Part shown: positions 1 through 64,000 of the stretch, piece by piece
Numbering within the stretch: the stretch's first letter is position 1
Layout of the letters: the number at the start of each line of letters is the position of its first letter
Origin: a virus
DNA length: 64,000 nucleotides
Reading direction: 5' to 3' (one strand)
Virus record (IMG/VR): IMGVR_UViG_3300030098_004409
Span: 1 to 64,000 of that record
Made by a program: the position numbers and the translations under genes
Notes under the pieces: generated by a model
Seen by the model: the letters and a program-made list of their open reading frames with translations, nothing else
The model's database searches: none
What the model was told of the DNA's origin: nothing

Positions 1-2
1 AA

Positions 3-404
3 GTGGTTGAGGTTGATCGCTCTAAGGTTGATAGCAATCGTAATAAACACTGTAGTGCAGGTCTTCATGTTGGAGCTATCGACTATGTTACCAGTTACGG
101 CGGTATCAGCTTAGACAACCATGACAGTAATGATAATGATGGTGGAAACCAGATCGTTATCTGCAAGGTCAACCCTGCTGATGTTGTCAGCGTACCGAGT
201 GATGCTAAATTCCAAAAGCTACGAGCCTGTCGTTATGAAGTGGTCGCAATTTTTGAGGATGTTTTTGATAAATCGGTTGAAGTTTTGGGTTCTACGGTTG
301 ATAATGTTAGTGTGGTAAAGTATAATGATGCTTGGAAAGAAGACATCCGTGTTCGACTTGAGCGTCTTTCATCTGTCCTCAAGGGACATAGTGTAGGAGT
401 TTAA
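3..404 (+). CDS. rIIB: rIIB-like protein, 3' part (truncated by window edge)
   Basis: CSAGLHV...KVNPADVVSVPSD...KLRACRYEVV matches the conserved C-terminus of T4-type RIIB. Confidence 0.8.
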   Translation: MVEVDRSKVDSNRNKHCSAGLHVGAIDYVTSYGGISLDNHDSNDNDGGNQIVICKVNPADVVSVPSDAKFQKLRACRYEVVAIFEDVFDKSVEVLGSTVDNVSVVKYNDAWKEDIRVRLERLSSVLKGHSVGV

Positions 405-405
405 C

Positions 406-1356
406 ATGAAGTACATAGTTACAGGTGGCGCAGGTTTTATCGGTAGTCATATCGTTGATAGGCTGATTGAGGATGGTAACGAGGTTATCTCGTTGGATAA
501 TGAGTCAGCGACATCTAATGAAGAATTTTATTGGAATCCAAAGGCTCAGAAGGCTGTCCTAGATATATGTGACTACGATAAAATTGAACCTCTTTTTAAG
601 GGGGTCAACTGCGTCTTCCATCTGGCGGCTGAGGCTCGTATTCAGCCAGCCATTAAGAATCCCTGCAAGGCATCAGCTACCAATGTTTTGGGAACCTGTA
701 ACGTACTTCAAGCCGCTAGGGAGAACGGTGTAGATCGTGTTATCTACTCATCTACATCGTCTGCCTACGGTTTAATTAACGATCCTCCACTAACAGAAGA
801 CATGCCAAACGACTGCCTTAACCCTTACTCAGTAACTAAGGTAGCAGGTGAAGACTTATGTAAAATGTATACTAATCTGTTTGGCTTGAAGACCGTTGTG
901 TTCAGATACTTCAACGTATATGGTGAACGCCAGCCAATCAAAGGGCAGTATGCTCCTGTTGTAGGAATCTTCCTTCGTCAGTTTGAAGATGGAGAACCTC
1001 TGACTATTGTTGGCGACGGAAACCAGAGGCGAGACTTCACATATGTAAAGGATGTTGTAGAAGCAAACATTCTCGCTGCCAACTCTGACAACGAAAGTTT
1101 GTTTGGTAAAACTATTAATATTGGTGTTGGTAATAATACTAGCGTTCTTGAGTTAGCGCAGATGATTGGATATAATTTCAAGCACCTGCCTGAGAGATTG
1201 GGTGAGGCTAGAATTACTCTCGCCGACATCAGCAATGCAAGAGAGCTTCTTGGCTGGGAGCCTACTACCGAACTAAGAGATTGGGTTTTATTACAAAAGG
1301 TTCAAGGTGAGACAATGACCGCCACTAACTTTTTGAGACAACAGAAGGATAGATGA
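406..1356 (+). CDS. NAD-dependent nucleotide-sugar epimerase/dehydratase (extended SDR)
   Basis: TGGAGFIGS Rossmann motif, YSVTK (YxxxK), RYFNVYG, RDFTYV. Confidence 0.92.
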   Translation: MKYIVTGGAGFIGSHIVDRLIEDGNEVISLDNESATSNEEFYWNPKAQKAVLDICDYDKIEPLFKGVNCVFHLAAEARIQPAIKNPCKASATNVLGTCNVLQAARENGVDRVIYSSTSSAYGLINDPPLTEDMPNDCLNPYSVTKVAGEDLCKMYTNLFGLKTVVFRYFNVYGERQPIKGQYAPVVGIFLRQFEDGEPLTIVGDGNQRRDFTYVKDVVEANILAANSDNESLFGKTINIGVGNNTSVLELAQMIGYNFKHLPERLGEARITLADISNARELLGWEPTTELRDWVLLQKVQGETMTATNFLRQQKDR

Positions 1357-1868
1357 TGCTTTTTCTTTTCGTTAATACCGGAAAATCATTTGGATATGGC
1401 GAGATATTCTTATTCGCATTTCTTTTTCCTACTTTCGTAGCTATTGTTTTCAATATTATTAGAGGTTCAACTGGTAGACTAACCACTGCTCCAGAACCAG
1501 AGCGAGACAATGAAGAAGTAGAAACTATTAGTTTTGCCTTTATGAACATGGAGTTTTCAGAGCCAGAGCCTAAGACATCTACCATAAAACTCACCAAAGA
1601 AGAGCAATGGAACGTAATAGCCGATGCTACTATGGAGAAGGCCATGCAGGGAGACAAGGCGGCTAGAGACTGGGTTACTAAGTATATATTCACTGATCCA
1701 GTTACACCAGACACTACAGTCAGCCCACTTATTGGTGACGCTGTAGATGCCCTCAAGCGAGCTGGGTACAAAGCCAGCGATGTAAGAAAGATTGCTAACC
1801 AGTTATGCTCTCAGAATGAGTACGCATCTCTGGAAGATTTGATACAAGATATTATCAAAAACTGTTGA
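1353..1868 (+). CDS. Membrane-anchored hypothetical protein with RuvA C-terminal-like helical domain
   Basis: N-terminal hydrophobic segment; DAVDALKRAGYKASDVRK resembles RuvA domain III. Confidence 0.55.
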   Translation: MMLFLFVNTGKSFGYGEIFLFAFLFPTFVAIVFNIIRGSTGRLTTAPEPERDNEEVETISFAFMNMEFSEPEPKTSTIKLTKEEQWNVIADATMEKAMQGDKAARDWVTKYIFTDPVTPDTTVSPLIGDAVDALKRAGYKASDVRKIANQLCSQNEYASLEDLIQDIIKNC

Positions 1869-1890
1869 TTTGTGTATAAGAGGTTGTACT

Positions 1891-2436
1891 ATGAATAGAC
1901 TTAAAAACTCGCTCTGCTACCTTTGTGGAGCTATGGATCGTGTTCAAGACGGTGGTGCTGGCTGGAGAGAAAACATAACTCCCAAATTAAAAAAAATGGG
2001 CGTTGGTGTACTCAATCCCTGCGACAAGCCAAGCGACTATGGTTTAGAGAATCAGGAGACTAGAGATTTGCTTGAAAGCCTGAAACGATCTGGAAGTTAC
2101 GATAAAGTCACGGAGTACATGAAACCTATTTGCGCGATTGATTTGCGTATGGTTGATATTGCCCACTTCATAGTAATGAGCATCGACGTTGATGCACACC
2201 TTTGCGGGTCATATCACGAAGCGGCTGTAGCCATTAGTCAAAAGAAGCCAGTCGTCGTAATGTGCAAGCAAGGAAAGAAAAACCTTCCAACTTGGATGTT
2301 TGGCGTTATTCCACATGAGATGGTGTTCTCAAATTGGAGTGAGGTTTTAGAATATTTGAATCACATAAATGAAGACGAAGATGCAAAGCATCAAAACAGA
2401 TGGCGATTTTTTGACTGGGAGAAAGTATATGTTTAG
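1891..2436 (+). CDS. Nucleoside 2-deoxyribosyltransferase-like protein
   Basis: YLCGAM...W...LNP...DLRMVD...GSYHE...KPV pattern of the NDT fold; ATG at 1891 after GAGG. Confidence 0.7.
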   Translation: MNRLKNSLCYLCGAMDRVQDGGAGWRENITPKLKKMGVGVLNPCDKPSDYGLENQETRDLLESLKRSGSYDKVTEYMKPICAIDLRMVDIAHFIVMSIDVDAHLCGSYHEAAVAISQKKPVVVMCKQGKKNLPTWMFGVIPHEMVFSNWSEVLEYLNHINEDEDAKHQNRWRFFDWEKVYV

Positions 2437-2602
2437 TTTCTATTGTAGGGCTTGCGATGAAGAAGTAGACTCGGAGGCGTGCAGGCTTGCAGATATAATT
2501 GAAACCGCAGGTGGTAGATTATATGTCTTTGAGTGTTGTGACTGTGGGGAGGTATCATCAAGTGAGCTATTACAGGAGTATGAATATGACCTCGAAAGAT
2601 AA
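2429..2602 (+). CDS. Small zinc-ribbon protein
   Basis: CRAC and CCDC pairs; ATG at 2429 overlaps the end of the upstream gene. Confidence 0.6.
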   Translation: MFSFYCRACDEEVDSEACRLADIIETAGGRLYVFECCDCGEVSSSELLQEYEYDLER

Positions 2603-3287
2603 TATTATAAGGGGCATCAATCAGGCCATGAGTGCAGAGATAGATTCTATAATCTACGATAAACCTCCTAGTGACAAAAATTCTAAAGTGTTGCAGAAGA
2701 AACCCAATCTACTTACTGTGGACTGGGAGAATGTATTGCCTGAGCCACCTAAGAATAGTTCAGATATAACACGCAGAGAGCTTGAACTTATTTCTGAGAT
2801 GACTAAGGAGCTTTCAGAAGAAGAGTATACTCTTGTCACTGAAGTCGATAAAGACCCGAATAATGTCTTCATGGGCTTGTTAAAGAGGTATGGGCTTCAA
2901 TTTCCAAAAGAAAAGTTCGATGAATTTTTCTTCAGTCAAGTCGATCCAGTAGTCACAAACCTGAAGTATAAGTTTAAGAGAGCCAGACCTTTTCAGTTAG
3001 CTGAAAAATATGGTATAGATATTAAAGTTACTGAGACTGAAACACACCATACACCAGCTTACCCATCTGGACACACAGCGTATGCGGCCTTCGCAGGCTC
3101 AATGCTTGCAACCCTTTACCCACAGCATACGTCAGAGTTCTACGAGCTTATAAACTTGGTTGGTAGAGCTAGAATTCTACAGGGAGTACACTACCCTTCA
3201 GATAACGATGCTTCTATGGTGATAGCATCTGTGCTATATGAAGATTTGAAATATGAGATATTTCCAGATATGAAAATTAGGGGGTGA
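2586..3287 (+). CDS. PAP2 / vanadium haloperoxidase-superfamily phosphatase
   Basis: KYKFKRARP, YPSGH and ARILQGVHYPSD are the three PAP2 motifs; AGGAG SD before ATG 2586. Confidence 0.85.
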   Translation: MTSKDNIIRGINQAMSAEIDSIIYDKPPSDKNSKVLQKKPNLLTVDWENVLPEPPKNSSDITRRELELISEMTKELSEEEYTLVTEVDKDPNNVFMGLLKRYGLQFPKEKFDEFFFSQVDPVVTNLKYKFKRARPFQLAEKYGIDIKVTETETHHTPAYPSGHTAYAAFAGSMLATLYPQHTSEFYELINLVGRARILQGVHYPSDNDASMVIASVLYEDLKYEIFPDMKIRG

Positions 3288-3622
3288 ATTGGAATCGACC
3301 AGTAATAAAGTTATTAATCGCATGTAGTAGTTGAACGAATGGCTACTTAAAAAATCGTTCTCATTTTTTTTAAGTGTAGAAGAGAATTTCGCACTAGCCG
3401 CTTAATGCGGCAGGGGTATCACAGCCCTGTAAACCAAATAGTGATGACGCAGATAATTCCGCTAGAGTATATATACTTGAACTAAATATATATGATAACA
3501 ATAATTTGTTTGACTCCGATAATTCGGATAGCCTAGTATAGTGGGCGATAATAATTATACTAAACATGTAGAAGTTAATAATAATATTATGTGGCACGCG
3601 GGTTCAAATCCCGCCACCTCCA
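3280..3622 (+). ncRNA. ssrA: tmRNA, tag peptide (A)VEENFALAA
   Basis: 5' GGGGGTG pairs with 3' CACCTCC-A including the G3:U alanine determinant; T-arm GCGGG-TTCAAAT-CCCGC at 3598-3614; tag ORF at 3376-3405 after TAAGT, ending ALAA-TAA; CCA not encoded. Confidence 0.95.
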
Positions 3623-3760
3623 CTTAGTAATTATACTATCTTTTTATTTTGTCTCGCACAAACAAGCTTGATCATGGTTTGGGGCGCGAGCCAGCTAAAA
3701 CGTGTGTTTTTTCTTTTGGTTACGTCTAGAATATTGAGTAAGTTTTTTTTTGAGGTTGCA

Positions 3761-4630
3761 ATGAACGATATACATATATTTATCATAGATCAAGGTTTCA
3801 AAACCGATACAGTCGCAACGGCTAATGGATTTGAATACTGCGTAGATGCAATACATAGACAAGCTAAAACTCTTGGCATTTCTTATGAGCTAGATGTAGT
3901 AAATAAGAATGAGCTTCCCACTAAGGTTTCCTCCAAGATGGTTTCTGTCTTTATGGATAACACGATGATAAATAATAGATACTTGTTATCAGCCATTTCT
4001 ATAAATAATCTGTATCCAAAGTTTAGCCTCATGTCAGGGGAAATATCAACTCTATTTACTTCATTTCCTGACGATATATTTTTAGTCAAAACGATGGATT
4101 ATTTCAGATGCTATAAGATTGACCACGTTGAATCAAATCTTATATGTGATATAAGCAAAGAAAAAGAAAACTTGCCGCCGGCGTATAATATAACAATAAA
4201 CTCGTCTGCCTACAACCAGTATGGCGGTTATTCTTTTATTGACACTCCACGACGCAGTATAATTGATAATGTAGAGTTTGTATCAAATAGCGCAAAATTG
4301 GGTAACGCAATATACTTTGATGGCCTTTCAACAAAGAGCATATTAAAATCAGAGGACATAAGTATAAAGTTAGTATGCAGGTATTTTTACAATCTTGGCT
4401 ACTTGGCGGCTCTAAGAACAAAGTCAGAAGACGAACCTCAATATGAAAGAGTCTGGAAACAGTTTGTCGAGACTCCTGAGTGTTTGGATCATAGAGTTAT
4501 GGGAAGACTTGCCTTTGACAATACCATACCGGAACAATATAAAAAGCAGTACTCAGAGAATGTTGCTATGGTTAGATGCTCCTATCAATGCGGTATGCTT
4601 GAGGGTCTTTCTGGCGTAACGATATTATGA
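3761..4630 (+). CDS. Hypothetical protein (possibly degenerate glycosyltransferase)
   Basis: Long ORF, GAGG SD before ATG 3761, glyco-gene context. Confidence 0.6.
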   Translation: MNDIHIFIIDQGFKTDTVATANGFEYCVDAIHRQAKTLGISYELDVVNKNELPTKVSSKMVSVFMDNTMINNRYLLSAISINNLYPKFSLMSGEISTLFTSFPDDIFLVKTMDYFRCYKIDHVESNLICDISKEKENLPPAYNITINSSAYNQYGGYSFIDTPRRSIIDNVEFVSNSAKLGNAIYFDGLSTKSILKSEDISIKLVCRYFYNLGYLAALRTKSEDEPQYERVWKQFVETPECLDHRVMGRLAFDNTIPEQYKKQYSENVAMVRCSYQCGMLEGLSGVTIL

Positions 4631-5589
4631 TTTCATTAAACCTTTCCTCTTGTTATGCATTCGAGAGACATCGAAGCGGATGGGGTTATTGCATCAACTC
4701 TCTTATGCCACATCATTCGCTATATGGGATTCATGTTGATGGCTTTTTAGAACATAACTTTTCTTGGCATGTCGAAAGCTATCTTTATGACGGAGCTAAA
4801 AAAATACCTTACGAATTTCCGTGGATAGGATTTTTACATAATCCCCCTAACCCTCCATCTTGGTATGATGTGTATAATTCACCAAAGGCCATATTCAATA
4901 GAGATGTTTTTAAATACTCTTTACGCTTCTGCAAAGCCATAGTAACGCTGTCTAACTATCTTGCTGACTGGGTAAAGTCTGTTTGTAGTGTTCCGGTAGT
5001 GTCAGTTAAACATCCAACACAAACGAACTGTATAAAATGGAACCCTGAAATGTTTTTACGAGAAGAAAAGCCAAGCATTCTACAGGTAGGCTACTGGCTT
5101 AGAAAACCTGACTCCATATGTCGGTTAAAATCTCCGTATCCATACGTTAAGAAGTGGCTACCTAGCGACAATGAATATGCCATGAAAATATTAGAGTTTT
5201 ATAATAGAACAAATCCTTCTTACTTTCAAGAAAAATACAACTGGTCTGGAGTAGAGATACTAGACTGGCTATCCAATGATGACTACGATAAAATGCTAAC
5301 ATCTGGAATTGTGTTTTTAGACCTTTATGACAGTTCAGCAAACAATGCTGTAATCGAATGTATCGCAAGAAACACACCCTTGCTTGTAAACAGGCACCCA
5401 GCAATCGTTGAATACTGTGGAGAGGACTACCCTTTATATTTTGAAAACTTAGATCATGCCGCAAGCATCTTACACGATAGGGAATTGATAATCAGCGCAC
5501 ATGAGTACTTCAAAAATATGAATAAGCGATGGATTAACGGTAGTTATTTTGCACATGATTTAACCACAAAACTAGCGGACGTGTTATGA
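4627..5589 (+). CDS. Putative glycosyltransferase-like (GT-B) protein
   Basis: C-terminal SANNAVIECIARNTPLLVN resembles the GT-B donor-binding helix; N-terminal HRSGW. Confidence 0.5.
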   Translation: MISLNLSSCYAFERHRSGWGYCINSLMPHHSLYGIHVDGFLEHNFSWHVESYLYDGAKKIPYEFPWIGFLHNPPNPPSWYDVYNSPKAIFNRDVFKYSLRFCKAIVTLSNYLADWVKSVCSVPVVSVKHPTQTNCIKWNPEMFLREEKPSILQVGYWLRKPDSICRLKSPYPYVKKWLPSDNEYAMKILEFYNRTNPSYFQEKYNWSGVEILDWLSNDDYDKMLTSGIVFLDLYDSSANNAVIECIARNTPLLVNRHPAIVEYCGEDYPLYFENLDHAASILHDRELIISAHEYFKNMNKRWINGSYFAHDLTTKLADVL

Positions 5590-6212
5590 GTATAGAGAGC
5601 AACTTAGATCATAAGAGACAGTTAGCTTTTATAGCGATACCAAAAAATGCGTCTTTGTCAATTACCACCGCACTTCAAGGTAGTTCAACACCAGTTTATT
5701 TCCACAAGCCATATGTTGACATTGCTTCTAATTTGGACTATCTGAATTTAGACTACAAAAAATTTTGTGTTTGCAGGAATCCTTATGATAGAATTTTTTC
5801 AGCATACTCGTTTATGCTAAGAGGGGAACTTGTTTACGTAGAGGATATAGAATTTTCAGAACAGGTAAAACAGTTCGCAGATTTTAACGAGTTTGTCATA
5901 GAGTACTTGTCGTTACAGGAGCCCACACCGTGCCAAGTTGTAGATGTACGTGAGACAAATATGAAAACCACTCTTCACTTCCTGCCTCAATCAAACTGGG
6001 TCTGTGATCACAATTATGAACTCTTTCAGGATATAAAGATATATAGGTATGAGCGCCTACAAGAATTAGAAGAAGATCTTGAAATCCTATTGCCGCCTGA
6101 TTGTAATAGCTCATATAAGCCCAATTATTTAGATGTGTACAATGAGCAGTCCAAAGATATAATATATAGTATGTATAAATATGACTTTGTTAATTTCGGC
6201 TACGAAAGATGA
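5586..6212 (+). CDS. Sulfotransferase family 2 (carbohydrate sulfotransferase-like)
   Basis: IPKNAS (5'-PSB), RNPYDRIFSAY (3'-PB), HFLPQ, YxxDFxxFGY C-terminus. Confidence 0.85.
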   Translation: MSIESNLDHKRQLAFIAIPKNASLSITTALQGSSTPVYFHKPYVDIASNLDYLNLDYKKFCVCRNPYDRIFSAYSFMLRGELVYVEDIEFSEQVKQFADFNEFVIEYLSLQEPTPCQVVDVRETNMKTTLHFLPQSNWVCDHNYELFQDIKIYRYERLQELEEDLEILLPPDCNSSYKPNYLDVYNEQSKDIIYSMYKYDFVNFGYER

Positions 6213-8647
6213 ATGAAAAACATTATTGCACAAGACCCTTTGAATTTTTTGAAGTGTACGACGACGGTAGAGTTAGTTGCTGCTGCCCGTCTTGGATCAA
6301 TAATTATGAAATTGGCAGCATAAAAGACAAGTCAGTAGAAGAAGTATGGAACAGCGAGGAAGCTCAGGAACTAAGAAGATCAATCCTTGATGGTTCTTAC
6401 AGGTATTGCAACAGAGAGGTATGTCCGCACTTAGAAACAAAGACTCACTGCGTTCAGACTCTTTATCAGATAGGAAATACTAATAGCGATAGAGGTTGGA
6501 ATCTTATACATGACGATATCATTCAAGGTAAAACAAAGCTAGATCACACACCGCTAGATATAAACTTTGGGTACGATAGATCCTGTAATCTCGAATGTCC
6601 CTCGTGTAGATTAGAGCTAATCATGGAGTCTGGCAAAAAACGTGAGCAGATTTTAAATATACAAGATAAGCTAAAAAAAGAAGCCTTCCAAAATGCGAAA
6701 TCTTTTTGTATTACAGGTTCTGGAGATGCTTTCGCTAGCCCTATTTTCAGAAACCTTCTTCGCACACTGAAAAAAGAAGACGCTCCAAATCTAGAGACGA
6801 TTCAGATATTGACAAATGGACTTTTGATGAAGAGATGTTGGGATTCTTTGAGTGACTACTCAAAAGAAAAAATAAAGCACATTTCTGTATCTATTGATGC
6901 CGCCACTGAAGAAACATATAAGATCGTAAGAAAGGGTGGCGATTGGAATCTTCTTTTAGAAAATTTGCAATTTGCACAGGAGCTTCGGGTCACTGGACAG
7001 ATATTAACTTTAAATACAAGTTTTGTTGTCCAAAACGACAATCTCTCTGAGATGCTTGACTTTATAGAACTTTGCGATAAGTATTCTGTTGACTGCATTC
7101 AATTCCAAACCTATGAGCCTGATTTTCTTGCACCTACTCCAGATTTTTTTGAAGACTGGTTTTACAGATCAGTTCAAGAAAAGAAGCATCCTAGACATCA
7201 AGAGTTGCTTGATATTCTTTTTAATGGCGATTTGAGTAAACATGTTAGCGCGCATCAGAACCACACCACCGATTTTACACACGTAAACTTAGGTGGACTA
7301 TTCAACTTGCTAAACAATGTAGATATTTCACAACTAGAAGACAACCTTGAAAAATATGGGTATAAAGAAGTTTTTTATAATGATAAACTTCACTTTGTAA
7401 ATAGAAATGATATTAAGAGTATTCATGGAACTGACTCCATTACAAATGGCAGACTGAATGTCATATGGAACGGAGAAGAGTGGGTCGATCTTGAATCCTA
7501 CAATTTATTCAGAGAAAAAAAACAAACTATAGTAGAGGACATTCATGAGGACATTGACAATAGTTCTTTGACTACAGTAGAGACCTCTGGACTGTTCTGC
7601 GAACAGCCTTTTAGTAACTTTGAAGTCGATGAACACGGTAATGTCAGAACCTGCTGTTCCTACTGGATGAACGAGAAGATTGGGAATATACATGATTCCT
7701 CCATAGGTGAGATATTGAATTCTGATATAGCAAAAAAAATAAGAGGCTCTATACTGGATGGCTCATTCAGTTATTGCAATAAAAAGGCTTGTCCGAGACT
7801 TCAAAATATTGACAGTCTGCCGAATATAGATGAAGTAGACTGGGAGCCATTTAAGACTATAATCGAAAATAAAACAGTTCATATGGATGCAATTAAGCAT
7901 GTCAATTTTTTATGGGACGATTCCTGCAATCTACAATGTCCTAGTTGCAGGATAAGCTCAATAGTCCACACTTCAGGGAAAAAATATGATGATGCTCTAG
8001 CTATACAAAATAAGATAATGGATTTCATCTTAAATAAGCAACCTAAAGATGAAACATCGCTAAACATTACTGGTTCTGGCGACCCGTTTGGCTCAAAAGT
8101 TTTTAGGGACTTTTTAATAAACTTTAATGGAGAAGAACATTCAGAAATAAAGTTAAACCTACAGACAAACGGAGTTATGCTGACTGAAAAAATGTGGAAC
8201 ATGCTACATAAGTGTCATAAGAATATCAATCAGGTGGTCGTTTCTATCGACGCTGCTACCAAAGAAACTTATGATAAGATACGTGTAGGAGGTAACTGGG
8301 ACTTGCTAATGAAGAACATAGAAATGTTATCAAAATTAAGGCTTGAGGGTAAAATTAATATACTTAGGATCGACTCGGTAGTACAGAAGAACAATTACAA
8401 AGAGATGCCTGCATGCGTTGAGTTAGCCAACTCATTAGATGGCGTTGACAAAATGAATTTTTCAATCGTGACAGACTGGGGAACTTGGAAACGTGAAGTT
8501 TTTGAAGACCATGCCGTGTGGATGGAAGGCAATAAGTTACACAAGGACTTCTTGAATGTTTTAGATAACGACATTTTTGATGGCGATAAAGTTGACCTTG
8601 GAAATGTTTATCATTATTACAAAATAGCTAGGAGCAAAGATGATTAA
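6209..8647 (+). CDS. Tandem double SPASM/twitch + radical SAM protein
   Basis: Two CxxxCxxC motifs (CNLECPSC, CNLQCPSC), each preceded by a CxxPF...CC...IGxI Fe-S domain. Confidence 0.88.
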   Translation: MNEKHYCTRPFEFFEVYDDGRVSCCCPSWINNYEIGSIKDKSVEEVWNSEEAQELRRSILDGSYRYCNREVCPHLETKTHCVQTLYQIGNTNSDRGWNLIHDDIIQGKTKLDHTPLDINFGYDRSCNLECPSCRLELIMESGKKREQILNIQDKLKKEAFQNAKSFCITGSGDAFASPIFRNLLRTLKKEDAPNLETIQILTNGLLMKRCWDSLSDYSKEKIKHISVSIDAATEETYKIVRKGGDWNLLLENLQFAQELRVTGQILTLNTSFVVQNDNLSEMLDFIELCDKYSVDCIQFQTYEPDFLAPTPDFFEDWFYRSVQEKKHPRHQELLDILFNGDLSKHVSAHQNHTTDFTHVNLGGLFNLLNNVDISQLEDNLEKYGYKEVFYNDKLHFVNRNDIKSIHGTDSITNGRLNVIWNGEEWVDLESYNLFREKKQTIVEDIHEDIDNSSLTTVETSGLFCEQPFSNFEVDEHGNVRTCCSYWMNEKIGNIHDSSIGEILNSDIAKKIRGSILDGSFSYCNKKACPRLQNIDSLPNIDEVDWEPFKTIIENKTVHMDAIKHVNFLWDDSCNLQCPSCRISSIVHTSGKKYDDALAIQNKIMDFILNKQPKDETSLNITGSGDPFGSKVFRDFLINFNGEEHSEIKLNLQTNGVMLTEKMWNMLHKCHKNINQVVVSIDAATKETYDKIRVGGNWDLLMKNIEMLSKLRLEGKINILRIDSVVQKNNYKEMPACVELANSLDGVDKMNFSIVTDWGTWKREVFEDHAVWMEGNKLHKDFLNVLDNDIFDGDKVDLGNVYHYYKIARSKDD

Positions 8648-9695
8648 TATTACAGCACCTATAAACACTTTAGGTTATGGCATAGCAAGCTACAATATAA
8701 TTAAAAGCCTTGTGACTTTGGGCGAGAACGTCAACTACTATCCTATTGGTTCACCCGAATTTCCGGGGCAGTCCATGGAGATTCTAGACGCTATAAAGGT
8801 TAATGATATAAGCCTTAAATCGCCTTCTGTTAAGATATGGCATCAAAATGATGTACATCATCATATTGGCAAAGGCATACACGTATCGTTTCCTATATTT
8901 GAGCTGGATAGATTTTCAGACCAAGAAGTAAAAAGCCTCAGTCACAACGATAGAATATTTGTGTGTTCAAAATGGGCTAAAGCTATTATTGAAAAATGTG
9001 GGATTCCTGTCCCTGTTCATGTAGTACCTTTGGGTGTAGACACAGAAACTTTTAGTCCGACTCCAGTCTCGGCTAGACCAAAGACTATATTTTTCAACTG
9101 CGGCAAATGGGAAGTTAGAAAAGGTCATGATGTACTAGCTCAATGTTTTAATGACGCATTTGAACATGATGACGATGTAGAGCTTTGGATGATGTGCCAG
9201 AATCCATTTTACTCAGCAGAACAACAAAGTCAGTGGGAAAGACTTTACAAAAATTCCAAGCTTGGAGACAAAATAAGAATAATACCGAGACAAAATACTC
9301 ATCAGGATGTTTATAATATAATGAAGCAGGCTGACTGCGGAGTGTTTCCAGCTAGAGCAGAAGGATGGAACTTAGAGCTTTTAGAGATGATGGCCTGCGG
9401 GAAACATGTAATAGCTACTAACTACTCCGCACATACTGAGTTTTGCAATGAGCAGAATAGCATGCTGATTGATATTAAATCTCTTGAAGCTGCGCAAGAC
9501 GGAGTGTGGTTTAATGGGCAAGGCGCTTGGGCTTCTTTGGATAACGACTGCATAGAGCAAATAGTAAACCATATGAGACACGTTCACACAATGAAAAAAT
9601 CAGGAAGCTTGGGGCAGAATGTAGACGGTATTTATACATCTAGAGAGTTTTCTTGGGAAAACTCAGCTAAAAAATTTCTAGATGGGCTAAAATAA
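8640..9695 (+). CDS. Glycosyltransferase family 4 (GT-B)
   Basis: GKWEVRKG and EGWNLELLEMMACGK (ExxxxxxxE motif). Confidence 0.88.
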   Translation: MINITAPINTLGYGIASYNIIKSLVTLGENVNYYPIGSPEFPGQSMEILDAIKVNDISLKSPSVKIWHQNDVHHHIGKGIHVSFPIFELDRFSDQEVKSLSHNDRIFVCSKWAKAIIEKCGIPVPVHVVPLGVDTETFSPTPVSARPKTIFFNCGKWEVRKGHDVLAQCFNDAFEHDDDVELWMMCQNPFYSAEQQSQWERLYKNSKLGDKIRIIPRQNTHQDVYNIMKQADCGVFPARAEGWNLELLEMMACGKHVIATNYSAHTEFCNEQNSMLIDIKSLEAAQDGVWFNGQGAWASLDNDCIEQIVNHMRHVHTMKKSGSLGQNVDGIYTSREFSWENSAKKFLDGLK

Positions 9696-9697
9696 CT

Positions 9698-9756
9698 TTG
9701 CAAATGCATGGCGTACATGCTAGAATATTTGCAGTGACCAAGAATCTATTTATAAT
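9698..9756 (+). promoter_or_regulatory. Two tandem sigma70-type promoters
   Basis: TTGCAA(9698)-17-TAGAAT(9721) with extended TG; TTGCAG(9729)-16-TATAAT(9751). Confidence 0.65.
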
Positions 9757-9768
9757 AGGAGAAAGAAA

Positions 9769-9942
9769 ATGGTAGATAAGCTTAAGGCATTGGTGAGATC
9801 AAAACGCTTTTGGACTGCTGTAGGTACTGTTGTTACCGTAGCACTTCAAGATGTTGTTGGTATCCCAACAGAGACGGCGACTAGTATTGTAGCAGTTGCT
9901 GTAGCTTGGATTGTAGGTGATTCTCTTCGTCCAACGGAGTAG
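9769..9942 (+). CDS. Small holin-like membrane protein, 57 aa (not in ORF track)
   Basis: MVDKLKALVRSKRFWTAVGTVVTVALQDVVGIPTETATSIVAVAVAWIVGDSLRPTE; AGGAG SD; two hydrophobic helices; SKRFW motif as in phage holins. Confidence 0.7.
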   Translation: MVDKLKALVRSKRFWTAVGTVVTVALQDVVGIPTETATSIVAVAVAWIVGDSLRPTE

Positions 9943-9966
9943 ACATAAACAGAGAATCATGATTCT

Positions 9967-9997
9967 GAGTCCAGCGTATGAAGCGCTGGGCTCTTTT
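9967..9997 (+). terminator. Intrinsic terminator
   Basis: GAGTCCAGCG / CGCTGGGCTC stem followed by TTTT. Confidence 0.65.
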
Positions 9998-10011
9998 ATA
10001 AAGGAACTAAA

Positions 10012-10254
10012 ATGAATATTGATTTTATTATTACCGCCGAATCTTACTACAAAGCAAAGATGGATGAGGCTGCACTGACCATGAGACTATATACTGGAGC
10101 TGCTGTTGGTATAGGCGAGCATCCACAGGTATTTCAAGAATTCATATCGGCGCTAGAAAACTTTAAAGAGGCTAGAGAAAGCTATCAGCTGGTGCAAGAG
10201 TTAAAAGCAGACTTAGTTAAACAAAACGAAAAAGAAAGCGAAGATGAAAGTTAA
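10012..10254 (+). CDS. Conserved phage hypothetical protein
   Basis: AVGIGEHP motif; AAGGA SD. Confidence 0.7.
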   Translation: MNIDFIITAESYYKAKMDEAALTMRLYTGAAVGIGEHPQVFQEFISALENFKEARESYQLVQELKADLVKQNEKESEDES

Positions 10255-10633
10255 GATCACTTTACTTGCCACTTGTTTCGACAAGAGGTCAAACATAAAC
10301 AATAAACGTAGCAATAATTTCGTAGTCGTTAATGAGGATGACACGCTGCCAAGTAGATATTTGTTGTCCGATTCACCAAGTGACTGTGTTGACAAAATCT
10401 GCCAAAAGTTTTTAAGCTATAGCGTTGATTGGCTTGATTTTAGTATCATAGACGTTAAAAGAAATGACACAGACGAAATAGAAATTGTTTACTCTACGGA
10501 ATTTCCATATTGCGAAAATTTTTACAAGCATGGGAAGACCCTCCATCTTTATGACGACGACTTAGGCGAGATATTAGGAGAAAAATACATTGAAGGAATC
10601 ACAAGAGCAACGAGAAGAAGGTTTGTCCTCTGA
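10244..10633 (+). CDS. Hypothetical protein
   Basis: Overlapping ORF in operon; weak NUDIX-like layout without the Nudix box. Confidence 0.65.
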   Translation: MKVKITLLATCFDKRSNINNKRSNNFVVVNEDDTLPSRYLLSDSPSDCVDKICQKFLSYSVDWLDFSIIDVKRNDTDEIEIVYSTEFPYCENFYKHGKTLHLYDDDLGEILGEKYIEGITRATRRRFVL

Positions 10634-10904
10634 GTCCTGTTATTTTCTATGTTACACAGATAAAGAATCTTCGGATATTTTTTTTAAGTGTGGGTGGGGC
10701 GAGTCAGCTAAGGACGTACAGAATTTTGCCTTCATGCTATCAAAAATAAACTCTGGAGACTACGAGAATAACATACTAGACATACTAAAAACGCAGACTG
10801 AAAACACCGCTGACTTTGAATTATTTATGCGACTATACGCTAATTATAGGGCTAATGAAAAATCAGATTTAGTTGTTCCACCTTCTATGGCTCACCTTAA
10901 ATAA
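10590..10904 (+). CDS. Hypothetical protein
   Basis: AGGAG SD before TTG; fills operon gap. Confidence 0.6.
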   Translation: MKESQEQREEGLSSESCYFLCYTDKESSDIFFKCGWGESAKDVQNFAFMLSKINSGDYENNILDILKTQTENTADFELFMRLYANYRANEKSDLVVPPSMAHLK

Positions 10905-10948
10905 TGTGTATAGTACATAGGTAAAACCTGCTGAACGGAGGTAGTTCT

Positions 10949-11590
10949 ATGTTTGAAAATAAAATAGCTTGGCAAAGCTGGAACGCAATAATAGAAGAGT
11001 ATTATTCAAAGGCTAACGAAATAGACATACTTGAAGAGCTTTTAATGGCTCAAGAGATGGAAGAAATGCCTAATATGCCTATTAAGTTTGTAGATCCAGC
11101 ACCTAGAGTTATATATACGCCTTATGGCGCATATCCCGCTGAATCAATGATGAAGCCTTCTGATAGGTGGAATTGCTGGTTGGCATATACAAACTTCGAT
11201 CTAACGCATACTGTTCTAGATGTTCTAGAAGAAATAGATGGGGTTGAAGCAGTCAAGATACTAGGAAGATACACTTTTTTCATAGGAGTAGGAAAACTTT
11301 TTAATCCTACGGATGTTAGATTAAACATCGAAAACATATTGACCGATACTACACATATAAGTAGTCCTGATTCAGTCTCTAATGAAATTAACGATGCGAT
11401 AGAGTCTATCAAGAGTCAGGTTAGTGCCAAGAGATATTGGTCTATATTTGTCTCCTCTGTAGGAGAAATTGATTACATTATGTCAGATGCTCTCGATGAG
11501 CAGTATCTACATGAATTAAATAAGTTTGAAGATTTACGTCAAAAAATTGGTGGTATTATAATTAGGAGCTCAAATGAACAAAAATATTGA
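10949..11590 (+). CDS. Hypothetical protein
   Basis: GGAGG SD; overlaps the start of the downstream sigma gene. Confidence 0.75.
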   Translation: MFENKIAWQSWNAIIEEYYSKANEIDILEELLMAQEMEEMPNMPIKFVDPAPRVIYTPYGAYPAESMMKPSDRWNCWLAYTNFDLTHTVLDVLEEIDGVEAVKILGRYTFFIGVGKLFNPTDVRLNIENILTDTTHISSPDSVSNEINDAIESIKSQVSAKRYWSIFVSSVGEIDYIMSDALDEQYLHELNKFEDLRQKIGGIIIRSSNEQKY

Positions 11591-12017
11591 TGAAGCGATT
11601 AAGAATATTGATTACAAAAGAATTATGGATAAAGTTTGCTCAAAATATAACAGGTACGTTGATGAAGACGATATGTCATCAATTAGATTATATACTTTGT
11701 GGCAATGTTTGAACAAGTTCGACCCAGAAAGAAAGGTTAAATTCACTACTTTCTTGTACCAACAGCTTACCTTTGCTATTAAAAATCACCTGAAGCGTCA
11801 GCGCCGTGAATATACAAATATTCCTTTCGCAGTTGCTCAACGTAGAGATCTTGATATAGACGTAGCTTTGCTAGATATGCCCAGAGAAATGTCTGAGTTA
11901 ATAGAGCAGAAATATGTTTCCAAGATGACTATGACTGAAATAGGTGAGGCCAACGGTTACAGTAGAGAGACAGCTAGAAGGCGACTGAAGAAGGCAGTAG
12001 AATATTATAAAAACTAA
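11574..12017 (+). CDS. Phage sigma70-family RNA polymerase sigma factor
   Basis: Region 2 FDPERKVKFTTFLY; region 4 HTH TMTEIGEANGYSRETARR. Confidence 0.82.
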   Translation: MNKNIDEAIKNIDYKRIMDKVCSKYNRYVDEDDMSSIRLYTLWQCLNKFDPERKVKFTTFLYQQLTFAIKNHLKRQRREYTNIPFAVAQRRDLDIDVALLDMPREMSELIEQKYVSKMTMTEIGEANGYSRETARRRLKKAVEYYKN

Positions 12018-12652
12018 TGCGTATAGAATTACTTTGCAACGAACCAAAGTACCCAGACATCCTTGCTTGTATATTTGAAGGTAGCGAAAAAAGGGTCGAT
12101 CAAATATGTACCCCGTCTGGTATAGTTCCACGCATTGATGAAAGTTTTATTCGTGAATACTGCAACTTTTCTGGAATTGTTGATTTTCCATACGGAATAT
12201 CTGAGACTCGCATAAGAGTTCATGAAATACTTCTTTGCGAGAAGAGGGGTATCAAAACGATAGATCTTGTAATAAACAGACATGATCTGGAAAGCTCTAA
12301 TCTCTTCGCTATAAGAAAAGACTTCAAAACATGTCATGAGGCATGTAAGATTAACAACATTCACATAAGGCCGGTAATAGAATACAGATTGGCAGAGGCA
12401 GACTTTATGGAGGATCTTTGCTTTTCGTTGAGAGAAAACGGCGCATCCGAAATAGTATTAGGCACAGGGTCTATGGTCGATGACCTCTTAGACAATATTA
12501 TATCTTCTAAATTAATTGAGGACAAATTGGGGCTTCCTGTGATAAGCTGTTCGCCTATTTTGTCTAATGACCATTATAATATGTTTTATGAATCAAAAAT
12601 ACACGGAATTAGGATAAAGTCATATAAGATACTTGATAATTTTGTGTATTAG
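12017..12652 (+). CDS. Deoxyribose-phosphate aldolase (DeoC)-like protein, catalytic lysines apparently lost
   Basis: IVDFPYG, IDLVIN, PVIE, LGTG are collinear with DeoC VxxFPxG, IDMVIN, KVIIE, KTSTG. Confidence 0.65.
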   Translation: MRIELLCNEPKYPDILACIFEGSEKRVDQICTPSGIVPRIDESFIREYCNFSGIVDFPYGISETRIRVHEILLCEKRGIKTIDLVINRHDLESSNLFAIRKDFKTCHEACKINNIHIRPVIEYRLAEADFMEDLCFSLRENGASEIVLGTGSMVDDLLDNIISSKLIEDKLGLPVISCSPILSNDHYNMFYESKIHGIRIKSYKILDNFVY

Positions 12653-12724
12653 ATATTAGGAACTGGACTCTTTACGGATAATTGTGGGAATATATTTTTA
12701 TTTTTCGTATAGGAGTCATATATT

Positions 12725-13387
12725 ATGGCAGTTCCAAGTGGACATCACATTTACCCTTTCGGTAATGTACAAACTCAAGGCGGTACTATCTTAAACAATG
12801 ATAATACTAGTACCGACAGAATTACTAAAGCTTTCGAGTTAGTTACAGCAGTCGCAGATGCTGCAGACACTAACACTCTCCCTAGCATTGGCGCTAGCGG
12901 TATTTATAACGTACATAAACCTCTTTCAGGCGGAACCTTCGCTTATTCAGAAGCAGGTAAGTATGTTATTGCTCGCGTCTCTGACACTCTTTCTGGCGCA
13001 GCTAACACCAAGCTTATCTTCATGGGTGCTGGCGACAGACAGGCTATCCCAAGATTCCAAGGCGATTACGGAGCTAAGCTCCTAACAGCTTGGAGACAAA
13101 ACCAGTTTAGCTGGTTGGGTACTCTCGATAGTGGTGCTAAGATTACCAACATGAGAACTCAGTGGTTGAACAGCGGCGGTACAGCGGCTGCTTCCGCAGC
13201 TACCTTAAATGGTACAAACATGTGGGACCCAGTTGCTGATAGTACGTCTGCTAACAGCGATAGCGCAGCTAATCCTACCCGTGCCGTACCGGGTGAATTT
13301 GTAATGAAAGTTGACTTCGTGACCATTAGCATTGATAATGCTGACTCAGGAGACTTCTTTGACTACGCACCAATTACTGGTATGTAA
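12725..13387 (+). CDS. Putative virion structural protein
   Basis: Gly/Ala/Thr/Ser-rich; AGGAG SD; followed by a strong terminator. Confidence 0.55.
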   Translation: MAVPSGHHIYPFGNVQTQGGTILNNDNTSTDRITKAFELVTAVADAADTNTLPSIGASGIYNVHKPLSGGTFAYSEAGKYVIARVSDTLSGAANTKLIFMGAGDRQAIPRFQGDYGAKLLTAWRQNQFSWLGTLDSGAKITNMRTQWLNSGGTAAASAATLNGTNMWDPVADSTSANSDSAANPTRAVPGEFVMKVDFVTISIDNADSGDFFDYAPITGM

Positions 13388-13394
13388 TAGCTCT

Positions 13395-13428
13395 GAGGGG
13401 GAGTTCATTCTCCCCCTCTTTATTTTTT
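13395..13428 (+). terminator. Intrinsic terminator
   Basis: GAGGGGGAG / CTCCCCCTC perfect 9-bp stem followed by TTTATTTTTT. Confidence 0.85.
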
Positions 13429-13444
13429 CACGAGGGGAAAACCT

Positions 13445-13726
13445 ATGGACTGGGCATCAATTAATGATATAGCACAATTAATAGGCTTGATAGCACTACC
13501 TGCAATAGGCTGGGTTTTTCACACAGTTACAAAGCACGGGAGCAAGTTAATCATGCTAGAGGAGAAAGTAAACGACTCTATCCAAAGAAGAATGGATTCT
13601 TTAGAAAATAAAGTTGACGGATTAGAGGTAAAGATAGATAATAAGATAGACAAATTAGAAGATTCGCTTCATCAAACTCAGCTAGATGTTGCTGAGAAGA
13701 TACTAAAAGCGATCAATAACAAATAG
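13445..13726 (+). CDS. Membrane-anchored coiled-coil protein
   Basis: N-terminal TM helix then heptad-like LENKVDGLEVKIDNKIDKLE. Confidence 0.7.
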   Translation: MDWASINDIAQLIGLIALPAIGWVFHTVTKHGSKLIMLEEKVNDSIQRRMDSLENKVDGLEVKIDNKIDKLEDSLHQTQLDVAEKILKAINNK

Positions 13727-13736
13727 GAGTTTTTTT

Positions 13737-13940
13737 ATGGCAAACAAAGAAGAAGTATTGAAAATGTTGGAAGCTATTGATGGTGGGACTTATTACCGCC
13801 GTGATCTGCTTGAGGTATTTAAGAGTATGGTAGAAGCTTTGGGTTTTGCACCAGAACCTGCACCAGCACCTGCACCAGCACCAACGCCTGCACCGGAACC
13901 GGAGGCTAACGATGATGCGCCAAATTTTTCCAACGACTAA
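13737..13940 (+). CDS. Hypothetical protein with Pro-Ala tail
   Basis: AGGAG SD; APEPAPAPAPAPTPAPEPE. Confidence 0.7.
   Translation: MANKEEVLKMLEAIDGGTYYRRDLLEVFKSMVEALGFAPEPAPAPAPAPTPAPEPEANDDAPNFSND
13848..13904 (+). repeat. Imperfect 6-nt coding repeat (GCACCA/GCACCT), Ala-Pro
   Basis: Seen directly in sequence. Confidence 0.8.
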
Positions 13941-13964
13941 TGAGACGAAAATAAATCTTTTGTC

Positions 13965-13993
13965 TTGCAAATCGACACAACGACACGTATAAT
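13965..13993 (+). promoter_or_regulatory. sigma70-type promoter of the nrdAB operon
   Basis: TTGCAA-17 nt-TATAAT. Confidence 0.8.
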
Positions 13994-13999
13994 AAAAAT

Positions 14000-14162
14000 G
14001 TTCGGAGAGTAATGAAGCCCAGCTCTTAAACAAAAGCAGGCTAAACGACACTTTCTCCGGCTTGCCGAAAGGCACAGGATTCATCAAGATTTACTTGCTC
14101 TGTTACCTGTTTTTTTATAAGTGTCGTTTTTTTATTGCACCCTTTTTTACAACAGTGAGAGC
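14000..14162 (+). promoter_or_regulatory. Structured 5' leader of nrdA (candidate attenuator or cis-regulatory RNA)
   Basis: Several stems, a GAAA tetraloop, an 11-bp long-range pairing and two U-tracts. Confidence 0.45.
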
Positions 14163-16610
14163 ATGAGCCAAAATATAAAAATCAAAAAAAGAAACGGTCG
14201 TCTGGAAGAAGTAAACCTAGACAAGGTAAACAAGTGTGTAGAAAGAGCGTCCGAAGGTCTAGATGACGTTTCTGTTAGTGAAGTGGTGTTAGATGCGAGT
14301 CTACAGCTGTACAACAAAATACCTACATCTGAAATAAATAAAGCTCTAATTCTTTCTGCTAGATCAAAGATAGAAAAAGAACCTAACTACGCTTATGTTG
14401 CGGCGAGGATGCTTCTAAGTAACCTGTACAAAGAAGTATTTGGGGAGTCAGTAGATGTAGATAAGTTCGAGGATCAGTATAAGAAGTCTTTTGTGCGCAA
14501 CATAAAGAAATTAGTCAAAGAAGAACGTCTCAGTGAAAGACTTTTGTCTTATGATCTTGATGTTATTGCTGAAGCTATCACGCCCTCCCGTGACCACCTA
14601 TTCAAGTACCTCGGTATTCAAACCTTATATGATAGATACTTTATACATTTACAGGGTCGCAGGATGGAGACACCTCAAGCTTTCTACATGAGAGTAGCTA
14701 TGGGGCTGTGTCTATCAGAAGAGAACAAAGAGCAGAAAGCAATAGAAATATATAATATGATGTCTGAATTCAGATACTCACCTTCAACTCCCACTCTATT
14801 CAATAGTGGCACACGCAGGTCACAGCTTTCATCCTGCTACTTGAGTACTGTTGGGGACTCTATCGACGGCATCTTCGGCACTCTTCATGGTCAAGCAAGG
14901 CTCTCTAAGTACGCTGGCGGTCTTGGTGTGGATTGGTCTGGAGTCAGAGCTACGGGTGGCTACATTAAGGGAACCAACGGCAACTCTACTGGTCTAGTAC
15001 CTTGGCTTAAAATATTTAATGATTTATTGGTGGCTGTCAATCAGGGCGGTAAGCGCAAAGGCGCTGGATGCGCATATATAGAACCTTGGCATTTGGATGT
15101 AGAAGATTTCTTGGAGTTAAGAAAGAATACCGGAGATGACCGCCGGAGATGTCACGATATGAACACAGCCCTCTGGATTCCAGATGAATTTATGTTAGCC
15201 GTGAAGAAGAATCAAGACTGGTATCTTTTTGACCCATCTGAATGTAAAGAATTACATGATACCTACGGCAAAGAGTTTAGCAAACATTATAGAAGGTATA
15301 AGAAACTAGCTGACGCTGGAGAAATAAAAAACTACAGGGTCATAAACTCAAAAGATCTTTGGAAGAAAATGCTTACAGCCCTATATGAAACGGGTCATCC
15401 TTGGATTACATTTAAAGACCCATCTAATATTAGATATTCTAATAAACATGAGGGTGTAGTTCACTCCTCTAATTTATGTACAGAGATATTGCTACATACG
15501 TCTCCAACAGAATACGATGAGGGCAATATTGTTAAAGTTGGCGAGACAGCCGTTTGTAACTTAGCCAGCATAAATTTGGCATCACACCTGAAAGTTCGCA
15601 CAGTAGACTGGAAGAAATTACAAAAAACTATAGAAGTAGCCATTAGAGGTCTGGATAATGTCATCAACCTAAACTTTTATCCCACAGAAGAAGCAAAAAG
15701 AGCAAACCTAAAGCATAGACCTGTCGGTCTTGGAATTATGGGGACTCATGACGTTCTTCATAAGCTAGGGATACCCTACAATTCAAAGGATGCTGTTGTA
15801 TTATGTGGCAGAATTCAAGAATTCATATCTCTTCATGCAATTAAGACATCCGCTTTAATAGCCAGAGAAAAGGGTCAATACCCCTCCTTTGAGGGATCGG
15901 AGTGGAGTCAGGATAATTTTCCGATAGATACTTATTGTAATTTGATGAATCAGAGAGACCCCCAAAGAGCAGATAATGTGTATAAAAGAGAGGACTTCGA
16001 GAACTTTACTGAAGAATGGGAAGAAGCTAGGGAGCTAGTCAGGAGACACGGTATGCGTAACAGCAACGTGATGGCAATCGCCCCTACTGCAACGATCTCA
16101 TACATTCAGGGTTGTTCTCAGTCTATTGAACCAGATTACTCAGTTCTCTATGTTTACTCAACCTTGAGTGGAGAGTTTACTATGGTCAACGAACACTTTG
16201 TTGCAATGGCCAAAAAGAAGGGTATTTGGTGTCAAGAGCTGGTAGACGCTCTAAAAACTGCTGATGGCGATGTCATGGCGGTAGATCTGGATGAGGATAT
16301 TCAGAGAGAGTTTATCACTGCTTTTGACATAGAACCAGAAATTTTGATTGAGGCTGCGGCTGAAAGACAAAAGTGGATTGATATGGGACAGTCACTAAAC
16401 CTTTATAACAAACACGACAGCCTCAAATTTTTGAATGATCTTTATTTTTCTGCTTGGGAGAGTGGCCTTAAAACTACTTACTACTTAAGAGGTAAAGCCG
16501 CAACTAGAGTGGAAAAATCAACAGTTAGCTTTAAGTCTGCTGAAGAGCCTGAAGGTGAAGAGATCAAAGCTTGTTCTATTTTAGATCCCGGATGTGAGAG
16601 TTGCCAGTGA
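14163..16610 (+). CDS. nrdA: Ribonucleotide reductase class I alpha subunit with N-terminal ATP cone
   Basis: IKKRNG ATP cone, TPTLFN, SSC, SNLCTEI, APTATIS, KTTYY, C-terminal CESCQ. Confidence 0.97.
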   Translation: MSQNIKIKKRNGRLEEVNLDKVNKCVERASEGLDDVSVSEVVLDASLQLYNKIPTSEINKALILSARSKIEKEPNYAYVAARMLLSNLYKEVFGESVDVDKFEDQYKKSFVRNIKKLVKEERLSERLLSYDLDVIAEAITPSRDHLFKYLGIQTLYDRYFIHLQGRRMETPQAFYMRVAMGLCLSEENKEQKAIEIYNMMSEFRYSPSTPTLFNSGTRRSQLSSCYLSTVGDSIDGIFGTLHGQARLSKYAGGLGVDWSGVRATGGYIKGTNGNSTGLVPWLKIFNDLLVAVNQGGKRKGAGCAYIEPWHLDVEDFLELRKNTGDDRRRCHDMNTALWIPDEFMLAVKKNQDWYLFDPSECKELHDTYGKEFSKHYRRYKKLADAGEIKNYRVINSKDLWKKMLTALYETGHPWITFKDPSNIRYSNKHEGVVHSSNLCTEILLHTSPTEYDEGNIVKVGETAVCNLASINLASHLKVRTVDWKKLQKTIEVAIRGLDNVINLNFYPTEEAKRANLKHRPVGLGIMGTHDVLHKLGIPYNSKDAVVLCGRIQEFISLHAIKTSALIAREKGQYPSFEGSEWSQDNFPIDTYCNLMNQRDPQRADNVYKREDFENFTEEWEEARELVRRHGMRNSNVMAIAPTATISYIQGCSQSIEPDYSVLYVYSTLSGEFTMVNEHFVAMAKKKGIWCQELVDALKTADGDVMAVDLDEDIQREFITAFDIEPEILIEAAAERQKWIDMGQSLNLYNKHDSLKFLNDLYFSAWESGLKTTYYLRGKAATRVEKSTVSFKSAEEPEGEEIKACSILDPGCESCQ

Positions 16611-16744
16611 GATTCATAGAATTTAGACAAAGTGGGACATCGCCCATCAAATATAGATTAGAACTTAACCCCAAAGAAGCAGAAGAAGTCAAAGAACTAT
16701 TGCAACAGATAATTGAAAGATTGAATAAACATGAAGAAAAGTAA
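16607..16744 (+). CDS. Small hypothetical protein, 45 aa, between nrdA and nrdB (not in ORF track)
   Basis: GTG start overlaps nrdA stop (GTGA); MRFIEFRQSGTSPIKYRLELNPKEAEEVKELLQQIIERLNKHEEK. Confidence 0.5.
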   Translation: MRFIEFRQSGTSPIKYRLELNPKEAEEVKELLQQIIERLNKHEEK

Positions 16745-17738
16745 AGAAATTATATCAGACAAAGTGGCCACTGTAAATCAGATACTGCCGCACACTAATA
16801 AGTGGGCGTGGGATCTATTTATTGACGGAGCAGCCAATAATTGGATGCCTACAGAAATTTCCATGTCTAAGGATATTGAACAGTGGAAGTCAAATACGCT
16901 ATCAGATGATGAAAGGTTGGTTGTAAAGAGATGTCTTGGTTTCTTTGCGGGCTCAGAGTCTTTAGTCGCAAATAATCTCTTGCTTAGTATATTTAAATAC
17001 GTTACTGATCCTGAATGTCGTCAGTATATATTAAGACAGGCATACGAAGAAAGCCTGCACAATCTTACCGTAGTTTATGTCTGCGATTCTCTAAACTTGG
17101 ATATTGAAGAAGTTTATCAGGCTTATAACTCTATCCCTAGTATCAAAGCTAAGGATAACTTTCTGATGAACATCACCACAGACATCAATAGACCAGATTT
17201 TAATATAAACACATTAGAAGGAAAGAGAGAGTTCCTTCGCAATATCATTACTTATTATATCATCTGCGAAGGAATTTTCTTCTTTTCGGGCTTTGCTATG
17301 TTGCTATCTTTCAATAGACAAAACAAGTTGCCGGGAATTGGAGAACAAATTCAGTACACTTTGAGAGATGAGAGCCTACATATTAAGTTTGGCACTACAT
17401 TGATTAATAGACTTAGAGAAGACAACCCAAAGATCTGGACTAAGGCTATGGAAAAAGAAACTATTGAACACATAGAAACAGCAATGGAGTTAGAGCTTGC
17501 ATACGCTAGAGAGGTTTTACCTAATGGGATTCTCGGCCTTAACTCCGACATGTTTATTGATTATGTGCAGTTTATTGCCAATAGAAGGTTGAGCAACTTG
17601 AACTTGCCTTCTCCGTTTGAAGACACGCAGAATCCTTTTCCTTGGATGAGCGAGATCATTGATTTGGAAAAATGCAAGAACTTTTTTGAAACAAGAGTAA
17701 CAGAGTATTCAGTGGGTAATTTAGTAGACGATTTTTAA
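16731..17738 (+). CDS. nrdB: Ribonucleotide reductase beta subunit, class Ic (R2c)-like
   Basis: EESLH, EGIFF, RDESLH, NFFETRVTEY; first metal ligand is Glu (GSESLV) and Val sits at the radical-Tyr position. Confidence 0.93.
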   Translation: MKKSKEIISDKVATVNQILPHTNKWAWDLFIDGAANNWMPTEISMSKDIEQWKSNTLSDDERLVVKRCLGFFAGSESLVANNLLLSIFKYVTDPECRQYILRQAYEESLHNLTVVYVCDSLNLDIEEVYQAYNSIPSIKAKDNFLMNITTDINRPDFNINTLEGKREFLRNIITYYIICEGIFFFSGFAMLLSFNRQNKLPGIGEQIQYTLRDESLHIKFGTTLINRLREDNPKIWTKAMEKETIEHIETAMELELAYAREVLPNGILGLNSDMFIDYVQFIANRRLSNLNLPSPFEDTQNPFPWMSEIIDLEKCKNFFETRVTEYSVGNLVDDF

Positions 17739-17750
17739 AAGGTATTAGCT

Positions 17751-18749
17751 ATGTCAAGAATTTTCTGGGCCTGCCAGTCAGTATACATAGATGGTTCGTA
17801 TGTTAAAGGCGTTCAATCTGTGGGTCTAGATATAGCTAACGAATGGGAAACTCTTGCTCCAGATAAGGGTATTCAAGATTTTTTTCTGCAGGAAAGACAC
17901 AAAGTAGGGAATCCAAAACCTGAAATCACCTGCACTATAGAAAGACATGTAAGGGTTGATACTCTTCCTCTAATTTTTAACTGTACCGATGGGCATGTTT
18001 TATCGAAAACTGGTGGTGGATTAGGTTATTGTGGCTGGGACGACGGCTTTAAAGAGTATACCATAGATATAGCTTACGGTAGTGAAGACTATACATACGG
18101 AAGTTCTACTCAAGTGAGAACACTTAAATATTGTCTCATACAGGACATTTCTTATAGTTTCTCTGTTGATGGCTTCTTCACTGAGACTATAACATTTGTA
18201 ACTAACTATATGGAAAACGGTTCGGGTAAAGCTGGAACTCAAAGTTATGGAGACCTAGCAAGTGAAGAACGGGGTGACGACCTCGTTGGTAGAAGATTTA
18301 ATTTTCTTACCGACGCAAGTAGTCTCGGCTACGGTTTTCTTACTGACGGTGCTATTCAGTCCGTTTCTGCAAGTATCTCATTTAGCTACGAAGAAATACC
18401 TGAAAAAGGTTTAATCAAAGGTGCGGCTACCGAGTCTGAGCAAAACTATTGGAAATATCAGACATTGCCAGTTTCTATCAGCGGAGAGGTGACATCTGTA
18501 ATAACGAGCGACTACGCCACAAAGTTAAAAATACAAACAGCGACAACTAACCTACCCGCAACCGCACTTAGATTCAAACTTCAAAGGTATGGAGGCGGGT
18601 CAAGCAGTATTCTCGATATTGACTTTGGTTCTAAAAATAATTGTACCGGAATCAGCACTAGCGGAGGTACTGCAGGTAGTAACGATAATGTTGAAGTTAC
18701 TGCATCATTTCAAAATGTAGAAAATTATTTTAAACTAACCAAATCATAA
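17751..18749 (+). CDS. Putative tail tube-like structural protein
   Basis: Beta-rich, Gly/Ser/Thr-rich; GVQSV and ISYSFSVDG strands; inference only. Confidence 0.4.
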   Translation: MSRIFWACQSVYIDGSYVKGVQSVGLDIANEWETLAPDKGIQDFFLQERHKVGNPKPEITCTIERHVRVDTLPLIFNCTDGHVLSKTGGGLGYCGWDDGFKEYTIDIAYGSEDYTYGSSTQVRTLKYCLIQDISYSFSVDGFFTETITFVTNYMENGSGKAGTQSYGDLASEERGDDLVGRRFNFLTDASSLGYGFLTDGAIQSVSASISFSYEEIPEKGLIKGAATESEQNYWKYQTLPVSISGEVTSVITSDYATKLKIQTATTNLPATALRFKLQRYGGGSSSILDIDFGSKNNCTGISTSGGTAGSNDNVEVTASFQNVENYFKLTKS

Positions 18750-18759
18750 GGAGCAAATC

Positions 18760-20019
18760 GTGTTAGATTTTATTTTTGATCGCAGGAATTTTTTGAGGAT
18801 AGGAAGTATTGGCGCAGGACTAAGCGCTGTTGGTTTGTCTGATTACGCCTTGGCCCAAGACGCTCTGTCGAATCAAGATAAAGCTGTTGTTTGGGTATGG
18901 CTCGGAGGAGGACCAACTCAGTTTGAGACATTTCATGCCCCAAATGATACGGTTCCTACAGAATGGCAACCAATCAACGGAGCAATTCACGACCCCAAAA
19001 CCAATATAACATTGGGTGCTGACTGGACAGGTCTAGCCCAACATACCTCTAAGCTAAACGTAATAAATTCTTTTAGCCACAAAGATTCATCGCACAGACA
19101 AGGTACACACTTCATGATGACTGGGCATTATAACCCAGAAAGAACCACAACGTCTATAGCTAAATACCCATCTTTTGGTTCTATTGTTTCCGCTGTCTAT
19201 GGTGCGAATCACCCCCAAAATGGAGTACCAACTTATGTTAAACAAGGTAAAATTGAAGGTGATGAAGGTGCTTGGCTGGGTGGAGCATTTAAACCATTTG
19301 ATCCGTCCAATAAAGACAATCTCACACCAAGAATTGAAATCGACAGATTCAACAACAGAAAACAACTCTTAGGAGCCATAGGTTCAGCGGCTAAAGATAT
19401 ATCTGGAGCAGGAGCTGAATCAGTTGGATTTTACAAAGGTCAAGCCTACGATGTTATTCTCGGTTCTGCTAAAGATGCATTTGCAACGGATAAAGAAACA
19501 GAACAGATGAAAGCTCTATACGGTTCAGAAAAAGCCAACGATATCGGTGAACAGATGCTGTTAGCTCGTCGTCTTGTCGAGCATGGCACAAAATTTGTTA
19601 CCGTACACTACGGAGGATGGGATATGCACAGTAATATCTCAGACGCATTAAAGAAAAGAGTAGCCCCTGTCGATAAAGCTATTAGCGGATTTCTACAAGA
19701 TGTGTGGGATAAGGGTTTAAATGATAAAGTATTATTAGTGGTTACGGGAGAATTTGGAAGAACCAAGATCAACGCAAACGCCGGTAGAGATCACTGGCCC
19801 GCTATTACGCCAATGATGATGGCTGGTGGAAACTACGATTCAGGTAGGACTATCGGAGCATCAGACAGATCATACAGCCCAGTAGAAAATCCGGTTGGGC
19901 CACTAGATTTACAAGCAACACTATTTAATCATTTCGGGATAAGTAACGAAATTCAGCGTGTTGATAACGGTGGAAGACCAAGATATTTATTGGAAGGTGA
20001 AGCAAAGGTAATACTATAA
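18760..20019 (+). CDS. DUF1501 family protein (Tat signal), paralog 1
   Basis: DRRNFL Tat motif; WLGGGPTQFETF, ARRLVE, GGWDMH, GEFGRT, GRDHWP. Confidence 0.9.
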   Translation: MLDFIFDRRNFLRIGSIGAGLSAVGLSDYALAQDALSNQDKAVVWVWLGGGPTQFETFHAPNDTVPTEWQPINGAIHDPKTNITLGADWTGLAQHTSKLNVINSFSHKDSSHRQGTHFMMTGHYNPERTTTSIAKYPSFGSIVSAVYGANHPQNGVPTYVKQGKIEGDEGAWLGGAFKPFDPSNKDNLTPRIEIDRFNNRKQLLGAIGSAAKDISGAGAESVGFYKGQAYDVILGSAKDAFATDKETEQMKALYGSEKANDIGEQMLLARRLVEHGTKFVTVHYGGWDMHSNISDALKKRVAPVDKAISGFLQDVWDKGLNDKVLLVVTGEFGRTKINANAGRDHWPAITPMMMAGGNYDSGRTIGASDRSYSPVENPVGPLDLQATLFNHFGISNEIQRVDNGGRPRYLLEGEAKVIL

Positions 20020-20561
20020 TGAAAAAAGAAGATTACGCAAAAGACTTAAATCAATTCTGCGCTGAAGGTGGATATACAGAAGATATTACGGAAGACAACT
20101 TTGTAATACCCGCAGAAGCAGACTACGAAGATTTTGGTGAAGATACCGAAGACTGGGATATTGCGGAAGCAAAGCCGGGACTTTGGGAAAACATTAGAAA
20201 GAAAAAGCAGCGAGAAGGTGACGATTACAAGCCCGCTAAACCGGGAGATCCTGATCGACCAGATCCAAAGTCTTGGAAGAAAGCTCAAAAACCTAAAGAT
20301 GACGATAAATCTAAAGGCTCTGAGTATCAAGGCAGAAAAGTAAAACTTAATAAGCCCTTTAGGACTCCTGATGGCCCAAAGAAGTTTTCTGTTTATGTTA
20401 AGAATGAAAAGGGTAATGTAGTCAAGGTTAACTTTGGCGACCCTAACATGGAAATTAAAAAAGACGATCCAGCAAGACGCAGAAGTTTTAGAGCCCGTCA
20501 CAAGTGTGACACTCCCGGCCCTAAGTGGAAAGCAAGATACTGGTCGTGCAAGAAATGGTAA
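20019..20561 (+). CDS. Conserved phage protein (acidic N-terminus, basic C-terminal domain)
   Basis: KVNFGDPNM...RRRSFRARHKC...ARYWSCKKW, a domain I recall from large marine phages. Confidence 0.7.
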   Translation: MKKEDYAKDLNQFCAEGGYTEDITEDNFVIPAEADYEDFGEDTEDWDIAEAKPGLWENIRKKKQREGDDYKPAKPGDPDRPDPKSWKKAQKPKDDDKSKGSEYQGRKVKLNKPFRTPDGPKKFSVYVKNEKGNVVKVNFGDPNMEIKKDDPARRRSFRARHKCDTPGPKWKARYWSCKKW

Positions 20562-20570
20562 GAGGAAATT

Positions 20571-21878
20571 ATGAATTGCAAAGGAAATAATATTGGTCGC
20601 AGATCTTTTCTGCATGTCGGCTTTTTGGGTGGCTTGGGTTTAACTTTATCGGATTACTTCCGAATGAAGACGGCGCAGGCTGACCAAAAATTCTACGAAA
20701 GCATAGAAGGCCCAGCTAAAAGTGTTATATTTATTTATCTTCCGGGAGGTATGGCTCATCAGGAAACTTTTGATCCCAAACCTTTCGCTCCTCTGGAATA
20801 CAGAGGGCCGATGTCTAGCATTGAAACGGTAGTTCCCGGAACTAGATTAAATGAAATGATGGCTAAAACAGCTAAAGTTACCGACAAGATGACTATTATT
20901 CGCAGTATGACACATGGAGAAGCAGCTCATGAACGAGGCACACACAATATGTTTACTGGCTATAGACCTAGCCCAGCCCTTCAATATCCATCAATGGGAT
21001 CAGTGGTTGCGCATGAGTTTGGGCCTCGTCAAAACCTTCCTCCATATGTCTGCATCCCAAACCAACCAAACGAATTTGCAGGTACTGGATATTTAAGTAG
21101 CTCGTTTTCGGGTTTTAGTTTGGGTGCTGACCCAGCAAGCTCTGGCTTTCAAGTACGAGACCTAAAACTTCCAGCAGGAGTGAATGATGGAAGATTTGGT
21201 ACTAGAAGAAAGATGCTTTCTGCGGTAAATGATTACTTTGCAAATAAAGAAAAGTCAGACTCTTTGGATGCTGTAGATTCGTTCTATGATAGAGCTTATA
21301 GTTTAATCAGTAGCGAAAAAGCTCGTGATGCATTTGACATTAATAAAGAGAGCGATGCTATGCGAGATAAATATGGTAGAAATACTGCTGGAGCTCGTAT
21401 GCTTTTGGCTCGTCGTTTAGTTGAAGCTGGAACCCGTTTCGTCACACTAACTTATGGCGGCTGGGATATGCATGACAATATAGAAAGTGGTATTCGTGGA
21501 CAAGTGCCTGCATTGGATCAAGGGCTTGCGGCTCTTATTGAAGACCTCAGTGACAGAGGACTGCTTGATTCTACTCTAGTATGTCTAGCATCTGAGTTTG
21601 GAAGAACACCGAAGATTAACGCTACCGCTGGGCGTGACCACTGGCCAAAAGTTTTCAGTGTAGTTATGGCTGGTGGAGGAATCAAAAACGGCATGGTCTA
21701 TGGTACTTCTAATGCAACTGCAAGTGAGCCAGACGAAAATGCCATGACGGTAGAGGACTGGGCTGCGACAATCTATAATCGAATTGGTATTGTTTCCGAC
21801 AAAGAGCTTATGGCTCCCGGCGACCGTCCCATTGAGATTGTTGACGGCGGAGAAGTTAGACAAGAATTAATAGTATAG
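20571..21878 (+). CDS. DUF1501 family protein (Tat signal), paralog 2
   Basis: GRRSFL; GGMAHQETFDPKP, ARRLVEAG, GWDMH, SEFGRTP, GRDHWP. Confidence 0.93.
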   Translation: MNCKGNNIGRRSFLHVGFLGGLGLTLSDYFRMKTAQADQKFYESIEGPAKSVIFIYLPGGMAHQETFDPKPFAPLEYRGPMSSIETVVPGTRLNEMMAKTAKVTDKMTIIRSMTHGEAAHERGTHNMFTGYRPSPALQYPSMGSVVAHEFGPRQNLPPYVCIPNQPNEFAGTGYLSSSFSGFSLGADPASSGFQVRDLKLPAGVNDGRFGTRRKMLSAVNDYFANKEKSDSLDAVDSFYDRAYSLISSEKARDAFDINKESDAMRDKYGRNTAGARMLLARRLVEAGTRFVTLTYGGWDMHDNIESGIRGQVPALDQGLAALIEDLSDRGLLDSTLVCLASEFGRTPKINATAGRDHWPKVFSVVMAGGGIKNGMVYGTSNATASEPDENAMTVEDWAATIYNRIGIVSDKELMAPGDRPIEIVDGGEVRQELIV

Positions 21879-21888
21879 GGAGAATTAA

Positions 21889-22107
21889 ATGCCTTTACCA
21901 AAAAGAAATAAAGATGAAGATGCTAAAAATTTTGTAAATCGCTGCATGTCTAGCGACGTAATGAAAGAAGAGTATCCAAGTCACCAGCAGAGGGTTGCTG
22001 TGTGCATTAGTCAATCACGAGCCGCTTCTACCGCAGAAGGCTTAGCCGCTGCTAGTGAAGAGCTTATTTATGAAAATATCAAAAAGGAGACACGAGATGA
22101 AGTTTAA
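21889..22107 (+). CDS. Conserved small phage protein
   Basis: MPLP...FVNRCM...EYP...QRVAVC motif; GGGAG SD. Confidence 0.7.
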   Translation: MPLPKRNKDEDAKNFVNRCMSSDVMKEEYPSHQQRVAVCISQSRAASTAEGLAAASEELIYENIKKETRDEV

Positions 22108-22291
22108 AATACCGCTGATAGCAATTATTATAGTTGCGGCAATATGTTTCATTAACAAAGAGGAGATAAAAGATATGTTTAACAGCGATCAACCAGCAGT
22201 TTGTAAAGTTTGTGTAGATGAGTGTCCATGTCTAGAAACAAGTTGCATTTGTGATGTTAATATCTGCAAATGTGAAAAGTGCGTTAGTTAA
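22097..22291 (+). CDS. Small membrane-anchored or exported Cys-rich protein
   Basis: Hydrophobic N-terminus; 9 Cys in CKVCVDECPCLETSCICDVNICKCEKC; AGGAG SD. Confidence 0.7.
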   Translation: MKFKIPLIAIIIVAAICFINKEEIKDMFNSDQPAVCKVCVDECPCLETSCICDVNICKCEKCVS

Positions 22292-22308
22292 AAAATTAGA
22301 GGTGTATT

Positions 22309-23592
22309 ATGCTTAATTTATCACGTAGAAGTTTTTTGTCCGTAGGTGGTCTCGGTCTTCTTTCTATGCCACAAGTGTTGCGTGCCCAAGAGGAAAGCGG
22401 AACGTCTCATAAGGCTGTTATCAATATATTTCTTGGCGGTGGCCCACCGCACCAAGACATGTGGGATATAAAGACTGAAGCTCCATCGGAAATCCGTGGC
22501 CCATTTAAACCGATCTCGACCAACGTGGCGGGAGTATACATCGGAGAGTGTTTTCCACAAATTGCGTCTATGTTTGATAAATTTACTGCGGTTCGTTCTG
22601 TAGTTGGATCAGATGGCGCTCATGATGGATACCAGTGTGTTACCGGATGGAGCCGGAAAGATATGGTTTCTGGAGTCAACTACCCTGCTATTGGAGCGTG
22701 CGCTTCTAAAATTTTGGGGTCTGTTGATCCTGCCGTACCAGTTGCGGTAGGATTGGCAGAACCTACACAGCACAACCCTTGGTCAGAAGCTGGAGGTGCT
22801 GGCTACCTTGGAGATACACATAAACCATTTAAGCCAAACGGTGAAATGATGAAAGACCTAAAACTCAACATGCAAGTTGAGAGGTTTAAGAATAGAAAAG
22901 ATTTGTTAACAGGATTTGCAGAACTAAATAAAACTATAGACAAAGCTGTTAACGTAGACACCTTCACTGAAGAAGCCTTTGGTGTTTTAGCATCAAGCTC
23001 TCTAGTAGACGCTTTAGACTTGTCAAAGGAAGATCCAAAGATTAGAGAAATGTATGGAGATGGCAAGCCATTCAAATTCCAATACGACGGAGCGCCCACA
23101 GTCAATGAGCATGTGCTTATGGCTCGTCGCTTGGTGTCTGCTGGGGCACGCTCTGTCACACTGTCTTATGGAAGATGGGACAGTCATGGCTCTAACTTCG
23201 ATTTGGTCAGAGATCACGGAGCTAAACTTGACCAATGCGTGTCAGCACTTGTTCGAGACCTTGACCAACGTGGCATGCTTGATGACACACTTGTTGTAGT
23301 GTGGGGAGAATTTGGCAGAACACCTAAGATTAACCCAAAGGGTGGTCGTGACCACTGGCCTCAAGTGTCATGCGCTTTGCTCGCTGGCGGAGGATTTAGT
23401 CACGGCCAAACTATTGGAGAAACAAACAGACTTGGTGAGACTCCTGAATCTAGACCAGTACATATTCAAGAAATATGTGCTACAATGTATAGAGGTTTAG
23501 GTATTGATACAATGTCCACGACTTTACTAGACAACACTGGAAGACCTCAATATCTTCTAGATCACAGAGAACCACTTAAGGAGTTAATATAA
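22309..23592 (+). CDS. DUF1501 family protein (Tat signal), paralog 3
   Basis: SRRSFL; GGGPPHQDMWD, ARRLV, WDSH, GEFGRTP, GRDHWP. Confidence 0.93.
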   Translation: MLNLSRRSFLSVGGLGLLSMPQVLRAQEESGTSHKAVINIFLGGGPPHQDMWDIKTEAPSEIRGPFKPISTNVAGVYIGECFPQIASMFDKFTAVRSVVGSDGAHDGYQCVTGWSRKDMVSGVNYPAIGACASKILGSVDPAVPVAVGLAEPTQHNPWSEAGGAGYLGDTHKPFKPNGEMMKDLKLNMQVERFKNRKDLLTGFAELNKTIDKAVNVDTFTEEAFGVLASSSLVDALDLSKEDPKIREMYGDGKPFKFQYDGAPTVNEHVLMARRLVSAGARSVTLSYGRWDSHGSNFDLVRDHGAKLDQCVSALVRDLDQRGMLDDTLVVVWGEFGRTPKINPKGGRDHWPQVSCALLAGGGFSHGQTIGETNRLGETPESRPVHIQEICATMYRGLGIDTMSTTLLDNTGRPQYLLDHREPLKELI

Positions 23593-23984
23593 TGAAATAT
23601 TTAGCGTCACTATTATGTTTACTGTTTGTGCCTTTATCTGCAAGTGCGGATCAGCCAGAGCGCAAGGTTATTAAGCCACCGCAAGTTGTTAGAAGTCAGC
23701 CTAGAAATTTTACAAGACCCCCTACGGCAAGACCTACAATTCCCGGAAAGCAACAGTGGCAGAAACCTCAGCCTCAGCCTCAGCCTCAGCAGCCAAGAGT
23801 TGAGACTAAACATAGCTTTGGTTTTTACAATTACTACAGACCTGTAAATCCACATTTTAGATACTATAGAGTTCCCTCTTATTATCCGCCTGTGATTATT
23901 CAACCACCTGTGGTTATCCAGCCTCAACCAATGCCAGTTTATCCGGGCCCATTTCATGGGTTCTTTTTTCAGTTCAGGTGGTAA
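23592..23984 (+). CDS. Secreted Pro/Gln/Tyr-rich low-complexity protein
   Basis: Sec signal ending ASA; PQPQPQPQQP; PPVIIQPPVVIQP; aromatic C-terminus GFFFQFRW. Confidence 0.7.
   Translation: MKYLASLLCLLFVPLSASADQPERKVIKPPQVVRSQPRNFTRPPTARPTIPGKQQWQKPQPQPQPQQPRVETKHSFGFYNYYRPVNPHFRYYRVPSYYPPVIIQPPVVIQPQPMPVYPGPFHGFFFQFRW
23766..23789 (+). repeat. (CCTCAG)x4 coding microsatellite
   Basis: Seen directly; encodes PQPQPQPQ. Confidence 0.9.
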
Positions 23985-23985
23985 T

Positions 23986-25200
23986 ATGGAAAGACGTAAT
24001 TTTTTAGCTTCTGTAGCGAGCGTATTGTCGCTAGCGGAAACTGTACAGGCAAACCAAGATCAGCTAAAGAAAAACGGCAAATCCGCTATTCTGTTATGGA
24101 TGGGCGGTGGCCCTTCTACAATGGATATCTGGGATCTTAAATCGGGCGCTCCTACAGGTGGCCCGTTTCGCCCAATCGCAACTAGTGGGGATGTTCAAAT
24201 TAGCGAACACATGCCATTGATGGCCAAGCAAATGCATCACGCCGCTATTGTTAGGAGTATGAGCACTCGTGAAGCAGATCATATGCGAGGTCGTTATTAT
24301 ATGCATACTGGGTATGTTCCCAACCCTAACATTGACCATCCTAGCTATGGTTCTGTCCTATCTCATCAACTAAGACGAAAAGATTTGGCAATTCCCCAGT
24401 TTATTTCTGTGGGTGGCGGTAGTATGGGAGCAGGTTTTCTAGGAGCTAAGTACAATCCTTTTGTTGTAAACAGCGATGGTAGGATCAGAAATCTAGATAT
24501 GAAAGTAGATCAGAGATTCTACCAAAGGGCATACGCTCTAGATGCTATAGAGAATGAATTTATAAATCAAAGACGAGGACAACTAGCAAAAGACCATCGA
24601 GCTATACTTAAAGAAGCATTTAATGTCTTGACAAGCGCACAGATGGACGCACTTAAGGTTGCTAGTGAGCCGGAGAACGTAAAGGAAAGATACGGGGACA
24701 ATAGCTTTGGCAAAGGGTGTCTAATGGCTAGACGCTTGGTGGAAGCTGGCGTGCCTTTTATTGAAGTTAATCTAGGTGGCTGGGATAACCATCAAAATAT
24801 CTTCCCAACTCTAAGAGATACGAAATTGCCCATGCTAGATCAAGGCATGAGCGCGCTGTATGAAGATTTAGAACAGCGTGGGTTATTACAAGACACAGCG
24901 ATTATTTGGATGGGCGAGTTCAGTAGAACTCCCCGTATCAATGGTAATGCCGGTCGTGACCACTGGGCACGAAGCTGGAGTGTTATTGTTGGTGGAGCTG
25001 GAATGAATGGCGGCATAGCCATTGGCGAAACAAACTCAGATGGTACTCGTGTTGAAACCGAACCATACACCTCACAGGATGTTATGGCCTCCGTTTGTAA
25101 AGCACTGAGCATTTCTTTGGGGACTACGTTTACTAGCAGCAGTGGTAGACCTATGAAAATCGCTAACTCCGGCAAGGTTATAACCGAACTGTTTGGTTAG
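23986..25200 (+). CDS. DUF1501 family protein (Tat signal), paralog 4
   Basis: MERRNFL at ATG 23986; GGGPSTMDIWD, ARRLVEAG, GWDNH, GEFSRTP, GRDHW. Confidence 0.93.
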   Translation: MERRNFLASVASVLSLAETVQANQDQLKKNGKSAILLWMGGGPSTMDIWDLKSGAPTGGPFRPIATSGDVQISEHMPLMAKQMHHAAIVRSMSTREADHMRGRYYMHTGYVPNPNIDHPSYGSVLSHQLRRKDLAIPQFISVGGGSMGAGFLGAKYNPFVVNSDGRIRNLDMKVDQRFYQRAYALDAIENEFINQRRGQLAKDHRAILKEAFNVLTSAQMDALKVASEPENVKERYGDNSFGKGCLMARRLVEAGVPFIEVNLGGWDNHQNIFPTLRDTKLPMLDQGMSALYEDLEQRGLLQDTAIIWMGEFSRTPRINGNAGRDHWARSWSVIVGGAGMNGGIAIGETNSDGTRVETEPYTSQDVMASVCKALSISLGTTFTSSSGRPMKIANSGKVITELFG

Positions 25201-25204
25201 TATT

Positions 25205-25501
25205 ATGAAATTCTTCAAGAACGCAGTTTATGTGCTATTTTCACTATCTTTACTGAATTTAGCGGGTTCTTTCTATATGTATAGACATATAATGAGTAAG
25301 AGTAATGTAGTGGAGGTAAAGATTCCTGTGTTAAAAGACCTCGAAGAACTACCTTTCCACTCGAGAGTTAGAGACACGCAGATATTAAAAGCAATTCTTA
25401 TGACTCATCACCAGCTCGGGATACATAAGCCCGGCTCTCAGCCGATGTGCCCAATGTGTCAAGATTCAGAAATTAAAACTATAACAGTAGAGAATGATTA
25501 A
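25205..25501 (+). CDS. Membrane-anchored hypothetical protein
   Basis: N-terminal TM helix; C-terminal HH...H...CPMC. Confidence 0.65.
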   Translation: MKFFKNAVYVLFSLSLLNLAGSFYMYRHIMSKSNVVEVKIPVLKDLEELPFHSRVRDTQILKAILMTHHQLGIHKPGSQPMCPMCQDSEIKTITVEND

Positions 25502-26199
25502 TGGCAAGACAACCCAAAAAGAAGCCGACAACTAGACAACGCCGCAAAATCCTTCGCCCTAAAACTAGAAATCAAGAAAACTATATGGGGCAAATCAACA
25601 AGTCCGATGTTACGTTTTGCTCTGGGCCTGCTGGTTCAGGGAAGACTAGCGTCTCTGTAGGCATGGCCTGCGAGTACTTGATTGAAAAGAAGGTGGATAA
25701 GATTATTATTACTAGACCAGTCGTCGAATCTGGAAGAGGCTTAGGCCACCTTCCGGGGACGTTGGTTGAAAAGATAAACCCATATTTAATACCTATACTA
25801 GAAGAGATGAATCAGTATCTAACAAAAAGCACTGTTGAGATGTATAGAAATAGAAATATTATTGAGTTATGTCCCTTAGAATATATGAGGGGGCGAAACT
25901 TTCATAATTGTTTCATGATCCTTGATGAAGCACAGAACGCTACGTTCGAGCAGATTAAAATGTTTATCACAAGAATTGGCAAAGACTCAAAGGCGGTGAT
26001 AAATGGAGACTTAAGACAGTCCGACTTAGGCAAGCAACAAGGAGGCTTGCACACATGTATGGAAAAATTAGTTGATGTCTCCGGTGTAGGAGTTTGCGAG
26101 CTTGACTATAGCGATATTGTGAGAAGCGATATTGTGTCCAAAATTCTCATAAGATTAAACAAGAAAGAAGACAATAATGAGCCAGTCAAATATTTTTAG
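25501..26199 (+). CDS. phoH: PhoH family ATPase
   Basis: GPAGSGKT, ITRPVVE, LGHLPG, YMRGRNF, ILDEAQN, GDLRQSD. Confidence 0.95.
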   Translation: MARQPKKKPTTRQRRKILRPKTRNQENYMGQINKSDVTFCSGPAGSGKTSVSVGMACEYLIEKKVDKIIITRPVVESGRGLGHLPGTLVEKINPYLIPILEEMNQYLTKSTVEMYRNRNIIELCPLEYMRGRNFHNCFMILDEAQNATFEQIKMFITRIGKDSKAVINGDLRQSDLGKQQGGLHTCMEKLVDVSGVGVCELDYSDIVRSDIVSKILIRLNKKEDNNEPVKYF

Positions 26200-26494
26200 A
26201 GGAGTGTTTCTAGCTGCTATTTTACTTATAGGAGCTAGAACTGAATATAATAGCTATCAATTAGATAAAAGACTCAATTTTCTAGAAGAAGGTGTGCTAT
26301 ATAACCAACAAATACAAACTGATACATCTATGAAGCTTGAAACATTTCTTCAAGCTATTTCCAGTGAACTCCCAATAGAAGTCGAAGCTTATGCTACTGA
26401 GGCCGCAGAGAGAGTAGCTAGAGAAACAACTATAAGCACACTGAAACAATTCTCAGAAAATTTAAAGAAAATAGATGTCAAACTCGATAAGTAA
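26177..26494 (+). CDS. Membrane-anchored hypothetical protein
   Basis: N-terminal hydrophobic helix, helical remainder. Confidence 0.65.
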   Translation: MSQSNIFRGVFLAAILLIGARTEYNSYQLDKRLNFLEEGVLYNQQIQTDTSMKLETFLQAISSELPIEVEAYATEAAERVARETTISTLKQFSENLKKIDVKLDK

Positions 26495-26503
26495 TTCTAT
26501 AAT
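26475..26503 (+). promoter_or_regulatory. Putative sigma70-type promoter
   Basis: ATGTCA-17-TATAAT upstream of the FmdB-like gene. Confidence 0.5.
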
Positions 26504-26530
26504 ATCATAGATTATTTATAGGAGTTATAC

Positions 26531-26872
26531 ATGCCAACTTATGATTATGAGTGCAGTGAGTGCGGATATTACGAAGAGGTATTCCAGAAGTTTTCTGAAA
26601 AGCCTTTCGTGAGATGTCCGCAGTGTAAAAAGCATAAGTTCAGAAGAGTTATTCTAAATGCCCCTCATATTTCAGTGAAGGGCGAGCCAACGACAATTCA
26701 ACACTTAGCTGATCGTAATACTCAAAAACTAGGCAGATATGAACTGCAAGCAAAAGAGCAAGCGGATAACATAGATAAAGTGCGCAAGGATGCTGACGCT
26801 AATGATCGCAGAAGAAAGATCAACAAGATGACCGCTGCACAAAAGAAGAATTACATAGAAAAGGGTGAATAA
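26531..26872 (+). CDS. FmdB-family zinc-ribbon protein
   Basis: MPTYDYECSECG...CPQC. Confidence 0.85.
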   Translation: MPTYDYECSECGYYEEVFQKFSEKPFVRCPQCKKHKFRRVILNAPHISVKGEPTTIQHLADRNTQKLGRYELQAKEQADNIDKVRKDADANDRRRKINKMTAAQKKNYIEKGE

Positions 26873-27096
26873 TGTCAGAGTTAAAAAGATCAGACACTCC
26901 GCACACAGCCATAGTAAAAATATCAATTAGCGTACATAAACAATTAAAAGACGGTAGTATTGATCCTACTCCAGTATCCACATCAGATCTTAATAAGTGC
27001 GGTATTGCTCCGTTTGCAGATCTAAGGATTGATGGTTTTGATAAGGTTTCATGTATAAAAAATACACTTAAAAGATTGGAGAAACTAAATGGCTAG
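26872..27096 (+). CDS. Hypothetical protein
   Basis: TAATG coupling. Confidence 0.65.
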   Translation: MSELKRSDTPHTAIVKISISVHKQLKDGSIDPTPVSTSDLNKCGIAPFADLRIDGFDKVSCIKNTLKRLEKLNG

Positions 27097-27424
27097 ATGG
27101 GAAAATGAAGGCTTAGGAGGCCTTGACCTTCCAGAACCCGATAACAAGGTTTTAACTTACTACGGGTTAGGGGCAGAAGAATCAGCATCCAACGACGCCT
27201 TCGTAAAAGTCGTTGATAATAACGGATATAAAACGTACTACATCAAGTTTGGTAGAGGTGAATTACTTGATCCTCTAGGTGCGGATAAAGGTAAGCACAA
27301 CCGCCCTTACTTTGATTATAAAAAAGTAACCCAAAAAGTTTACGATTACTATATCGAATACTTAGAAAATAGAGAACGTATCTTTTTGACTAGAGCTAGA
27401 AGAGCATTAATGGAGATAAACTAA
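27089..27424 (+). CDS. Hypothetical protein
   Basis: Overlapping operon ORF. Confidence 0.7.
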   Translation: MARWENEGLGGLDLPEPDNKVLTYYGLGAEESASNDAFVKVVDNNGYKTYYIKFGRGELLDPLGADKGKHNRPYFDYKKVTQKVYDYYIEYLENRERIFLTRARRALMEIN

Positions 27425-27747
27425 TGACAAAAAAAGGACCACTCTCTAAGAAAGAGAAAGCGTACATTGAAGAAAACAAGACCCTTCCTATACAAGAATT
27501 GTCTGAGGAGCTTGACAGATCAGAAGCTTCCATCAACAAGCATATTGCTACACTAAAAGACGATGACAAGCCACAGACTATCACTGGTCAGCAATTCGCT
27601 AGAAACGAAAAGTATGGCGCTACAATCATGACCGAGAACGCTTCAATGGCTGGCGATGCAACCAAAGGTCAGCGAATACCAGAAGAAACAGAGGTCAATG
27701 TAGCCAGAAGACATCGGGGATCTATCCACAAGATTAAAGGAGACTAG
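27424..27747 (+). CDS. Hypothetical protein with possible N-terminal HTH
   Basis: LSKKEKAYIEEN...IQELSEELDRSEASI. Confidence 0.65.
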   Translation: MTKKGPLSKKEKAYIEENKTLPIQELSEELDRSEASINKHIATLKDDDKPQTITGQQFARNEKYGATIMTENASMAGDATKGQRIPEETEVNVARRHRGSIHKIKGD

Positions 27748-27750
27748 TCG

Positions 27751-28260
27751 ATGATTTGTACTGTCAGAGATGATCATATCCGCAAGTTGATAATGGAAGA
27801 CATTTCCATGACTTGGAAGTGTACTTTAGATGATGGCACAGTTGTTTGGGGCGACTACGAGAGACCGGGACTAGAGATCAGCCCTTGGGTGCGTTTACAG
27901 GAACATTGCAGTAAAAATGGTAGACATATATGTAAAGCTCAGGTCATAGTGATGGGCGCGCCAGAAGAGGTCGTATTTGAGAATGAGGACGGTCTTGATG
28001 GATTCTTTATTGCTAGAGGTTTTTCTAGAGATATTGATATGCAGACAGGAGAAGGGCCGACCTTTCAGCACATGACCTTCGGTTTACTAGAAGACAATTT
28101 AAAGTTTGTAGATATTAAAAAATATAGCTGGCCAGAATGTCAATTTGAAGAGTTCTCACAAAGAAGGCAAGCTACACAAGAAAACCTTTCTTTTATGATA
28201 TGGCGTAATGGCGAAACAAAGAAGTCAAGCGAGCAGGTTCAAGTCACCCTCAACGGGTGA
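27751..28260 (+). CDS. Hypothetical protein
   Basis: AGGAG SD; operon context. Confidence 0.7.
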   Translation: MICTVRDDHIRKLIMEDISMTWKCTLDDGTVVWGDYERPGLEISPWVRLQEHCSKNGRHICKAQVIVMGAPEEVVFENEDGLDGFFIARGFSRDIDMQTGEGPTFQHMTFGLLEDNLKFVDIKKYSWPECQFEEFSQRRQATQENLSFMIWRNGETKKSSEQVQVTLNG

Positions 28261-28663
28261 GTATTGTACGGTAGGACAGTATCTAGCTGAGATCCTCGTA
28301 CAACGTAAGGCGGAAAAAGAGAACGTAGGTTCCCTGTCTTACAAGTTCTGGAATAAAGCACGCAAAAAGCAGTATGAGCTACAGGTAAAAAAAGTATATC
28401 AACTTATCCGTGTTTTTGGCGAAGAAGCTGTCTATGATTACATTATAAAGAAGAACAAAAGAGTATACAGCGCTGCGCCCAAATGGGTTAAAGACGAGAT
28501 AGAGAAACACAAGAAACGGCTTGACCGAAGACCTAAGAAGAAAAACGCAGAAGTTATTGAAGTCAATAAAGATAACATTGAATCGCAGCCAAGAAAAACA
28601 TTTGGAAGAAAAACACTTTTTACGAAATTGAGGAATACTAATGGCAAAGACAAAGAAGAATGA
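28208..28663 (+). CDS. Basic hypothetical protein
   Basis: Lys/Arg-rich ORF upstream of recA. Confidence 0.7.
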   Translation: MAKQRSQASRFKSPSTGEYCTVGQYLAEILVQRKAEKENVGSLSYKFWNKARKKQYELQVKKVYQLIRVFGEEAVYDYIIKKNKRVYSAAPKWVKDEIEKHKKRLDRRPKKKNAEVIEVNKDNIESQPRKTFGRKTLFTKLRNTNGKDKEE

Positions 28664-29705
28664 CCCATCCTTCATCAAAGATATTGTTAAAAAATATGGT
28701 AACGTAATATCAACGGGAAACCAAATCTTAGAAAGACGAAAAGATTACAAGGTTGTTAGTGTTAGTCCCGCTATTGACTTAGCTCTTAACGGAGGCATAA
28801 AGGAAGGTTCTTGGGTTATCTTGACTGGAGATCCTAAATGTGGCAAGACTACTACCGCCCTACAGATTGCGGCAAATTGCCAAAAAGAAGGAAGGCCAAT
28901 CATATATCTTGATGCTGAAGGCAGGCTTAAAGAAATGAACCTGCTTGGAGTTGATGGTCTCGACAAAGAAAAGATGCAGATCATCCATTCCGAAGATGAA
29001 CCACTCAGCGCTGAAGCATTTTTAGATATTGCTGTCAAGCTAGTTAGCGCAAAAGAAAATGAGGGCTGTGTCTGTATCATCGACTCTACGTCTTCTCTCA
29101 TGCCAGAAAAGGAGCTAGATGGAGATATGACACCCGGTCGTGCCGGACTGCCAAAAATATTGTCGGTGTTCTGTAAGAAAATGGGGCAGATCGTACCCAA
29201 CCAAAAGGCGACTTTAATTATTATCACACACTTCATTGCCAATACCTCTGGCTATGGAGCATCTAGGATGCCAGACTGTGGCAGAAAAATCCAATACCAA
29301 GCCGACACAAGAATGGAGGTAAAGTCCATTAGTCCTTGGGTTCAGAGCGATACTCAAGTTGGACAAGCTGTTAATTGGAAAGTGGTATGCTCATCAATGG
29401 GCTCTCCCGGAACTGAGTGTCAAAGCTGGATTAAATATGGACACGGTATTGATAAGATTCAAGAAATTATCATGCTAGCTTTAGACATTGGACTGATAGC
29501 TAAAGCAGGCGCTTGGTTAACATGCGAGTTCATGCTAGGTCATGCCGATGTAGTTAAAAAAATTAAACCAGAGGTTAACGAAGAAGATTCAGAAGCGGTG
29601 TTGAAAGCCGTCAAGTTTCAGGGTCAGGAGAGGCTATATAATTTTCTGCTTGCAAATGAAGAAGTCTTTGATATACTAGAAAAAGAAATAAAGGGTATGC
29701 TTTAA
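28641..29705 (+). CDS. recA: RecA/UvsX-like recombinase
   Basis: IDLALNGG, GDPKCGKTT Walker A, YLDAE, IIDS, YGHGID, IAKAGAW. Confidence 0.9.
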   Translation: MAKTKKNDPSFIKDIVKKYGNVISTGNQILERRKDYKVVSVSPAIDLALNGGIKEGSWVILTGDPKCGKTTTALQIAANCQKEGRPIIYLDAEGRLKEMNLLGVDGLDKEKMQIIHSEDEPLSAEAFLDIAVKLVSAKENEGCVCIIDSTSSLMPEKELDGDMTPGRAGLPKILSVFCKKMGQIVPNQKATLIIITHFIANTSGYGASRMPDCGRKIQYQADTRMEVKSISPWVQSDTQVGQAVNWKVVCSSMGSPGTECQSWIKYGHGIDKIQEIIMLALDIGLIAKAGAWLTCEFMLGHADVVKKIKPEVNEEDSEAVLKAVKFQGQERLYNFLLANEEVFDILEKEIKGML

Positions 29706-30118
29706 TGTACGTAGAAGGTCTCGATGGCAAAACTTGGAAGTGGAACCCCTCTAGAAGTCAAGCCTCGGTAGATGAAAAAAATAGATCTTCTTTGCATAAA
29801 AAAGCAAGATCCATCTTGAAAGAAGTATATCCTTATGATAGAATACTAGAGGAAGTGACACTGCCGGGAACCAAAACAGGCTCTAGGAGGACGCTTTTGC
29901 ATGCTGATCTATATGTACCTAATAGAGATTTGATTGTAGAAGTACACGGGGAACAGCACTTTAAATTCAATTCATTTTTTCACAAAGATAAGATGGCGTT
30001 TTTTAAAGCTCAGGCAAGAGACAAAGATAAGAGAGCTTGGTGCAAGCTAAACCACATGACTTTGATTGAACTAAACTACGACGAATCTGAAGAAGAATGG
30101 AGAGCAAAATTTGACTAA
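29705..30118 (+). CDS. PD-(D/E)XK / DUF559-like endonuclease
   Basis: ADLYVP...IVEVHGEQH...RDKDK. Confidence 0.7.
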   Translation: MYVEGLDGKTWKWNPSRSQASVDEKNRSSLHKKARSILKEVYPYDRILEEVTLPGTKTGSRRTLLHADLYVPNRDLIVEVHGEQHFKFNSFFHKDKMAFFKAQARDKDKRAWCKLNHMTLIELNYDESEEEWRAKFD

Positions 30119-30578
30119 CGAACAAAAAGCGAATGAATTTCTCCAGAAAGTTGATGACTGGATTGAGGATAGAAACGTAGACCTAACAAAGGCTAACGAA
30201 GAAGTCGATGGAATTATGGCTTTAACAGTGCCAGAGCTAAGATCTTTGGATCAGCAAAAGGCACTTTCTTTTAGTTTTGTTTTGTTTTCACATGCAGAAT
30301 ATTTGCAGTCTCTACATAATAAAGAGAAGACCGTAGTTAATTTTTGTACGGATAGCATTTGGTTTATAGTGGCAGATAAAATGGATAATTACGGTGGCCA
30401 GTACGCCAAATGGGAAGTAAGATATTACTCTGCCATCAAAGAAAACCCGATGGCGTCAGAGTTAAACAGATTGAAATTATCGGCTGAGGCCAGAGTGAAT
30501 CGAATATCAGGAAAGATTGACTCAGTAAAAAAGATGGCGACAGTCCTTCATGATATTGGAAAAAGACGAGGTTATTAA
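30111..30578 (+). CDS. Hypothetical helical protein (possible recombination mediator)
   Basis: Coiled helical composition near recA; function is inference only. Confidence 0.55.
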   Translation: MTNEQKANEFLQKVDDWIEDRNVDLTKANEEVDGIMALTVPELRSLDQQKALSFSFVLFSHAEYLQSLHNKEKTVVNFCTDSIWFIVADKMDNYGGQYAKWEVRYYSAIKENPMASELNRLKLSAEARVNRISGKIDSVKKMATVLHDIGKRRGY

Positions 30579-31018
30579 TGAGCATCATACAGACAGCTAA
30601 AGACCTTCTGAGAAAAGGTATAGCACTTAACGACGAAGAATTAATACAAATGGCAAACTCTCTCTTGACCGAACAAGGGGATTCCGAAACACCTGTCCAG
30701 CCTGTAAAAGAAGAGGTTGTTACGCGGGATTCTTCGGTTGAGAGAGCCTCTGCCGATGACTTTACGGTTAAAAGAGAGCAGCCGCAACAAAGAAAAGTCC
30801 CTGTTAATGGAATGGGATCTAGAAAAAATACTTTTGTAGATGATGGAACAGAACACACCGATATCGAAACACCAGACTTCGTACCAACAGAAAGGCGACA
30901 GGCGCCTAAAAAAGTCAAGCAGTTCTGTGAAACTTGCTCAAAGACATTTGAGGTTCCAGAAGTTCACCGGAGAGAATGGTTTGTCTGCGATAAGTGTCTA
31001 GAGAACAGAAGAAGATAA
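30578..31018 (+). CDS. Hypothetical protein with C-terminal zinc finger
   Basis: CETC...CDKC. Confidence 0.7.
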   Translation: MSIIQTAKDLLRKGIALNDEELIQMANSLLTEQGDSETPVQPVKEEVVTRDSSVERASADDFTVKREQPQQRKVPVNGMGSRKNTFVDDGTEHTDIETPDFVPTERRQAPKKVKQFCETCSKTFEVPEVHRREWFVCDKCLENRRR

Positions 31019-31041
31019 CATAATTTTTAAAAGGAACTATA

Positions 31042-31398
31042 ATGTTTAAGAATAGATTACAAGAAATCATTGCTGAGCGAAGAGCAGCAAGAAACCAAAC
31101 CGACGACCCAGCAGAGCAAGGTACTGATGAATCAGCCTCTACTGCTAGAACTAGAGGGGAAATTAGGCGTGACGCTAAGGAAGAGAAAAAAGAAGAGCGT
31201 CAGGAAAAAGTTAAGGAGCGACGAGAATACCGATTAGAGAAGCTCAATGCGATTAAAGAGAAATTTTATGCAGTTGCTTCCAAGAGAAAGTGGTTGTTTT
31301 TTATCATCGCAGGTGCTATAGTAGCATACCTAGTTATCTTCAAAGGTGGTTTTGGAGGTGGTGACATTTTAACTAAGATCAAAGGATTTTTTGGATAA
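31042..31398 (+). CDS. Charged coiled-coil protein with C-terminal TM helix
   Basis: WLFFIIAGAIVAYLVIF; AAGGA SD. Confidence 0.7.
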   Translation: MFKNRLQEIIAERRAARNQTDDPAEQGTDESASTARTRGEIRRDAKEEKKEERQEKVKERREYRLEKLNAIKEKFYAVASKRKWLFFIIAGAIVAYLVIFKGGFGGGDILTKIKGFFG

Positions 31399-31496
31399 TG
31401 AAAAAAGCACTAACTTTAGAATGGAAAGATTTTTTGTTGGGCGTATTTTTAAGCGCAACTATTTGTATGGGATTCTATATCTTTAGAGGGATGTAA
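31398..31496 (+). CDS. Small membrane peptide, 32 aa (not in ORF track)
   Basis: TAATG coupling at both ends; MKKALTLEWKDFLLGVFLSATICMGFYIFRGM. Confidence 0.55.
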   Translation: MKKALTLEWKDFLLGVFLSATICMGFYIFRGM

Positions 31497-31663
31497 TGAA
31501 CTTAGGTATGCTCGCAATTACCACAGCCTCAATAATGTATTTGGTTGTGTGTACTTCTTGTATAAAACAAAAGGATTATCCACATGCTCTCATGTGGTTT
31601 TCTTATGCGATGGCTAATATTGGATTATTATGGTACGAGATCAAAAAGATAAGCGCAAATTAG
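31496..31663 (+). CDS. Small two-helix membrane protein, 55 aa (not in ORF track)
   Basis: MNLGMLAITTASIMYLVVCTSCIKQKDYPHALMWFSYAMANIGLLWYEIKKISAN; TAATG coupling. Confidence 0.6.
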   Translation: MNLGMLAITTASIMYLVVCTSCIKQKDYPHALMWFSYAMANIGLLWYEIKKISAN

Positions 31664-33108
31664 AAGACTTAGCCGCAGAGAGGGCTGTGCTATCTGGCTT
31701 ATGTCAGTACGGCCTTGATGCTTTGCTGGAGTCTGACTATCTTGAAGCGGAACACTTCACAGACGTAACAAATCAGATGCTGTTTAAGTGTGTCAAAAAG
31801 TCTCTTCAGGATGTAAATAAGGTAGAGTTGTCATCAATTCTTTCTGCCGCTAATCAGCTTGGCTTTTATGAAAATATAAACAACCAAGAAGAGGTAGGTT
31901 TTCTCAGGTCTCTGTTCAACTTTCCAATACATAAAGAAAATGTTGGATTCCACGCTGCGAAGTTAGCTAAGCTGCAAATCGCCAGAGATGTCAAAAAAAC
32001 TCTAGCTGTTTGCTCAACTAGAATAGATAAGATAACTGGCGATGAAGATATTAATGATATCATTTCGATTATAGAAACGCCCGTTCTGGATGCTACTGCC
32101 AAAATATACCAAAGGTCTGACAATAAACCAGAGGTTATTGGTAACGAAGTAGCCGACTATGTTGAGTTCTTATCTGAGAATAAGAGCGACATGCTTGGTA
32201 TCAGCACAGGATTTCCAATTTATGACGAAGCGATAGGCGGTGGTCTCCGCAGGAAGTGTGTTGATCTAATTGCCGCAAGACCAAAGGTTGGTAAGTCGAT
32301 GTTTGGAGATGCCGTTGCTATGCACGTATCAAAAAACTTAGATATTCCCGTACTTGTACTAGATACAGAAATGTCTAAAGAAGACCATCTGAATAGGATG
32401 CTCGCAAATATCAGCGGTGTAGAGATAAATACAATATCAAGCGGTAAGTTTGCAGATAATGAACTCAATCTTGAAAAAGTTGAGATGGCAGCGAAGCAAC
32501 TTGAAGAAATTCCTTACCACTATGTTAGTATCGCTGGTCAGCCTTTTGAGAACATATTGAGTATTATGCGTAAGTGGATATATCAAGAGGTTGGATTTGA
32601 CGAGACTGGCAGAACTAAAGATTGCTTAATAGTATATGATTATCTCAAGCTAATGAACTCTGATAGTATTTCTAACTCTATGCAAGAGTTTCAAGTCTTG
32701 GGCTTTCAAATAACACAGCTACATAATTTCTGTGTTAAATATGATGTCCCCTGTCTAAGCTTTGTACAGCTAAACAGGGATGGTATTACAAAGGAGTCAA
32801 CAGACGTAGTTTCTGGGTCAGATAGGCTAATTTGGCTTTGTACTAGCTTCTCTATATTTAAGATGAAGTCAGATGAGGAAATTGCCGATGATGATGAAGA
32901 CAATGGTAATAGAAAGTTAGTTCCTATTGTAGCTCGACATGGTGCAGGATTGGACGATGGCGACTATATAAATATGAACATGTTTGGTAAGTTTGGCAAG
33001 TTGGTAGAGGGAGAGACTAGAAATGCTCTGAGAAAGAACTCTACCGTTCGAGATAAAGGTTTTGTTTCCGAAGATGGAGAGCAACCAACAAATATTGAAG
33101 ATCTCTAA
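31630..33108 (+). CDS. dnaB: Replicative DNA helicase
   Basis: AERAVL N-terminus, GISTGF, AARPKVGKS, TEMS, YDYLKL, QLNR. Confidence 0.93.
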   Translation: MVRDQKDKRKLEDLAAERAVLSGLCQYGLDALLESDYLEAEHFTDVTNQMLFKCVKKSLQDVNKVELSSILSAANQLGFYENINNQEEVGFLRSLFNFPIHKENVGFHAAKLAKLQIARDVKKTLAVCSTRIDKITGDEDINDIISIIETPVLDATAKIYQRSDNKPEVIGNEVADYVEFLSENKSDMLGISTGFPIYDEAIGGGLRRKCVDLIAARPKVGKSMFGDAVAMHVSKNLDIPVLVLDTEMSKEDHLNRMLANISGVEINTISSGKFADNELNLEKVEMAAKQLEEIPYHYVSIAGQPFENILSIMRKWIYQEVGFDETGRTKDCLIVYDYLKLMNSDSISNSMQEFQVLGFQITQLHNFCVKYDVPCLSFVQLNRDGITKESTDVVSGSDRLIWLCTSFSIFKMKSDEEIADDDEDNGNRKLVPIVARHGAGLDDGDYINMNMFGKFGKLVEGETRNALRKNSTVRDKGFVSEDGEQPTNIEDL

Positions 33109-34114
33109 TCAGCTATTCTCAAAGCTTCCTGAGCTATTGAAATATCTTGAAATTGATTTTATTGAGTACCCTAATAGATATGCTTTTGCATGTCCAATTC
33201 ATGGCGGAGACAATCCAGAAGGGTGCTGCATTTTTCTAGATGGCAATAGCGTAAAAGGCAACTGGAACTGTTGGACAAATCACTGCGAGTCAGATCATGG
33301 TAGAAATCTATTTGGGTTCGTAAAAGGTGTTCTAGCAAATAGAGCCGATGGTAATCCTAATATATATGAAACAGTTAAGTTTTGCATGGACTTTCTTGGG
33401 CTGAGCGAATCTGAACTTAAAGATATTAAAAATGTAGACTCTAATAATGACCTAAAATTACTTGAAATTTTCCACAGAGATCCAGAAAGATCAAGTCCCG
33501 CCGTAGACAGGAATCTAATTTTACAGGAATTAAATATACCAGCTAATTATTATATTAATAGGGGCTATAGTGAGGAAGTTCTTACAAAATTCGATGTAGG
33601 ACTTTGCAATAAAAAAAATAAGCCAATGTCTAATAGAGTTGTTGTTCCAATCTACGATGAAGGCTATAATTATATTGGATGCATAGGTAGGTCAGTCTAT
33701 GAAAATATGAAACCAAAATGGCTGCACAGTAGAGGATTTAGAAAAAGCTCTTATCTGTACGGCCTTAATTTGTCGAAAGACAAAATACTAGAAACAGGAA
33801 CTGCGTTTGTCGTTGAGGGGCAAGGTGATGTATGGAGATTACACGAAGCTGGAATACAAAACTGTGTCGGCATATTCGGAGCGAACATGAGCGATGACCA
33901 ACTAGTATTACTAGAAAAAAGCGGAGCTTTGAATCTAGTCGTCCTGACAGACTATGATGAGGCTGGTCACAGGGCAGCAGATCAGATAATGAAGAAATGC
34001 GGTAGGCGCTTTAACTATTACAGGCCAGACATATCCCATAAAGATATTGGTGATATGACGGTAGAACAAATAAATAATGAAATACTTGAACAGTTAGAAG
34101 GAGTATTAGTATGA
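33074..34114 (+). CDS. dnaG: DNA primase (Zn finger + TOPRIM)
   Basis: CPIHGGDNP...WNCWT..C; VVEGQGD; DYDEAG. Confidence 0.9.
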   Translation: MESNQQILKISNQLFSKLPELLKYLEIDFIEYPNRYAFACPIHGGDNPEGCCIFLDGNSVKGNWNCWTNHCESDHGRNLFGFVKGVLANRADGNPNIYETVKFCMDFLGLSESELKDIKNVDSNNDLKLLEIFHRDPERSSPAVDRNLILQELNIPANYYINRGYSEEVLTKFDVGLCNKKNKPMSNRVVVPIYDEGYNYIGCIGRSVYENMKPKWLHSRGFRKSSYLYGLNLSKDKILETGTAFVVEGQGDVWRLHEAGIQNCVGIFGANMSDDQLVLLEKSGALNLVVLTDYDEAGHRAADQIMKKCGRRFNYYRPDISHKDIGDMTVEQINNEILEQLEGVLV

Positions 34115-34941
34115 CTAGGATTTTGGCATTTGCGGGTAAGAAACAGTCCGGCAAAAACTCATGTTGTTCGTTCTTACATGGATATCAGATGAGGTCCTAC
34201 AATATTGTAGACGGTTTTGACCTTAGCACTGATGGGCATCTTGTCATAGATACGTCCTCAGTAGATGAAAACGGAGAAAGGAAGGTTACAAAAGGAGCGC
34301 TAGATGTGACCCGTACAGACCTTGAGTTTGGTATGTGGGCAGCAGAAAGCATGTGGCCATTCATCAAGCATTATTCTTTTGCCTCATCTCTTAAGGAGAT
34401 AGCTACCGGACTTTTTGGCCTAACGAAACCACAGTGTTACGGCACAGATTTAGACAAGAATAGCTTGACTTGGATTAGATGGGAAGATATGCCCGGCTAT
34501 CAAGGCGAAAACGAAGGCAGAATGACAGCTAGGGAGTTTCTGCAACACTTTGGTACGGATATCTGCCGCAAGATTCATCCAGATATCTGGACTGATAGGA
34601 CGCTACGCAATATTAGAGAGGAAGAATCCCTGCTGGCCGTCATTTCCGATTGCAGATTTCCTAATGAGGCCGAAGCCGTTCAGAGAGCTGGCGGAAAAGT
34701 TATACGTCTAACAAGAGGTGACGATGCAAATGATCTCCACTCTAGCGAGCTAGAAGTAGACAATATAAATTATGATGCTATAATTGACAACAAAGACCTT
34801 AGTCTTATTGAAACAAATAAAGAAGTTATCTCTCTATTAGAAAAATGGGGTTGGCTGGGAGATGTAATACAGCCCGTAGTGCCGGAGCCGGTTGAGGATA
34901 AACCTGAACTTGTTGGTGGCATCAAGAAAATCAAGGAATAA
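34111..34941 (+). CDS. Deoxynucleoside monophosphate kinase
   Basis: GKKQSGKN, FASSLK, REFLQHFGTD, SDCRFPNE. Confidence 0.88.
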   Translation: MTRILAFAGKKQSGKNSCCSFLHGYQMRSYNIVDGFDLSTDGHLVIDTSSVDENGERKVTKGALDVTRTDLEFGMWAAESMWPFIKHYSFASSLKEIATGLFGLTKPQCYGTDLDKNSLTWIRWEDMPGYQGENEGRMTAREFLQHFGTDICRKIHPDIWTDRTLRNIREEESLLAVISDCRFPNEAEAVQRAGGKVIRLTRGDDANDLHSSELEVDNINYDAIIDNKDLSLIETNKEVISLLEKWGWLGDVIQPVVPEPVEDKPELVGGIKKIKE

Positions 34942-34943
34942 AC

Positions 34944-35957
34944 ATGTTAGTTACTTATATACGTAGCTCTAGTTACAACAACTTTGAATATTGTCAAATG
35001 CAATACTTTATGACCTATGTTTTGGGTCACCAAAGTGTGTCTGGCAAAAAGGCTCAGCTAGGAACGGTTGTCCATAAAGTTATGGAAGTTCTAGCTGGCT
35101 GCAAAAAACTACACCAAGACAAGGCCGAGCTATTGCTTGAGGATGACGCTATCGGAGAGGTCGAGTTCACTAAACGTAAACTCGGAACAAAGAAATTTGT
35201 AAACGAAATCCTTAAGCGTAGCTACGACCATTACACATCTAACTGTACTCATCATTACACTAATGCTGATTATAAGTTTTGTGACAAAACAACTTGGGAA
35301 GCGTTGACCTATGATGATGGAATCTTTGATCCTCGCAACAGAAATATTGTAGCGGCTGAACCACAATTTGATATTGCTATAGAAGAGGACTGGGCCAAAT
35401 ATGAGTACGATATGCCAGACGGAACTACCGTTGAGGGTCGGCTAGCTATTAAAGGCACTATTGACTTAGTGACCGAAGTTGATGACGGAGTTATCGAAGT
35501 TATCGACTGGAAGACGGGGCGCAGACTTAACTGGGCTACAGGAGAAGAGAAGACTTATGAGAAGCTGTGTAAAGACCCACAGTTAATGCTGTATCATTAT
35601 GCAATTTCTAAGCTTTTCCCTGAATATGAAGATGCGATTATGTCGATATACTTTATCAGGGATGGTGGGCCGTTTAGTATTTGTTTTGAGGAAAGCGACA
35701 GACAAAAATTCTTAGGCATGCTCAAAGATAGGTTTGAAGAAATTAAGAAAACAACTAGACCAAGAATGTTATCCAGAAACCAGTCTCACTGGAAGTGCCA
35801 AAAGCTTTGCGACTTCTGCAAAAAAGACTGGCCCGGAACTAATGAAAGCATGTGTAGGCATGTAAGCAATCACTTAGATCAGTTTGGGATGCTGGATACA
35901 ATACAGAACTGTACAAGAGAAGGATTTGATGTTGGATATTATGAGGCACCGGGATAA
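34944..35957 (+). CDS. PD-(D/E)XK exonuclease (AddB/Cas4-like, probable Fe-S)
   Basis: GTVVH, GTIDL, IDWKTG, QLMLY; an N-terminal Cys plus a C-terminal Cys cluster. Confidence 0.85.
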   Translation: MLVTYIRSSSYNNFEYCQMQYFMTYVLGHQSVSGKKAQLGTVVHKVMEVLAGCKKLHQDKAELLLEDDAIGEVEFTKRKLGTKKFVNEILKRSYDHYTSNCTHHYTNADYKFCDKTTWEALTYDDGIFDPRNRNIVAAEPQFDIAIEEDWAKYEYDMPDGTTVEGRLAIKGTIDLVTEVDDGVIEVIDWKTGRRLNWATGEEKTYEKLCKDPQLMLYHYAISKLFPEYEDAIMSIYFIRDGGPFSICFEESDRQKFLGMLKDRFEEIKKTTRPRMLSRNQSHWKCQKLCDFCKKDWPGTNESMCRHVSNHLDQFGMLDTIQNCTREGFDVGYYEAPG

Positions 35958-36457
35958 TGATTGAAATAAAAATTACAGAAGAAATGAAGAAGCGCGCTTG
36001 GGCTAAGTCTAGAGAGATGGGTGTAATACGCAACTCCATCATGAAGGGCGGCGGAAATATTGCAGGTTTTTTAGGAGAAGAGGTTGCAAACGTAGTTATT
36101 GATGGTACAATTAATAACACATATGATTACGACATAGTTTCTAAGTCGGGTATCAAGTACGATGTCAAGACAAAGAGATGCACCTCAGAACCTAAACCGT
36201 TCTACGAGTGTTCAGTTGCTAATTTTAACACAAAACAAAAATGCGACAGGTACGCATTTGTTAGAATTGAAAACAAGAACAAGCGATGGGGCAGAGCTTG
36301 GGTCTTAGGATGGCTAGAGCACGATGAATATTTTGAGAAAGCCAAGAAATTGACTAAAGGCCAGATAGACCCTTCCAATGGCTTTATCGTTAGGGCTGAC
36401 TGCTACAATGTTGCAATCTCAGATTTAAAAAGATTTAGACACAGAAAGACTAAATAG
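35957..36457 (+). CDS. Conserved phage protein, restriction-endonuclease-like fold
   Basis: GFLGEE...YDYD...DVKTK. Confidence 0.6.
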   Translation: MIEIKITEEMKKRAWAKSREMGVIRNSIMKGGGNIAGFLGEEVANVVIDGTINNTYDYDIVSKSGIKYDVKTKRCTSEPKPFYECSVANFNTKQKCDRYAFVRIENKNKRWGRAWVLGWLEHDEYFEKAKKLTKGQIDPSNGFIVRADCYNVAISDLKRFRHRKTK

Positions 36458-36467
36458 GATTACTTGA

Positions 36468-38039
36468 ATGAGCTGGACTCCTTTAAACGTAAAAACTCAC
36501 TTCAGTCTACAGCGAGGCTTCTCAAAGCCAGACAAGTTAGCCAAGAAGTGTAAAGAGTTTGGATACAAAGCGTGCGCAATCACTGATATTAACACTATAT
36601 CAGGGGCAGTTACATTTTACAAAGAGTGCAAGAAGAACGATATTAAGCCCATTATGGGATGTACTCTAGAGTTTGATAACGGCAAAAAGAAAACTGTTAT
36701 CGCTAAGAATAAAGCTGGCTGGTATGCGCTGATTGACCTTGTTTCCAAGAAGAATATGTATGAAGATGATGTAGTGTATAAACTAACGGAAGCTTCGCTT
36801 GATAAAAATCTTATCTGCATAGACGGACTAAAGCAATATTCTGCATACTACGTAGAAGAGAATGAGGCAGAGGTTCATAGAATACTTTTGTGTTCAGGTA
36901 TGAAGACTACAATGTCTAAGGTCAAAGGTAAGCTGGACTCTTTCAAGCACTTGAAGCCCTTTTTCTCATCAGACAAGTTTTACTTGCCGACTATAGAAGA
37001 GGTCAAGTCTAAGTACACTGACGAACAGATTGCTATGAGCAATGAAATAGCAGATCAGTGCGAGGAATACGACATTCTGGGCCAGCCAATGCTGCCTGAG
37101 TTCGACTGTCCAGAAGGATACACCGAAGACGAATATCTTAAGCAGCTATGTAGAGATGGTTGGCGAACTTTACTCGCTGAAACTGGCAAGGTAGATGACG
37201 ACCAAAAAAAGCAAGAGTATCTCGATAGAATCAAGAATGAGATGGACGTTATTTTTGATGCTAGTCTGTCTGGATACTTCTTGATCGTTCAAGATATTGT
37301 TAATTTTGTTAGAGAACAGGGTTGGTTGCCGGGTCCGGGAAGAGGCTCTGCAGCAGGCTGCCTGATTTCTTATTTGATTGGTATTACAGAGATTGATCCT
37401 ATTGAATATGATTTAATTTTTGAAAGATTCTACAATGCTGGTCGTAACACTGAAGACCATGTATCGTTACCTGATATTGATTTGGATGTACCAGCAGAAA
37501 AACGTGACGAAGTTATTGGATATATTAAGACAAAATATGGCGAAGATAACGTATCGCAAATGATTACATTTAATAAGTTGCAGGGTCGCGCCGCCCTTAA
37601 AGAAGTAATGAGAATCAATAGTAATGTTTCTTTCTCTGAGATGAATGAGCTTACCAAAAACATTCCTAACGAAGCAGACGTTTCAGACCTTTTAGAGCAG
37701 AGTGGGGAGAAGTCTTTAATTAAATGGACTTTGCTGTATCAACCAGACATTTTAGACAGATGGTGTAAAGTCAACAGCGAAGACGACCTAATTGGGCCTC
37801 TATCATCTGTATTTCAGCAGGCTATGGACATTGAAGGTACTATAAAATCTCAGGGCAAGCACGCTGCTGGAGTGATCATATCATCAAACAAACTAAATGA
37901 AGTTTGTCCGATGGTGCAAGACAAAAATAATAATCTTGTCGCCGGCTTTGAAATGGGAGACCTCGAAGAGCAGGGGCATGTTAAATTCGATATATTAGGT
38001 ATTGACCTATTAAGTAAAATAATGGAGATAAAAGAATGA
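36468..38039 (+). CDS. dnaE: DNA polymerase III alpha, N-terminal part (degenerate PHP + palm/thumb)
   Basis: GPGRGSAAG, FERF, PDIDLD, GKHAAG; ends just after KFDILG. Confidence 0.93.
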   Translation: MSWTPLNVKTHFSLQRGFSKPDKLAKKCKEFGYKACAITDINTISGAVTFYKECKKNDIKPIMGCTLEFDNGKKKTVIAKNKAGWYALIDLVSKKNMYEDDVVYKLTEASLDKNLICIDGLKQYSAYYVEENEAEVHRILLCSGMKTTMSKVKGKLDSFKHLKPFFSSDKFYLPTIEEVKSKYTDEQIAMSNEIADQCEEYDILGQPMLPEFDCPEGYTEDEYLKQLCRDGWRTLLAETGKVDDDQKKQEYLDRIKNEMDVIFDASLSGYFLIVQDIVNFVREQGWLPGPGRGSAAGCLISYLIGITEIDPIEYDLIFERFYNAGRNTEDHVSLPDIDLDVPAEKRDEVIGYIKTKYGEDNVSQMITFNKLQGRAALKEVMRINSNVSFSEMNELTKNIPNEADVSDLLEQSGEKSLIKWTLLYQPDILDRWCKVNSEDDLIGPLSSVFQQAMDIEGTIKSQGKHAAGVIISSNKLNEVCPMVQDKNNNLVAGFEMGDLEEQGHVKFDILGIDLLSKIMEIKE

Positions 38040-38848
38040 ATGTTGGAGTAGTTGGTTTAGGTTTCGTGGGTGGAGCCGTAAGCGGATATTTTGAATCATA
38101 TGGCGACACTGTGTATGGCTACGACATTAAATCTGGTCTAGCAATAAACAATGAATACACTAAGATAGTTGAGAACTGTGAAATAATCTTTGTGTGCTTG
38201 CCTACCCCTAAATCTGACGATGGCAGTTGCGATACAAGTATTGTTCATGATGCGTTGTGCAGATTAGATTATATTGCCGGAGAGCTGAGGAAGAGCCCTA
38301 TGGTACTAATAAAGTCTACTTTGGTTCCCGGAACGATCAAAAAATTCGTAGAAGAATCGCACAGTATCCGAGTTATTTCAAATCCTGAGTTCTTAACAGA
38401 ACGAAACGCCGCTGAGGATTATCGGGACTCAAAAACTGTCTTAATTGGAAACGACTACGGCGAAGCAGAAGATTTAGCATTGCGCCTTTTCTTCAGAGAG
38501 CGATGGCCAGCGGCACATATTTATGTTGTCAGCTCCATAGAGGCCGAGTTATCTAAGTACCTTACTAACTCATATTTCTCAGTAAAAGTCTCCGTTGCTA
38601 ATCATATCTACGCCTTATGTCAAGAGCTAGGTGTTGACTATAACAAGTTCATTGAATCAGCAATAGGTGCGGACCCCAGAATCGAAAGAACACACTGGAC
38701 GGTTCCGGGGCCAGATGGAAAGTTAGGTTTTGGTGGATCTTGCTTCCCTAAAGACCTTAGCGGGATGATTCACATTTTAGAAGAAAATAATTTACCTGCG
38801 GATGTTTTTAAGGCCGCTATGGAATATAATAAGAAAGTGAGAGGCTAA
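38036..38848 (+). CDS. UDP-glucose/GDP-mannose dehydrogenase family, short form lacking C-terminal domain
   Basis: GLGFVG, CLPTP, KST, NPEFL, GFGGSCFPKD. Confidence 0.88.
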   Translation: MNVGVVGLGFVGGAVSGYFESYGDTVYGYDIKSGLAINNEYTKIVENCEIIFVCLPTPKSDDGSCDTSIVHDALCRLDYIAGELRKSPMVLIKSTLVPGTIKKFVEESHSIRVISNPEFLTERNAAEDYRDSKTVLIGNDYGEAEDLALRLFFRERWPAAHIYVVSSIEAELSKYLTNSYFSVKVSVANHIYALCQELGVDYNKFIESAIGADPRIERTHWTVPGPDGKLGFGGSCFPKDLSGMIHILEENNLPADVFKAAMEYNKKVRG

Positions 38849-39066
38849 TGGATCATAAATCAGATTACAAATCGGTTCTTTTTTCTGGATGTGCTATCGA
38901 GTACAAAGACATTAGCCTATGCAATTTAGGCAACTACATACCATCTAGGAATGGTATGTCTCGTACTTATCAAGTACACTCTAAGAAGCTAAAATTTAGT
39001 AAGATTTACAAGAATATAGACGATGCAGTTGATAAGTTTTTTGAATTGAAAGGTGCTGTAAGATGA
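38848..39066 (+). CDS. Hypothetical protein
   Basis: TAATG and ATGA coupling. Confidence 0.6.
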   Translation: MDHKSDYKSVLFSGCAIEYKDISLCNLGNYIPSRNGMSRTYQVHSKKLKFSKIYKNIDDAVDKFFELKGAVR

Positions 39067-39521
39067 GAACATATTTAATGAAATCAGGTGATGAGTACAA
39101 AATCGGTAAGGCGAAAACTCCCCATGAGAGGTTGAAAACATTGAAACCCGCAAGACCTGATATTGAGCTATTGGCAGATTGTGATGAGGCACTTGTAAGT
39201 GAAGCTGCATTGCATAAAATGTATTCTAGTAAAAATACTGAAGGCGAGTGGTTTAAGTTGTCTGATGCGGATGTTCGATCTATAACTGAGCTTATGGAGT
39301 CAGATACAACTTTTATGAATCCTACAACTAATGTATGTTATGTATTTCCAGTAGACCTTAGAGACAAAATGCAGATGGTGAGTTCTTTCACAGGACAGTC
39401 ACAAAGTAAAATTGTTGCAGGGCTGGTGACTAATTATTTGGAAGAATTAGACATTAATTTTGACCAATTAATTAAGATAAAATCTAATCTACTAGCGGAG
39501 GTGGCTGGTAATGAACTATAG
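39063..39521 (+). CDS. GIY-YIG-superfamily (T5orf172/MUG113-like) protein
   Basis: YLM...YKIG...RLKTL...EAALH...GEWF; possible ribbon-helix-helix C-terminus. Confidence 0.75.
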   Translation: MRTYLMKSGDEYKIGKAKTPHERLKTLKPARPDIELLADCDEALVSEAALHKMYSSKNTEGEWFKLSDADVRSITELMESDTTFMNPTTNVCYVFPVDLRDKMQMVSSFTGQSQSKIVAGLVTNYLEELDINFDQLIKIKSNLLAEVAGNEL

Positions 39522-40200
39522 AGATATAATTGTATTTGACTTTGAGACTGGGTCTAGAAATCCACATAAAACTCAACCTACCCAAATTGCAGCAATAGCA
39601 CTTCACGGCAGACGATTAACATTACAGCCCGGCGGAGTATTCAATAGCGAGATCAGACCAATTCTTGACGATAAGAAGGCTATTGAGGCAGGATTTGACC
39701 CCATTGAAGATGAAGCCCTTCAAATCACTGGAAAGAACCGCAAGGATTTGGCAAAAGCGCCATCACCGAAGAGTGTCTGGGAAAAGTTTGAGGACTTCTG
39801 TAACAAGTTTAACTTCAGAGGGACTTCTTATACGGCTCCAATCGCAGCTGGCTATAACATCATCGGCTTTGACCTGCCAATCGTCCAAAGAATGTGCGAC
39901 ATGTACGGCACAACTGATTCTAGAGGAAGACAGACTGTATTCAATCCAATTTTCAAGTTAGATTTGATGGATATGGTATTTTCTTGGACTGAGAATAATA
40001 AAGACTTTAAGAGTCTTAGCATGGACTTCCTTAGAGAGTATATGGGTTTTCCTGAAGAGAGCAAGCAGAACGCTCACGATGCCCTGCAGGACGTTAAGGA
40101 CACGGCTAACATATTGATTAAGTTCTTAAAGTTCCAACGTAATATTTCAGAAAAGACTAAGTTTGAGAAAGCATTTGCAAATGGCGAATTCTACGTTTAA
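39511..40200 (+). CDS. DEDDh 3'-5' exonuclease (DnaQ-like)
   Basis: FDFETG, GYNIIGFD, HDALQD. Confidence 0.88.
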   Translation: MNYRDIIVFDFETGSRNPHKTQPTQIAAIALHGRRLTLQPGGVFNSEIRPILDDKKAIEAGFDPIEDEALQITGKNRKDLAKAPSPKSVWEKFEDFCNKFNFRGTSYTAPIAAGYNIIGFDLPIVQRMCDMYGTTDSRGRQTVFNPIFKLDLMDMVFSWTENNKDFKSLSMDFLREYMGFPEESKQNAHDALQDVKDTANILIKFLKFQRNISEKTKFEKAFANGEFYV

Positions 40201-41740
40201 TATTGACAACTTTAATGATGATAAAACTTGGGATCTAATCTGTGAAGGATATACCAAAGGAGTCTTCCAGTTAGAATCTCAGCTCGGTAGATCTTGGGCA
40301 AAAAGAGTACGCCCAAGAAATATTGAAGAGCTAGCTGCATTAATTTCGCTTATTCGTCCCGGCTGTCTAAAGGCTTTTACGGAAGGTAAGTCGATGACAC
40401 AACACTATGTTGATCGTAAGGCGGGTATTGATGAAGTAAAGTATTTACATGACAGCCTTGAGCCAATCCTCAAAGAGACATTTGGGGTTCTCGTATACCA
40501 AGAGCAGTCTATGAAGATAGCTCAACAGCTTGCTGGTTTTGACCTGAAAGAAGCGGATAATCTAAGAAAAGCTATTGGCAAGAAAAAAGCTGGTCTTATG
40601 GCTGAAATTAAAGGCTCTTTTGTGCAGGGTGCAACCGACAAGGGTATTGATGAAGAGACATCAGAAGAAATATTTGGATGGATTGAAAAGTCAAACAGGT
40701 ATGCGTTTAATAAGTCACACGCTGTTTCATATGCCGTCAACGCATACAGAAGCGCCTACTGCAAAGTTCATCGACGGGTTAGGTTTTTTGAATCTTATCT
40801 TAATCACGCCCAGAGAAAGCCAGATCCTCAGCAAGAAATAAAGGAATTAGTATCTGATGCTAAGCTTTATGACATAGAGGTATTACCTCCTAGAGTTGGT
40901 CATTTCTACACAGACTTTACTGCCAATGGGGACAAGATATATTTTGGTATCACAAACGTAAAGGGTGTTGGTACTGCTGAGTCTAGGAAGATGCTTGATT
41001 TAATCCCTCAAATAGAGAAGAGGCTCGGCAAAGACTTCTCAGAATTCACTTGGCTAGATACGCTTTTGACATTAGGCTTCAAAGTAAACAAGACATGCAT
41101 GGAGTCTTTAATAAGTGTTGGAGCTTTTAACGGCAAAAAGAACCGCATGCATAGAAATGAGATGATGTATGAGTATAAAAGCTACAGGAGTCTTTCACAG
41201 AGAGAACGAGAGTGGCTAAGCGAAAACTATAACTCAAATGACACGCTAATCTACGCTATAGATAATATGATAAATAACCTAAAGATAAATTCAAACAGGT
41301 TAATTAAAGTATTTGATATTAGAAATATGATCGACTCTCCGCCATTTGATTTGACTGATCACGAAGGATGGATAGCGGACACAGAGAAGAAGTATATGGG
41401 CACTTCACTTACCTTTTCAAAGACTGATGGTATACAGAGCTCTCTAGTAAATTGCACATGTAAAGAGATTATTAACGGTAGAACTGGTAAGGTTAATGTT
41501 GCTGTTCATATTAATTCTTTGCGGGAGTATGTTACTAAAAACGGCAAAAATCCCGGTCAAACAATGGCTTTTTTAAGCGTAGAAGACTCTAGCGCTACTC
41601 TGGACTCAGCCGTTATGTTTCCCGATGCATACGATGAGTTCAAAGGTATCATGTATGAGGGCAACACAGTACTATTATTCGGTCAGGTTTCCAAGAAAAA
41701 AGATACCAGTTTAATAATTAACAAAGTGTCTGAAGTATAG
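40181..41740 (+). CDS. dnaE: DNA polymerase III alpha, C-terminal part (fingers, HhH, OB)
   Basis: GVFQLES, RPG, YQEQ, LRKAIGKK, YAFNKSHA, VKGVG, MAFLSVED. Confidence 0.93.
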   Translation: MANSTFNIDNFNDDKTWDLICEGYTKGVFQLESQLGRSWAKRVRPRNIEELAALISLIRPGCLKAFTEGKSMTQHYVDRKAGIDEVKYLHDSLEPILKETFGVLVYQEQSMKIAQQLAGFDLKEADNLRKAIGKKKAGLMAEIKGSFVQGATDKGIDEETSEEIFGWIEKSNRYAFNKSHAVSYAVNAYRSAYCKVHRRVRFFESYLNHAQRKPDPQQEIKELVSDAKLYDIEVLPPRVGHFYTDFTANGDKIYFGITNVKGVGTAESRKMLDLIPQIEKRLGKDFSEFTWLDTLLTLGFKVNKTCMESLISVGAFNGKKNRMHRNEMMYEYKSYRSLSQREREWLSENYNSNDTLIYAIDNMINNLKINSNRLIKVFDIRNMIDSPPFDLTDHEGWIADTEKKYMGTSLTFSKTDGIQSSLVNCTCKEIINGRTGKVNVAVHINSLREYVTKNGKNPGQTMAFLSVEDSSATLDSAVMFPDAYDEFKGIMYEGNTVLLFGQVSKKKDTSLIINKVSEV

Positions 41741-41754
41741 TATAATGCTATAAT
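41718..41754 (+). promoter_or_regulatory. sigma70-type promoter(s) upstream of ssb
   Basis: TTAACA-17-TATAAT(41741) and an overlapping extended -10 TGcTATAAT. Confidence 0.6.
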
Positions 41755-41785
41755 CTCTTATAGTCTTAATTTAATAGGAGGTTTA

Positions 41786-42115
41786 ATGAATAATTGTACT
41801 TTAATAGGAAGGTTCGTAGCTGATCCCACAATAAGGGACGTTGGCAAGACAAAGCTTGTTACTTTTTCTTTAGCTATCGAAGAGTACAGAAGAGACAAAG
41901 ACGGCAATAAGAAAAAACGTGTTGACTTTTTTGACTTTGAAGCTTGGGATACTGGAGCAGAAACAATAAATGAGTTTTGTAGCAAGGGAGATATTATAGC
42001 TGTTAATGCATCTGCCCGACAACAGAAATGGACTAATTCAAATGATGAACATAGGCAAAAGGTAGTTTTTCGTGTCCAAAACTTTAGAATATTCTCAGGC
42101 AGAGAAAATGAGTAG
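41786..42115 (+). CDS. ssb: Single-stranded DNA-binding protein, no acidic tail
   Basis: MNNCTLIGRFVADP...FSLAI...FFDFEAW...KG; AGGAGG SD. Confidence 0.9.
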   Translation: MNNCTLIGRFVADPTIRDVGKTKLVTFSLAIEEYRRDKDGNKKKRVDFFDFEAWDTGAETINEFCSKGDIIAVNASARQQKWTNSNDEHRQKVVFRVQNFRIFSGRENE

Positions 42116-42587
42116 TGTAGAAGCTCAAGTTGACGAAAATTTAGATATTATTATATATCTTATAGCAGAATTCAACAACACAACAGATACACATGATTTT
42201 GAAGATCTACTACAGGTAGGTTTTTTAGGTATGCTTAAGGCTATAAATAACTTTGATGAAGATAAAGGTAATCTAAGGGATTACATTTTTTGTTCGGTTA
42301 GAAACTCTCTTATAAAGTTTCTTAAGAAAGAACTGCAATGGAAAGAGAATATAAAACTAGAACCAAATATCTCTCCCGACTGGAACGATAATTATGACAT
42401 CATGGAATTTGACAACATACTAAAGTCTTACGCTAATAAACTTATACCCCTTGAGAGAAAAATACTAGAGCTTAGATTTAGTGGTATGACGAGAAAACAA
42501 ATATGCGAGGAAACCGCATTGACAAAGAACGAATACTATAGTTTTTTATACTCTGCAATAGGAAAGATTAAAAAATATGAAGCGTAA
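42108..42587 (+). CDS. sigma70-family sigma factor
   Basis: EDLLQVGFLGMLKAINNFD (region 2); ERKILELRFSGMTRKQI (region 4). Confidence 0.8.
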   Translation: MSSVEAQVDENLDIIIYLIAEFNNTTDTHDFEDLLQVGFLGMLKAINNFDEDKGNLRDYIFCSVRNSLIKFLKKELQWKENIKLEPNISPDWNDNYDIMEFDNILKSYANKLIPLERKILELRFSGMTRKQICEETALTKNEYYSFLYSAIGKIKKYEA

Positions 42588-44226
42588 AAAGATTCTTTTC
42601 TGTTCAGAAGGCCACCACTTACCCACAGGGTATTCCGTATATACCAAAGAGGTGCTTTCTAGATTATGCACTGACCCGAGGTTTGAAGTAGCTGAACTTG
42701 CGTGCTACACCGACGCAAAGACTGCGGCGAAACACCAGAAGGGATGGAAGATATTTCCTAATCAGCCAGAAAAAGACAGCTCTGACTGGGCGGATTATAA
42801 GCGTTACCCTACTGCTGAATTTGGAGACTTCACATTTAATCATGTGCTATTGGACTTTATGCCGGACTTCGTGATGGATATTAGAGATTGGTGGATGTTT
42901 GAATTTCAGCAGCGCTCTGCATTTAGAAAGTTTTATAATTGGTGTATTATGCCGACCGTAGATGCGGCTCCACAAAATATGCAGTGGATAGACACTTTTG
43001 CTAGCGCGGATTCTGTTTTTGCATACTCTGAATTTGGTCGAGATGTTCTCACAAGCCAATGCGATGCGCTTAATTTTATTGATGTAGCTTCTCCGTGTGC
43101 CAGTAAAGAATTTTCACCCGTATTGGATAAAGCAAAACATAGAGAAAGTTTAGGGTTGTCACCAGATTCCTTCATATTGGGGACTGTTATGAGAAACCAA
43201 AGAAGAAAGCTATATCCAGATCTATTTAGGGTCTTTAGAGAGTTTATAGACACCACTAAAGCAACAGACGCTTATCTTTATTGTCATACATCTTATCCAG
43301 ATATTGGGTGGGAGATACCAGAACTACTACAAAAATATGGGCTAACGAACAGAGTCCTGTTCACCTATAAATGCAAGAACTGTGGTAAGTTAAGCTGCAA
43401 TTTTTTTGATGATGTTATTTCACACTGTTATTCTTGCGGAACATACAAGAGAGAGCTAGTGGGCATAAACAACCAGCTTGAGCGCCATGAGCTAGCTATG
43501 ATTTATAATCTTTTCGATCTGTATATCCAGTATGCTAATTCTGAAGGCTTTGGTATGCCGCAACTTGAAGCTACGCAATGTGGAGTACCTTTGATTACAG
43601 TTGATTACTCTGCTATGCAATCTGTTGCTGACAATGTTGGCGCTATAAAGATACCACCTTTGGCGTTGCCGATGGAGTGCGAAACTGGATGCCATAGGGC
43701 TATACCTAACAACGAGTTTGCGCTGGTTGAAATTTGCAACCTATACAACTCGCCGCGCGAAAAGCTTAAGCAGCTGGGATTTGCTATGAGGCAGAAGACT
43801 AGAGAAAGGTATAACTGGGATAAGACCGCTAAAATATGGGCTGATTACTTTGCGGCTACTCCAGTAAAAGATTTATCTGAGACTTGGCTATCGCCTCCAC
43901 AGGTGCTAGAGCCTTTGGCTTCTTCTGTACCAGATGGCTTGACTATCAAGGAACAGGTTAACTTTTTATTCACTAATGTGCTACGATGTCCCGAGTTAAT
44001 TGGTAGTCATCAGTGGCGAAAGACAATTAAAGACCTAACTTATAAATGCACTGCACAAAGCACAGATGTAAATTATTACTTCAGCGAGTCTCACATAAAT
44101 AATAATGTTCGCAACTGGTCTAGCTTTAGCGTAGAAAACGCATGCGAACATATGCTAAGCATGAGAAAAGTTATGAATGACTGGGAAAAGTTGCGAGCAG
44201 ACAAATTAAGGAGCATGTCAGTATGA
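42577..44226 (+). CDS. Glycosyltransferase family 4 with zinc-ribbon insertion
   Basis: RNQRRK, EGFGMPQLEA; CKNC...CYSC insert. Confidence 0.88.
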   Translation: MKRKKILFCSEGHHLPTGYSVYTKEVLSRLCTDPRFEVAELACYTDAKTAAKHQKGWKIFPNQPEKDSSDWADYKRYPTAEFGDFTFNHVLLDFMPDFVMDIRDWWMFEFQQRSAFRKFYNWCIMPTVDAAPQNMQWIDTFASADSVFAYSEFGRDVLTSQCDALNFIDVASPCASKEFSPVLDKAKHRESLGLSPDSFILGTVMRNQRRKLYPDLFRVFREFIDTTKATDAYLYCHTSYPDIGWEIPELLQKYGLTNRVLFTYKCKNCGKLSCNFFDDVISHCYSCGTYKRELVGINNQLERHELAMIYNLFDLYIQYANSEGFGMPQLEATQCGVPLITVDYSAMQSVADNVGAIKIPPLALPMECETGCHRAIPNNEFALVEICNLYNSPREKLKQLGFAMRQKTRERYNWDKTAKIWADYFAATPVKDLSETWLSPPQVLEPLASSVPDGLTIKEQVNFLFTNVLRCPELIGSHQWRKTIKDLTYKCTAQSTDVNYYFSESHINNNVRNWSSFSVENACEHMLSMRKVMNDWEKLRADKLRSMSV

Positions 44227-45329
44227 AGGTAGTATATATAGGAAACTACAATGATGGCACAGGATGGGGAAATGCTTGCCTAAACAATATATTAGCGCTA
44301 GACTCTGCCGGAGTAAACGTTGTCCCTAGATCAATAACTTTTAATGGGTCACATATTACAGAAAATAGAAGAGTCAAACATCTTGAAGACCAATCTCAAA
44401 GTGGTGCGGAAGTTTGTATACAGCACACCCTGCCGACTCTATATCATTGCAATACCTCCTTAAAGAACATAGGTATCTTCTACACGGAAACAAATACCTT
44501 TTCTGAAAGCATGTGGCATAAATACATAAATTTGATGGATGAGGCTTGGGTGGCTAACTCACAGATGGTTAAGGCTTCAGCCCTTAGTGGTGTTAACGTG
44601 CCTGTTAAGATCTGTCCCTTACCGATAGACTTGGAAGACTATAAGAATGTTGAGGACTGTGCCAGTATAGGTGAATTCGATGGTTGTTTTAATTTTTGTT
44701 TTGTGGGCGAGTTTATAAAAAGAAAAAACGTAGAGGTATTGCTAAGAGCTTATCATACAGAATTTCATCCCTCTGAACCAGTAAACTTGTTCCTAAAGCT
44801 TTCTATGCCGGGAGCTACTTCTGATGCAGCCCTTAAAGAGTTTGATAGATTTTCAGAGAGTGTTAAGTCTGGCCTAAAAATTAGAAAGAACTATCGTAAA
44901 GAAGTTGCAATTACTGGAAGGCTAGAAAAAAAACACCTAGTTTCCTTAGTTGATAAAACAGATTGCTTTGTAATGCCTAGTTTTGGAGAGGCTTGGTGTA
45001 TACCAGCGCTAGAAGCTATGGCTTTAGGCAAGCCAGTAATCCATACGCAGGGAACCGGCATGGATGATTTTTGTGTTGGATGGCCAGTTCAGTCTAGATC
45101 AACAAGGTGTTACTTGGCAAATGACTCTATGCAAGATGTCTATACATCATTGACTTCTTGGAAGGAAATTGATGTGGAGGCTTTAGCTTCTACAATGAGA
45201 GTCGCGTATGAGACATATAAAAATGACAAGCAGGAGTGGAGTAGGCTGCAGTCTCTATCGAAAGAAAGAGCTGAGGACTACACGATTGAAAGAGTAGGCC
45301 AAACAATGAAGGAGCTTTTAAATGTCTAG
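44223..45329 (+). CDS. Glycosyltransferase family 4
   Basis: RKN, PSFGEAWCIPALEAMALGKP. Confidence 0.88.
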   Translation: MKVVYIGNYNDGTGWGNACLNNILALDSAGVNVVPRSITFNGSHITENRRVKHLEDQSQSGAEVCIQHTLPTLYHCNTSLKNIGIFYTETNTFSESMWHKYINLMDEAWVANSQMVKASALSGVNVPVKICPLPIDLEDYKNVEDCASIGEFDGCFNFCFVGEFIKRKNVEVLLRAYHTEFHPSEPVNLFLKLSMPGATSDAALKEFDRFSESVKSGLKIRKNYRKEVAITGRLEKKHLVSLVDKTDCFVMPSFGEAWCIPALEAMALGKPVIHTQGTGMDDFCVGWPVQSRSTRCYLANDSMQDVYTSLTSWKEIDVEALASTMRVAYETYKNDKQEWSRLQSLSKERAEDYTIERVGQTMKELLNV

Positions 45330-46344
45330 TATGGCTTCACAACAATCTGTCAGATCTATAGTTAGAAGATCTACCCTATCGTCTGGCGACAAGCTTAACG
45401 TGCTTACGTTTTGCACACATGAAAGATATGAACAAAATTTATGTCGAACCGGACACAACTTTTACTCTATAAATCATGGAAAAACTTGGAATAGAGACTT
45501 TGGTAAAATACCAAGCAATTACGAGGAGTGCGATGTTGCTCCTTGGCATATAAACTTTGATTTAATATTATGTCATACAAGCTGCGAAAGAATGTCATTA
45601 GCGAAGCAGCTTCAATCATTGTTTAATATTCCCATATTAAGGCACACTCATGTGCTGCCTGATATTAGGTTTAATGTTCAAGAACAAGTTTCTGGCTTTA
45701 ATTCAATACCAGTAGACCATAACAGCTTCATATCCAACTATAATATGCAACAATGGGGCAACTATAAAAACAATACAACTTCGGTCATAGAACATGGCGT
45801 AGATGTTGATTTTTGGGATAGCGGAGAAAAGCTAGATAGAGAGAATGTTTTGCTGTCGGTTGTTAACCAATGGCCAGATAGAGACTGGTGCTGTGGATGG
45901 AATCTCTGGAAAGAGACGGTAGGATTTCAATCACTTCACGCTATGCCAGTTAGGGTTCTTGGTGACAGTCCGGGACTTTCTAAGCCTGCAGACAGTATAG
46001 AATCTCTCAGAGATGCATATAAGAGCTCATCTATATTTTTGAACACATCAATACACTCTCCAGTGCCGACAGTTCTCATGGAAGCTATGGCTTCTGGGTG
46101 TGCAGTAGTTAGTACAAACAACTGTATGATCCCAGAAATAATCGAACATGGTCAAAATGGATTACTTGCCGACACTGCAGATGAACTACGCGCATCGTGC
46201 CAATATCTTCTAGACAACCCATCTAAGGCTAGAGAGTTAGGTGAGGCGGCAAAGAAGACAATGCAGGACAAATTTAACTTGCAAAGATTCGTCGATGATT
46301 GGAACGATCTATTTTTTAATGTTATAGATAACTATAGGAAATAA
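45322..46344 (+). CDS. Glycosyltransferase family 4
   Basis: PTVLMEAMASGCAVV, EIIEHGQNG. Confidence 0.85.
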   Translation: MSSMASQQSVRSIVRRSTLSSGDKLNVLTFCTHERYEQNLCRTGHNFYSINHGKTWNRDFGKIPSNYEECDVAPWHINFDLILCHTSCERMSLAKQLQSLFNIPILRHTHVLPDIRFNVQEQVSGFNSIPVDHNSFISNYNMQQWGNYKNNTTSVIEHGVDVDFWDSGEKLDRENVLLSVVNQWPDRDWCCGWNLWKETVGFQSLHAMPVRVLGDSPGLSKPADSIESLRDAYKSSSIFLNTSIHSPVPTVLMEAMASGCAVVSTNNCMIPEIIEHGQNGLLADTADELRASCQYLLDNPSKARELGEAAKKTMQDKFNLQRFVDDWNDLFFNVIDNYRK

Positions 46345-46345
46345 A

Positions 46346-46783
46346 ATGAAGGTAATAATATCACATAAAAATCCCCAACAAAACAGTCACACATGGATAC
46401 AAGACATATCAAATCTAGATGTTCTTGTCGATGATGCAGAGGCTACAGAGATAATCGTAGACAGCACTTTATGCACATTCAACTTTGCTAATATTGGCGG
46501 AATCTTAAATAAGATAATGTCAAAGCTAAGGCTAAATGGTAAAATTGTAATATACGAAAAGGATATCGACATAGTTTGTTACACCTATAATAAGTCTGGA
46601 ATGAACATACAAGACTTAAATAATCTTATTTTTGAAGAGACTCCAGCAGTGGCTTGCTTTTTGAACACAGAGGTTATATCTGACTTGCTTACACAGGCCG
46701 GACTTACAATAGATGAAAAATTTGTAAACAATGACACCATGCAGTCAATAATAATCGCAAGGAGAACAAAAAATGCAATCTGA
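46346..46783 (+). CDS. Hypothetical protein (methyltransferase-like fragment)
   Basis: KLRLNGKIVI and LLTQAGL resemble class I MTase C-terminal motifs. Confidence 0.5.
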   Translation: MKVIISHKNPQQNSHTWIQDISNLDVLVDDAEATEIIVDSTLCTFNFANIGGILNKIMSKLRLNGKIVIYEKDIDIVCYTYNKSGMNIQDLNNLIFEETPAVACFLNTEVISDLLTQAGLTIDEKFVNNDTMQSIIIARRTKNAI

Positions 46784-47597
46784 ATATCAAGTTGAAACAT
46801 ATTGTAAAAATTGTGTGTTTGCGGAATACACCGACAATAAACAAACAGGATGTGAGTTAGGTAGACATAAAATATTTAATCCGGAAGAAGCCACCCGAGA
46901 AGAAGATGGTAAACACGCCTACGTGTTTAATAGATTTTGTACCGCCTTCCGTCCAGAAGAATGGAAGCTTGTCTTAGACGATGAAGAAAAAAAGGATTTA
47001 GTTGCGACAGTAAAGTCTGAGATATTTCCCCCATTGGGTATTTTTATATTCTTAAAAACTACAGCGCCTAACCCGATACAGAATTTGAAAAATAGGATAC
47101 AAGAAATAAAAGATCAAACAGTTGGTAGTCTTAGATATATTGTGGTAATCAACAGTAAAGTAGAATATAATGAAGAAATACATAGCACATTAAACGACTC
47201 CTTTGACTTTGATGAAACTGAGTTTCACATAGTGCAGACTCTATTGGAACAAAGAGATCTGCTATATATAGATGATGCCTTTAAGCATGCAAAAAATGGC
47301 TGGATTTATGTAACCGAATCAAACTGCAAGATTAGAAAAGATCTCTTCGAGGCTATTGATTATAACATAAATGTTAAGCTTAACAGGGTTGTTCTTGTTG
47401 AACCATCAGACGGTATTCAGGGAATGATTTTTCAAGCCGCTATACATAAGTTTCTTGATGGTAGCAATAACATATTAGACATAAAAAATGCTGCACAAGT
47501 AAGGGTTAACTTTTTAGAAAAAGTGAGAGCACTTGCTGAGAATAGCGATGAGAAAACAGTCTTTACACAAGAGGAGTTCTTTGATGCAGCTTCCTAA
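46773..47597 (+). CDS. Hypothetical protein
   Basis: N-terminal CKNC...C...C; operon context. Confidence 0.7.
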   Translation: MQSEYQVETYCKNCVFAEYTDNKQTGCELGRHKIFNPEEATREEDGKHAYVFNRFCTAFRPEEWKLVLDDEEKKDLVATVKSEIFPPLGIFIFLKTTAPNPIQNLKNRIQEIKDQTVGSLRYIVVINSKVEYNEEIHSTLNDSFDFDETEFHIVQTLLEQRDLLYIDDAFKHAKNGWIYVTESNCKIRKDLFEAIDYNINVKLNRVVLVEPSDGIQGMIFQAAIHKFLDGSNNILDIKNAAQVRVNFLEKVRALAENSDEKTVFTQEEFFDAAS

Positions 47598-48423
47598 AGT
47601 ATCAGTCATAATATCAAACTATAATTATGGAGACTATGTTTTAGATGCTATAGACAGCGCCCTCAAGCAGGACTATGAGGGACAAATACGTGTCTACGTG
47701 CTAGATGACGGATCTTCCGATGGTTCTTGGGATAAAATTCGCACTTACTGCGGAGAAGATATTTCAAGCATAACAAATCAGCATGAAATTGATGAACCAT
47801 ATTACAGGGGATCTATGGAGTCATTTCAATGTAATGATCTAGGTTTATGGTGTTATCGCATCAATAACTCAGGGGCGAGCACCGCTAGGAATGTTGCGAT
47901 TTGGGAGGCTTGGAACTGGACAGACTATTTTGCTATTTTAGATGCAGACGATATGTATGATCCCTCAAAGATACGGAAACATGTAGATGTGCTAATGAAG
48001 CACGACGAGGTTGGTGTAGCTTACTCCGACTACATTATACATAAAACTCATTACGGGAACGTTGACTATAAAAAGTACGAATACAAATATCCATATTCGA
48101 TAAAAGAACTTCATAGGCAATGTATTGTGCATAGTGCTGGGTTAATAAAGAAACGACATTTAGAAAGGATTATACTTGAAAACAAAGAATTTTATGACAG
48201 TGCTTTACATGGCCCAGCCTCTAAGGGCTTTATAGGGTGCACAGAAGATTATGATCTTTGGATTAGATTAGCTAACGTATGTATGATTAATCATATAGCA
48301 GAGCCGTTATCTTTTGTCAGGGAAACAGGGCAAAATCAATCCATGAAGATGAACCAGAGCATTTTTATTGACAACATGCAGAAAATTAAGAGCCGCGATG
48401 AGCAGATTCATACAAAAAATTAA
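47584..48423 (+). CDS. Glycosyltransferase family 2
   Basis: VSVII..YN, DDGSSD, ARN, LDADD, EDYDLW. Confidence 0.9.
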   Translation: MQLPKVSVIISNYNYGDYVLDAIDSALKQDYEGQIRVYVLDDGSSDGSWDKIRTYCGEDISSITNQHEIDEPYYRGSMESFQCNDLGLWCYRINNSGASTARNVAIWEAWNWTDYFAILDADDMYDPSKIRKHVDVLMKHDEVGVAYSDYIIHKTHYGNVDYKKYEYKYPYSIKELHRQCIVHSAGLIKKRHLERIILENKEFYDSALHGPASKGFIGCTEDYDLWIRLANVCMINHIAEPLSFVRETGQNQSMKMNQSIFIDNMQKIKSRDEQIHTKN

Positions 48424-49111
48424 ACGCAATTCTCTTACCACTGGTGTTGCTTTATTGTGTGCTGGTCTCGGTAATAGAATTAAATCCAATGAGCCGAGAT
48501 CTCTAATAAAGATAGGGGGTTCGTGCCTATTAAATTGGCAGCTAGATGCCCTCAGCTCTATGTTCGTGAAGCCCAATATTTTAGTCGGTGTCGGCGTAGA
48601 GTCACAAAAAATAATGAAGAGGTTTTCTGGTCAAGTTAGTTTTGTGGAAAATCAACTTTATGAAACAACAGGCTCATTTGAAACATTAAGACTTCTTGTA
48701 AACGCTTCCACAGATGATAGTATACTGCTTGTACATGGAGATTTGTACTTTAATAGTGATATACTAGAGACAGCAGATTTTTCTAAATCGTTTGTTGTCT
48801 TGGATACTACTAACAGTATCGCAGATCGTGAAGTTGGAATGACTATGGTGAATGAAAAGGTTAGTATACTTTCATATGGACTAAAAGATAAGTGGGCGCA
48901 AATGGCTTTCTTTACAGGAAAGGAGCTCGCTATGCTTAGGCAACTATGTTACAAGGCTAATCAAGAATCTAAGTCTCTATTAACATTTGAAATAATAAAT
49001 TCTATAATCAACAAAGGTGGATCTTTTAAAGTGCATAAACCCAACAAAACCTTTATAGTTGAAATAGATTGTATGAAGGATATAAAGAATGAAAATTTTA
49101 ATATCAAGTGA
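48398..49111 (+). CDS. Nucleotidyltransferase (LicC / sugar-phosphate NTP transferase-like)
   Basis: LCAGLGNR...PRSL, EN..Y, HGDL, EID. Confidence 0.75.
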   Translation: MSRFIQKIKRNSLTTGVALLCAGLGNRIKSNEPRSLIKIGGSCLLNWQLDALSSMFVKPNILVGVGVESQKIMKRFSGQVSFVENQLYETTGSFETLRLLVNASTDDSILLVHGDLYFNSDILETADFSKSFVVLDTTNSIADREVGMTMVNEKVSILSYGLKDKWAQMAFFTGKELAMLRQLCYKANQESKSLLTFEIINSIINKGGSFKVHKPNKTFIVEIDCMKDIKNENFNIK

Positions 49112-50135
49112 TGGGATGCACGCTCACTATTTCCAAAGGATGGCTTGGGCCAGAGCTTTTGCGGAATGTGGCGTACAAGTGTATTTTTGGGACTGCAAGA
49201 AAATACCTGCGTTTGATGCTTTCGATAGCTTCGAGCCAGATATGTTTATGGGGCAGTCCTATAACTTGGATAGGGCACTGCTCAAATGTATTTATGAAAG
49301 ACCACACCTAAAAGTTGGACTCAGGGCGGGTGACTGGGGAGATTTTGAGCAAGACCAAAGGTTCAATATTCTCTATGCCACAGAACACGAATTACAAACA
49401 TTAAAAAAGTTAAAAGAAGAAACTGGCAAACCAGATTTTGTTCATATCCATTACGACCAAGAGGCTGTAGACCAGACACACTCGAAGTATAAACAAATTG
49501 ACATTGACGCTAAGTCCTTGATAATGTGCGCCGATATTCAAGACTATTTGAAATCTAATTATGATAACTCCTTAAATTGCGATATTGGGTTTGTCGGAGG
49601 CTACTGGCCTTACAAAGGAATTATTATAGACAACTACCTAACGCCGCTATGTCATCCGATTGGCAGGTACAATATCAAAATATTTGGTAATCAACCTTGG
49701 ACAGGAGTCAACCAGTATTGCGGGCACATACAGGACAACAAAGTAAAGGACCTATTTGCCTCCGCTAGCATATGTCCCAACTTAAGTGAGCCACACGCCC
49801 ATGAGTACGGATTCGATATTAATGAGAGATGTTTTAAGATATTATGTGCTGGTGGATTTTGCATATCTGACAACGTGTCTTCAATTAAAAAAATATTTGA
49901 TGGTAATGGTGTAGTATTTGCAGACTCACCAGACGACTTCCGTGCAAAAATTGATTACTATCTTGACAATAAAGAAGAACGATTAGAAATTAGTCGCACG
50001 GGCAGGGAGTTTGTTTTGAATAACCACACCAACTTTCATAGGGTAGCTGAAATACTATCATATTTTGGATACACTAAAGAATCTAATGATATCATTAATG
50101 GCTGGAAGAAGGCCAAGGAACATGTAAATGTATAA
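49089..50135 (+). CDS. CgeB-like glycosyltransferase (GT-B)
   Basis: DIGFVG, NERCFKILCAGGFCISD, YYL...ER, HT...R. Confidence 0.75.
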   Translation: MKILISSDGMHAHYFQRMAWARAFAECGVQVYFWDCKKIPAFDAFDSFEPDMFMGQSYNLDRALLKCIYERPHLKVGLRAGDWGDFEQDQRFNILYATEHELQTLKKLKEETGKPDFVHIHYDQEAVDQTHSKYKQIDIDAKSLIMCADIQDYLKSNYDNSLNCDIGFVGGYWPYKGIIIDNYLTPLCHPIGRYNIKIFGNQPWTGVNQYCGHIQDNKVKDLFASASICPNLSEPHAHEYGFDINERCFKILCAGGFCISDNVSSIKKIFDGNGVVFADSPDDFRAKIDYYLDNKEERLEISRTGREFVLNNHTNFHRVAEILSYFGYTKESNDIINGWKKAKEHVNV

Positions 50136-51087
50136 AGATAAAAAAGTTCTAGTGACTGGAGGCACTGGCTTCTTGGGAAAAGCTGTTGTCGATACTCTGC
50201 AGTCAAAAGGGTATAACGATATAGTTGCAATAGGCAGTTCAGTTGACCTGACATGCTGCGAAGAGACTCTCGCATACTTTGCGCGAAGAAAGCCCGAAGT
50301 AGTAATTCATCTTGCGGCTACCGTTGGAGGGATTGGGGCAAACAAAGAGAACCCCGGATTGTTCATGTACAATAATTTAGTGATGGGCACTAACACTATC
50401 GAGGCTTCGAGGCTTAATAAAGTTGACAAGTTTGTCATGGTTGGCACTGTCTGCGCATATCCTAAATTCACCGCAGTGCCCTTTAAAGAGGAAGATATTT
50501 GGAATGGCTACCCAGAAGAAACAAATGCTCCATACGGAATTGCAAAGAAAGCACTTATGCAGCTTGTGCAATCATATCATGAGCAGTACAACTTTAACGG
50601 TGTTAACCTCATCCCTGTTAATATGTACGGCCCTCATGATAACTTCGATCCTGCTATAAGCCATGTAATCCCTGCGCTGATACTTAAATTTTATAAAGCT
50701 ATGAAGTTTAACTTGGAAGCCGTAGAAGTTTGGGGAACTGGCGAGGCAAGCAGAGAGTTCTTGCACGTTTATGATTGTGCCAATGCTATCAGTTTGGCGC
50801 TAGAAAAAGATGTATCCCCAGAACCAATTAACATAGGCACTGGCGGCGAAATACAAATAAAGTATCTTGCCCACACTATCGCAGAAGTAATGGGATATGA
50901 CGGATCTATATATTTTAATTCTGACTATCCAGACGGACAGCCCAGAAGACAGCTAGATATTAGTCGGGCTAAACAGAGGCTAGGATATGAGCCACAAATA
51001 GACCTGCTAGAGGGTCTTGAGACCACGATAGACTGGTTTATGGGTAACAAGGAGACTTTTGATGTTTACCTCAATCGTATTCAGTAA
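50128..51087 (+). CDS. fcl: GDP-L-fucose synthase
   Basis: GGTGFLG, HLAATVGGIGAN, CAYP, YGIAK, NMYGPHDNF, SHVIPALI, WGTGEASREFL, PDGQPRR. Confidence 0.93.
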   Translation: MYKDKKVLVTGGTGFLGKAVVDTLQSKGYNDIVAIGSSVDLTCCEETLAYFARRKPEVVIHLAATVGGIGANKENPGLFMYNNLVMGTNTIEASRLNKVDKFVMVGTVCAYPKFTAVPFKEEDIWNGYPEETNAPYGIAKKALMQLVQSYHEQYNFNGVNLIPVNMYGPHDNFDPAISHVIPALILKFYKAMKFNLEAVEVWGTGEASREFLHVYDCANAISLALEKDVSPEPINIGTGGEIQIKYLAHTIAEVMGYDGSIYFNSDYPDGQPRRQLDISRAKQRLGYEPQIDLLEGLETTIDWFMGNKETFDVYLNRIQ

Positions 51088-51940
51088 GGATAGACCTTTA
51101 CAGCTTGATCTATGCCTTAAAAGCATAAAACAAAATCTATTTGCCAATAATAAGATTGTTGTTCTATACGCTACGTCTGATGGGTATGATATAAACTACA
51201 ACCAATTAATTGATGAGCATTTGGATGTAGAATTTTTTAAGCAGCGTTACAGTATATTTGAACACATAAGAACTATACTTGACGACGCATCTGAGCATAT
51301 AATGTTCTTTACAGACGACGATATAGTTTATAGAAAGTGCCAGCCGACAGAGGATGATATAAATTCTGCGTTTAATAATGATGCGTGCTGCATCTCTCTT
51401 AGGCTAGGACTCAATACATCCATGAGGGATTATGGTGATGGAGTTTTGAGAAGAGATAACATACCAGAACAAATTATGAGGATTTGTAATACGTTAGTTT
51501 GGAATAGGACATCTATTCCTGTGGGCGGCTATTGGGCGTATCCACTTTCTGTAGATGGGCACATATTTAAGACTAGTGATATGAAAAAATTTACTGAGGA
51601 ATTATGCGTCCTGAACCAGTATTACGATAACTGCGGAGAAGTTCCCAGAGCGAAGCGCGCTTGGAATCAAACACCAAATGAGTTTGAGTCAAAACTGCAA
51701 AGGTTTTTCTTTGATATATCTCCCATAATGGCGTGTGCAGAATATAGCTGTGTGGTAAATTCCCCAAACAATAGGGTACAAAATACAGTGGCAAATAGGA
51801 GTGGCGATGTATATAATTATACAGCCCTAGACTTAAAATACGAATTTGACGAAGGTCGAAGAATTAGCCTAGACAGAATAACTATAGACGACATAATATG
51901 TCCACATCAAGAAATAAATATATTGGAGGGCTTATCATGA
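51062..51940 (+). CDS. Putative GT-A glycosyltransferase
   Basis: FSKDRPLQL, FFTDDD. Confidence 0.65.
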   Translation: MFTSIVFSKDRPLQLDLCLKSIKQNLFANNKIVVLYATSDGYDINYNQLIDEHLDVEFFKQRYSIFEHIRTILDDASEHIMFFTDDDIVYRKCQPTEDDINSAFNNDACCISLRLGLNTSMRDYGDGVLRRDNIPEQIMRICNTLVWNRTSIPVGGYWAYPLSVDGHIFKTSDMKKFTEELCVLNQYYDNCGEVPRAKRAWNQTPNEFESKLQRFFFDISPIMACAEYSCVVNSPNNRVQNTVANRSGDVYNYTALDLKYEFDEGRRISLDRITIDDIICPHQEINILEGLS

Positions 51941-52578
51941 TATTTAACTTACATCAGATTATAAATCATTACCAAATGAATATAGGAGGCGCTATACATG
52001 TCGGCGCGTTTGTTGGCGAAGAGCTTGATGCATACAGATCTCTAGGTCTCACAAACACAATAATGTTTGAGCCACAGAAAACACTTTATGAAATAGTAAA
52101 GTCGAAATGCATAGACGATGAGAGAGTGTATAATGTAGCTCTTGGTAGCCATGCACATACTACAGAAATGTATATATCTTACACTGAAGGCGGCATATCT
52201 AACGGTTCTGGAGCTTCTAGCTCACTATACAGACCTAAGAAACATTTAACGGAGCATCCGCAGGTTAAATTTAATTCAAAGGAAGAGGTAAGGGTTGAAT
52301 GCCTAGACGATTTTTTACTAGATAATAATATAGATGTTTCGGGTTATAACTTTTTAAATATAGACGTTCAAGGGTATGAATTAGAGGTTTTAGCTGGTGC
52401 TATCAAGCTTCTCCCTCAAACAGATATGGCGATTGTAGAAGTCAACAGAGATGAGGTTTACGAAGGTTGCCCTATGGTTGAAGAGATAGACCAGTTAATG
52501 AATGTATATGGCCTCCAGAGGGCGCACACTTTTTGGCAGTCAGAAAGTTGGGGCGATGCCCTATATGTGAGGTTATAG
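51937..52578 (+). CDS. FkbM family methyltransferase
   Basis: HVGAFVG, FEPQ, NIDVQGYELEVL. Confidence 0.9.
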   Translation: MIFNLHQIINHYQMNIGGAIHVGAFVGEELDAYRSLGLTNTIMFEPQKTLYEIVKSKCIDDERVYNVALGSHAHTTEMYISYTEGGISNGSGASSSLYRPKKHLTEHPQVKFNSKEEVRVECLDDFLLDNNIDVSGYNFLNIDVQGYELEVLAGAIKLLPQTDMAIVEVNRDEVYEGCPMVEEIDQLMNVYGLQRAHTFWQSESWGDALYVRL

Positions 52579-52579
52579 T

Positions 52580-53386
52580 ATGAATTTTTTTGAAATGTGC
52601 CAAATAGAGACATCTTTATTTAATATTGACTTTGCTAAGCAAGATCCAGACTGGGCAATGGTAAAAGATGCCTATGATAATAACCTTGCGCGCAATGACG
52701 ACGACTGCAAGATACCGAAGATAATTCACTTCATATGGCTTGGCAGTGAGCTTCCCGATAAATATATCGAGATAATAAACGGCTGGAAAAAACACAACCC
52801 TGAATTTGAAATATGGATTTGGGATGACAAAAAAGTAGAAACATTCCTGCCTCAAATGATAAACAAAGATTTGTATGCAGAGACAGATAGCTTTGGTCAT
52901 AAGTCAGACATGCTTAGGTATGAAATACTTAAGAGGTATGGAGGACTTTATGCGGATGTAGATTTCCTATGCAATGCCAATTTTTCTGGTTCTCATAATA
53001 AGTATTGCTTCTATGCTGGTATATGTTTAGAGAGACCTGTACAACTAAATAATGGAATTATGGCATCTATGCCTAACCATCCAATATTAGATATATGTAT
53101 CGCACAAATGAGACTGGACAATCCTTGGGGTATACAGTGCCCGCAAACTCTTGTCCTGTATCAAACTGGACCTTGGGCGTTAACTAGAAGTGTTTTACAC
53201 TACATGAAACATTTTGGAGATGATGGTATAATGATATATCCCTCTACTACATTTCATCCGTTTCCGGCAGCCTTTAGACATGACGCTACAGATGAGCTGG
53301 TTAAATCTTACTACAGACCTTGGACTATGGCTTGCCATTTATGGCACTCAAGCTGGCAACCAGATTCGGAGCACTATAATGGATAA
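52580..53386 (+). CDS. Glycosyltransferase family 32 (DXD, Och1-like)
   Basis: IPKIIHFIWLG, SDMLRY, GGLYADVD, TGP, HLWHSSW. Confidence 0.9.
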   Translation: MNFFEMCQIETSLFNIDFAKQDPDWAMVKDAYDNNLARNDDDCKIPKIIHFIWLGSELPDKYIEIINGWKKHNPEFEIWIWDDKKVETFLPQMINKDLYAETDSFGHKSDMLRYEILKRYGGLYADVDFLCNANFSGSHNKYCFYAGICLERPVQLNNGIMASMPNHPILDICIAQMRLDNPWGIQCPQTLVLYQTGPWALTRSVLHYMKHFGDDGIMIYPSTTFHPFPAAFRHDATDELVKSYYRPWTMACHLWHSSWQPDSEHYNG

Positions 53387-54194
53387 ATTTGCGGTAAAAA
53401 CAAATCACGAAAACCCTCCTCATAACTATCAGATATTTGAGGAATATTTTTATAATAGATTTTCACAGGAACAGCCAGAGACCGAAAGAGAATACCTGCC
53501 GGTCTGCTGGACTAACTACTACGTGTCTAAAAATTATTGTAATGATGATATGTCAGACATTCAGGATTACCTAAACTCGCTTGACAGAGCGAAAAAATAT
53601 TTCACAGTATGTCAATGGGATGACGGTATTCGCAACGATGTAAATGATTTAGACTTGTTTGTCTATGCTTCTGGAGGAGTGGGAGACTATGCCTATCCTC
53701 TCAACTGTATGCCTCACGGAACTAGTGATGTAAAACACAGAACAATATTAGCTAGCTTTATAGGGGCTTTGCAAAATAGACATCCGGTAAGAAACTTAAT
53801 GTACCGTGAACTTTATAACAAGGACGGGATTGCTATGTCGGAAACTATTACATTTGAAAAATTTCAAGAGGTTCTGGCCAATTCTATATTTGCTCTATGT
53901 CCAAGAGGTTATGGTAAAACTTCATTTAGAATATGTGAGGCGTTAGAGGCAAGAGTAATACCTGTCTACATTTATGATGAACCTTGGATTCCATTTGAAG
54001 ACGAGCTAGACTTTGAAGAGTACGGTGTTCTTTGCTCTATAAACGAGTTGCCCTTTTTGCATAACAAACTAATTGATATGGTACAAGATATAGATAGCTT
54101 GCAGCAAATTATAACTAGAGGTGGAGAAGTATACCGTGAGTACTATTCATTTGATGGATGTTACAATAAGATTTTAAATAAGGAGATTAAATAA
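53379..54194 (+). CDS. Exostosin-like (GT47) glycosyltransferase
   Basis: SIFALCPRGYG..SFRICEAL....IPV...PFED. Confidence 0.85.
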   Translation: MDKFAVKTNHENPPHNYQIFEEYFYNRFSQEQPETEREYLPVCWTNYYVSKNYCNDDMSDIQDYLNSLDRAKKYFTVCQWDDGIRNDVNDLDLFVYASGGVGDYAYPLNCMPHGTSDVKHRTILASFIGALQNRHPVRNLMYRELYNKDGIAMSETITFEKFQEVLANSIFALCPRGYGKTSFRICEALEARVIPVYIYDEPWIPFEDELDFEEYGVLCSINELPFLHNKLIDMVQDIDSLQQIITRGGEVYREYYSFDGCYNKILNKEIK

Positions 54195-54791
54195 TGGAAC
54201 ATTTTTTTCAAGAGTTAGATGGATGGTTTGACGATCCTATAGACAAAGAGCTTTATAGTGAGATGGTAAACAAGTACCCGTCTGGTAGCCACTTTGTTGA
54301 AGTAGGAAGCTTCAAAGGTAAGAGCGCGTCACTCATGGCAGTAGAGATGATAAATAACGACAAAGATATTAAGTTTGATTGTGTCGATACTTGGCTTGGC
54401 TCACCTGAGCATCAGATCTTAGCCGAAGTAAGAAATGACACGCTGTTTAATATTTTTACAGAGAATATAAAACCAGTTGCACATAAGGTCAACGCTATTA
54501 GAGCCGCTTCAGTAGAGGCGTGCAGTCTTTATGAGGACAAGAGCCTAGACTTTGTATTCATTGATGCCGACCATAGTTACGAAGCGGTAAAAGAAGACTT
54601 AGAAGCATGGTTTCCAAAAATGAAAGATGGCGGAACGATTGCTGGGCATGACTATGGAAACCCTACTAACGGGGTAAAGCCCGCTGTTGATGAGTTCTTT
54701 TTGGAAAAAGATCTTGAAGTAGCTACTCTAAGGCATTTATGGAAAGTGTATCTGTGAGATCAGTAAAATTTTAAATAAGGAAACTAAATAA
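54164..54791 (+). repeat. Imperfect ~31-bp direct repeat (54164-54194 and 54761-54791) flanking the methyltransferase gene
   Basis: CAATAAGATTTTAAATAAGGAGATTAAATAA vs CAGTAAAATTTTAAATAAGGAAACTAAATAA, 27/31 identical. Confidence 0.75.
54194..54757 (+). CDS. Class I SAM-dependent methyltransferase (Methyltransf_24-like)
   Basis: VEVGSFKGKS, VDTW, FIDADHSY, GGTIAGHDY. Confidence 0.9.
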   Translation: MEHFFQELDGWFDDPIDKELYSEMVNKYPSGSHFVEVGSFKGKSASLMAVEMINNDKDIKFDCVDTWLGSPEHQILAEVRNDTLFNIFTENIKPVAHKVNAIRAASVEACSLYEDKSLDFVFIDADHSYEAVKEDLEAWFPKMKDGGTIAGHDYGNPTNGVKPAVDEFFLEKDLEVATLRHLWKVYL

Positions 54792-54843
54792 ATGAAAAAA
54801 AATATCAAGTATGGAGTCTGGCATTAATTAAAGGGGTTTATTG

Positions 54844-55758
54844 ATGAAATTAGTATATATAACAAATGAAGATCCAAATTCTCAGTGTGACTATCAAGAG
54901 GTTTCTATGTTGCACGGACTTAGAGAAGTTCTGGGCGACGACTGCATTGATTTTCCACGCAAGAAAATAATGTACGGAGATTTCTCCGAGTCTCCCAAAA
55001 ATGAGCTTCACGGATGGGGATTTAGTTTATTGACAGAGCCAATAGCAGAGGTAGAAAATCGTGAGCTGAAAGACATTGACTTTGTGCTGTATGGAGTAAC
55101 TGACGCATATGGTGTTAAGAACAACCCCGTAATAGATCGACTAGCAAAGCATGGCGTTTGGTATTTAGATGGCCATGACCATAGTAATATAACCAGAACT
55201 CCATGTTTTAAAAGAGAGCTTTACAGGTTCGGGTGGCTTGAAGAAGATCAAAACGTTTTTCCTACAGGTTTTGGCATACCTGAGCATAGAATTATACCTC
55301 TTAACTTTGACAACAAAACACAGCTTATACAGAAAACAGCGCCTCCTTATGCCGCCTTTGGCCCACAAATACTAGGTCCGGCAGCTAGACAATTATACGT
55401 ATTTAATAATGAAGAAGAGTATTATCAAGATATGCATAGGTCTTTCTTTGGTTTGACCTGTATGAAAGGTGGATGGGATTCACTTAGGCATTATGAAATA
55501 TTAGCTAGTGGTGCATGTCTTCTATTTAGAGACTATGATAGGAAACCAAAACCATGTGCCCCACAAGAGCTACCCTGTTTTTCTTATAATAGCATGCAGG
55601 ATTTAGAAAGTCTATTCAACCGTCTTATAGTAGACGATAAGCCAACACAGGAGTATATAGAGATGGTGTGCGCACAAAGAGAATGGCTCTGGACTTGCGG
55701 TACAACAAAAGCTAGAGCGATTAAACTATTGGAGGTTTTAAATGAGCAAATATCATGA
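54844..55758 (+). CDS. Putative glycosyltransferase (GT-B-like)
   Basis: YYQDM..S.FGLT..KGGWDSLRHYEILASG. Confidence 0.65.
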   Translation: MKLVYITNEDPNSQCDYQEVSMLHGLREVLGDDCIDFPRKKIMYGDFSESPKNELHGWGFSLLTEPIAEVENRELKDIDFVLYGVTDAYGVKNNPVIDRLAKHGVWYLDGHDHSNITRTPCFKRELYRFGWLEEDQNVFPTGFGIPEHRIIPLNFDNKTQLIQKTAPPYAAFGPQILGPAARQLYVFNNEEEYYQDMHRSFFGLTCMKGGWDSLRHYEILASGACLLFRDYDRKPKPCAPQELPCFSYNSMQDLESLFNRLIVDDKPTQEYIEMVCAQREWLWTCGTTKARAIKLLEVLNEQIS

Positions 55759-56515
55759 TTTTTTACCCGACAACAACCTAGAAAAGAAATACTTTTCTGA
55801 AATAGCCAGCCATATAGAATCGGACGTTACTATTGTCTCGAAGAATTTTGGAGATCCAATGCCAGATGTTCCCGGCGATAAGATTATATTTATGAACGCC
55901 GATGAGCAGTATCGCACTCCCGAGGAAGTAAATGATCCAAGCGTAAAGTTAATATTCAAACAGTACTGCAGAGAAGGGCAACATGAAAAACTCAGACCGT
56001 TACCTCTTGGCCCCTCTAAAGACTTTAACTACACGCCGAACTCTTTTGATGATAGAACTTACGATGTTACATTTGTGGGTCAGATCGCGCAGAATAGAGC
56101 TATGTTCTTTGCTGAAATATATGATTTCCTGTCTGATCATAGCGTAAATTCTTTCTTCGGTTTGTATCAGGGTTTTAATAAAGGGCTTGATATGGAATCC
56201 TACTCAAAAGTGTTATCAAATACAAAGATTGCTATCTGTCCTCACGGCAGCGCCAGTCCAGAAACATTTAGATTTTTTGAGGCCATGTCTGCGGGATGTG
56301 TTGTTATTTGTGCTCAACAGCCAGATAATTGGATATATAGAAACGCTCCGTATAACACTATAGCTAGGGGGAATGTTTACAGCACTGTCAAGACATTGCT
56401 TTCTAATCCAGCTGCGCTAAGGCTGTTGTCGGATAAGTCAAAAGAATACCATAACAGTAGATTAACTGCATCACCAGTCGCTCAGTATGTTAGCGATCAA
56501 TTAGGGAGTATATAA
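55742..56515 (+). CDS. Exostosin-like / GT-B glycosyltransferase
   Basis: DVTFVG, KIAICPHG..PETFRFFEAMSAGC. Confidence 0.75.
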   Translation: MSKYHDFLPDNNLEKKYFSEIASHIESDVTIVSKNFGDPMPDVPGDKIIFMNADEQYRTPEEVNDPSVKLIFKQYCREGQHEKLRPLPLGPSKDFNYTPNSFDDRTYDVTFVGQIAQNRAMFFAEIYDFLSDHSVNSFFGLYQGFNKGLDMESYSKVLSNTKIAICPHGSASPETFRFFEAMSAGCVVICAQQPDNWIYRNAPYNTIARGNVYSTVKTLLSNPAALRLLSDKSKEYHNSRLTASPVAQYVSDQLGSI

Positions 56516-57306
56516 TGTTTAGTCGAAACCCACACTATCCATCACCGAAATACATAGAGAAAGATATCACAATATGTCTTCATGCGGGTTCTGATCCAGA
56601 AGTCGTTAAGAGCCAAGTTGAACTTCTAAAACCTCTAGAAGAAGAGTTTAACGTACATTGGAACAAAAGAATTGATCGTCGCCCAGCGGCATATGACTCC
56701 TATTCGGAACTAGTTAACGAAGCGGTCGCAACATCTCCAACAGAGACAGTAATTCTTGTCAATGACCGAGTTGTGCCAGAGCCTAGAGAAGTACGTTTTA
56801 TGCTGCAATTACTCCACAGAGGATATGCTGTGGCAGGACAGTGGAACGTAGCATTTATGGCTTTAACTAAAGAAGTGTTTAGAAAAATAGGCTGGTTCGA
56901 CGAAAGGTTTTACGGCGGAGGATGTGAAGACGATGACTTTGCTCTACGACTAAGGCTGGCAAACTTGGCTTATTTTGAGGCTTTGTCATGCGAATATGAT
57001 CAGACTTGGAAAAGCCCTTTGCTCAAAAAGGATGGGGCTAAGTGCGCGATATCTGGCCCATACTTTCATAGAAAGTGGACACAAACGCCGAACGAAATAC
57101 GTAGAGTTATTCCAGAGGAAAGTTATCCCAAATGGGACGCTATAGTTGGCGAAGCTCGACCAGACATAAGTAGCCAGTGGTTAGATTGGTCTCATTCAAT
57201 TATCGGGATGGATTTTGGTCGGAGAGAGACAGATGGAGACTCAAGGACTTATCACTTTATGTTGGATGATTATAAGACAGAGTACAGGAAAGTTACTAGT
57301 GTATGA
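56515..57306 (+). CDS. GT2-like glycosyltransferase
   Basis: KIGWFDERFYGGGCEDDDFALR. Confidence 0.75.
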   Translation: MFSRNPHYPSPKYIEKDITICLHAGSDPEVVKSQVELLKPLEEEFNVHWNKRIDRRPAAYDSYSELVNEAVATSPTETVILVNDRVVPEPREVRFMLQLLHRGYAVAGQWNVAFMALTKEVFRKIGWFDERFYGGGCEDDDFALRLRLANLAYFEALSCEYDQTWKSPLLKKDGAKCAISGPYFHRKWTQTPNEIRRVIPEESYPKWDAIVGEARPDISSQWLDWSHSIIGMDFGRRETDGDSRTYHFMLDDYKTEYRKVTSV

Positions 57307-57938
57307 AAATACTTTTTTGTGGATATAGAACATGGTCTATCAGGGCCTATGATATTTTAGGTAGAGTGTTTGATCTTGCCTCTAGCCCGCAAGAGCTAGA
57401 AGAAAAAACCTCTAAAGCTCATTATGATATTATATTCTTTGTGGGATGGAGCTGGATGATAGAGCAGCAACTAATGCAATCTAGCAAGTGTATATGTATG
57501 CATCCTTCGCCATTACCAAAATACAGAGGAGGCTCTCCGATACAAAACCAAATAATAAACGGAGAGAAAGAGAGCGCTGTTACATTTTTTGTAATGGATG
57601 AAAAAATGGATCATGGGAAAATATTGTGGCAGGAGAAACTTTCTTTAGAGGGTGACTTAGCTTCTATATTTCTTGATATGTCGCTATTAACAAAGGCTGG
57701 AATACTACACATACTAAATAATCCTAACGACGAAGGAAAAGAGCAGGACCATAGTCAGGCCACCATATATAAGCGTAGAAAACCAAAAGATAGCGAAATA
57801 AAACCTGAAGATTTTTATGCCTCAACAGCTGAAGAATTATATAATAAGATAAGGTGTTTGCAGGGACCTTACCCAAAGCCATTCATAAAATGCAGAGATG
57901 GTACAATACTATATATAACCGGAGCAAAGTGTGACTAA
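57303..57938 (+). CDS. Formyltransferase (Fmt-like, probable sugar N-formyltransferase)
   Basis: HPSPLPKYRGGSP, MDHG, IRCLQGPYP. Confidence 0.85.
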   Translation: MKILFCGYRTWSIRAYDILGRVFDLASSPQELEEKTSKAHYDIIFFVGWSWMIEQQLMQSSKCICMHPSPLPKYRGGSPIQNQIINGEKESAVTFFVMDEKMDHGKILWQEKLSLEGDLASIFLDMSLLTKAGILHILNNPNDEGKEQDHSQATIYKRRKPKDSEIKPEDFYASTAEELYNKIRCLQGPYPKPFIKCRDGTILYITGAKCD

Positions 57939-58560
57939 GAAGTTAATAATCGCGCCGCATGTTGATGACGATGTGCTTGGGTGTGGTGGCATAATTGATG
58001 ACAATACATTTGTACTTTATTGTGGCTTAAATGAGTCTGACTTAATTGACAGACCTTCTATGAGAGTACGTCTTGACGAAGCGGATAAGGCGGCAGCTTA
58101 CTTGGGTCATGAGTATCTTCTTCTAGAAAACAAGGTTAATAATTATATTATCCCGGACTTAATATCTCCTATAGAAAAAACTATAAATGATATAAAACCG
58201 GAAGAGATATATATCCCATATCCGTCTTATAACCAAGACCACAGAGTTGCATATGAGGCAGCTTTAGTTGCATTGCGACCTCACGATAATAACTTCTTTG
58301 TAAAGAAGGTGTTCGCTTATGAGCAACCTCATGTTTTCTTGTGGGACAACTCGCATCAAATTGACTCGGCATTTAAGCCAAATTACTATAAGCCGATTGA
58401 TGTAAAAAGAAAAATCAAAGCTTATGAACTTATGGAGACACAGGTGAGAGCGTTTCGTAGCCAAGAAACAATAAAGTCTATGGCTCAACTTAGGGGCGCT
58501 CAGTCAAACTTAGACTACGCAGAAGCGTTTCAAATTTTAAGATACGTGGAGGAAAAATGA
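57931..58560 (+). CDS. PIG-L/LmbE family N-deacetylase
   Basis: APHVDDDVLGCGG, NQDH, AEAF. Confidence 0.88.
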   Translation: MTKKLIIAPHVDDDVLGCGGIIDDNTFVLYCGLNESDLIDRPSMRVRLDEADKAAAYLGHEYLLLENKVNNYIIPDLISPIEKTINDIKPEEIYIPYPSYNQDHRVAYEAALVALRPHDNNFFVKKVFAYEQPHVFLWDNSHQIDSAFKPNYYKPIDVKRKIKAYELMETQVRAFRSQETIKSMAQLRGAQSNLDYAEAFQILRYVEEK

Positions 58561-59522
58561 ACAATATACTAATTACAGGCGGACTTGGATTTATAGGCGC
58601 ACACTGTATAGAAAAATGGTCAGAAGAGGAGTGGTCTGTATATGTAATAGACAATTTGTCTTCTAACACTATAACTGCGGAGCATCCGATAGCTCAAAAT
58701 GTCACGTTTATAGAAGCAGACGTAATTGATATCGACTGGGAAGAGTTGCCAAAATTTGACTTGGTTTTACATCTTGCCTCTCCTGTTGGGCCAGTTGGTG
58801 TCCTTAAGCACTCTGGTGTTATGGCTGACATTATACTTAAGGATATATACTCAGTAATCGAGGGCGCAAAACATAATGACTGCCCACTTGTATTTGTCTC
58901 TACTTCGGAGATATATGGACATAGAGACTCTAAAACTTATTTGTCAGAAGTTGGTGACAAAGTTCTAAAGGGTGAGTTTACCGTTCGTAATGAATATGCA
59001 ATAGCGAAGCTTTTGTCTGAGATTGTGCTTTCCAACTGCGCTAAAATAAACAAAGATTTTAAGTACCAAATCATTCGCCCATTTAATGTGACCGGCGCGC
59101 ATCAGCTTCCAGACGGAGGTTTTGTTCTTCCTAGATTTGTAAAGCAGGCGCTAGATGGAGAAGATATTACTGTATACTATAGCGGCGAACAGATCAGAGC
59201 TTTCACTTGGGTCAAGGATATCGTAGAGGGTATATACTTAACATCAACTGCCCCAGATGAACTATGGAACGAAGAGTGGAACATTGGCAACGAGAAAAAT
59301 GAAGAGAGTATTCTTTATCTTGCAAAAAGAGTAAAAGCTCTTACAGGTTCTCAATCTAGAATAGCTCATGTAGACCCCGTAGCGCTTCATGGGAAGCTGT
59401 TTTCAGAAGCCCCTGAAAAGATACCAGACGCATCTAAGATCAAGCAGAAGCTAGGCTGGAAGCCCACAAAGGGGATAGATGACGTTATCAAAGAAGTGGT
59501 AGAATTTTGGAGTAACCAATGA
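58557..59522 (+). CDS. NAD-dependent epimerase/dehydratase/decarboxylase (extended SDR)
   Basis: GGLGFIG, HLASP, STSEIYG, YAIAK, RPFN. Confidence 0.9.
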   Translation: MNNILITGGLGFIGAHCIEKWSEEEWSVYVIDNLSSNTITAEHPIAQNVTFIEADVIDIDWEELPKFDLVLHLASPVGPVGVLKHSGVMADIILKDIYSVIEGAKHNDCPLVFVSTSEIYGHRDSKTYLSEVGDKVLKGEFTVRNEYAIAKLLSEIVLSNCAKINKDFKYQIIRPFNVTGAHQLPDGGFVLPRFVKQALDGEDITVYYSGEQIRAFTWVKDIVEGIYLTSTAPDELWNEEWNIGNEKNEESILYLAKRVKALTGSQSRIAHVDPVALHGKLFSEAPEKIPDASKIKQKLGWKPTKGIDDVIKEVVEFWSNQ

Positions 59523-60208
59523 ATATTATAGAGCAGATATATTATAATGATGTCAAGCTACATCCTTCTTATTTTGAGAAGTATAGAAAAGTTCCTAAGT
59601 ATCCGGGACAAAGAGAGTCTGGCGGGTGGAATAAGCACAGTGGATGGAGAGGGCATGACTTTCCTAGAGTGTGGTGTATACTAGACTTCATTGAGTGGAC
59701 AAGTCAAATTGAATTATCTGGGCATATTGGCGTTACAGACGATGAAGACCCTGAGCTAGAGTTTGTAGAGAATAGATTCTCCAAAAAGACAGTATTAAGT
59801 TATCCTCCGCACGACTTGCATGACGAGATTAAAACAGACGAGGGCTTTGACTTTTTTCTATTTAGCCAGACAATAGAACATTTATATAATCCGCATCTGG
59901 CTATCCGAAACATTAGAAATGCGATGAAGCCTTCTGGTCTTGTGTTTACAAGTGTGCCAACTATAAATATACCGCACATGACACCAGTCCACTTTGGTGG
60001 CTATACGCCGATGGGCTTAGCTTCAATGTTTATTTTGAGTGGATTCCAAGTTGTTAAAATGGGTCAGTGGGGCAATCATGATTATATCTCAAAGATTTTT
60101 GAAAAGCATACATGGCCTGACTTCTATGAATTAGCGAACGAAAATGGTGAAGTAACTAACGAAGAAAGAAATTGTTGTCAGTGTTGGATTTTAGCGAGGG
60201 CTATATAA
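59519..60208 (+). CDS. Putative SAM-dependent methyltransferase
   Basis: FDF..FSQTIEHLYNP...MKPSG..FTSVP. Confidence 0.7.
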   Translation: MNIIEQIYYNDVKLHPSYFEKYRKVPKYPGQRESGGWNKHSGWRGHDFPRVWCILDFIEWTSQIELSGHIGVTDDEDPELEFVENRFSKKTVLSYPPHDLHDEIKTDEGFDFFLFSQTIEHLYNPHLAIRNIRNAMKPSGLVFTSVPTINIPHMTPVHFGGYTPMGLASMFILSGFQVVKMGQWGNHDYISKIFEKHTWPDFYELANENGEVTNEERNCCQCWILARAI

Positions 60209-60999
60209 TGAAGAAGATATTTTTCTGCATGGCAGAGTACCCAGAGCCTAGACAGGGCTTCTTTTTAAAGTATATGTCAAAAGCTAATCAGAAATATTCA
60301 GACATGCATGGCTTTGAGTACATAGAAATGACAAGCTTGCCCAGAGAAGAAGATGGGGAGTTTTGGAGAAATAATCCTACATGGCTAAAGCACAAAGTTG
60401 TTCATGACTGGATTGAAGAAGGTTTTGTTGAAGACGGAGATATAGTCTCACACATAGACGCTGATATCGCTATTGCCAAGTTTGATAAGTCATTTGAACC
60501 AAGTGAAGGCAAATCCTTTGGTTACGCGATTGATTCCTGCAATACGCATTGCATGGGAGCGTATACAATTAGAGTGAACGATTGGTCTAGAAATATGTTA
60601 AAGAATATGCTTGATGAAGAGTTCTACCAAAGAATGAAACACAACAAATCTCCTGAGCATACAAATCCGATAACAGGACAACCGAACTGGGAGCTATTTA
60701 GAGAACAGGCGTCTTGGTATACAATGTCAGGACTACCTCTCCATAGCTGGATTCCATTTGCGCAACTACCTAACTATGGCTTTCACATGAACAAATCTTC
60801 CGAAACAATCTACTCGATAGACGAGCTGCTTGAGAATGTAGAAATCTTCCCGACAGAATGGAACGTAACTCATATCCCTGAAGAAGATGGAGAGGACAGG
60901 TTCTACATAAATCCCACAGTAACAGAAGATACTATACTTAGACACTTTGCTGGCGGAAGAGCATGGAGAGCACACTACTTTACTGGAGAAGAGCAATGA
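60208..60999 (+). CDS. Putative GT34-like glycosyltransferase
   Basis: W.K, HIDAD, EQ, WN, HFAG. Confidence 0.65.
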   Translation: MKKIFFCMAEYPEPRQGFFLKYMSKANQKYSDMHGFEYIEMTSLPREEDGEFWRNNPTWLKHKVVHDWIEEGFVEDGDIVSHIDADIAIAKFDKSFEPSEGKSFGYAIDSCNTHCMGAYTIRVNDWSRNMLKNMLDEEFYQRMKHNKSPEHTNPITGQPNWELFREQASWYTMSGLPLHSWIPFAQLPNYGFHMNKSSETIYSIDELLENVEIFPTEWNVTHIPEEDGEDRFYINPTVTEDTILRHFAGGRAWRAHYFTGEEQ

Positions 61000-61460
61000 A
61001 AAAAATAGCCGCTATATTAGACACGTTAGCTGCATCACAAAACTCATTCTATTTAATAAAAGAGTTTAATAAACTGCATAAAAACTATGAGTATTCACCC
61101 GTGTGTTTTTACAACAATTTAAGTGCCACGCCAGTCAAGACTTTCTTTGCTTGTATGAATGTTTCGTATTACTCATATTTCGACGGAGTGACAATAGCCA
61201 CATCTATCGAAACCGCAGATACTATTTTGAAAACAAAGAATAGATCTGAGAAGAAGTTTCTTTACTTATGGGATCTTGAATGGATAAGAGGATCTATGGA
61301 TTTTAATTATGTAAATTCTGTGTTATCTGATCCTAATTTGGCTATAATAAGTAGAAGCAATTCGCACAAACAACTAATAGAAAACTATTGCAATAAAGAA
61401 GTTTCTGGTATTGTTCAAGACTGGAACATGGAGCAGTTGGAGGAAATAATATGGACATAA
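60996..61460 (+). CDS. Hypothetical protein (GT-B N-terminal-like)
   Basis: IATS..TA...YLWDLE. Confidence 0.5.
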   Translation: MKKIAAILDTLAASQNSFYLIKEFNKLHKNYEYSPVCFYNNLSATPVKTFFACMNVSYYSYFDGVTIATSIETADTILKTKNRSEKKFLYLWDLEWIRGSMDFNYVNSVLSDPNLAIISRSNSHKQLIENYCNKEVSGIVQDWNMEQLEEIIWT

Positions 61461-62221
61461 GTATTATAACCAAAATGTACTTAGATGAAGGAAAGAGTAC
61501 ACATCAAATAGCTGAAGAGCTTGGGACATATCCCAATAAGATTAGACGGGCTTTGGTCTCAAGTGGTATTGAGCTACGGACAAAAAGCGAGTCGCATAAA
61601 AAAGCCCTGAAAACCGGAAGAGCGAAGCACCCCACAAAAGGCAAGAAAAGAACAGAGGAAGTCAAGGAAAAAATCAGTCGCACTATGGAGAAACAGTGGG
61701 CTGGATTGCCCGAAGCAGAAAAGAAACGTAGGAGCGAAATAGGTAAAGAGTCTTGGGAAAGTAAAAGCGAGTCCGAAAAAATTGAGCTGCAGCGAAAAGC
61801 CGCTCACGCGCTTAGAGAGACAATCATTCATGGTTCAAAGCCAGAGAGGTTATTGTATGATAAGCTAGGAGAAAGCGGAAGAGCTGTTGAGCTACATAGG
61901 AAAGGGCTCATTGAGGGTACTAACTATGAAATGGATTTGTACTTACCAGATATAATGACTGTAATTGAAGTTGATGGACCGCAACATTTTAAACCAGTTT
62001 TTGGAGAAAAGGGGTTGCGAGAATACGTCAAGCATGATATAATTAAGAACGGTATTCTCATTAAAAGAGGGTTCTGTGTAATTAGAGTAAAATACCTATG
62101 CACTTCTTATAGTAGGGCTATAGGTAGAAGGTTGTGGGAAGCTGTAGAGCCTGTTGTAGAACAGATTGAAAACAAGTTTCCTCCGAAGAGTAAAAGACTT
62201 ATTGAACTGGAGATTTCTTAA
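61451..62221 (+). CDS. Putative homing endonuclease: HTH + NUMOD3-like + DUF559/Vsr-like nuclease
   Basis: STHQIAEELG; KGKKRTEEVKEKIS; SKPE...MDLY...IEVDGPQH. Confidence 0.75.
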   Translation: MDISIITKMYLDEGKSTHQIAEELGTYPNKIRRALVSSGIELRTKSESHKKALKTGRAKHPTKGKKRTEEVKEKISRTMEKQWAGLPEAEKKRRSEIGKESWESKSESEKIELQRKAAHALRETIIHGSKPERLLYDKLGESGRAVELHRKGLIEGTNYEMDLYLPDIMTVIEVDGPQHFKPVFGEKGLREYVKHDIIKNGILIKRGFCVIRVKYLCTSYSRAIGRRLWEAVEPVVEQIENKFPPKSKRLIELEIS

Positions 62222-63006
62222 TGCAAGACCAAATTGATTTAGAATTGTTTGACGCTGAAAGTATGACCGAAGATGATGTACTTTTAGTTCCTAAGCAAGA
62301 AGAACAAGACCAAAACATTCCTGAGTATGCGTCTCCAGAATGGAACAAATACGTCATGGAGCATTTTAGGTCTGATGAATTAATCGACGGAAATCCTATT
62401 TGTGCAGGGCTGCGGAGAGTAGCAGGATTGTTACTAGGGGAGATTATAGAATCTGGCCCCGACAAGGTATTCCCAGCCACAGATGGAAACGGACCCGGAC
62501 GAGCCACTGTTGTATATCAAGTGGTAGTGAACTGGATGAATAGCGGCTCAGTTCGGGTTTTTAAGGAAGTTGCCGATGTATGGCATGGTAACACAGATGA
62601 TCTATTTTGTGCTCATCCTGTTGCTACTGCTAGCACTCGTGCGGAAGGACGCGCTTTACGTAAAGCTTTAGGTATTAGATGTTTAGCTGCTGAAGAATTA
62701 GCAAGAAAAGACATCGTATCTATTGTCCAGCAAAGCGTAAAAAAGGATAACCCCATCAGCGGAGAATGGGACGAAGCAGCTATGATTAGCTCTTCACAAA
62801 TTAATTTTATTGATAATAAATGCAGACAGTTAGATATTAATGTTGTGGAATTTATCAACTCTGGAGAAGGAGCCTATGACTCAATCGAAGAAGTTGAGAA
62901 GAGCAAAGCCTCCGCAATGCTCGGTGTTCTTAACAAATATCAAACTAAGCAAAGCGAGATGCCGGAAGGTATCATGGGTTATAACAAGAATTGGAGAAAT
63001 GCGTAA
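62221..63006 (+). CDS. Putative Rad52/Sak-like single-strand annealing protein
   Basis: ATASTRAEGRALRKALGI helix; C-terminal ISSSQI. Confidence 0.55.
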   Translation: MQDQIDLELFDAESMTEDDVLLVPKQEEQDQNIPEYASPEWNKYVMEHFRSDELIDGNPICAGLRRVAGLLLGEIIESGPDKVFPATDGNGPGRATVVYQVVVNWMNSGSVRVFKEVADVWHGNTDDLFCAHPVATASTRAEGRALRKALGIRCLAAEELARKDIVSIVQQSVKKDNPISGEWDEAAMISSSQINFIDNKCRQLDINVVEFINSGEGAYDSIEEVEKSKASAMLGVLNKYQTKQSEMPEGIMGYNKNWRNA

Positions 63007-63335
63007 TGAAAGTTCAATTAAATGCTGGTAAATTAAACGTAGCTTTTGAAGGCGAAACTGTCCGTGAATTATGGAAACAGATTGCTATATTTCAAGAGGT
63101 GTTTGGTGAAACTACATGTGGCAAATGTGGCTCAGAGAATCTCAGATTCGTTGTAAGAGAAAACGACGGAAACGAATACTATGAGCTTCGCTGTATGGAT
63201 TGTGGAGCTAAGCTATCGTTTGGCGCCAACAAGAAGGGTGGAGGTTTGTTCCCTAAACGTAAGGACGCCGATGGAAATTGGCTACCTGACGGTGGGTGGC
63301 AAAGATGGAACCCTAAAACGAAATCCCTTGAATAA
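63006..63335 (+). CDS. Zinc-ribbon hypothetical protein
   Basis: CGKC...CMDC; TAATG coupling. Confidence 0.7.
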   Translation: MKVQLNAGKLNVAFEGETVRELWKQIAIFQEVFGETTCGKCGSENLRFVVRENDGNEYYELRCMDCGAKLSFGANKKGGGLFPKRKDADGNWLPDGGWQRWNPKTKSLE

Positions 63336-63353
63336 GGGTGCTCCGGTTAAGGC

Positions 63354-63428
63354 GACCTCGCTCAGGGATACTTGGGCGAGGTTTCTTTATGGCATAAATA
63401 AAGCCCCGCGATTAAGCAGGGCTTTTTT
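63354..63428. terminator. Terminator pair between convergent transcription units
   Basis: ACCTCGCTCAG/TTGGGCGAGGT + TTCTTT; AAAGCCC/GGGCTTT with A- and T-rich flanks (bidirectional). Confidence 0.75.
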
Positions 63429-63451
63429 AATGGACTTAAAGGCTCAAGTCT

Positions 63452-64000
63452 TTATAGGTACTCTAGAGATACATACAGTCCATATGATGTTTTTGACCCA
63501 ATACTTAATGGAGAAGCGGAGAGAGCTGCATACCAAGTATGTCTCAAAGCTAGCCCAGTTCCACCAAAAGTATTAGTAGTAGTCTTTGTTCCTAAGTTAG
63601 GAGTACCGCCAGCGAAGTCATCCCTGTAGCTATTATCATAGTACTGTAACCACTTAGGCTGAACAGCAGCAACGTCAGTATTAACACTATTTACAAAGTG
63701 TCCACCACTTCCGGGTGAATTAAACAGAGGAACAACTACGCCAGTACCACCGACAGTTTCGGTATCACCGGTAACAGATCCAAGTCTTTCGTCGCCATTG
63801 CCTTGACCTGCAGTAGCTTCTGTCTGAGTAAAGTTTGTGAACTTGACACCAGAAGAGTTGGTGTAGAAGTCTTGTGCGGCTCTCCAAGTACCAGCGTCTG
63901 GCCAAGGTGATCCCCACCAGAACATGTCTCCAGAACCATAGAAGTTACTATTCATGGCTACGTTGTCAGAGCCATTGCTTGATTCCCAAGCATCAGTTGT
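63452..64000 (-). CDS. Putative virion structural protein, 3' part (frame open to window edge)
   Basis: Gly/Thr-rich; reading frame continues without a stop upstream of 63955. Confidence 0.6.
   Translation of the reverse strand, partial: TTDAWESSNGSDNVAMNSNFYGSGDMFWWGSPWPDAGTWRAAQDFYTNSSGVKFTNFTQTEATAGQGNGDERLGSVTGDTETVGGTGVVVPLFNSPGSGGHFVNSVNTDVAAVQPKWLQYYDNSYRDDFAGGTPNLGTKTTTNTFGGTGLALRHTWYAALSASPLSIGSKTSYGLYVSLEYL

Follow-up and report, generated by a model that had tools for sequence, protein, structure and literature searches.

A marine tailed phage was found to carry an array of four full-length DUF1501 genes (D1 to D4), each encoding a protein with a predicted Tat-type signal, between its RNR and phoH genes. 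The four genes are separate captures from different cellular DUF1501 lineages and are under strong purifying selection. We propose that they form an accessory cassette of host-derived genes whose products would serve as exported subunits supporting a DUF1501-dependent periplasmic reaction of the host, a reading to which we give slightly better than even chances.

The window analyzed here comprises 64,000 nucleotides (positions 1 to 64,000 of the IMG/VR record IMGVR_UViG_3300030098_004409, which is 110,288 b long and estimated to be 71% complete). It belongs to a tailed phage and encodes a split DNA polymerase, DnaB, a primase, a RecA-like protein, RNR, and PhoH. PhageMin_Tail (a tape-measure domain) was found in a protein of 3849 aa; apart from this domain, Pfam and PHROG searches with ten virion-arm proteins came back empty. 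Glycosyltransferase matches were also observed on the same contig. The lineage is one of marine tailed phages of roughly 145 kb, and its host is probably a planktonic marine member of the Pirellulaceae (Planctomycetes), an assignment made from gene similarity alone. The candidate host genomes are GTDB genomes of 4.5-4.9 Mb. The tmRNA was dropped as evidence for the host because it was too weak, with a tag that is loosely similar (VEENFALAA versus ADNNLALAA/ADENLALAA) and a divergent RNA. Phages of Planctomycetes are barely known, and a 2026 Hi-C study counts such infections as previously unrecorded (PMC13035462).

Array layout and distribution among related phages

The array and its flanks are arranged as follows.

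14121 to 17738, plus strand: RNR large and small subunits, upstream flank, phage backbone (Pfam Ribonuc_red_lgC/lgN/ATP-cone, Ribonuc_red_sm)
17751 to 18749, plus strand: g332, 332 aa, possibly tail-tube-like (language-model features only)
18760 to 20019, plus strand: D1, Tat-signal DUF1501 protein, 419 aa (PF07394, 220 bits)
20019 to 20561, plus strand: s180, 180 aa (phrog_7595 match)
20571 to 21878, plus strand: D2, Tat-signal DUF1501 protein, 435 aa (PF07394, 385 bits)
21889 to 22107, plus strand: s72, small soluble ORF, 72 aa (sequence)
22055 to 22291, plus strand: s78, small membrane-anchored protein with Cys-rich tail (sequence features)
22309 to 23592, plus strand: D3, Tat-signal DUF1501 protein, 427 aa (PF07394, 279 bits)
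23592 to 23984, plus strand: s130, secreted Pro/Gln-rich small protein (sequence features)
23956 to 25200, plus strand: D4, Tat-signal DUF1501 protein, 414 aa (PF07394, 339 bits)
25193 to 25501, plus strand: s102, small protein with TM helix and CPMC motif (sequence features)
25501 to 26199, plus strand: phoH, PhoH-like ATPase, downstream flank, phage backbone (PF02562, 233 bits)

An earlier note on this DNA had described four intact twin-arginine DUF1501 genes at 18760-25200, which is confirmed by the family motifs and by matches that cover PF07394 from profile positions 1-2 to 386-390 of 390 (gathering score 27 bits) and that were found again in a six-frame search of the contig. Pairwise identity among the four proteins is only 28-38%, and none of them has a PHROG or NCBIfam match. 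The tight packing and TAATG couplings described earlier are likewise present, with TAATG overlaps at three junctions (D1 to s180, D3 to s130, and s102 to phoH) and gaps between array genes of at most 17 nt. A promoter and terminator scan of the region gave results at chance level. The array had also been placed between a structural-like gene and phoH. The phoH flank stands, and g332 is preceded by the RNR genes. Since g332 has no match in Pfam, PHROG, or NCBIfam and resembles tail-tube proteins in feature space only (0.97-0.98 to Phage_tube_2 clusters of a protein atlas, in language-model features), the term structural-like is a lead and not a finding. The gene evolves fast, with 24-41% identity among relatives, and is missing in some of them.

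The RNR-DUF1501-phoH synteny recurs on dozens of IMG/VR contigs from different samples and metagenomes, which answers the survey proposed in the earlier note and speaks against the chimeric host-phage assembly that the note had named as a danger. That host DNA was joined to the phage contig during assembly or binning might be suggested by the 87% identity of the D2 protein to a Pirellulaceae gene. Such an artefact is, however, barely conceivable, as the nucleotide identity to the host is only 58-74%, the GC3 is phage-like, and the genes show phage-like spacing with overlapping stop and start codons. Furthermore, DNA contigs of other runs span the junctions from g332 to D1 and from D3 through s130 to D4. 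One contig joint, connecting position 19335 to 21453 in a single DNA run with 29 letters on the shorter side, was set aside as probably reflecting a motif common to D1 and D2. Contigs from a metatranscriptome library match parts of D1, s180, D2, s72, and s78, each piece differing at 0-3 letters and one of them also showing two 1-base gaps. This is a hint of transcription and no proof. These RNA-library contigs cover the region in part, and the uncovered stretches (including most of D3 and D4 in run X18) carry no meaning.

When relatives were fetched with RNR as the anchor, independently of DUF1501, the array was absent at the RNR-phoH site in 29 of the 42, and phoH then lies directly downstream of the RNR small subunit. 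A relative of 143 kb (95% complete) has no DUF1501 gene at all. Because relatives carry from zero to four copies, the array is accessory and not fixed in the lineage. Absence of the genes from related phages, which the earlier note would have counted against its reading, thus holds in part, as other relatives carry DUF1501 genes. No match to the array was obtained by tblastn against 50,697 GenBank phage records.

Separate origins and long residence

In the phylogenetic tree, each phage class falls inside its own cellular DUF1501 clade (SH-aLRT 97-100). Forcing all phage rows into one clade was rejected (delta lnL 1025, p-AU 1e-102). The phylogeny called for in the earlier note to separate captures from in-phage duplication thus yields four separate captures, and its description of the genes as paralogs does not hold in the sense of duplicates made in the phage. 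If one gene had been captured and had then duplicated and diverged within the phage, this would account for four co-oriented tandem genes that have all family motifs in common, but such a history is very improbable, given the cost of a single phage clade and given that every class has its nearest relatives in a cellular clade and not among the other phage classes. That the cellular orthologues might themselves be prophage or other viral DNA is argued against by their position in cellular operons, on contigs that are 0.13-2.2 Mb long and have the GC of the host (45-53%).

D2 shares 86-87% identity with a gene that is single-copy in the genomes of one marine Pirellulaceae clade. Its orthologue is present in 110 of 201 Pirellulales genomes (55%), nearly always as a single copy. 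In the free tree, D2 rows are interleaved with host rows, and several transfers of D2 were considered; this idea was dropped because a single D2 clade is not rejected (p-AU 0.51). D4 is 77-79% identical to a second single-copy orthologue in the same Pirellulaceae genomes, and in the tree the candidate host genus (97) is the sister group of the D4 phage clade (support 100). Among the 61 Pirellulales genomes searched, 52 (85%) have a D4 orthologue at 57-68% identity, with one match per genome in 50 of the 52. D3 comes from a multi-copy cellular subfamily; its phage copies form one clade (support 100) nested in a cellular clade (98). It shows 57-59% identity in the candidate hosts and at best 62% in Pirellulales, with several paralogues per genome.

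D1 is the most widespread of the four classes, with orthologues at 55-97% identity on 80 IMG/VR loci. Its best Pirellulales match reaches only 44%, and no match at E<=1e-95 was found in the candidate host genomes. The nearest representatives (41-49%) are known from metagenomes only, on contigs of up to 171 kb, one of them on IMG/VR viral contigs. D1 is thus apparently a deep, phage-resident DUF1501 clade.

The codon style of D1 to D4 is that of the phage, as had been claimed: their GC3 is 0.31-0.37, inside the range spanned by 41 other genes of the phage (mean 0.371, sd 0.035), and that of the host is 0.44-0.51. Synonymous sites are saturated relative to the host (pS about 0.8). The phage-like GC3 and the saturation together bear out a long residence in the phage. 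Relaxed selection, another outcome that would have weakened the earlier reading, is contradicted by dN/dS values of 0.052 (D1), 0.038 (D3), and 0.029 (D4), with all four genes within 0.029-0.052. The genes accordingly show what defines phage auxiliary genes, i.e., cellular origin by phylogeny, a location between viral genes, and maintenance by selection.

Predicted export, fold, and host partners

The N-termini of D1 to D4 contain the motifs RRNFL, RRSFL, RRSFL, and RRNFL, respectively. A hydrophobic stretch and an AxA-like site (ALA/AQA/LRA/VQA) come next, in agreement with the Tat-type N-terminus noted earlier. Of 170 viral copies, 164 have the RRxF motif. The four proteins are therefore predicted to be exported by the Tat route; the host genomes encode TatC, which was not detected on the phage contig. 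The motifs WDxH, EF(G/S)RT, and GRDHW, already reported as intact in all four proteins, are also intact in all 170 viral copies.

The structural model of D2 has the alpha/beta core fold of the alkaline-phosphatase/sulfatase superfamily and comes closest to PafA/NPP, with LtaS, another superfamily member, among the fold matches. Sequence identity to PafA phosphatases, NPP/ENPP phosphodiesterases, and S1 sulfatases is only 10-14%, no match to solved structures is significant, and a PDB sequence search returned nothing better than E 0.27. Read from the sequence, WDxH and GRDHW fit the two C-terminal ligand pairs of the superfamily. Unlike in the superfamily, where a metal-binding Asp usually follows the first core strand, all four proteins have Gly-Gly at this place. 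A conserved Ser (S112 in D2) and an invariant His (H120) are candidate active-site residues. The predicted fold and the His/Asp motifs suggest a metal-dependent enzyme that would hydrolyze or transfer a phosphate- or sulfate-type ester. An identity as S1 formylglycine sulfatases is ruled out because the C/S-x-P-x-R formylglycine motif is absent from residues 40-160 of all 170 viral copies and no PF00884 (Sulfatase) match was found at E<=0.01. Of the alkaline phosphatase/sulfatase-like site proposed earlier, the superfamily fold thus stands for the D2 model and the formylglycine sulfatase does not. No biochemical activity has been described for any DUF1501 protein in the literature searched, so that the reaction itself is a guess from the fold.

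In Planctomycetota, Verrucomicrobiota, and Lentisphaerota (PVC), DUF1501 genes occur in modules with PSCyt1, PSCyt2, and PSD1 (DUF1549/DUF1553), families that have had no assigned function ever since their first description (Kamneva et al. 2012, PMC3542564; He et al. 2017, PMC5615132). One of these is a four-gene module of DUF1501, PPC, PSCyt/PSD1, and PSCyt1-WD40 (PMC3542564). The phage genes belong to this family over their full length and share its Tat signal. Within the four-gene module, the DUF1501 gene is the orthologue of D2 (86-87%), whose host counterpart is the first gene of a conserved DUF1501/PPC/PSCyt2-PSD1/PSCyt1-WD40 operon. D4 corresponds (77-79%) to the two-gene PSCyt2/PSD1-DUF1501 module, its host orthologue being preceded by a PSCyt2/PSD1 protein with an invariant CxxCH. 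The host orthologue of D3 is followed by a PSCyt2/PSD1-like gene. In contrast to the PVC modules and to these host orthologues, in which DUF1501 adjoins a gene with PSCyt2 and PSD1, the phage strings together four DUF1501 genes from different modules without PSCyt/PSD1, PPC, or WD40. No match to PF07583 (PSCyt2) or PF07587 (PSD1) was found on the 110-kb phage contig at E<=0.1, and the host partners gave no tblastn match in 230 related viral loci totalling 3.3 Mb. The partner genes beside the host orthologues of D2, D3, and D4 were thus left behind. The family is large in these bacteria, as 38 to >100 DUF1501 matches per genome were counted and the candidate host genomes contain about 150-215 first-look DUF1501 candidates.

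The absence of partner genes would also fit interference with the host. The phage proteins, whose 79-87% identity to host copies is close enough for binding the same partners, would then act as decoys that compete for PSCyt2/PSD1 proteins or for Tat export and thereby shut down or redirect a host process. This is quite improbable, since a decoy needs no intact active site. The putative catalytic residues (WDxH, EFxRT, GRDHW, and the invariant His) are kept in 170 of 170 viral copies, and across the entire length dN/dS is only 0.03-0.05.

Proposed role and its meaning for the DUF1501 family

According to the reading we favor, D1 to D4 would be made in the cytoplasm during infection, folded, and probably loaded with metal, after which the folded proteins would be exported to the periplasm by the Tat translocase of the host. 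There, working with the host's own partner proteins, they would supplement or replace its catalytic subunits, and the DUF1501-dependent reaction would be sustained or boosted to the benefit of phage production. Given the position between RNR and phoH, nutrient supply for DNA synthesis is the most economical purpose. A tentative extension, possible but held with less confidence, is that mixed phage-host complexes form with the haem-motif PSCyt2/PSD1 proteins, that D1 as a virus-specific class has a role of its own, and that the cassette represents a minimal toolkit. As D1 has neither a close cellular orthologue nor a known partner, docking on a host partner is not arguable from synteny for this class.

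Five small ORFs of 180, 72, 78, 130, and 102 aa alternate with the DUF1501 genes. As judged from sequence features, three of them code for proteins with a signal peptide or a transmembrane helix, and none of the three has a family match in Pfam, PHROG, or NCBIfam. s78 consists of one hydrophobic helix and a C-terminal tail dense in Cys and follows D2 in 14 related loci. s130 has a Sec-type signal peptide and is located after D3 in 10 loci and before D4 in 5; it occurs upstream of RNR in some relatives and thus moves around. s102 has a transmembrane helix at its N-terminus and a CPMC motif; located behind D4 in 21 related loci, it is the steadiest companion of this gene. The position of s72, which has no Pfam or PHROG match, differs among relatives. 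s180 is Lys-rich, charged, and without signal peptide, and its match is phrog_7595 (E 4.8e-14), a family of unknown function. In 18 related loci it comes after D1, but it is found elsewhere too and is probably an unrelated phage gene.

These small proteins raise the alternative that the cassette, together with s78, s130, and s102, remodels the envelope or periplasm for the phage's own ends, such as superinfection exclusion, receptor modification, or preparation of lysis and release. The exported enzymes would then act on host envelope glycans or lipids and not on metabolism. The LtaS fold match and a large glycan-synthesis block on the same phage, with the glycosyltransferase matches, point in this direction, as does the constancy of s102 behind D4. 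Nevertheless, we consider such remodeling unlikely. The 79-87% identity of D2 and D4 to widespread single-copy host genes argues that a host function was kept and not a phage-specific activity acquired, the small genes are not tied to the DUF1501 genes (s130 and s180 change position), and the cassette lies in the nucleotide-metabolism/replication arm and not beside lysis or virion genes.

Marine phages carry host-derived auxiliary metabolic genes, for example, the cyanophage psbA, pstS, and phoA. Like these, the DUF1501 genes are recoded to phage composition, evolve under purifying selection, vary in presence, and lie beside phoH and nucleotide metabolism genes. They differ in belonging to a family without known function, in having four independently captured members, and in encoding predicted Tat-exported subunits whose usual partners stay in the host. 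A phage-borne DUF1501 protein already exists in a public database: UniProt A0A6J5M742 (DUF1501 domain-containing protein [uncultured Caudovirales phage], 489 aa) is the only good BFVD match to the D2 model (E 4.6e-10), with only 16% identity over the structural alignment. We know of no description of this protein. No paper describing a phage-borne DUF1501 array was found in the literature searched, so that the earlier statement that no such phage system has been described holds to this extent, next to the UniProt entry.

In Planctomycetes and Verrucomicrobia, few gene families are as large as DUF1501 and its PSCyt/PSD1 partners. That a phage keeps exactly four DUF1501 genes, two of them copies of widespread single-copy host orthologues, points to those members of the family that are most important in infection. 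Moreover, the small, partner-free phage genes offer a compact handle for expression and assay of the family, and the cassette links a widespread lineage of large marine phages to a probable host. If the reaction is the hydrolysis of phosphate or sulfate esters, the cassette would be a further phage module for nutrient acquisition, next to phoH and pstS. If the mixed-complex reading is true, the toolkit would reveal what the hundred-plus DUF1501/PSCyt pairs of Planctomycetes do.

Gene content and context of the DUF1501 array

The earlier note had described four divergent DUF1501 (PF07394) paralogs with Tat motifs, encoded by a tightly packed phage array between a structural-like gene and phoH. 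The array (D1-D4), the gene preceding it, and one of its small ORFs are located as follows:

17751-18749, + strand: g332 (332 aa), located between RNR and D1
18760-20019, + strand: D1, whole-profile Pfam DUF1501 match
20571-21878, + strand: D2, whole-profile Pfam DUF1501 match
22309-23592, + strand: D3, whole-profile Pfam DUF1501 match
23592-23984, + strand: s130, a small ORF between D3 and D4
23956-25200, + strand: D4, whole-profile Pfam DUF1501 match

In the Pfam profile search that had been proposed as confirmation, D1-D4 (18760-25200), which are flanked by the RNR genes and phoH, match DUF1501 end to end with scores from 220 to 385 bits. Their pairwise identity is 28-38%. In all four, an RRxFL motif precedes a hydrophobic stretch and an AxA-like site, and the WDxH, EF(G/S)RT, and GRDHW motifs are retained. 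Five small ORFs are interleaved with the four genes, three of the array junctions are TAATG overlaps, and the largest gap is at most 17 nt. The whole-profile matches, the motifs, and the packing therefore confirm the initial observation.

Among the small ORFs, s78 combines a transmembrane helix with a Cys-rich tail, s130 is Pro/Gln-rich with a Sec-type signal, s102, which comes after D4 in 21 loci, carries a CPMC motif besides its transmembrane helix, and s180 is Lys-rich and belongs to an uncharacterised PHROG. Judged by these sequence features, the cassette is rich in products predicted to be targeted to the envelope. In relatives, s130 and s180 are found at other genome sites too. The small s130 gene changes its position within the genome: in some relatives (L025-L029, L041, L045) its homologues precede the gene for the RNR large subunit, and other relatives have them between D3 and D4. 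For g332, no family was found in Pfam, PHROG, or NCBIfam, and in language-model feature space it reaches 0.97-0.98 with phage tail-tube (Phage_tube_2) clusters; a tube-like gene inside the replication arm is odd. Its identity among relatives is just 24-41%, and not all of them have it. In loci L025-L029, D1 comes straight after RNRb, and one DNA contig of run X7 connects 17738 with 18758.

The window covers positions 1 to 64,000 of a 110,288-b IMG/VR viral contig, which is estimated to be 71% complete and comes from a tailed phage. The long ORFs of the left arm are all on the + strand and tightly packed, encoding both RNR subunits (large and small), PhoH, a RecA-like protein, DnaB, primase, exonuclease, and a DNA polymerase in two genes. 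Further features of the window are:

3280-3623, + strand: tmRNA gene, tag peptide VEENFALAA
6209-9695 and 42577-45329, + strand: large radical-SAM-domain protein (812 aa) and several glycosyltransferases
36468-38039 and 40163-41740, + strand: split DNA polymerase (phrog_405), halves about 2.1 kb apart with intact ORFs between them

The tmRNA tags of candidate Pirellulaceae hosts (ADNNLALAA/ADENLALAA) have the same length and -ALAA end as the phage tag, and the RNA itself is divergent except at its conserved ends. The opposite arm contains giant genes, one of which encodes a 3849-aa protein with a PhageMin_Tail tape-measure domain as its only recognised domain. Apart from this protein, ten large proteins (321-1444 aa) of the virion arm (contig 64-110 kb, loci L255-L257) were without a PHROG match; six were also searched against Pfam, with the same result. 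Current family libraries are essentially devoid of this phage lineage's structural module.

Recurrence and variable presence among related phages

A scan of IMG/VR delivered 368 stretches encoding relatives, the best 80 of which show 55-97% identity to D1 on contigs of up to 174 kb. All DUF1501 ORFs in these best 80 loci can be assigned to the four classes at at least 50% identity (77 D1, 40 D2, 19 D3, and 34 D4). The survey for arrays with the same synteny, as suggested in the earlier note, recovered the order RNR-(g332)-D1...D4-s102-phoH repeatedly on many contigs from different metagenomes, and contigs from other sequencing runs span the g332-D1 and D3-s130-D4 junctions. An assembly artefact, that is, a chimera of host and phage, is rejected on these grounds, and the array is phage-encoded as had been proposed.

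The gene set varies. Among 31 D1-anchored loci with enough flank, eight contain all four genes, seven D1-D2-D4, five D1-D3, four D1-D4, three D1-D2, three D1 alone, and one D1-D4-D2. When 42 relatives were fetched via the RNR small subunit (at least 6 kb of downstream sequence), just 13 had DUF1501 genes downstream of RNR; the other 29 had none there, and in most of them phoH follows RNR directly. Absence from related phages, which the earlier note had regarded as speaking against its proposal, is thus partly observed at this site. Five contigs lacking the array downstream of RNR were checked elsewhere, revealing one DUF1501 gene in two and none in three, among them a 143-kb contig with an estimated completeness of 95%. 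The cassette is accessory.

Origin, age, and selection of the four genes

Outside viral-like contigs, D2 comes closest to NCBI MAG proteins that carry the labels Pirellulaceae and Rhodopirellula (87-88% identity), one of which sits on a 4.8-Mb contig. Of 201 Pirellulales genomes searched in GTDB, 110 matched D2, 108 of them with exactly one gene (61-79% identity) among 38 to more than 100 DUF1501 genes per genome. Seven Pirellulaceae species genomes (3.4-4.9 Mb) have a single D2 copy at 86-87%, and five of these also have single matches to D4 (77-79%) and D3 (57-59%). More widely, D4 has one match per genome in 50 of 52 matching Pirellulales genomes (61 searched), and D3 is a member of a multi-copy subfamily with a best Pirellulales identity of 62%. 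For D1, the best Pirellulales identity is just 44%, and no match was found at E<=1e-95 in five candidate Pirellulaceae genomes. In the small marine Pirellulaceae genomes of five candidate hosts (G207, G322, G390, G471, G547; 4.5-4.9 Mb), a first look gave about 150-180 DUF1501 candidates per genome, which is unusually dense for a single family. A D2 orthologue (76%) was also found on a 56-kb contig titled 'uncultured Chitinophaga sp.' (L081, genome G004). The taxon label of this bin is probably wrong because the orthologue groups with Pirellulales copies and the genome has 82 DUF1501 matches, typical of PVC bacteria.

The earlier note had left open whether the array arose by four captures or by duplication inside the phage. 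In a maximum-likelihood tree of 124 phage and cellular DUF1501 rows, each phage class falls within its own, different cellular clade. The phage D4 rows form a clade (100) whose sister group is the candidate host genus (97), the phage D2 rows are intermixed with copies from that genus, the D3 phage clade (100) lies within a cellular D3-like clade (98), and the D1 clade (100) has a long stem and, as its neighbour, a cellular clade of just ~40% identity (99). Forcing all phage rows into a single clade costs 1025 log-likelihood units (p-AU 1e-102), which rejects duplication; a single origin of phage D2 is not rejected (p-AU 0.51). D1-D4 are four separate captures. An exhaustive search for D1 yielded graded relatives at 63, 58, 49, 46 ... 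% identity, the closest found in metagenomes alone on contigs of up to 171 kb. The 49% relative was located on over 20 IMG/VR viral contigs, some of them from relatives without the array at the RNR site. The best reading of D1 is thus that of an old DUF1501 class now resident and diversifying in phages.

The proposed long residence and phage-like codon style also hold. GC3 of D1-D4 is 0.31-0.37, compared with 0.371 +/- 0.035 for other phage genes and 0.44-0.51 for the host orthologues; phage and host copies share 58-74% nucleotide identity, with synonymous differences saturated (proportion ~0.8). Within the phage lineage, dN/dS is 0.052 (D1), 0.041 (D2), 0.038 (D3), and 0.029 (D4), so that relaxed selection is not seen, and the family motifs are intact in 170 of 170 viral copies. 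By these measures, D1-D4 are old, ameliorated, and functional genes. A hint of transcription comes from RNA-library contigs matching parts of D1, s180, D2, s72, and s78; the individual pieces differ by 0-3 letters, and one additionally has two 1-base gaps.

Host partner proteins and possible role

In Pirellulales, the D2 orthologue opens an operon and is followed by a ~810-910-aa protein with a PPC domain and, at most loci, a ~810-850-aa PSCyt2/PSD1 (DUF1549/DUF1553) protein, often with a PSCyt1-WD40 protein. This arrangement, also present in candidate host genomes, is the 'most complex' DUF1501 cluster of Kamneva et al. 2012 (PMC3542564). A 560-780-aa PSCyt2/PSD1 protein with an invariant CxxCH is encoded ahead of the D4 orthologue at nine of 10 Pirellulales and three of three candidate-host loci. 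The predicted structure of this D4 partner is a confident, mainly helical fold with no recognisable solved relative. In candidate hosts, a PSCyt2/PSD1-like gene also lies downstream of the D3 orthologue. PSCyt2 and PSD1 have no match on the phage contig, and the host partner proteins have none in 230 related viral loci (3.3 Mb in total); the partners of D2, D3, and D4 stayed in the host.

D1-D4 have neither a formylglycine motif nor a Pfam Sulfatase match. The WDxH and GRDHW motifs agree with the two pairs of C-terminal metal ligands in the alkaline-phosphatase superfamily, and a Gly-Gly follows the first core strand where the superfamily usually has an Asp ligand. Candidates for catalytic residues are a conserved Ser (S112 in D2) and an invariant His (H120). 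Candidate host genomes encode TatC, which was not detected on the phage contig. D1-D4 would be exported through the host Tat system and may serve as additional catalytic subunits next to the host partner proteins; hydrolysis or transfer of a phosphate- or sulfate-type ester would be their most likely reaction. The RNR/phoH neighbourhood suggests a role in nutrient supply. Alternatively, the exported proteins might remodel the envelope or, as the partners remained in the host, interfere with host complexes.

In the searched literature, no phage DUF1501 protein is described except a weak domain match in a 61-aa Pseudomonas phage ORF, and DUF1549/DUF1553 are scarcely mentioned. GenBank phages gave no match to the array proteins, PHROGs has no family for DUF1501 proteins, and one 'DUF1501 domain-containing protein [uncultured Caudovirales phage]' is on record in UniProt/BFVD. 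The cassette, consisting of four separately captured DUF1501 genes with Tat signals, is host-derived, accessory, and kept by selection, and the finding belongs among the host-derived auxiliary genes of marine phages, with the added interest that this cassette samples an unexplained family that dominates the host phylum.

Follow-up and report, generated by a model that had tools for sequence, protein, structure and literature searches.

The DnaE-type α subunit of DNA polymerase III (Pol III) of an uncultured marine phage is encoded by two separate ORFs, which are read in different frames and have 2.1 kb between them, that is, the catalytic subunit of this replicase is not a single polypeptide. 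A gene for a DnaQ-like DEDDh 3'-5' exonuclease sits between the two halves, and we consider it likely that dnaE-N, the exonuclease and dnaE-C represent a three-gene replicase module specifying a non-covalent, multi-chain polymerase core. A split dnaE had already been claimed in the first-pass annotation of the window (the whole stretch of 64,000 nucleotides that was analysed), and this is upheld by Pfam, which places PHP and palm in the first ORF, and fingers and HhH in the second (Table 1).

Table 1. Genes of the split dnaE locus, with their positions in the window.
Feature	Position	Strand	Length (aa)	Basis or description
dnaE-N	36468..38039	+	523	PF02811 + PF07733; alignment to E. coli and Taq α
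UGDH-like gene	38036..38848	+	270	PF03721 + PF00984; PHROG 9148
o72	38848..39066	+	72	Conserved small protein; helix, four strands, helix predicted
T5orf172/MUG113 gene	39063..39521	+	152	PF13455 + PF10544; weak PHROG homing-endonuclease match
DnaQ-like DEDDh 3'-5' exonuclease	39511..40200	+	229	Pfam RNase_T; PHROG 192
dnaE-C	40181..41740	+	519	PF17657 + PF14579; alignment to Taq and E. coli α

The N-half consists of a shortened PHP domain (PF02811, E 1.4e-22, residues 6-116), which lacks the HxH metal motif, followed by palm and thumb, and it matches DNA_pol3_alpha (PF07733) with an E value of 7.5e-72. In E. coli α, the catalytic Asp residues are D401, D403 and D555. All three are carried by dnaE-N, whose PDIDLD and KFD motifs, invariant in 30 relatives, align to PDFDVD and KFD in E. 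coli. The protein stops about 15 residues past KFD, its last residues (...KFDILGIDLLSKIMEIKE, then the stop codon) being those given in the first-pass annotation, and its gene is under strong purifying selection (dN/dS 0.005-0.017). The second gene was likewise correctly placed 2.1 kb downstream. It begins MANSTFNIDNF... from an ATG at 40181 (there is an in-frame TTG at 40163), and its start overlaps the stop of the exonuclease gene by 20 nt in a +1 frame relation. The C-half matches DNA_pol3_finger (PF17657, E 8.8e-47) and HHH_6 (PF14579, E 5.5e-9), aligns to residues 650-949 of Taq α, and displays a series of fingers motifs (GVFQLES, RPG, YQEQ, LRKAIGKK and FNKSHA) that are invariant among the relatives compared, with a dN/dS of 0.011-0.017. 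The partition of domains proposed earlier is thus accurate for the catalytic Asp residues versus the fingers and HhH, which are on different chains, and less secure for the OB fold, since the C-terminus is OB-like only by a match (PF01336, 19.6 bits) that is under the cut-off of 27.

Both halves align to E. coli α, with the break between palm and fingers, in the linker near E. coli residues 570-575. In the alignment to the solved E. coli α, residue 516 of the N-half corresponds to E. coli residue 563, and residue 18 of the C-half to residue 592 (628 and 650, respectively, in Taq α). The tail of the N-half and the head of the C-half are collinear with the unsplit relatives P0160, P0178 and P0261, no segment having been added or lost. 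This bears directly on the possibility that the halves are rejoined by a group I or II intron, by cryptic split-intein trans-splicing or by ribosomal bypass or frameshifting, in which case the active enzyme would be one chain. Such a scenario has precedents, since introns and inteins are common in phage polymerase genes, split-intein 'fractured' dnaE genes are known in marine metagenomes (PMC2677866) and, among relatives in the family, P0163 and P0194 carry inteins in the N-half while P0159 and P0233 end in split-intein N parts, although at a different site. In our case, however, the termini align residue for residue to the unsplit linker, which leaves no spare residues for an N-intein of 88-105 aa or a C-intein part, and Pfam detects no intein or Hint domain in either half, whereas it does so in the intein-bearing relatives. 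The earlier statement that there is no intein is therefore correct. An intron fares no better, because Rfam gives no match at E <= 1 between positions 35500 and 42500, and the gap is occupied, as initially described, by intact ORFs (four in all, each of which overlaps the stop or start of its neighbour), which are coding genes under strong purifying selection in a gap that holds between 0.64 and 5.8 kb, depending on the locus. As for frameshifting, which might be suspected from the +1 frame overlap between the exonuclease stop and the dnaE-C start, this overlap is not conserved. In many loci, the two genes are 8-1020 nt apart and dnaE-C has its own start, and in loci with an ORF inserted before dnaE-C the latter has its own ATG, preceded in most by a purine-rich RBS-like stretch, so a frameshift fusion of exonuclease and dnaE-C was rejected. 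Taken as a whole, rejoining of the halves by any of these routes is very improbable.

The break is shared by ~95 independent, non-redundant contigs, which come from metagenomes of many samples. Of the 150 nearest cluster representatives at 50% identity, 142 end at this site, N-half-only proteins number in thousands, and wherever a locus is long enough to contain both halves, these are found together, with order and orientation unchanged. The split layout is conserved in a very large, virus-only, mostly marine, uncultured lineage, and its simplest form is N/exo/C, in which each stop overlaps the next start by 1-23 nt. Caution would be natural with a metagenome-assembled viral contig, especially since surveys of bacterial DnaE have taken fragmented genes as sequencing errors (PMC3919608), and the split could in principle be damage or artefact (a decaying pseudogene, a mis-assembly or a chimeric contig). 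Nevertheless, chance or assembly error is impossible because an identical break is present in all these independent contigs, while decay is contradicted by two intact halves with invariant catalytic motifs and dN/dS values of ~0.01 (0.005-0.017 overall). We thus give this explanation a probability close to nil. The split is nonetheless not obligatory for this type of polymerase, since there are unsplit relatives inside the clade (P0160, P0178, P0261 and P0216, compared as proteins). Free trees nest these unsplit forms in at least three places, and a single origin without reversal is not rejected, because an AU test with all split forms as one clade gives p = 0.147. A scan of viral contigs with P0160 returned only interrupted relatives, with no more than 59% identity, and a scan of genome contigs yielded only cellular DnaE (27-36% identity), without any prophage carrying the split form.

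While the first-pass annotation was right in that no intron is detected in the gap, it overlooked the conserved exonuclease core that is found there. The exonuclease matches RNase_T (PF00929, E 2.3e-14) and PHROG 192 'DNA polymerase exonuclease subunit', and its motif residues D10 and E12 (Exo I, DxE), D121 (Exo II, D) and H189 and D194 (Exo III, HxxxxD) are shared by all 30 sequences compared. Its AF2 model has a pLDDT of 88, with a mean of 53 for the last residue block, the C-terminal tail (..KFEKAFANGEFYV) being conserved but modelled with low confidence, and its gene is under strong constraint (dN/dS 0.003-0.025). This gene lies between the halves in 95 of 95 non-redundant split IMG/VR loci (81 with 52-99% identity in the N-half, and 14 more basal ones retrieved via a profile of basal split N-halves), and is absent within 6 kb of dnaE in all of the 59 viral loci where the latter is unsplit. 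The term 'heterodimer' used earlier is thus probably too narrow, because the constant presence of the exonuclease gene between them indicates a three-gene module. No fusion of the exonuclease to DnaE, or to part of it, was found in a search of longer proteins, which yielded one 430-aa protein with RNase_T only. This is a further point against rejoining of the halves, and weak evidence against a fused exonuclease-DnaE ancestor.

The other genes in the gap are less widespread. The UGDH-like protein has NAD-binding and central domains without the C-terminal UDP-binding domain, and its gene, inserted where the dnaE-N stop meets the o72 start (dN/dS 0.037), is present in only ~7 close relatives, as a precise 810-bp indel relative to locus L002. 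The T5orf172/MUG113 gene, which is GIY-YIG-related and homing-endonuclease-like, is located at the junction between the o72 stop and the exonuclease start. It is single-copy in the record and is found in this genome alone among the loci compared, again as a precise indel. These two genes are later cargo at gene junctions, and do not belong to the module. The same slots harbour HNH endonucleases, sugar-nucleotide genes and others in relatives, some of which also have Endonuclease_7 ORFs, and the module junctions look like reusable sites at which homing-endonuclease and sugar-metabolism genes can be inserted. Finally, o72 (AF2 pLDDT 86, dN/dS 0.025) is a feature of one large subclade, in which it separates dnaE-N from the exonuclease, with 59 distinct homologues in the same position. 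It has no match in Pfam, PHROG or PDB sequences, Foldseek against the PDB returns nothing at E <= 0.001, and its best fold match, YkuJ, has a Z of 6.2, which is in a range common by chance.

Could the two chains have separate functions and share no active site, the N chain working, for example, with another partner, and the C chain being a DNA- or clamp-binding factor? That gap cargo can reach 5.8 kb, which implies that close spacing is inessential, would fit this possibility. However, the invariable co-occurrence of the halves in the same order and orientation argues otherwise, as do the residues for one catalytic centre kept by both halves, and no other polymerase gene was seen in the record. 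In addition, the solved DnaE structures (2HNH, 2HPI) show that the palm needs the fingers to have a nucleotide-binding site. Separate functions are therefore improbable. No PolA or PolB gene was found in the 110-kb record, which is only ~71% complete, and another polymerase gene could be outside it. The module is situated among genes for a DnaB-like helicase, a primase and SSB, no β-clamp gene was found in a search of the record, and there is no terminator-like site on the + strand between 33 and 43 kb.

In the three-gene module that we favour, a Pol III α-type subunit would have been cut cleanly in a surface linker, between palm and fingers, into chains that would be translated separately from one translationally coupled gene string. 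The three catalytic Asp are on the N chain, and the C chain has the fingers, HhH as the domain that binds duplex DNA, and an OB-like end. These chains most likely reassemble non-covalently via the native palm-fingers interface, and the exonuclease probably joins them as proofreader, giving the phage replicative polymerase core. Since the PHP domain has no HxH metal site, the separate DEDDh exonuclease would have to supply the proofreading activity. For this core we infer physical assembly, its stoichiometry and the status of the exonuclease as a stable subunit, together with an active site that, as proposed in the first-pass annotation, would assemble in trans. A complex prediction with the N-half, residues 1-245 of the C-half and the exonuclease (30-row alignments) scored 0.00, which is evidence neither way. 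One might go further and see the exonuclease as both the cause of the split and an obligate component of it, which is conceivable although rather unlikely. A dnaQ-like gene that entered the palm-fingers linker of a phage dnaE in one ancient event would have generated α-N, ε-like and α-C chains of a three-chain core, in which the proofreader would dock at or near the break, perhaps by its conserved flexible C-terminal tail. The N-exo-C gene order would drive assembly, and would have been retained for ordered, stoichiometric co-translational assembly. Such a core would be the separate-chain counterpart of the embedded exonuclease of PolC.

The three-gene module has several implications. C-family polymerases are usually regarded as single-chain, and their natural splits in the literature that we searched are all intein-rejoined. 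Our search, which was thin in subscription journals, did not turn up any description of a split DnaE that lacks an intein. The present lineage suggests that a permanent cut between palm and fingers is tolerated, across thousands of abundant ocean phages, and that the cut always has a proofreader gene within it. The lineage thus offers (i) a Pol III α that is naturally in two pieces, for studying palm-fingers communication, (ii) a test case for whether operon gene order directs the assembly of multi-chain enzymes and (iii) an annotation rule, by which 'DNA polymerase III alpha' genes of half length should not be taken for fragments when they are met in viromes.

How does this compare with known systems? 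Cyanobacterial split DnaE (Ssp/Npu) and the fractured dnaE are alike in having a C-family catalytic subunit in two genes, but these have N- and C-intein parts, undergo protein trans-splicing and are split at other sites, whereas here there are no intein residues and the break is between palm and fingers. In the fractured dnaE of marine metagenomes, adjacent parts with split inteins are separated by a free-standing endonuclease gene (PMC2677866; Dassa et al., 2009), a homing endonuclease, whereas the constant gene here is the DEDDh exonuclease. In our phage, the homing-endonuclease-like T5orf172/MUG113 gene is located between the halves. This gene is absent from the relatives, some of which have Endonuclease_7 ORFs. 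Intein-free splits in which the chains act together exist in family B, that is, the split gp43 (43A/43B) of T4-related Aeromonas phages, with mobile DNA between the halves, and the split PolB of Methanothermobacter. These have a narrow phylogenetic range, in contrast to the very large clade described here, in which a replisome gene is found in the break. In the chimallivirus PhiKZ, the split family-B polymerase forms a stable 1:1 complex of DNAP-N and DNAP-C (PMC13648687). This is a precedent for a phage replicative polymerase in two chains, except that assembly is experimental in that family-B case and is deduced in our family-C case. Closer in gene content, the Pseudomonas Pbunavirus Epa25 has an annotated 3'-5' exonuclease gene directly upstream of a DnaE-type polymerase gene, and Vibrio phage VA-RY-3 has, upstream of dnaE, a small gene annotated as hypothetical, which might make a similar exonuclease and dnaE pair, but both phages have one unsplit dnaE (930-1035 aa), with 25-27% identity to the N-half studied here. 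Lastly, PolC in Firmicutes is a C-family polymerase in which, as here, a DnaQ-type exonuclease is embedded in the polymerase coding region. In PolC, however, this exonuclease forms a domain inside PHP, and the polymerase is a single polypeptide, whereas in this marine lineage the exonuclease has a gene of its own, placed between those parts of dnaE that encode palm and fingers.

The polymerase gene of this virus is divided into two ORFs, dnaE-N carrying the PHP and palm/thumb domains and dnaE-C the fingers and HHH_6 domains, much as the first-pass annotation had proposed. Pfam matches and alignment to E. coli alpha both agree with its placing of the catalytic Asp motifs (PDIDLD and KFD of dnaE-N, which match those of E. 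coli alpha) and the fingers on separate chains. The gap is, as claimed, filled by intact ORFs, four in number, with a stop-start overlap at every junction, and all ORFs between 33 and 44 kb lie on the + strand. dnaE-N ends in ...KFDILGIDLLSKIMEIKE followed by its stop codon, while dnaE-C, whose start overlaps the end of exo (a DnaQ-like exonuclease gene) by 20 nt, reads MANSTFNIDNF... from an ATG at 40181 just preceded by purine-rich GAGAAAG. The PHP domain has no HxH metal motif. Compared with this subclade, most split relatives have ~90 residues more in the domain, their dnaE-N being about 600-640 aa long instead of 523.

Features of the split locus and of related IMG/VR loci (L numbers; other coordinates are those of the window)
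Feature	Coordinates	Strand	Description	dN/dS
166-aa ORF	35957-36457	+	no Pfam or PHROG match
dnaE-N	36468-38039	+	523 aa; PHP (PF02811); Pol III alpha palm/thumb (PF07733, E 7.5e-72)	0.005-0.017
PHP domain	36468-37130	+	within dnaE-N
UGDH-like gene	38036-38848	+	UDP-glucose-dehydrogenase-like, without C-terminal (UDP-binding) domain	0.037
o72	38848-39066	+	72 aa; no family match	0.025
T5orf172/MUG113 gene	39063-39521	+	Pfam match
exo	39511-40200	+	RNase_T-type DEDDh exonuclease; PHROG 'DNA polymerase exonuclease subunit'	0.003-0.025
exo tail	40150-40200	+	residues ~215-229
dnaE-C	40163/40181-41740	+	fingers (PF17657, E 8.8e-47); HHH_6; OB-fold match under Pfam cut-off	0.011-0.017
Homologue of 166-aa ORF	L111:8625-9125		between dnaE-N and exo
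Replacement of UGDH-like gene	L006:6841-9042		three ORFs
Endonuclease VII-type HNH ORFs	L071:9498-9878; L110:9247-9645		similar in L075, L088, L092, L103, L108, L125, L130
Gaps in basal relatives	L242:7884-13644; L276:7974-11455		5.8 kb; 3.5 kb; both with exo

Alignment to solved structures equates residue 516 of dnaE-N with E. coli alpha 563 (Taq alpha about 628) and residue 17/18 of dnaE-C with E. coli alpha 592 (Taq alpha 650), which places the cut in the linker from palm to fingers. When the dnaE-N tail and dnaE-C head are joined and compared with unsplit proteins of the same clade (P0160, P0178, P0261 and others) and with gut-phage DnaE, they are collinear with the intact linker, with no residues missing or spare. 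A split intein takes up about 88-105 residues, to which a C-intein part is added (PMC2677866); there is no room for these, and Pfam finds no Hint/intein signal in dnaE-N or dnaE-C, although it does detect such signals in intein-bearing relatives. The early reading that no intein is involved thus holds, as does that of no intron, Rfam giving no match to a structured RNA at E <= 1 over 35500-42500. An obligatory frameshift fusion of exo and dnaE-C is ruled out by loci with an insert before dnaE-C, in which the latter keeps its own ATG, mostly preceded by a purine-rich, RBS-like stretch.

The break recurs widely in related viruses. IMG/VR scans with dnaE-N (58 loci) and with a family alignment (80 of at least 519 loci) left, upon removal of redundancy, 81 loci showing both halves and the gap, with N-half identities of 52-99%; exo lies between the halves in all 81. 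The smallest gaps (644-660 nt) hold exo alone, with N/exo and exo/C overlaps of a few bases, one large subclade adds o72, and bigger gaps have additional ORFs 5' or 3' of exo. A third scan, which started from a profile of those N-halves that are most basal and whose loci were scored by HMMs for all three proteins, added 14 split loci, again with exo between the halves (14/14) and gaps of up to 5.8 kb, and found no exo within 6 kb of unsplit viral dnaE (0/59 loci). Of the 150 best matches (39-59% identity) in a representative library of 1.84 billion proteins, 142 terminate 19-37 residues past KFD and are N-halves cut at the same site. A word-indexed search yielded >5000 relatives (287-916 aa), the best 120 of which have PHP and/or palm domains only and are nearly all 515-550 aa. 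No split form was found in 185,579 prokaryote species genomes, whose matches were all cellular DnaE (27-36% identity). Within the databases covered, the lineage is confined to viral and metagenome contigs with no cultured representative, its closest named phage matches being <37% identical and unsplit where checked.

Because exo accompanies 95/95 split loci vs 0/59 unsplit ones, a single ancient event in which the exo gene entered the linker is favoured. In palm-region trees, split forms and seven unsplit forms make up one clade apart from unsplit outgroups (SH-aLRT 98), within which the unsplit forms are nested at three or more positions, and a constraint grouping all split forms is not rejected by the AU test (p = 0.147). 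Trees and test are compatible both with one split followed by re-fusions and with another history. In the same clade, some N-halves have full inteins in PHP or palm (P0163, P0194), the fingers of one unsplit form (P0216) contain an intein, and two proteins (P0159, P0233) stop, past the fingers, in an N-intein part like that of split-intein 'fractured' genes; interruptions of several kinds thus occur in a single polymerase lineage. The N-half of P0266 (762 aa) runs on into a circularly permuted YpsA/SLOG domain (PF12694, E 1.6e-35), which may be either a genuine fusion or an error of gene calling. In cultured phages, Bacillus phage vB_BceM_WH1 (LC597490.1) and Clostridium phages CS266P1-4 (OP172775-8), the annotation shows dnaE in two parts or with a 'DNA endonuclease' breaking it up, at different gene positions; these look like independent interruptions.

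Two of the other gap ORFs are cargo. A three-way DNA alignment shows precise insertion of both, the UGDH-like gene (810 bp) where dnaE-N stops and o72 starts, and the T5orf172 gene (about 450 bp) where o72 stops and exo starts. The T5orf172 gene is found in no other compared locus and in single copy in the 110-kb record. Relatives' slots also hold HTH-bearing ORFs and a formyltransferase, and in some of them Endonuclease VII-type HNH ORFs separate exo from dnaE-C. The first residues of several HNH ORFs are those that open dnaE-C elsewhere (..KRHLQMAN..); these ORFs have apparently captured its original start, dnaE-C gaining a new ATG and RBS. The UGDH-like gene is under purifying selection despite its missing domain. 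The ORFs replacing it in L006 are, by N-terminal sequence, epimerase/dehydratase-like, cupin-like and RmlD-like, that is, sugar-nucleotide-enzyme-like, and behind them comes what remains of the UGDH end (26 aa). Glycan-related cargo is swapped at this slot, perhaps in connection with the glycan island at 42.5-61 kb. The 166-aa gene directly 5' of dnaE-N has a homologue inside the module in L111, and therefore moves around the locus.

Neither half is decaying, a possibility the first-pass annotation had raised: dN/dS, taken from close relatives in which synonymous sites are unsaturated, is low, and alignments of 30 sequences show no variation in the catalytic, fingers and DEDDh motifs. A DnaB-like helicase lies just upstream of the module, which is flanked by a primase-like gene (so named by sequence alone), a dNMP kinase, a PHROG-annotated exonuclease and an SSB, with no + strand terminator-like site between 33 and 43 kb. 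PolA, PolB and beta-clamp have no match in the 110-kb record (judged 71% complete; the window is its first 64 kb), and the split DnaE is thus the sole polymerase seen, within a replication module.

Two separately translated chains jointly carry every DnaE part, the OB fold as a sub-threshold match, and are kept intact by selection. This much of the heterodimer first proposed stands; the unit is, however, a three-gene module with exo, a proofreader gene, between the halves in 95/95 loci. The chains would associate through the native palm-fingers interface, the active site presumably being assembled from both, with exo as a putative polymerase subunit. Proofreading by the PHP domain itself is unlikely, since HxH is missing. 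The AF2 model of exo is a confident DnaQ fold, in which block-mean pLDDT falls from 71 to 53 over the last dozen or so residues, and the tail carries a clade-wide conserved motif, F-E-K-A-F-A-N-G-E-x-Y-V. In E. coli, the C-terminal segment of epsilon binds alpha-PHP, and the exo tail would fit a similar role as a candidate docking peptide. In the literature searched in full text, with subscription journals mostly outside it, DnaE splits are all intein-mediated and none is intein-free. A precedent is PhiKZ DNAP-N/C, likewise an intein-free two-chain phage polymerase, but of family B, which forms a 1:1 complex (PMC13648687).
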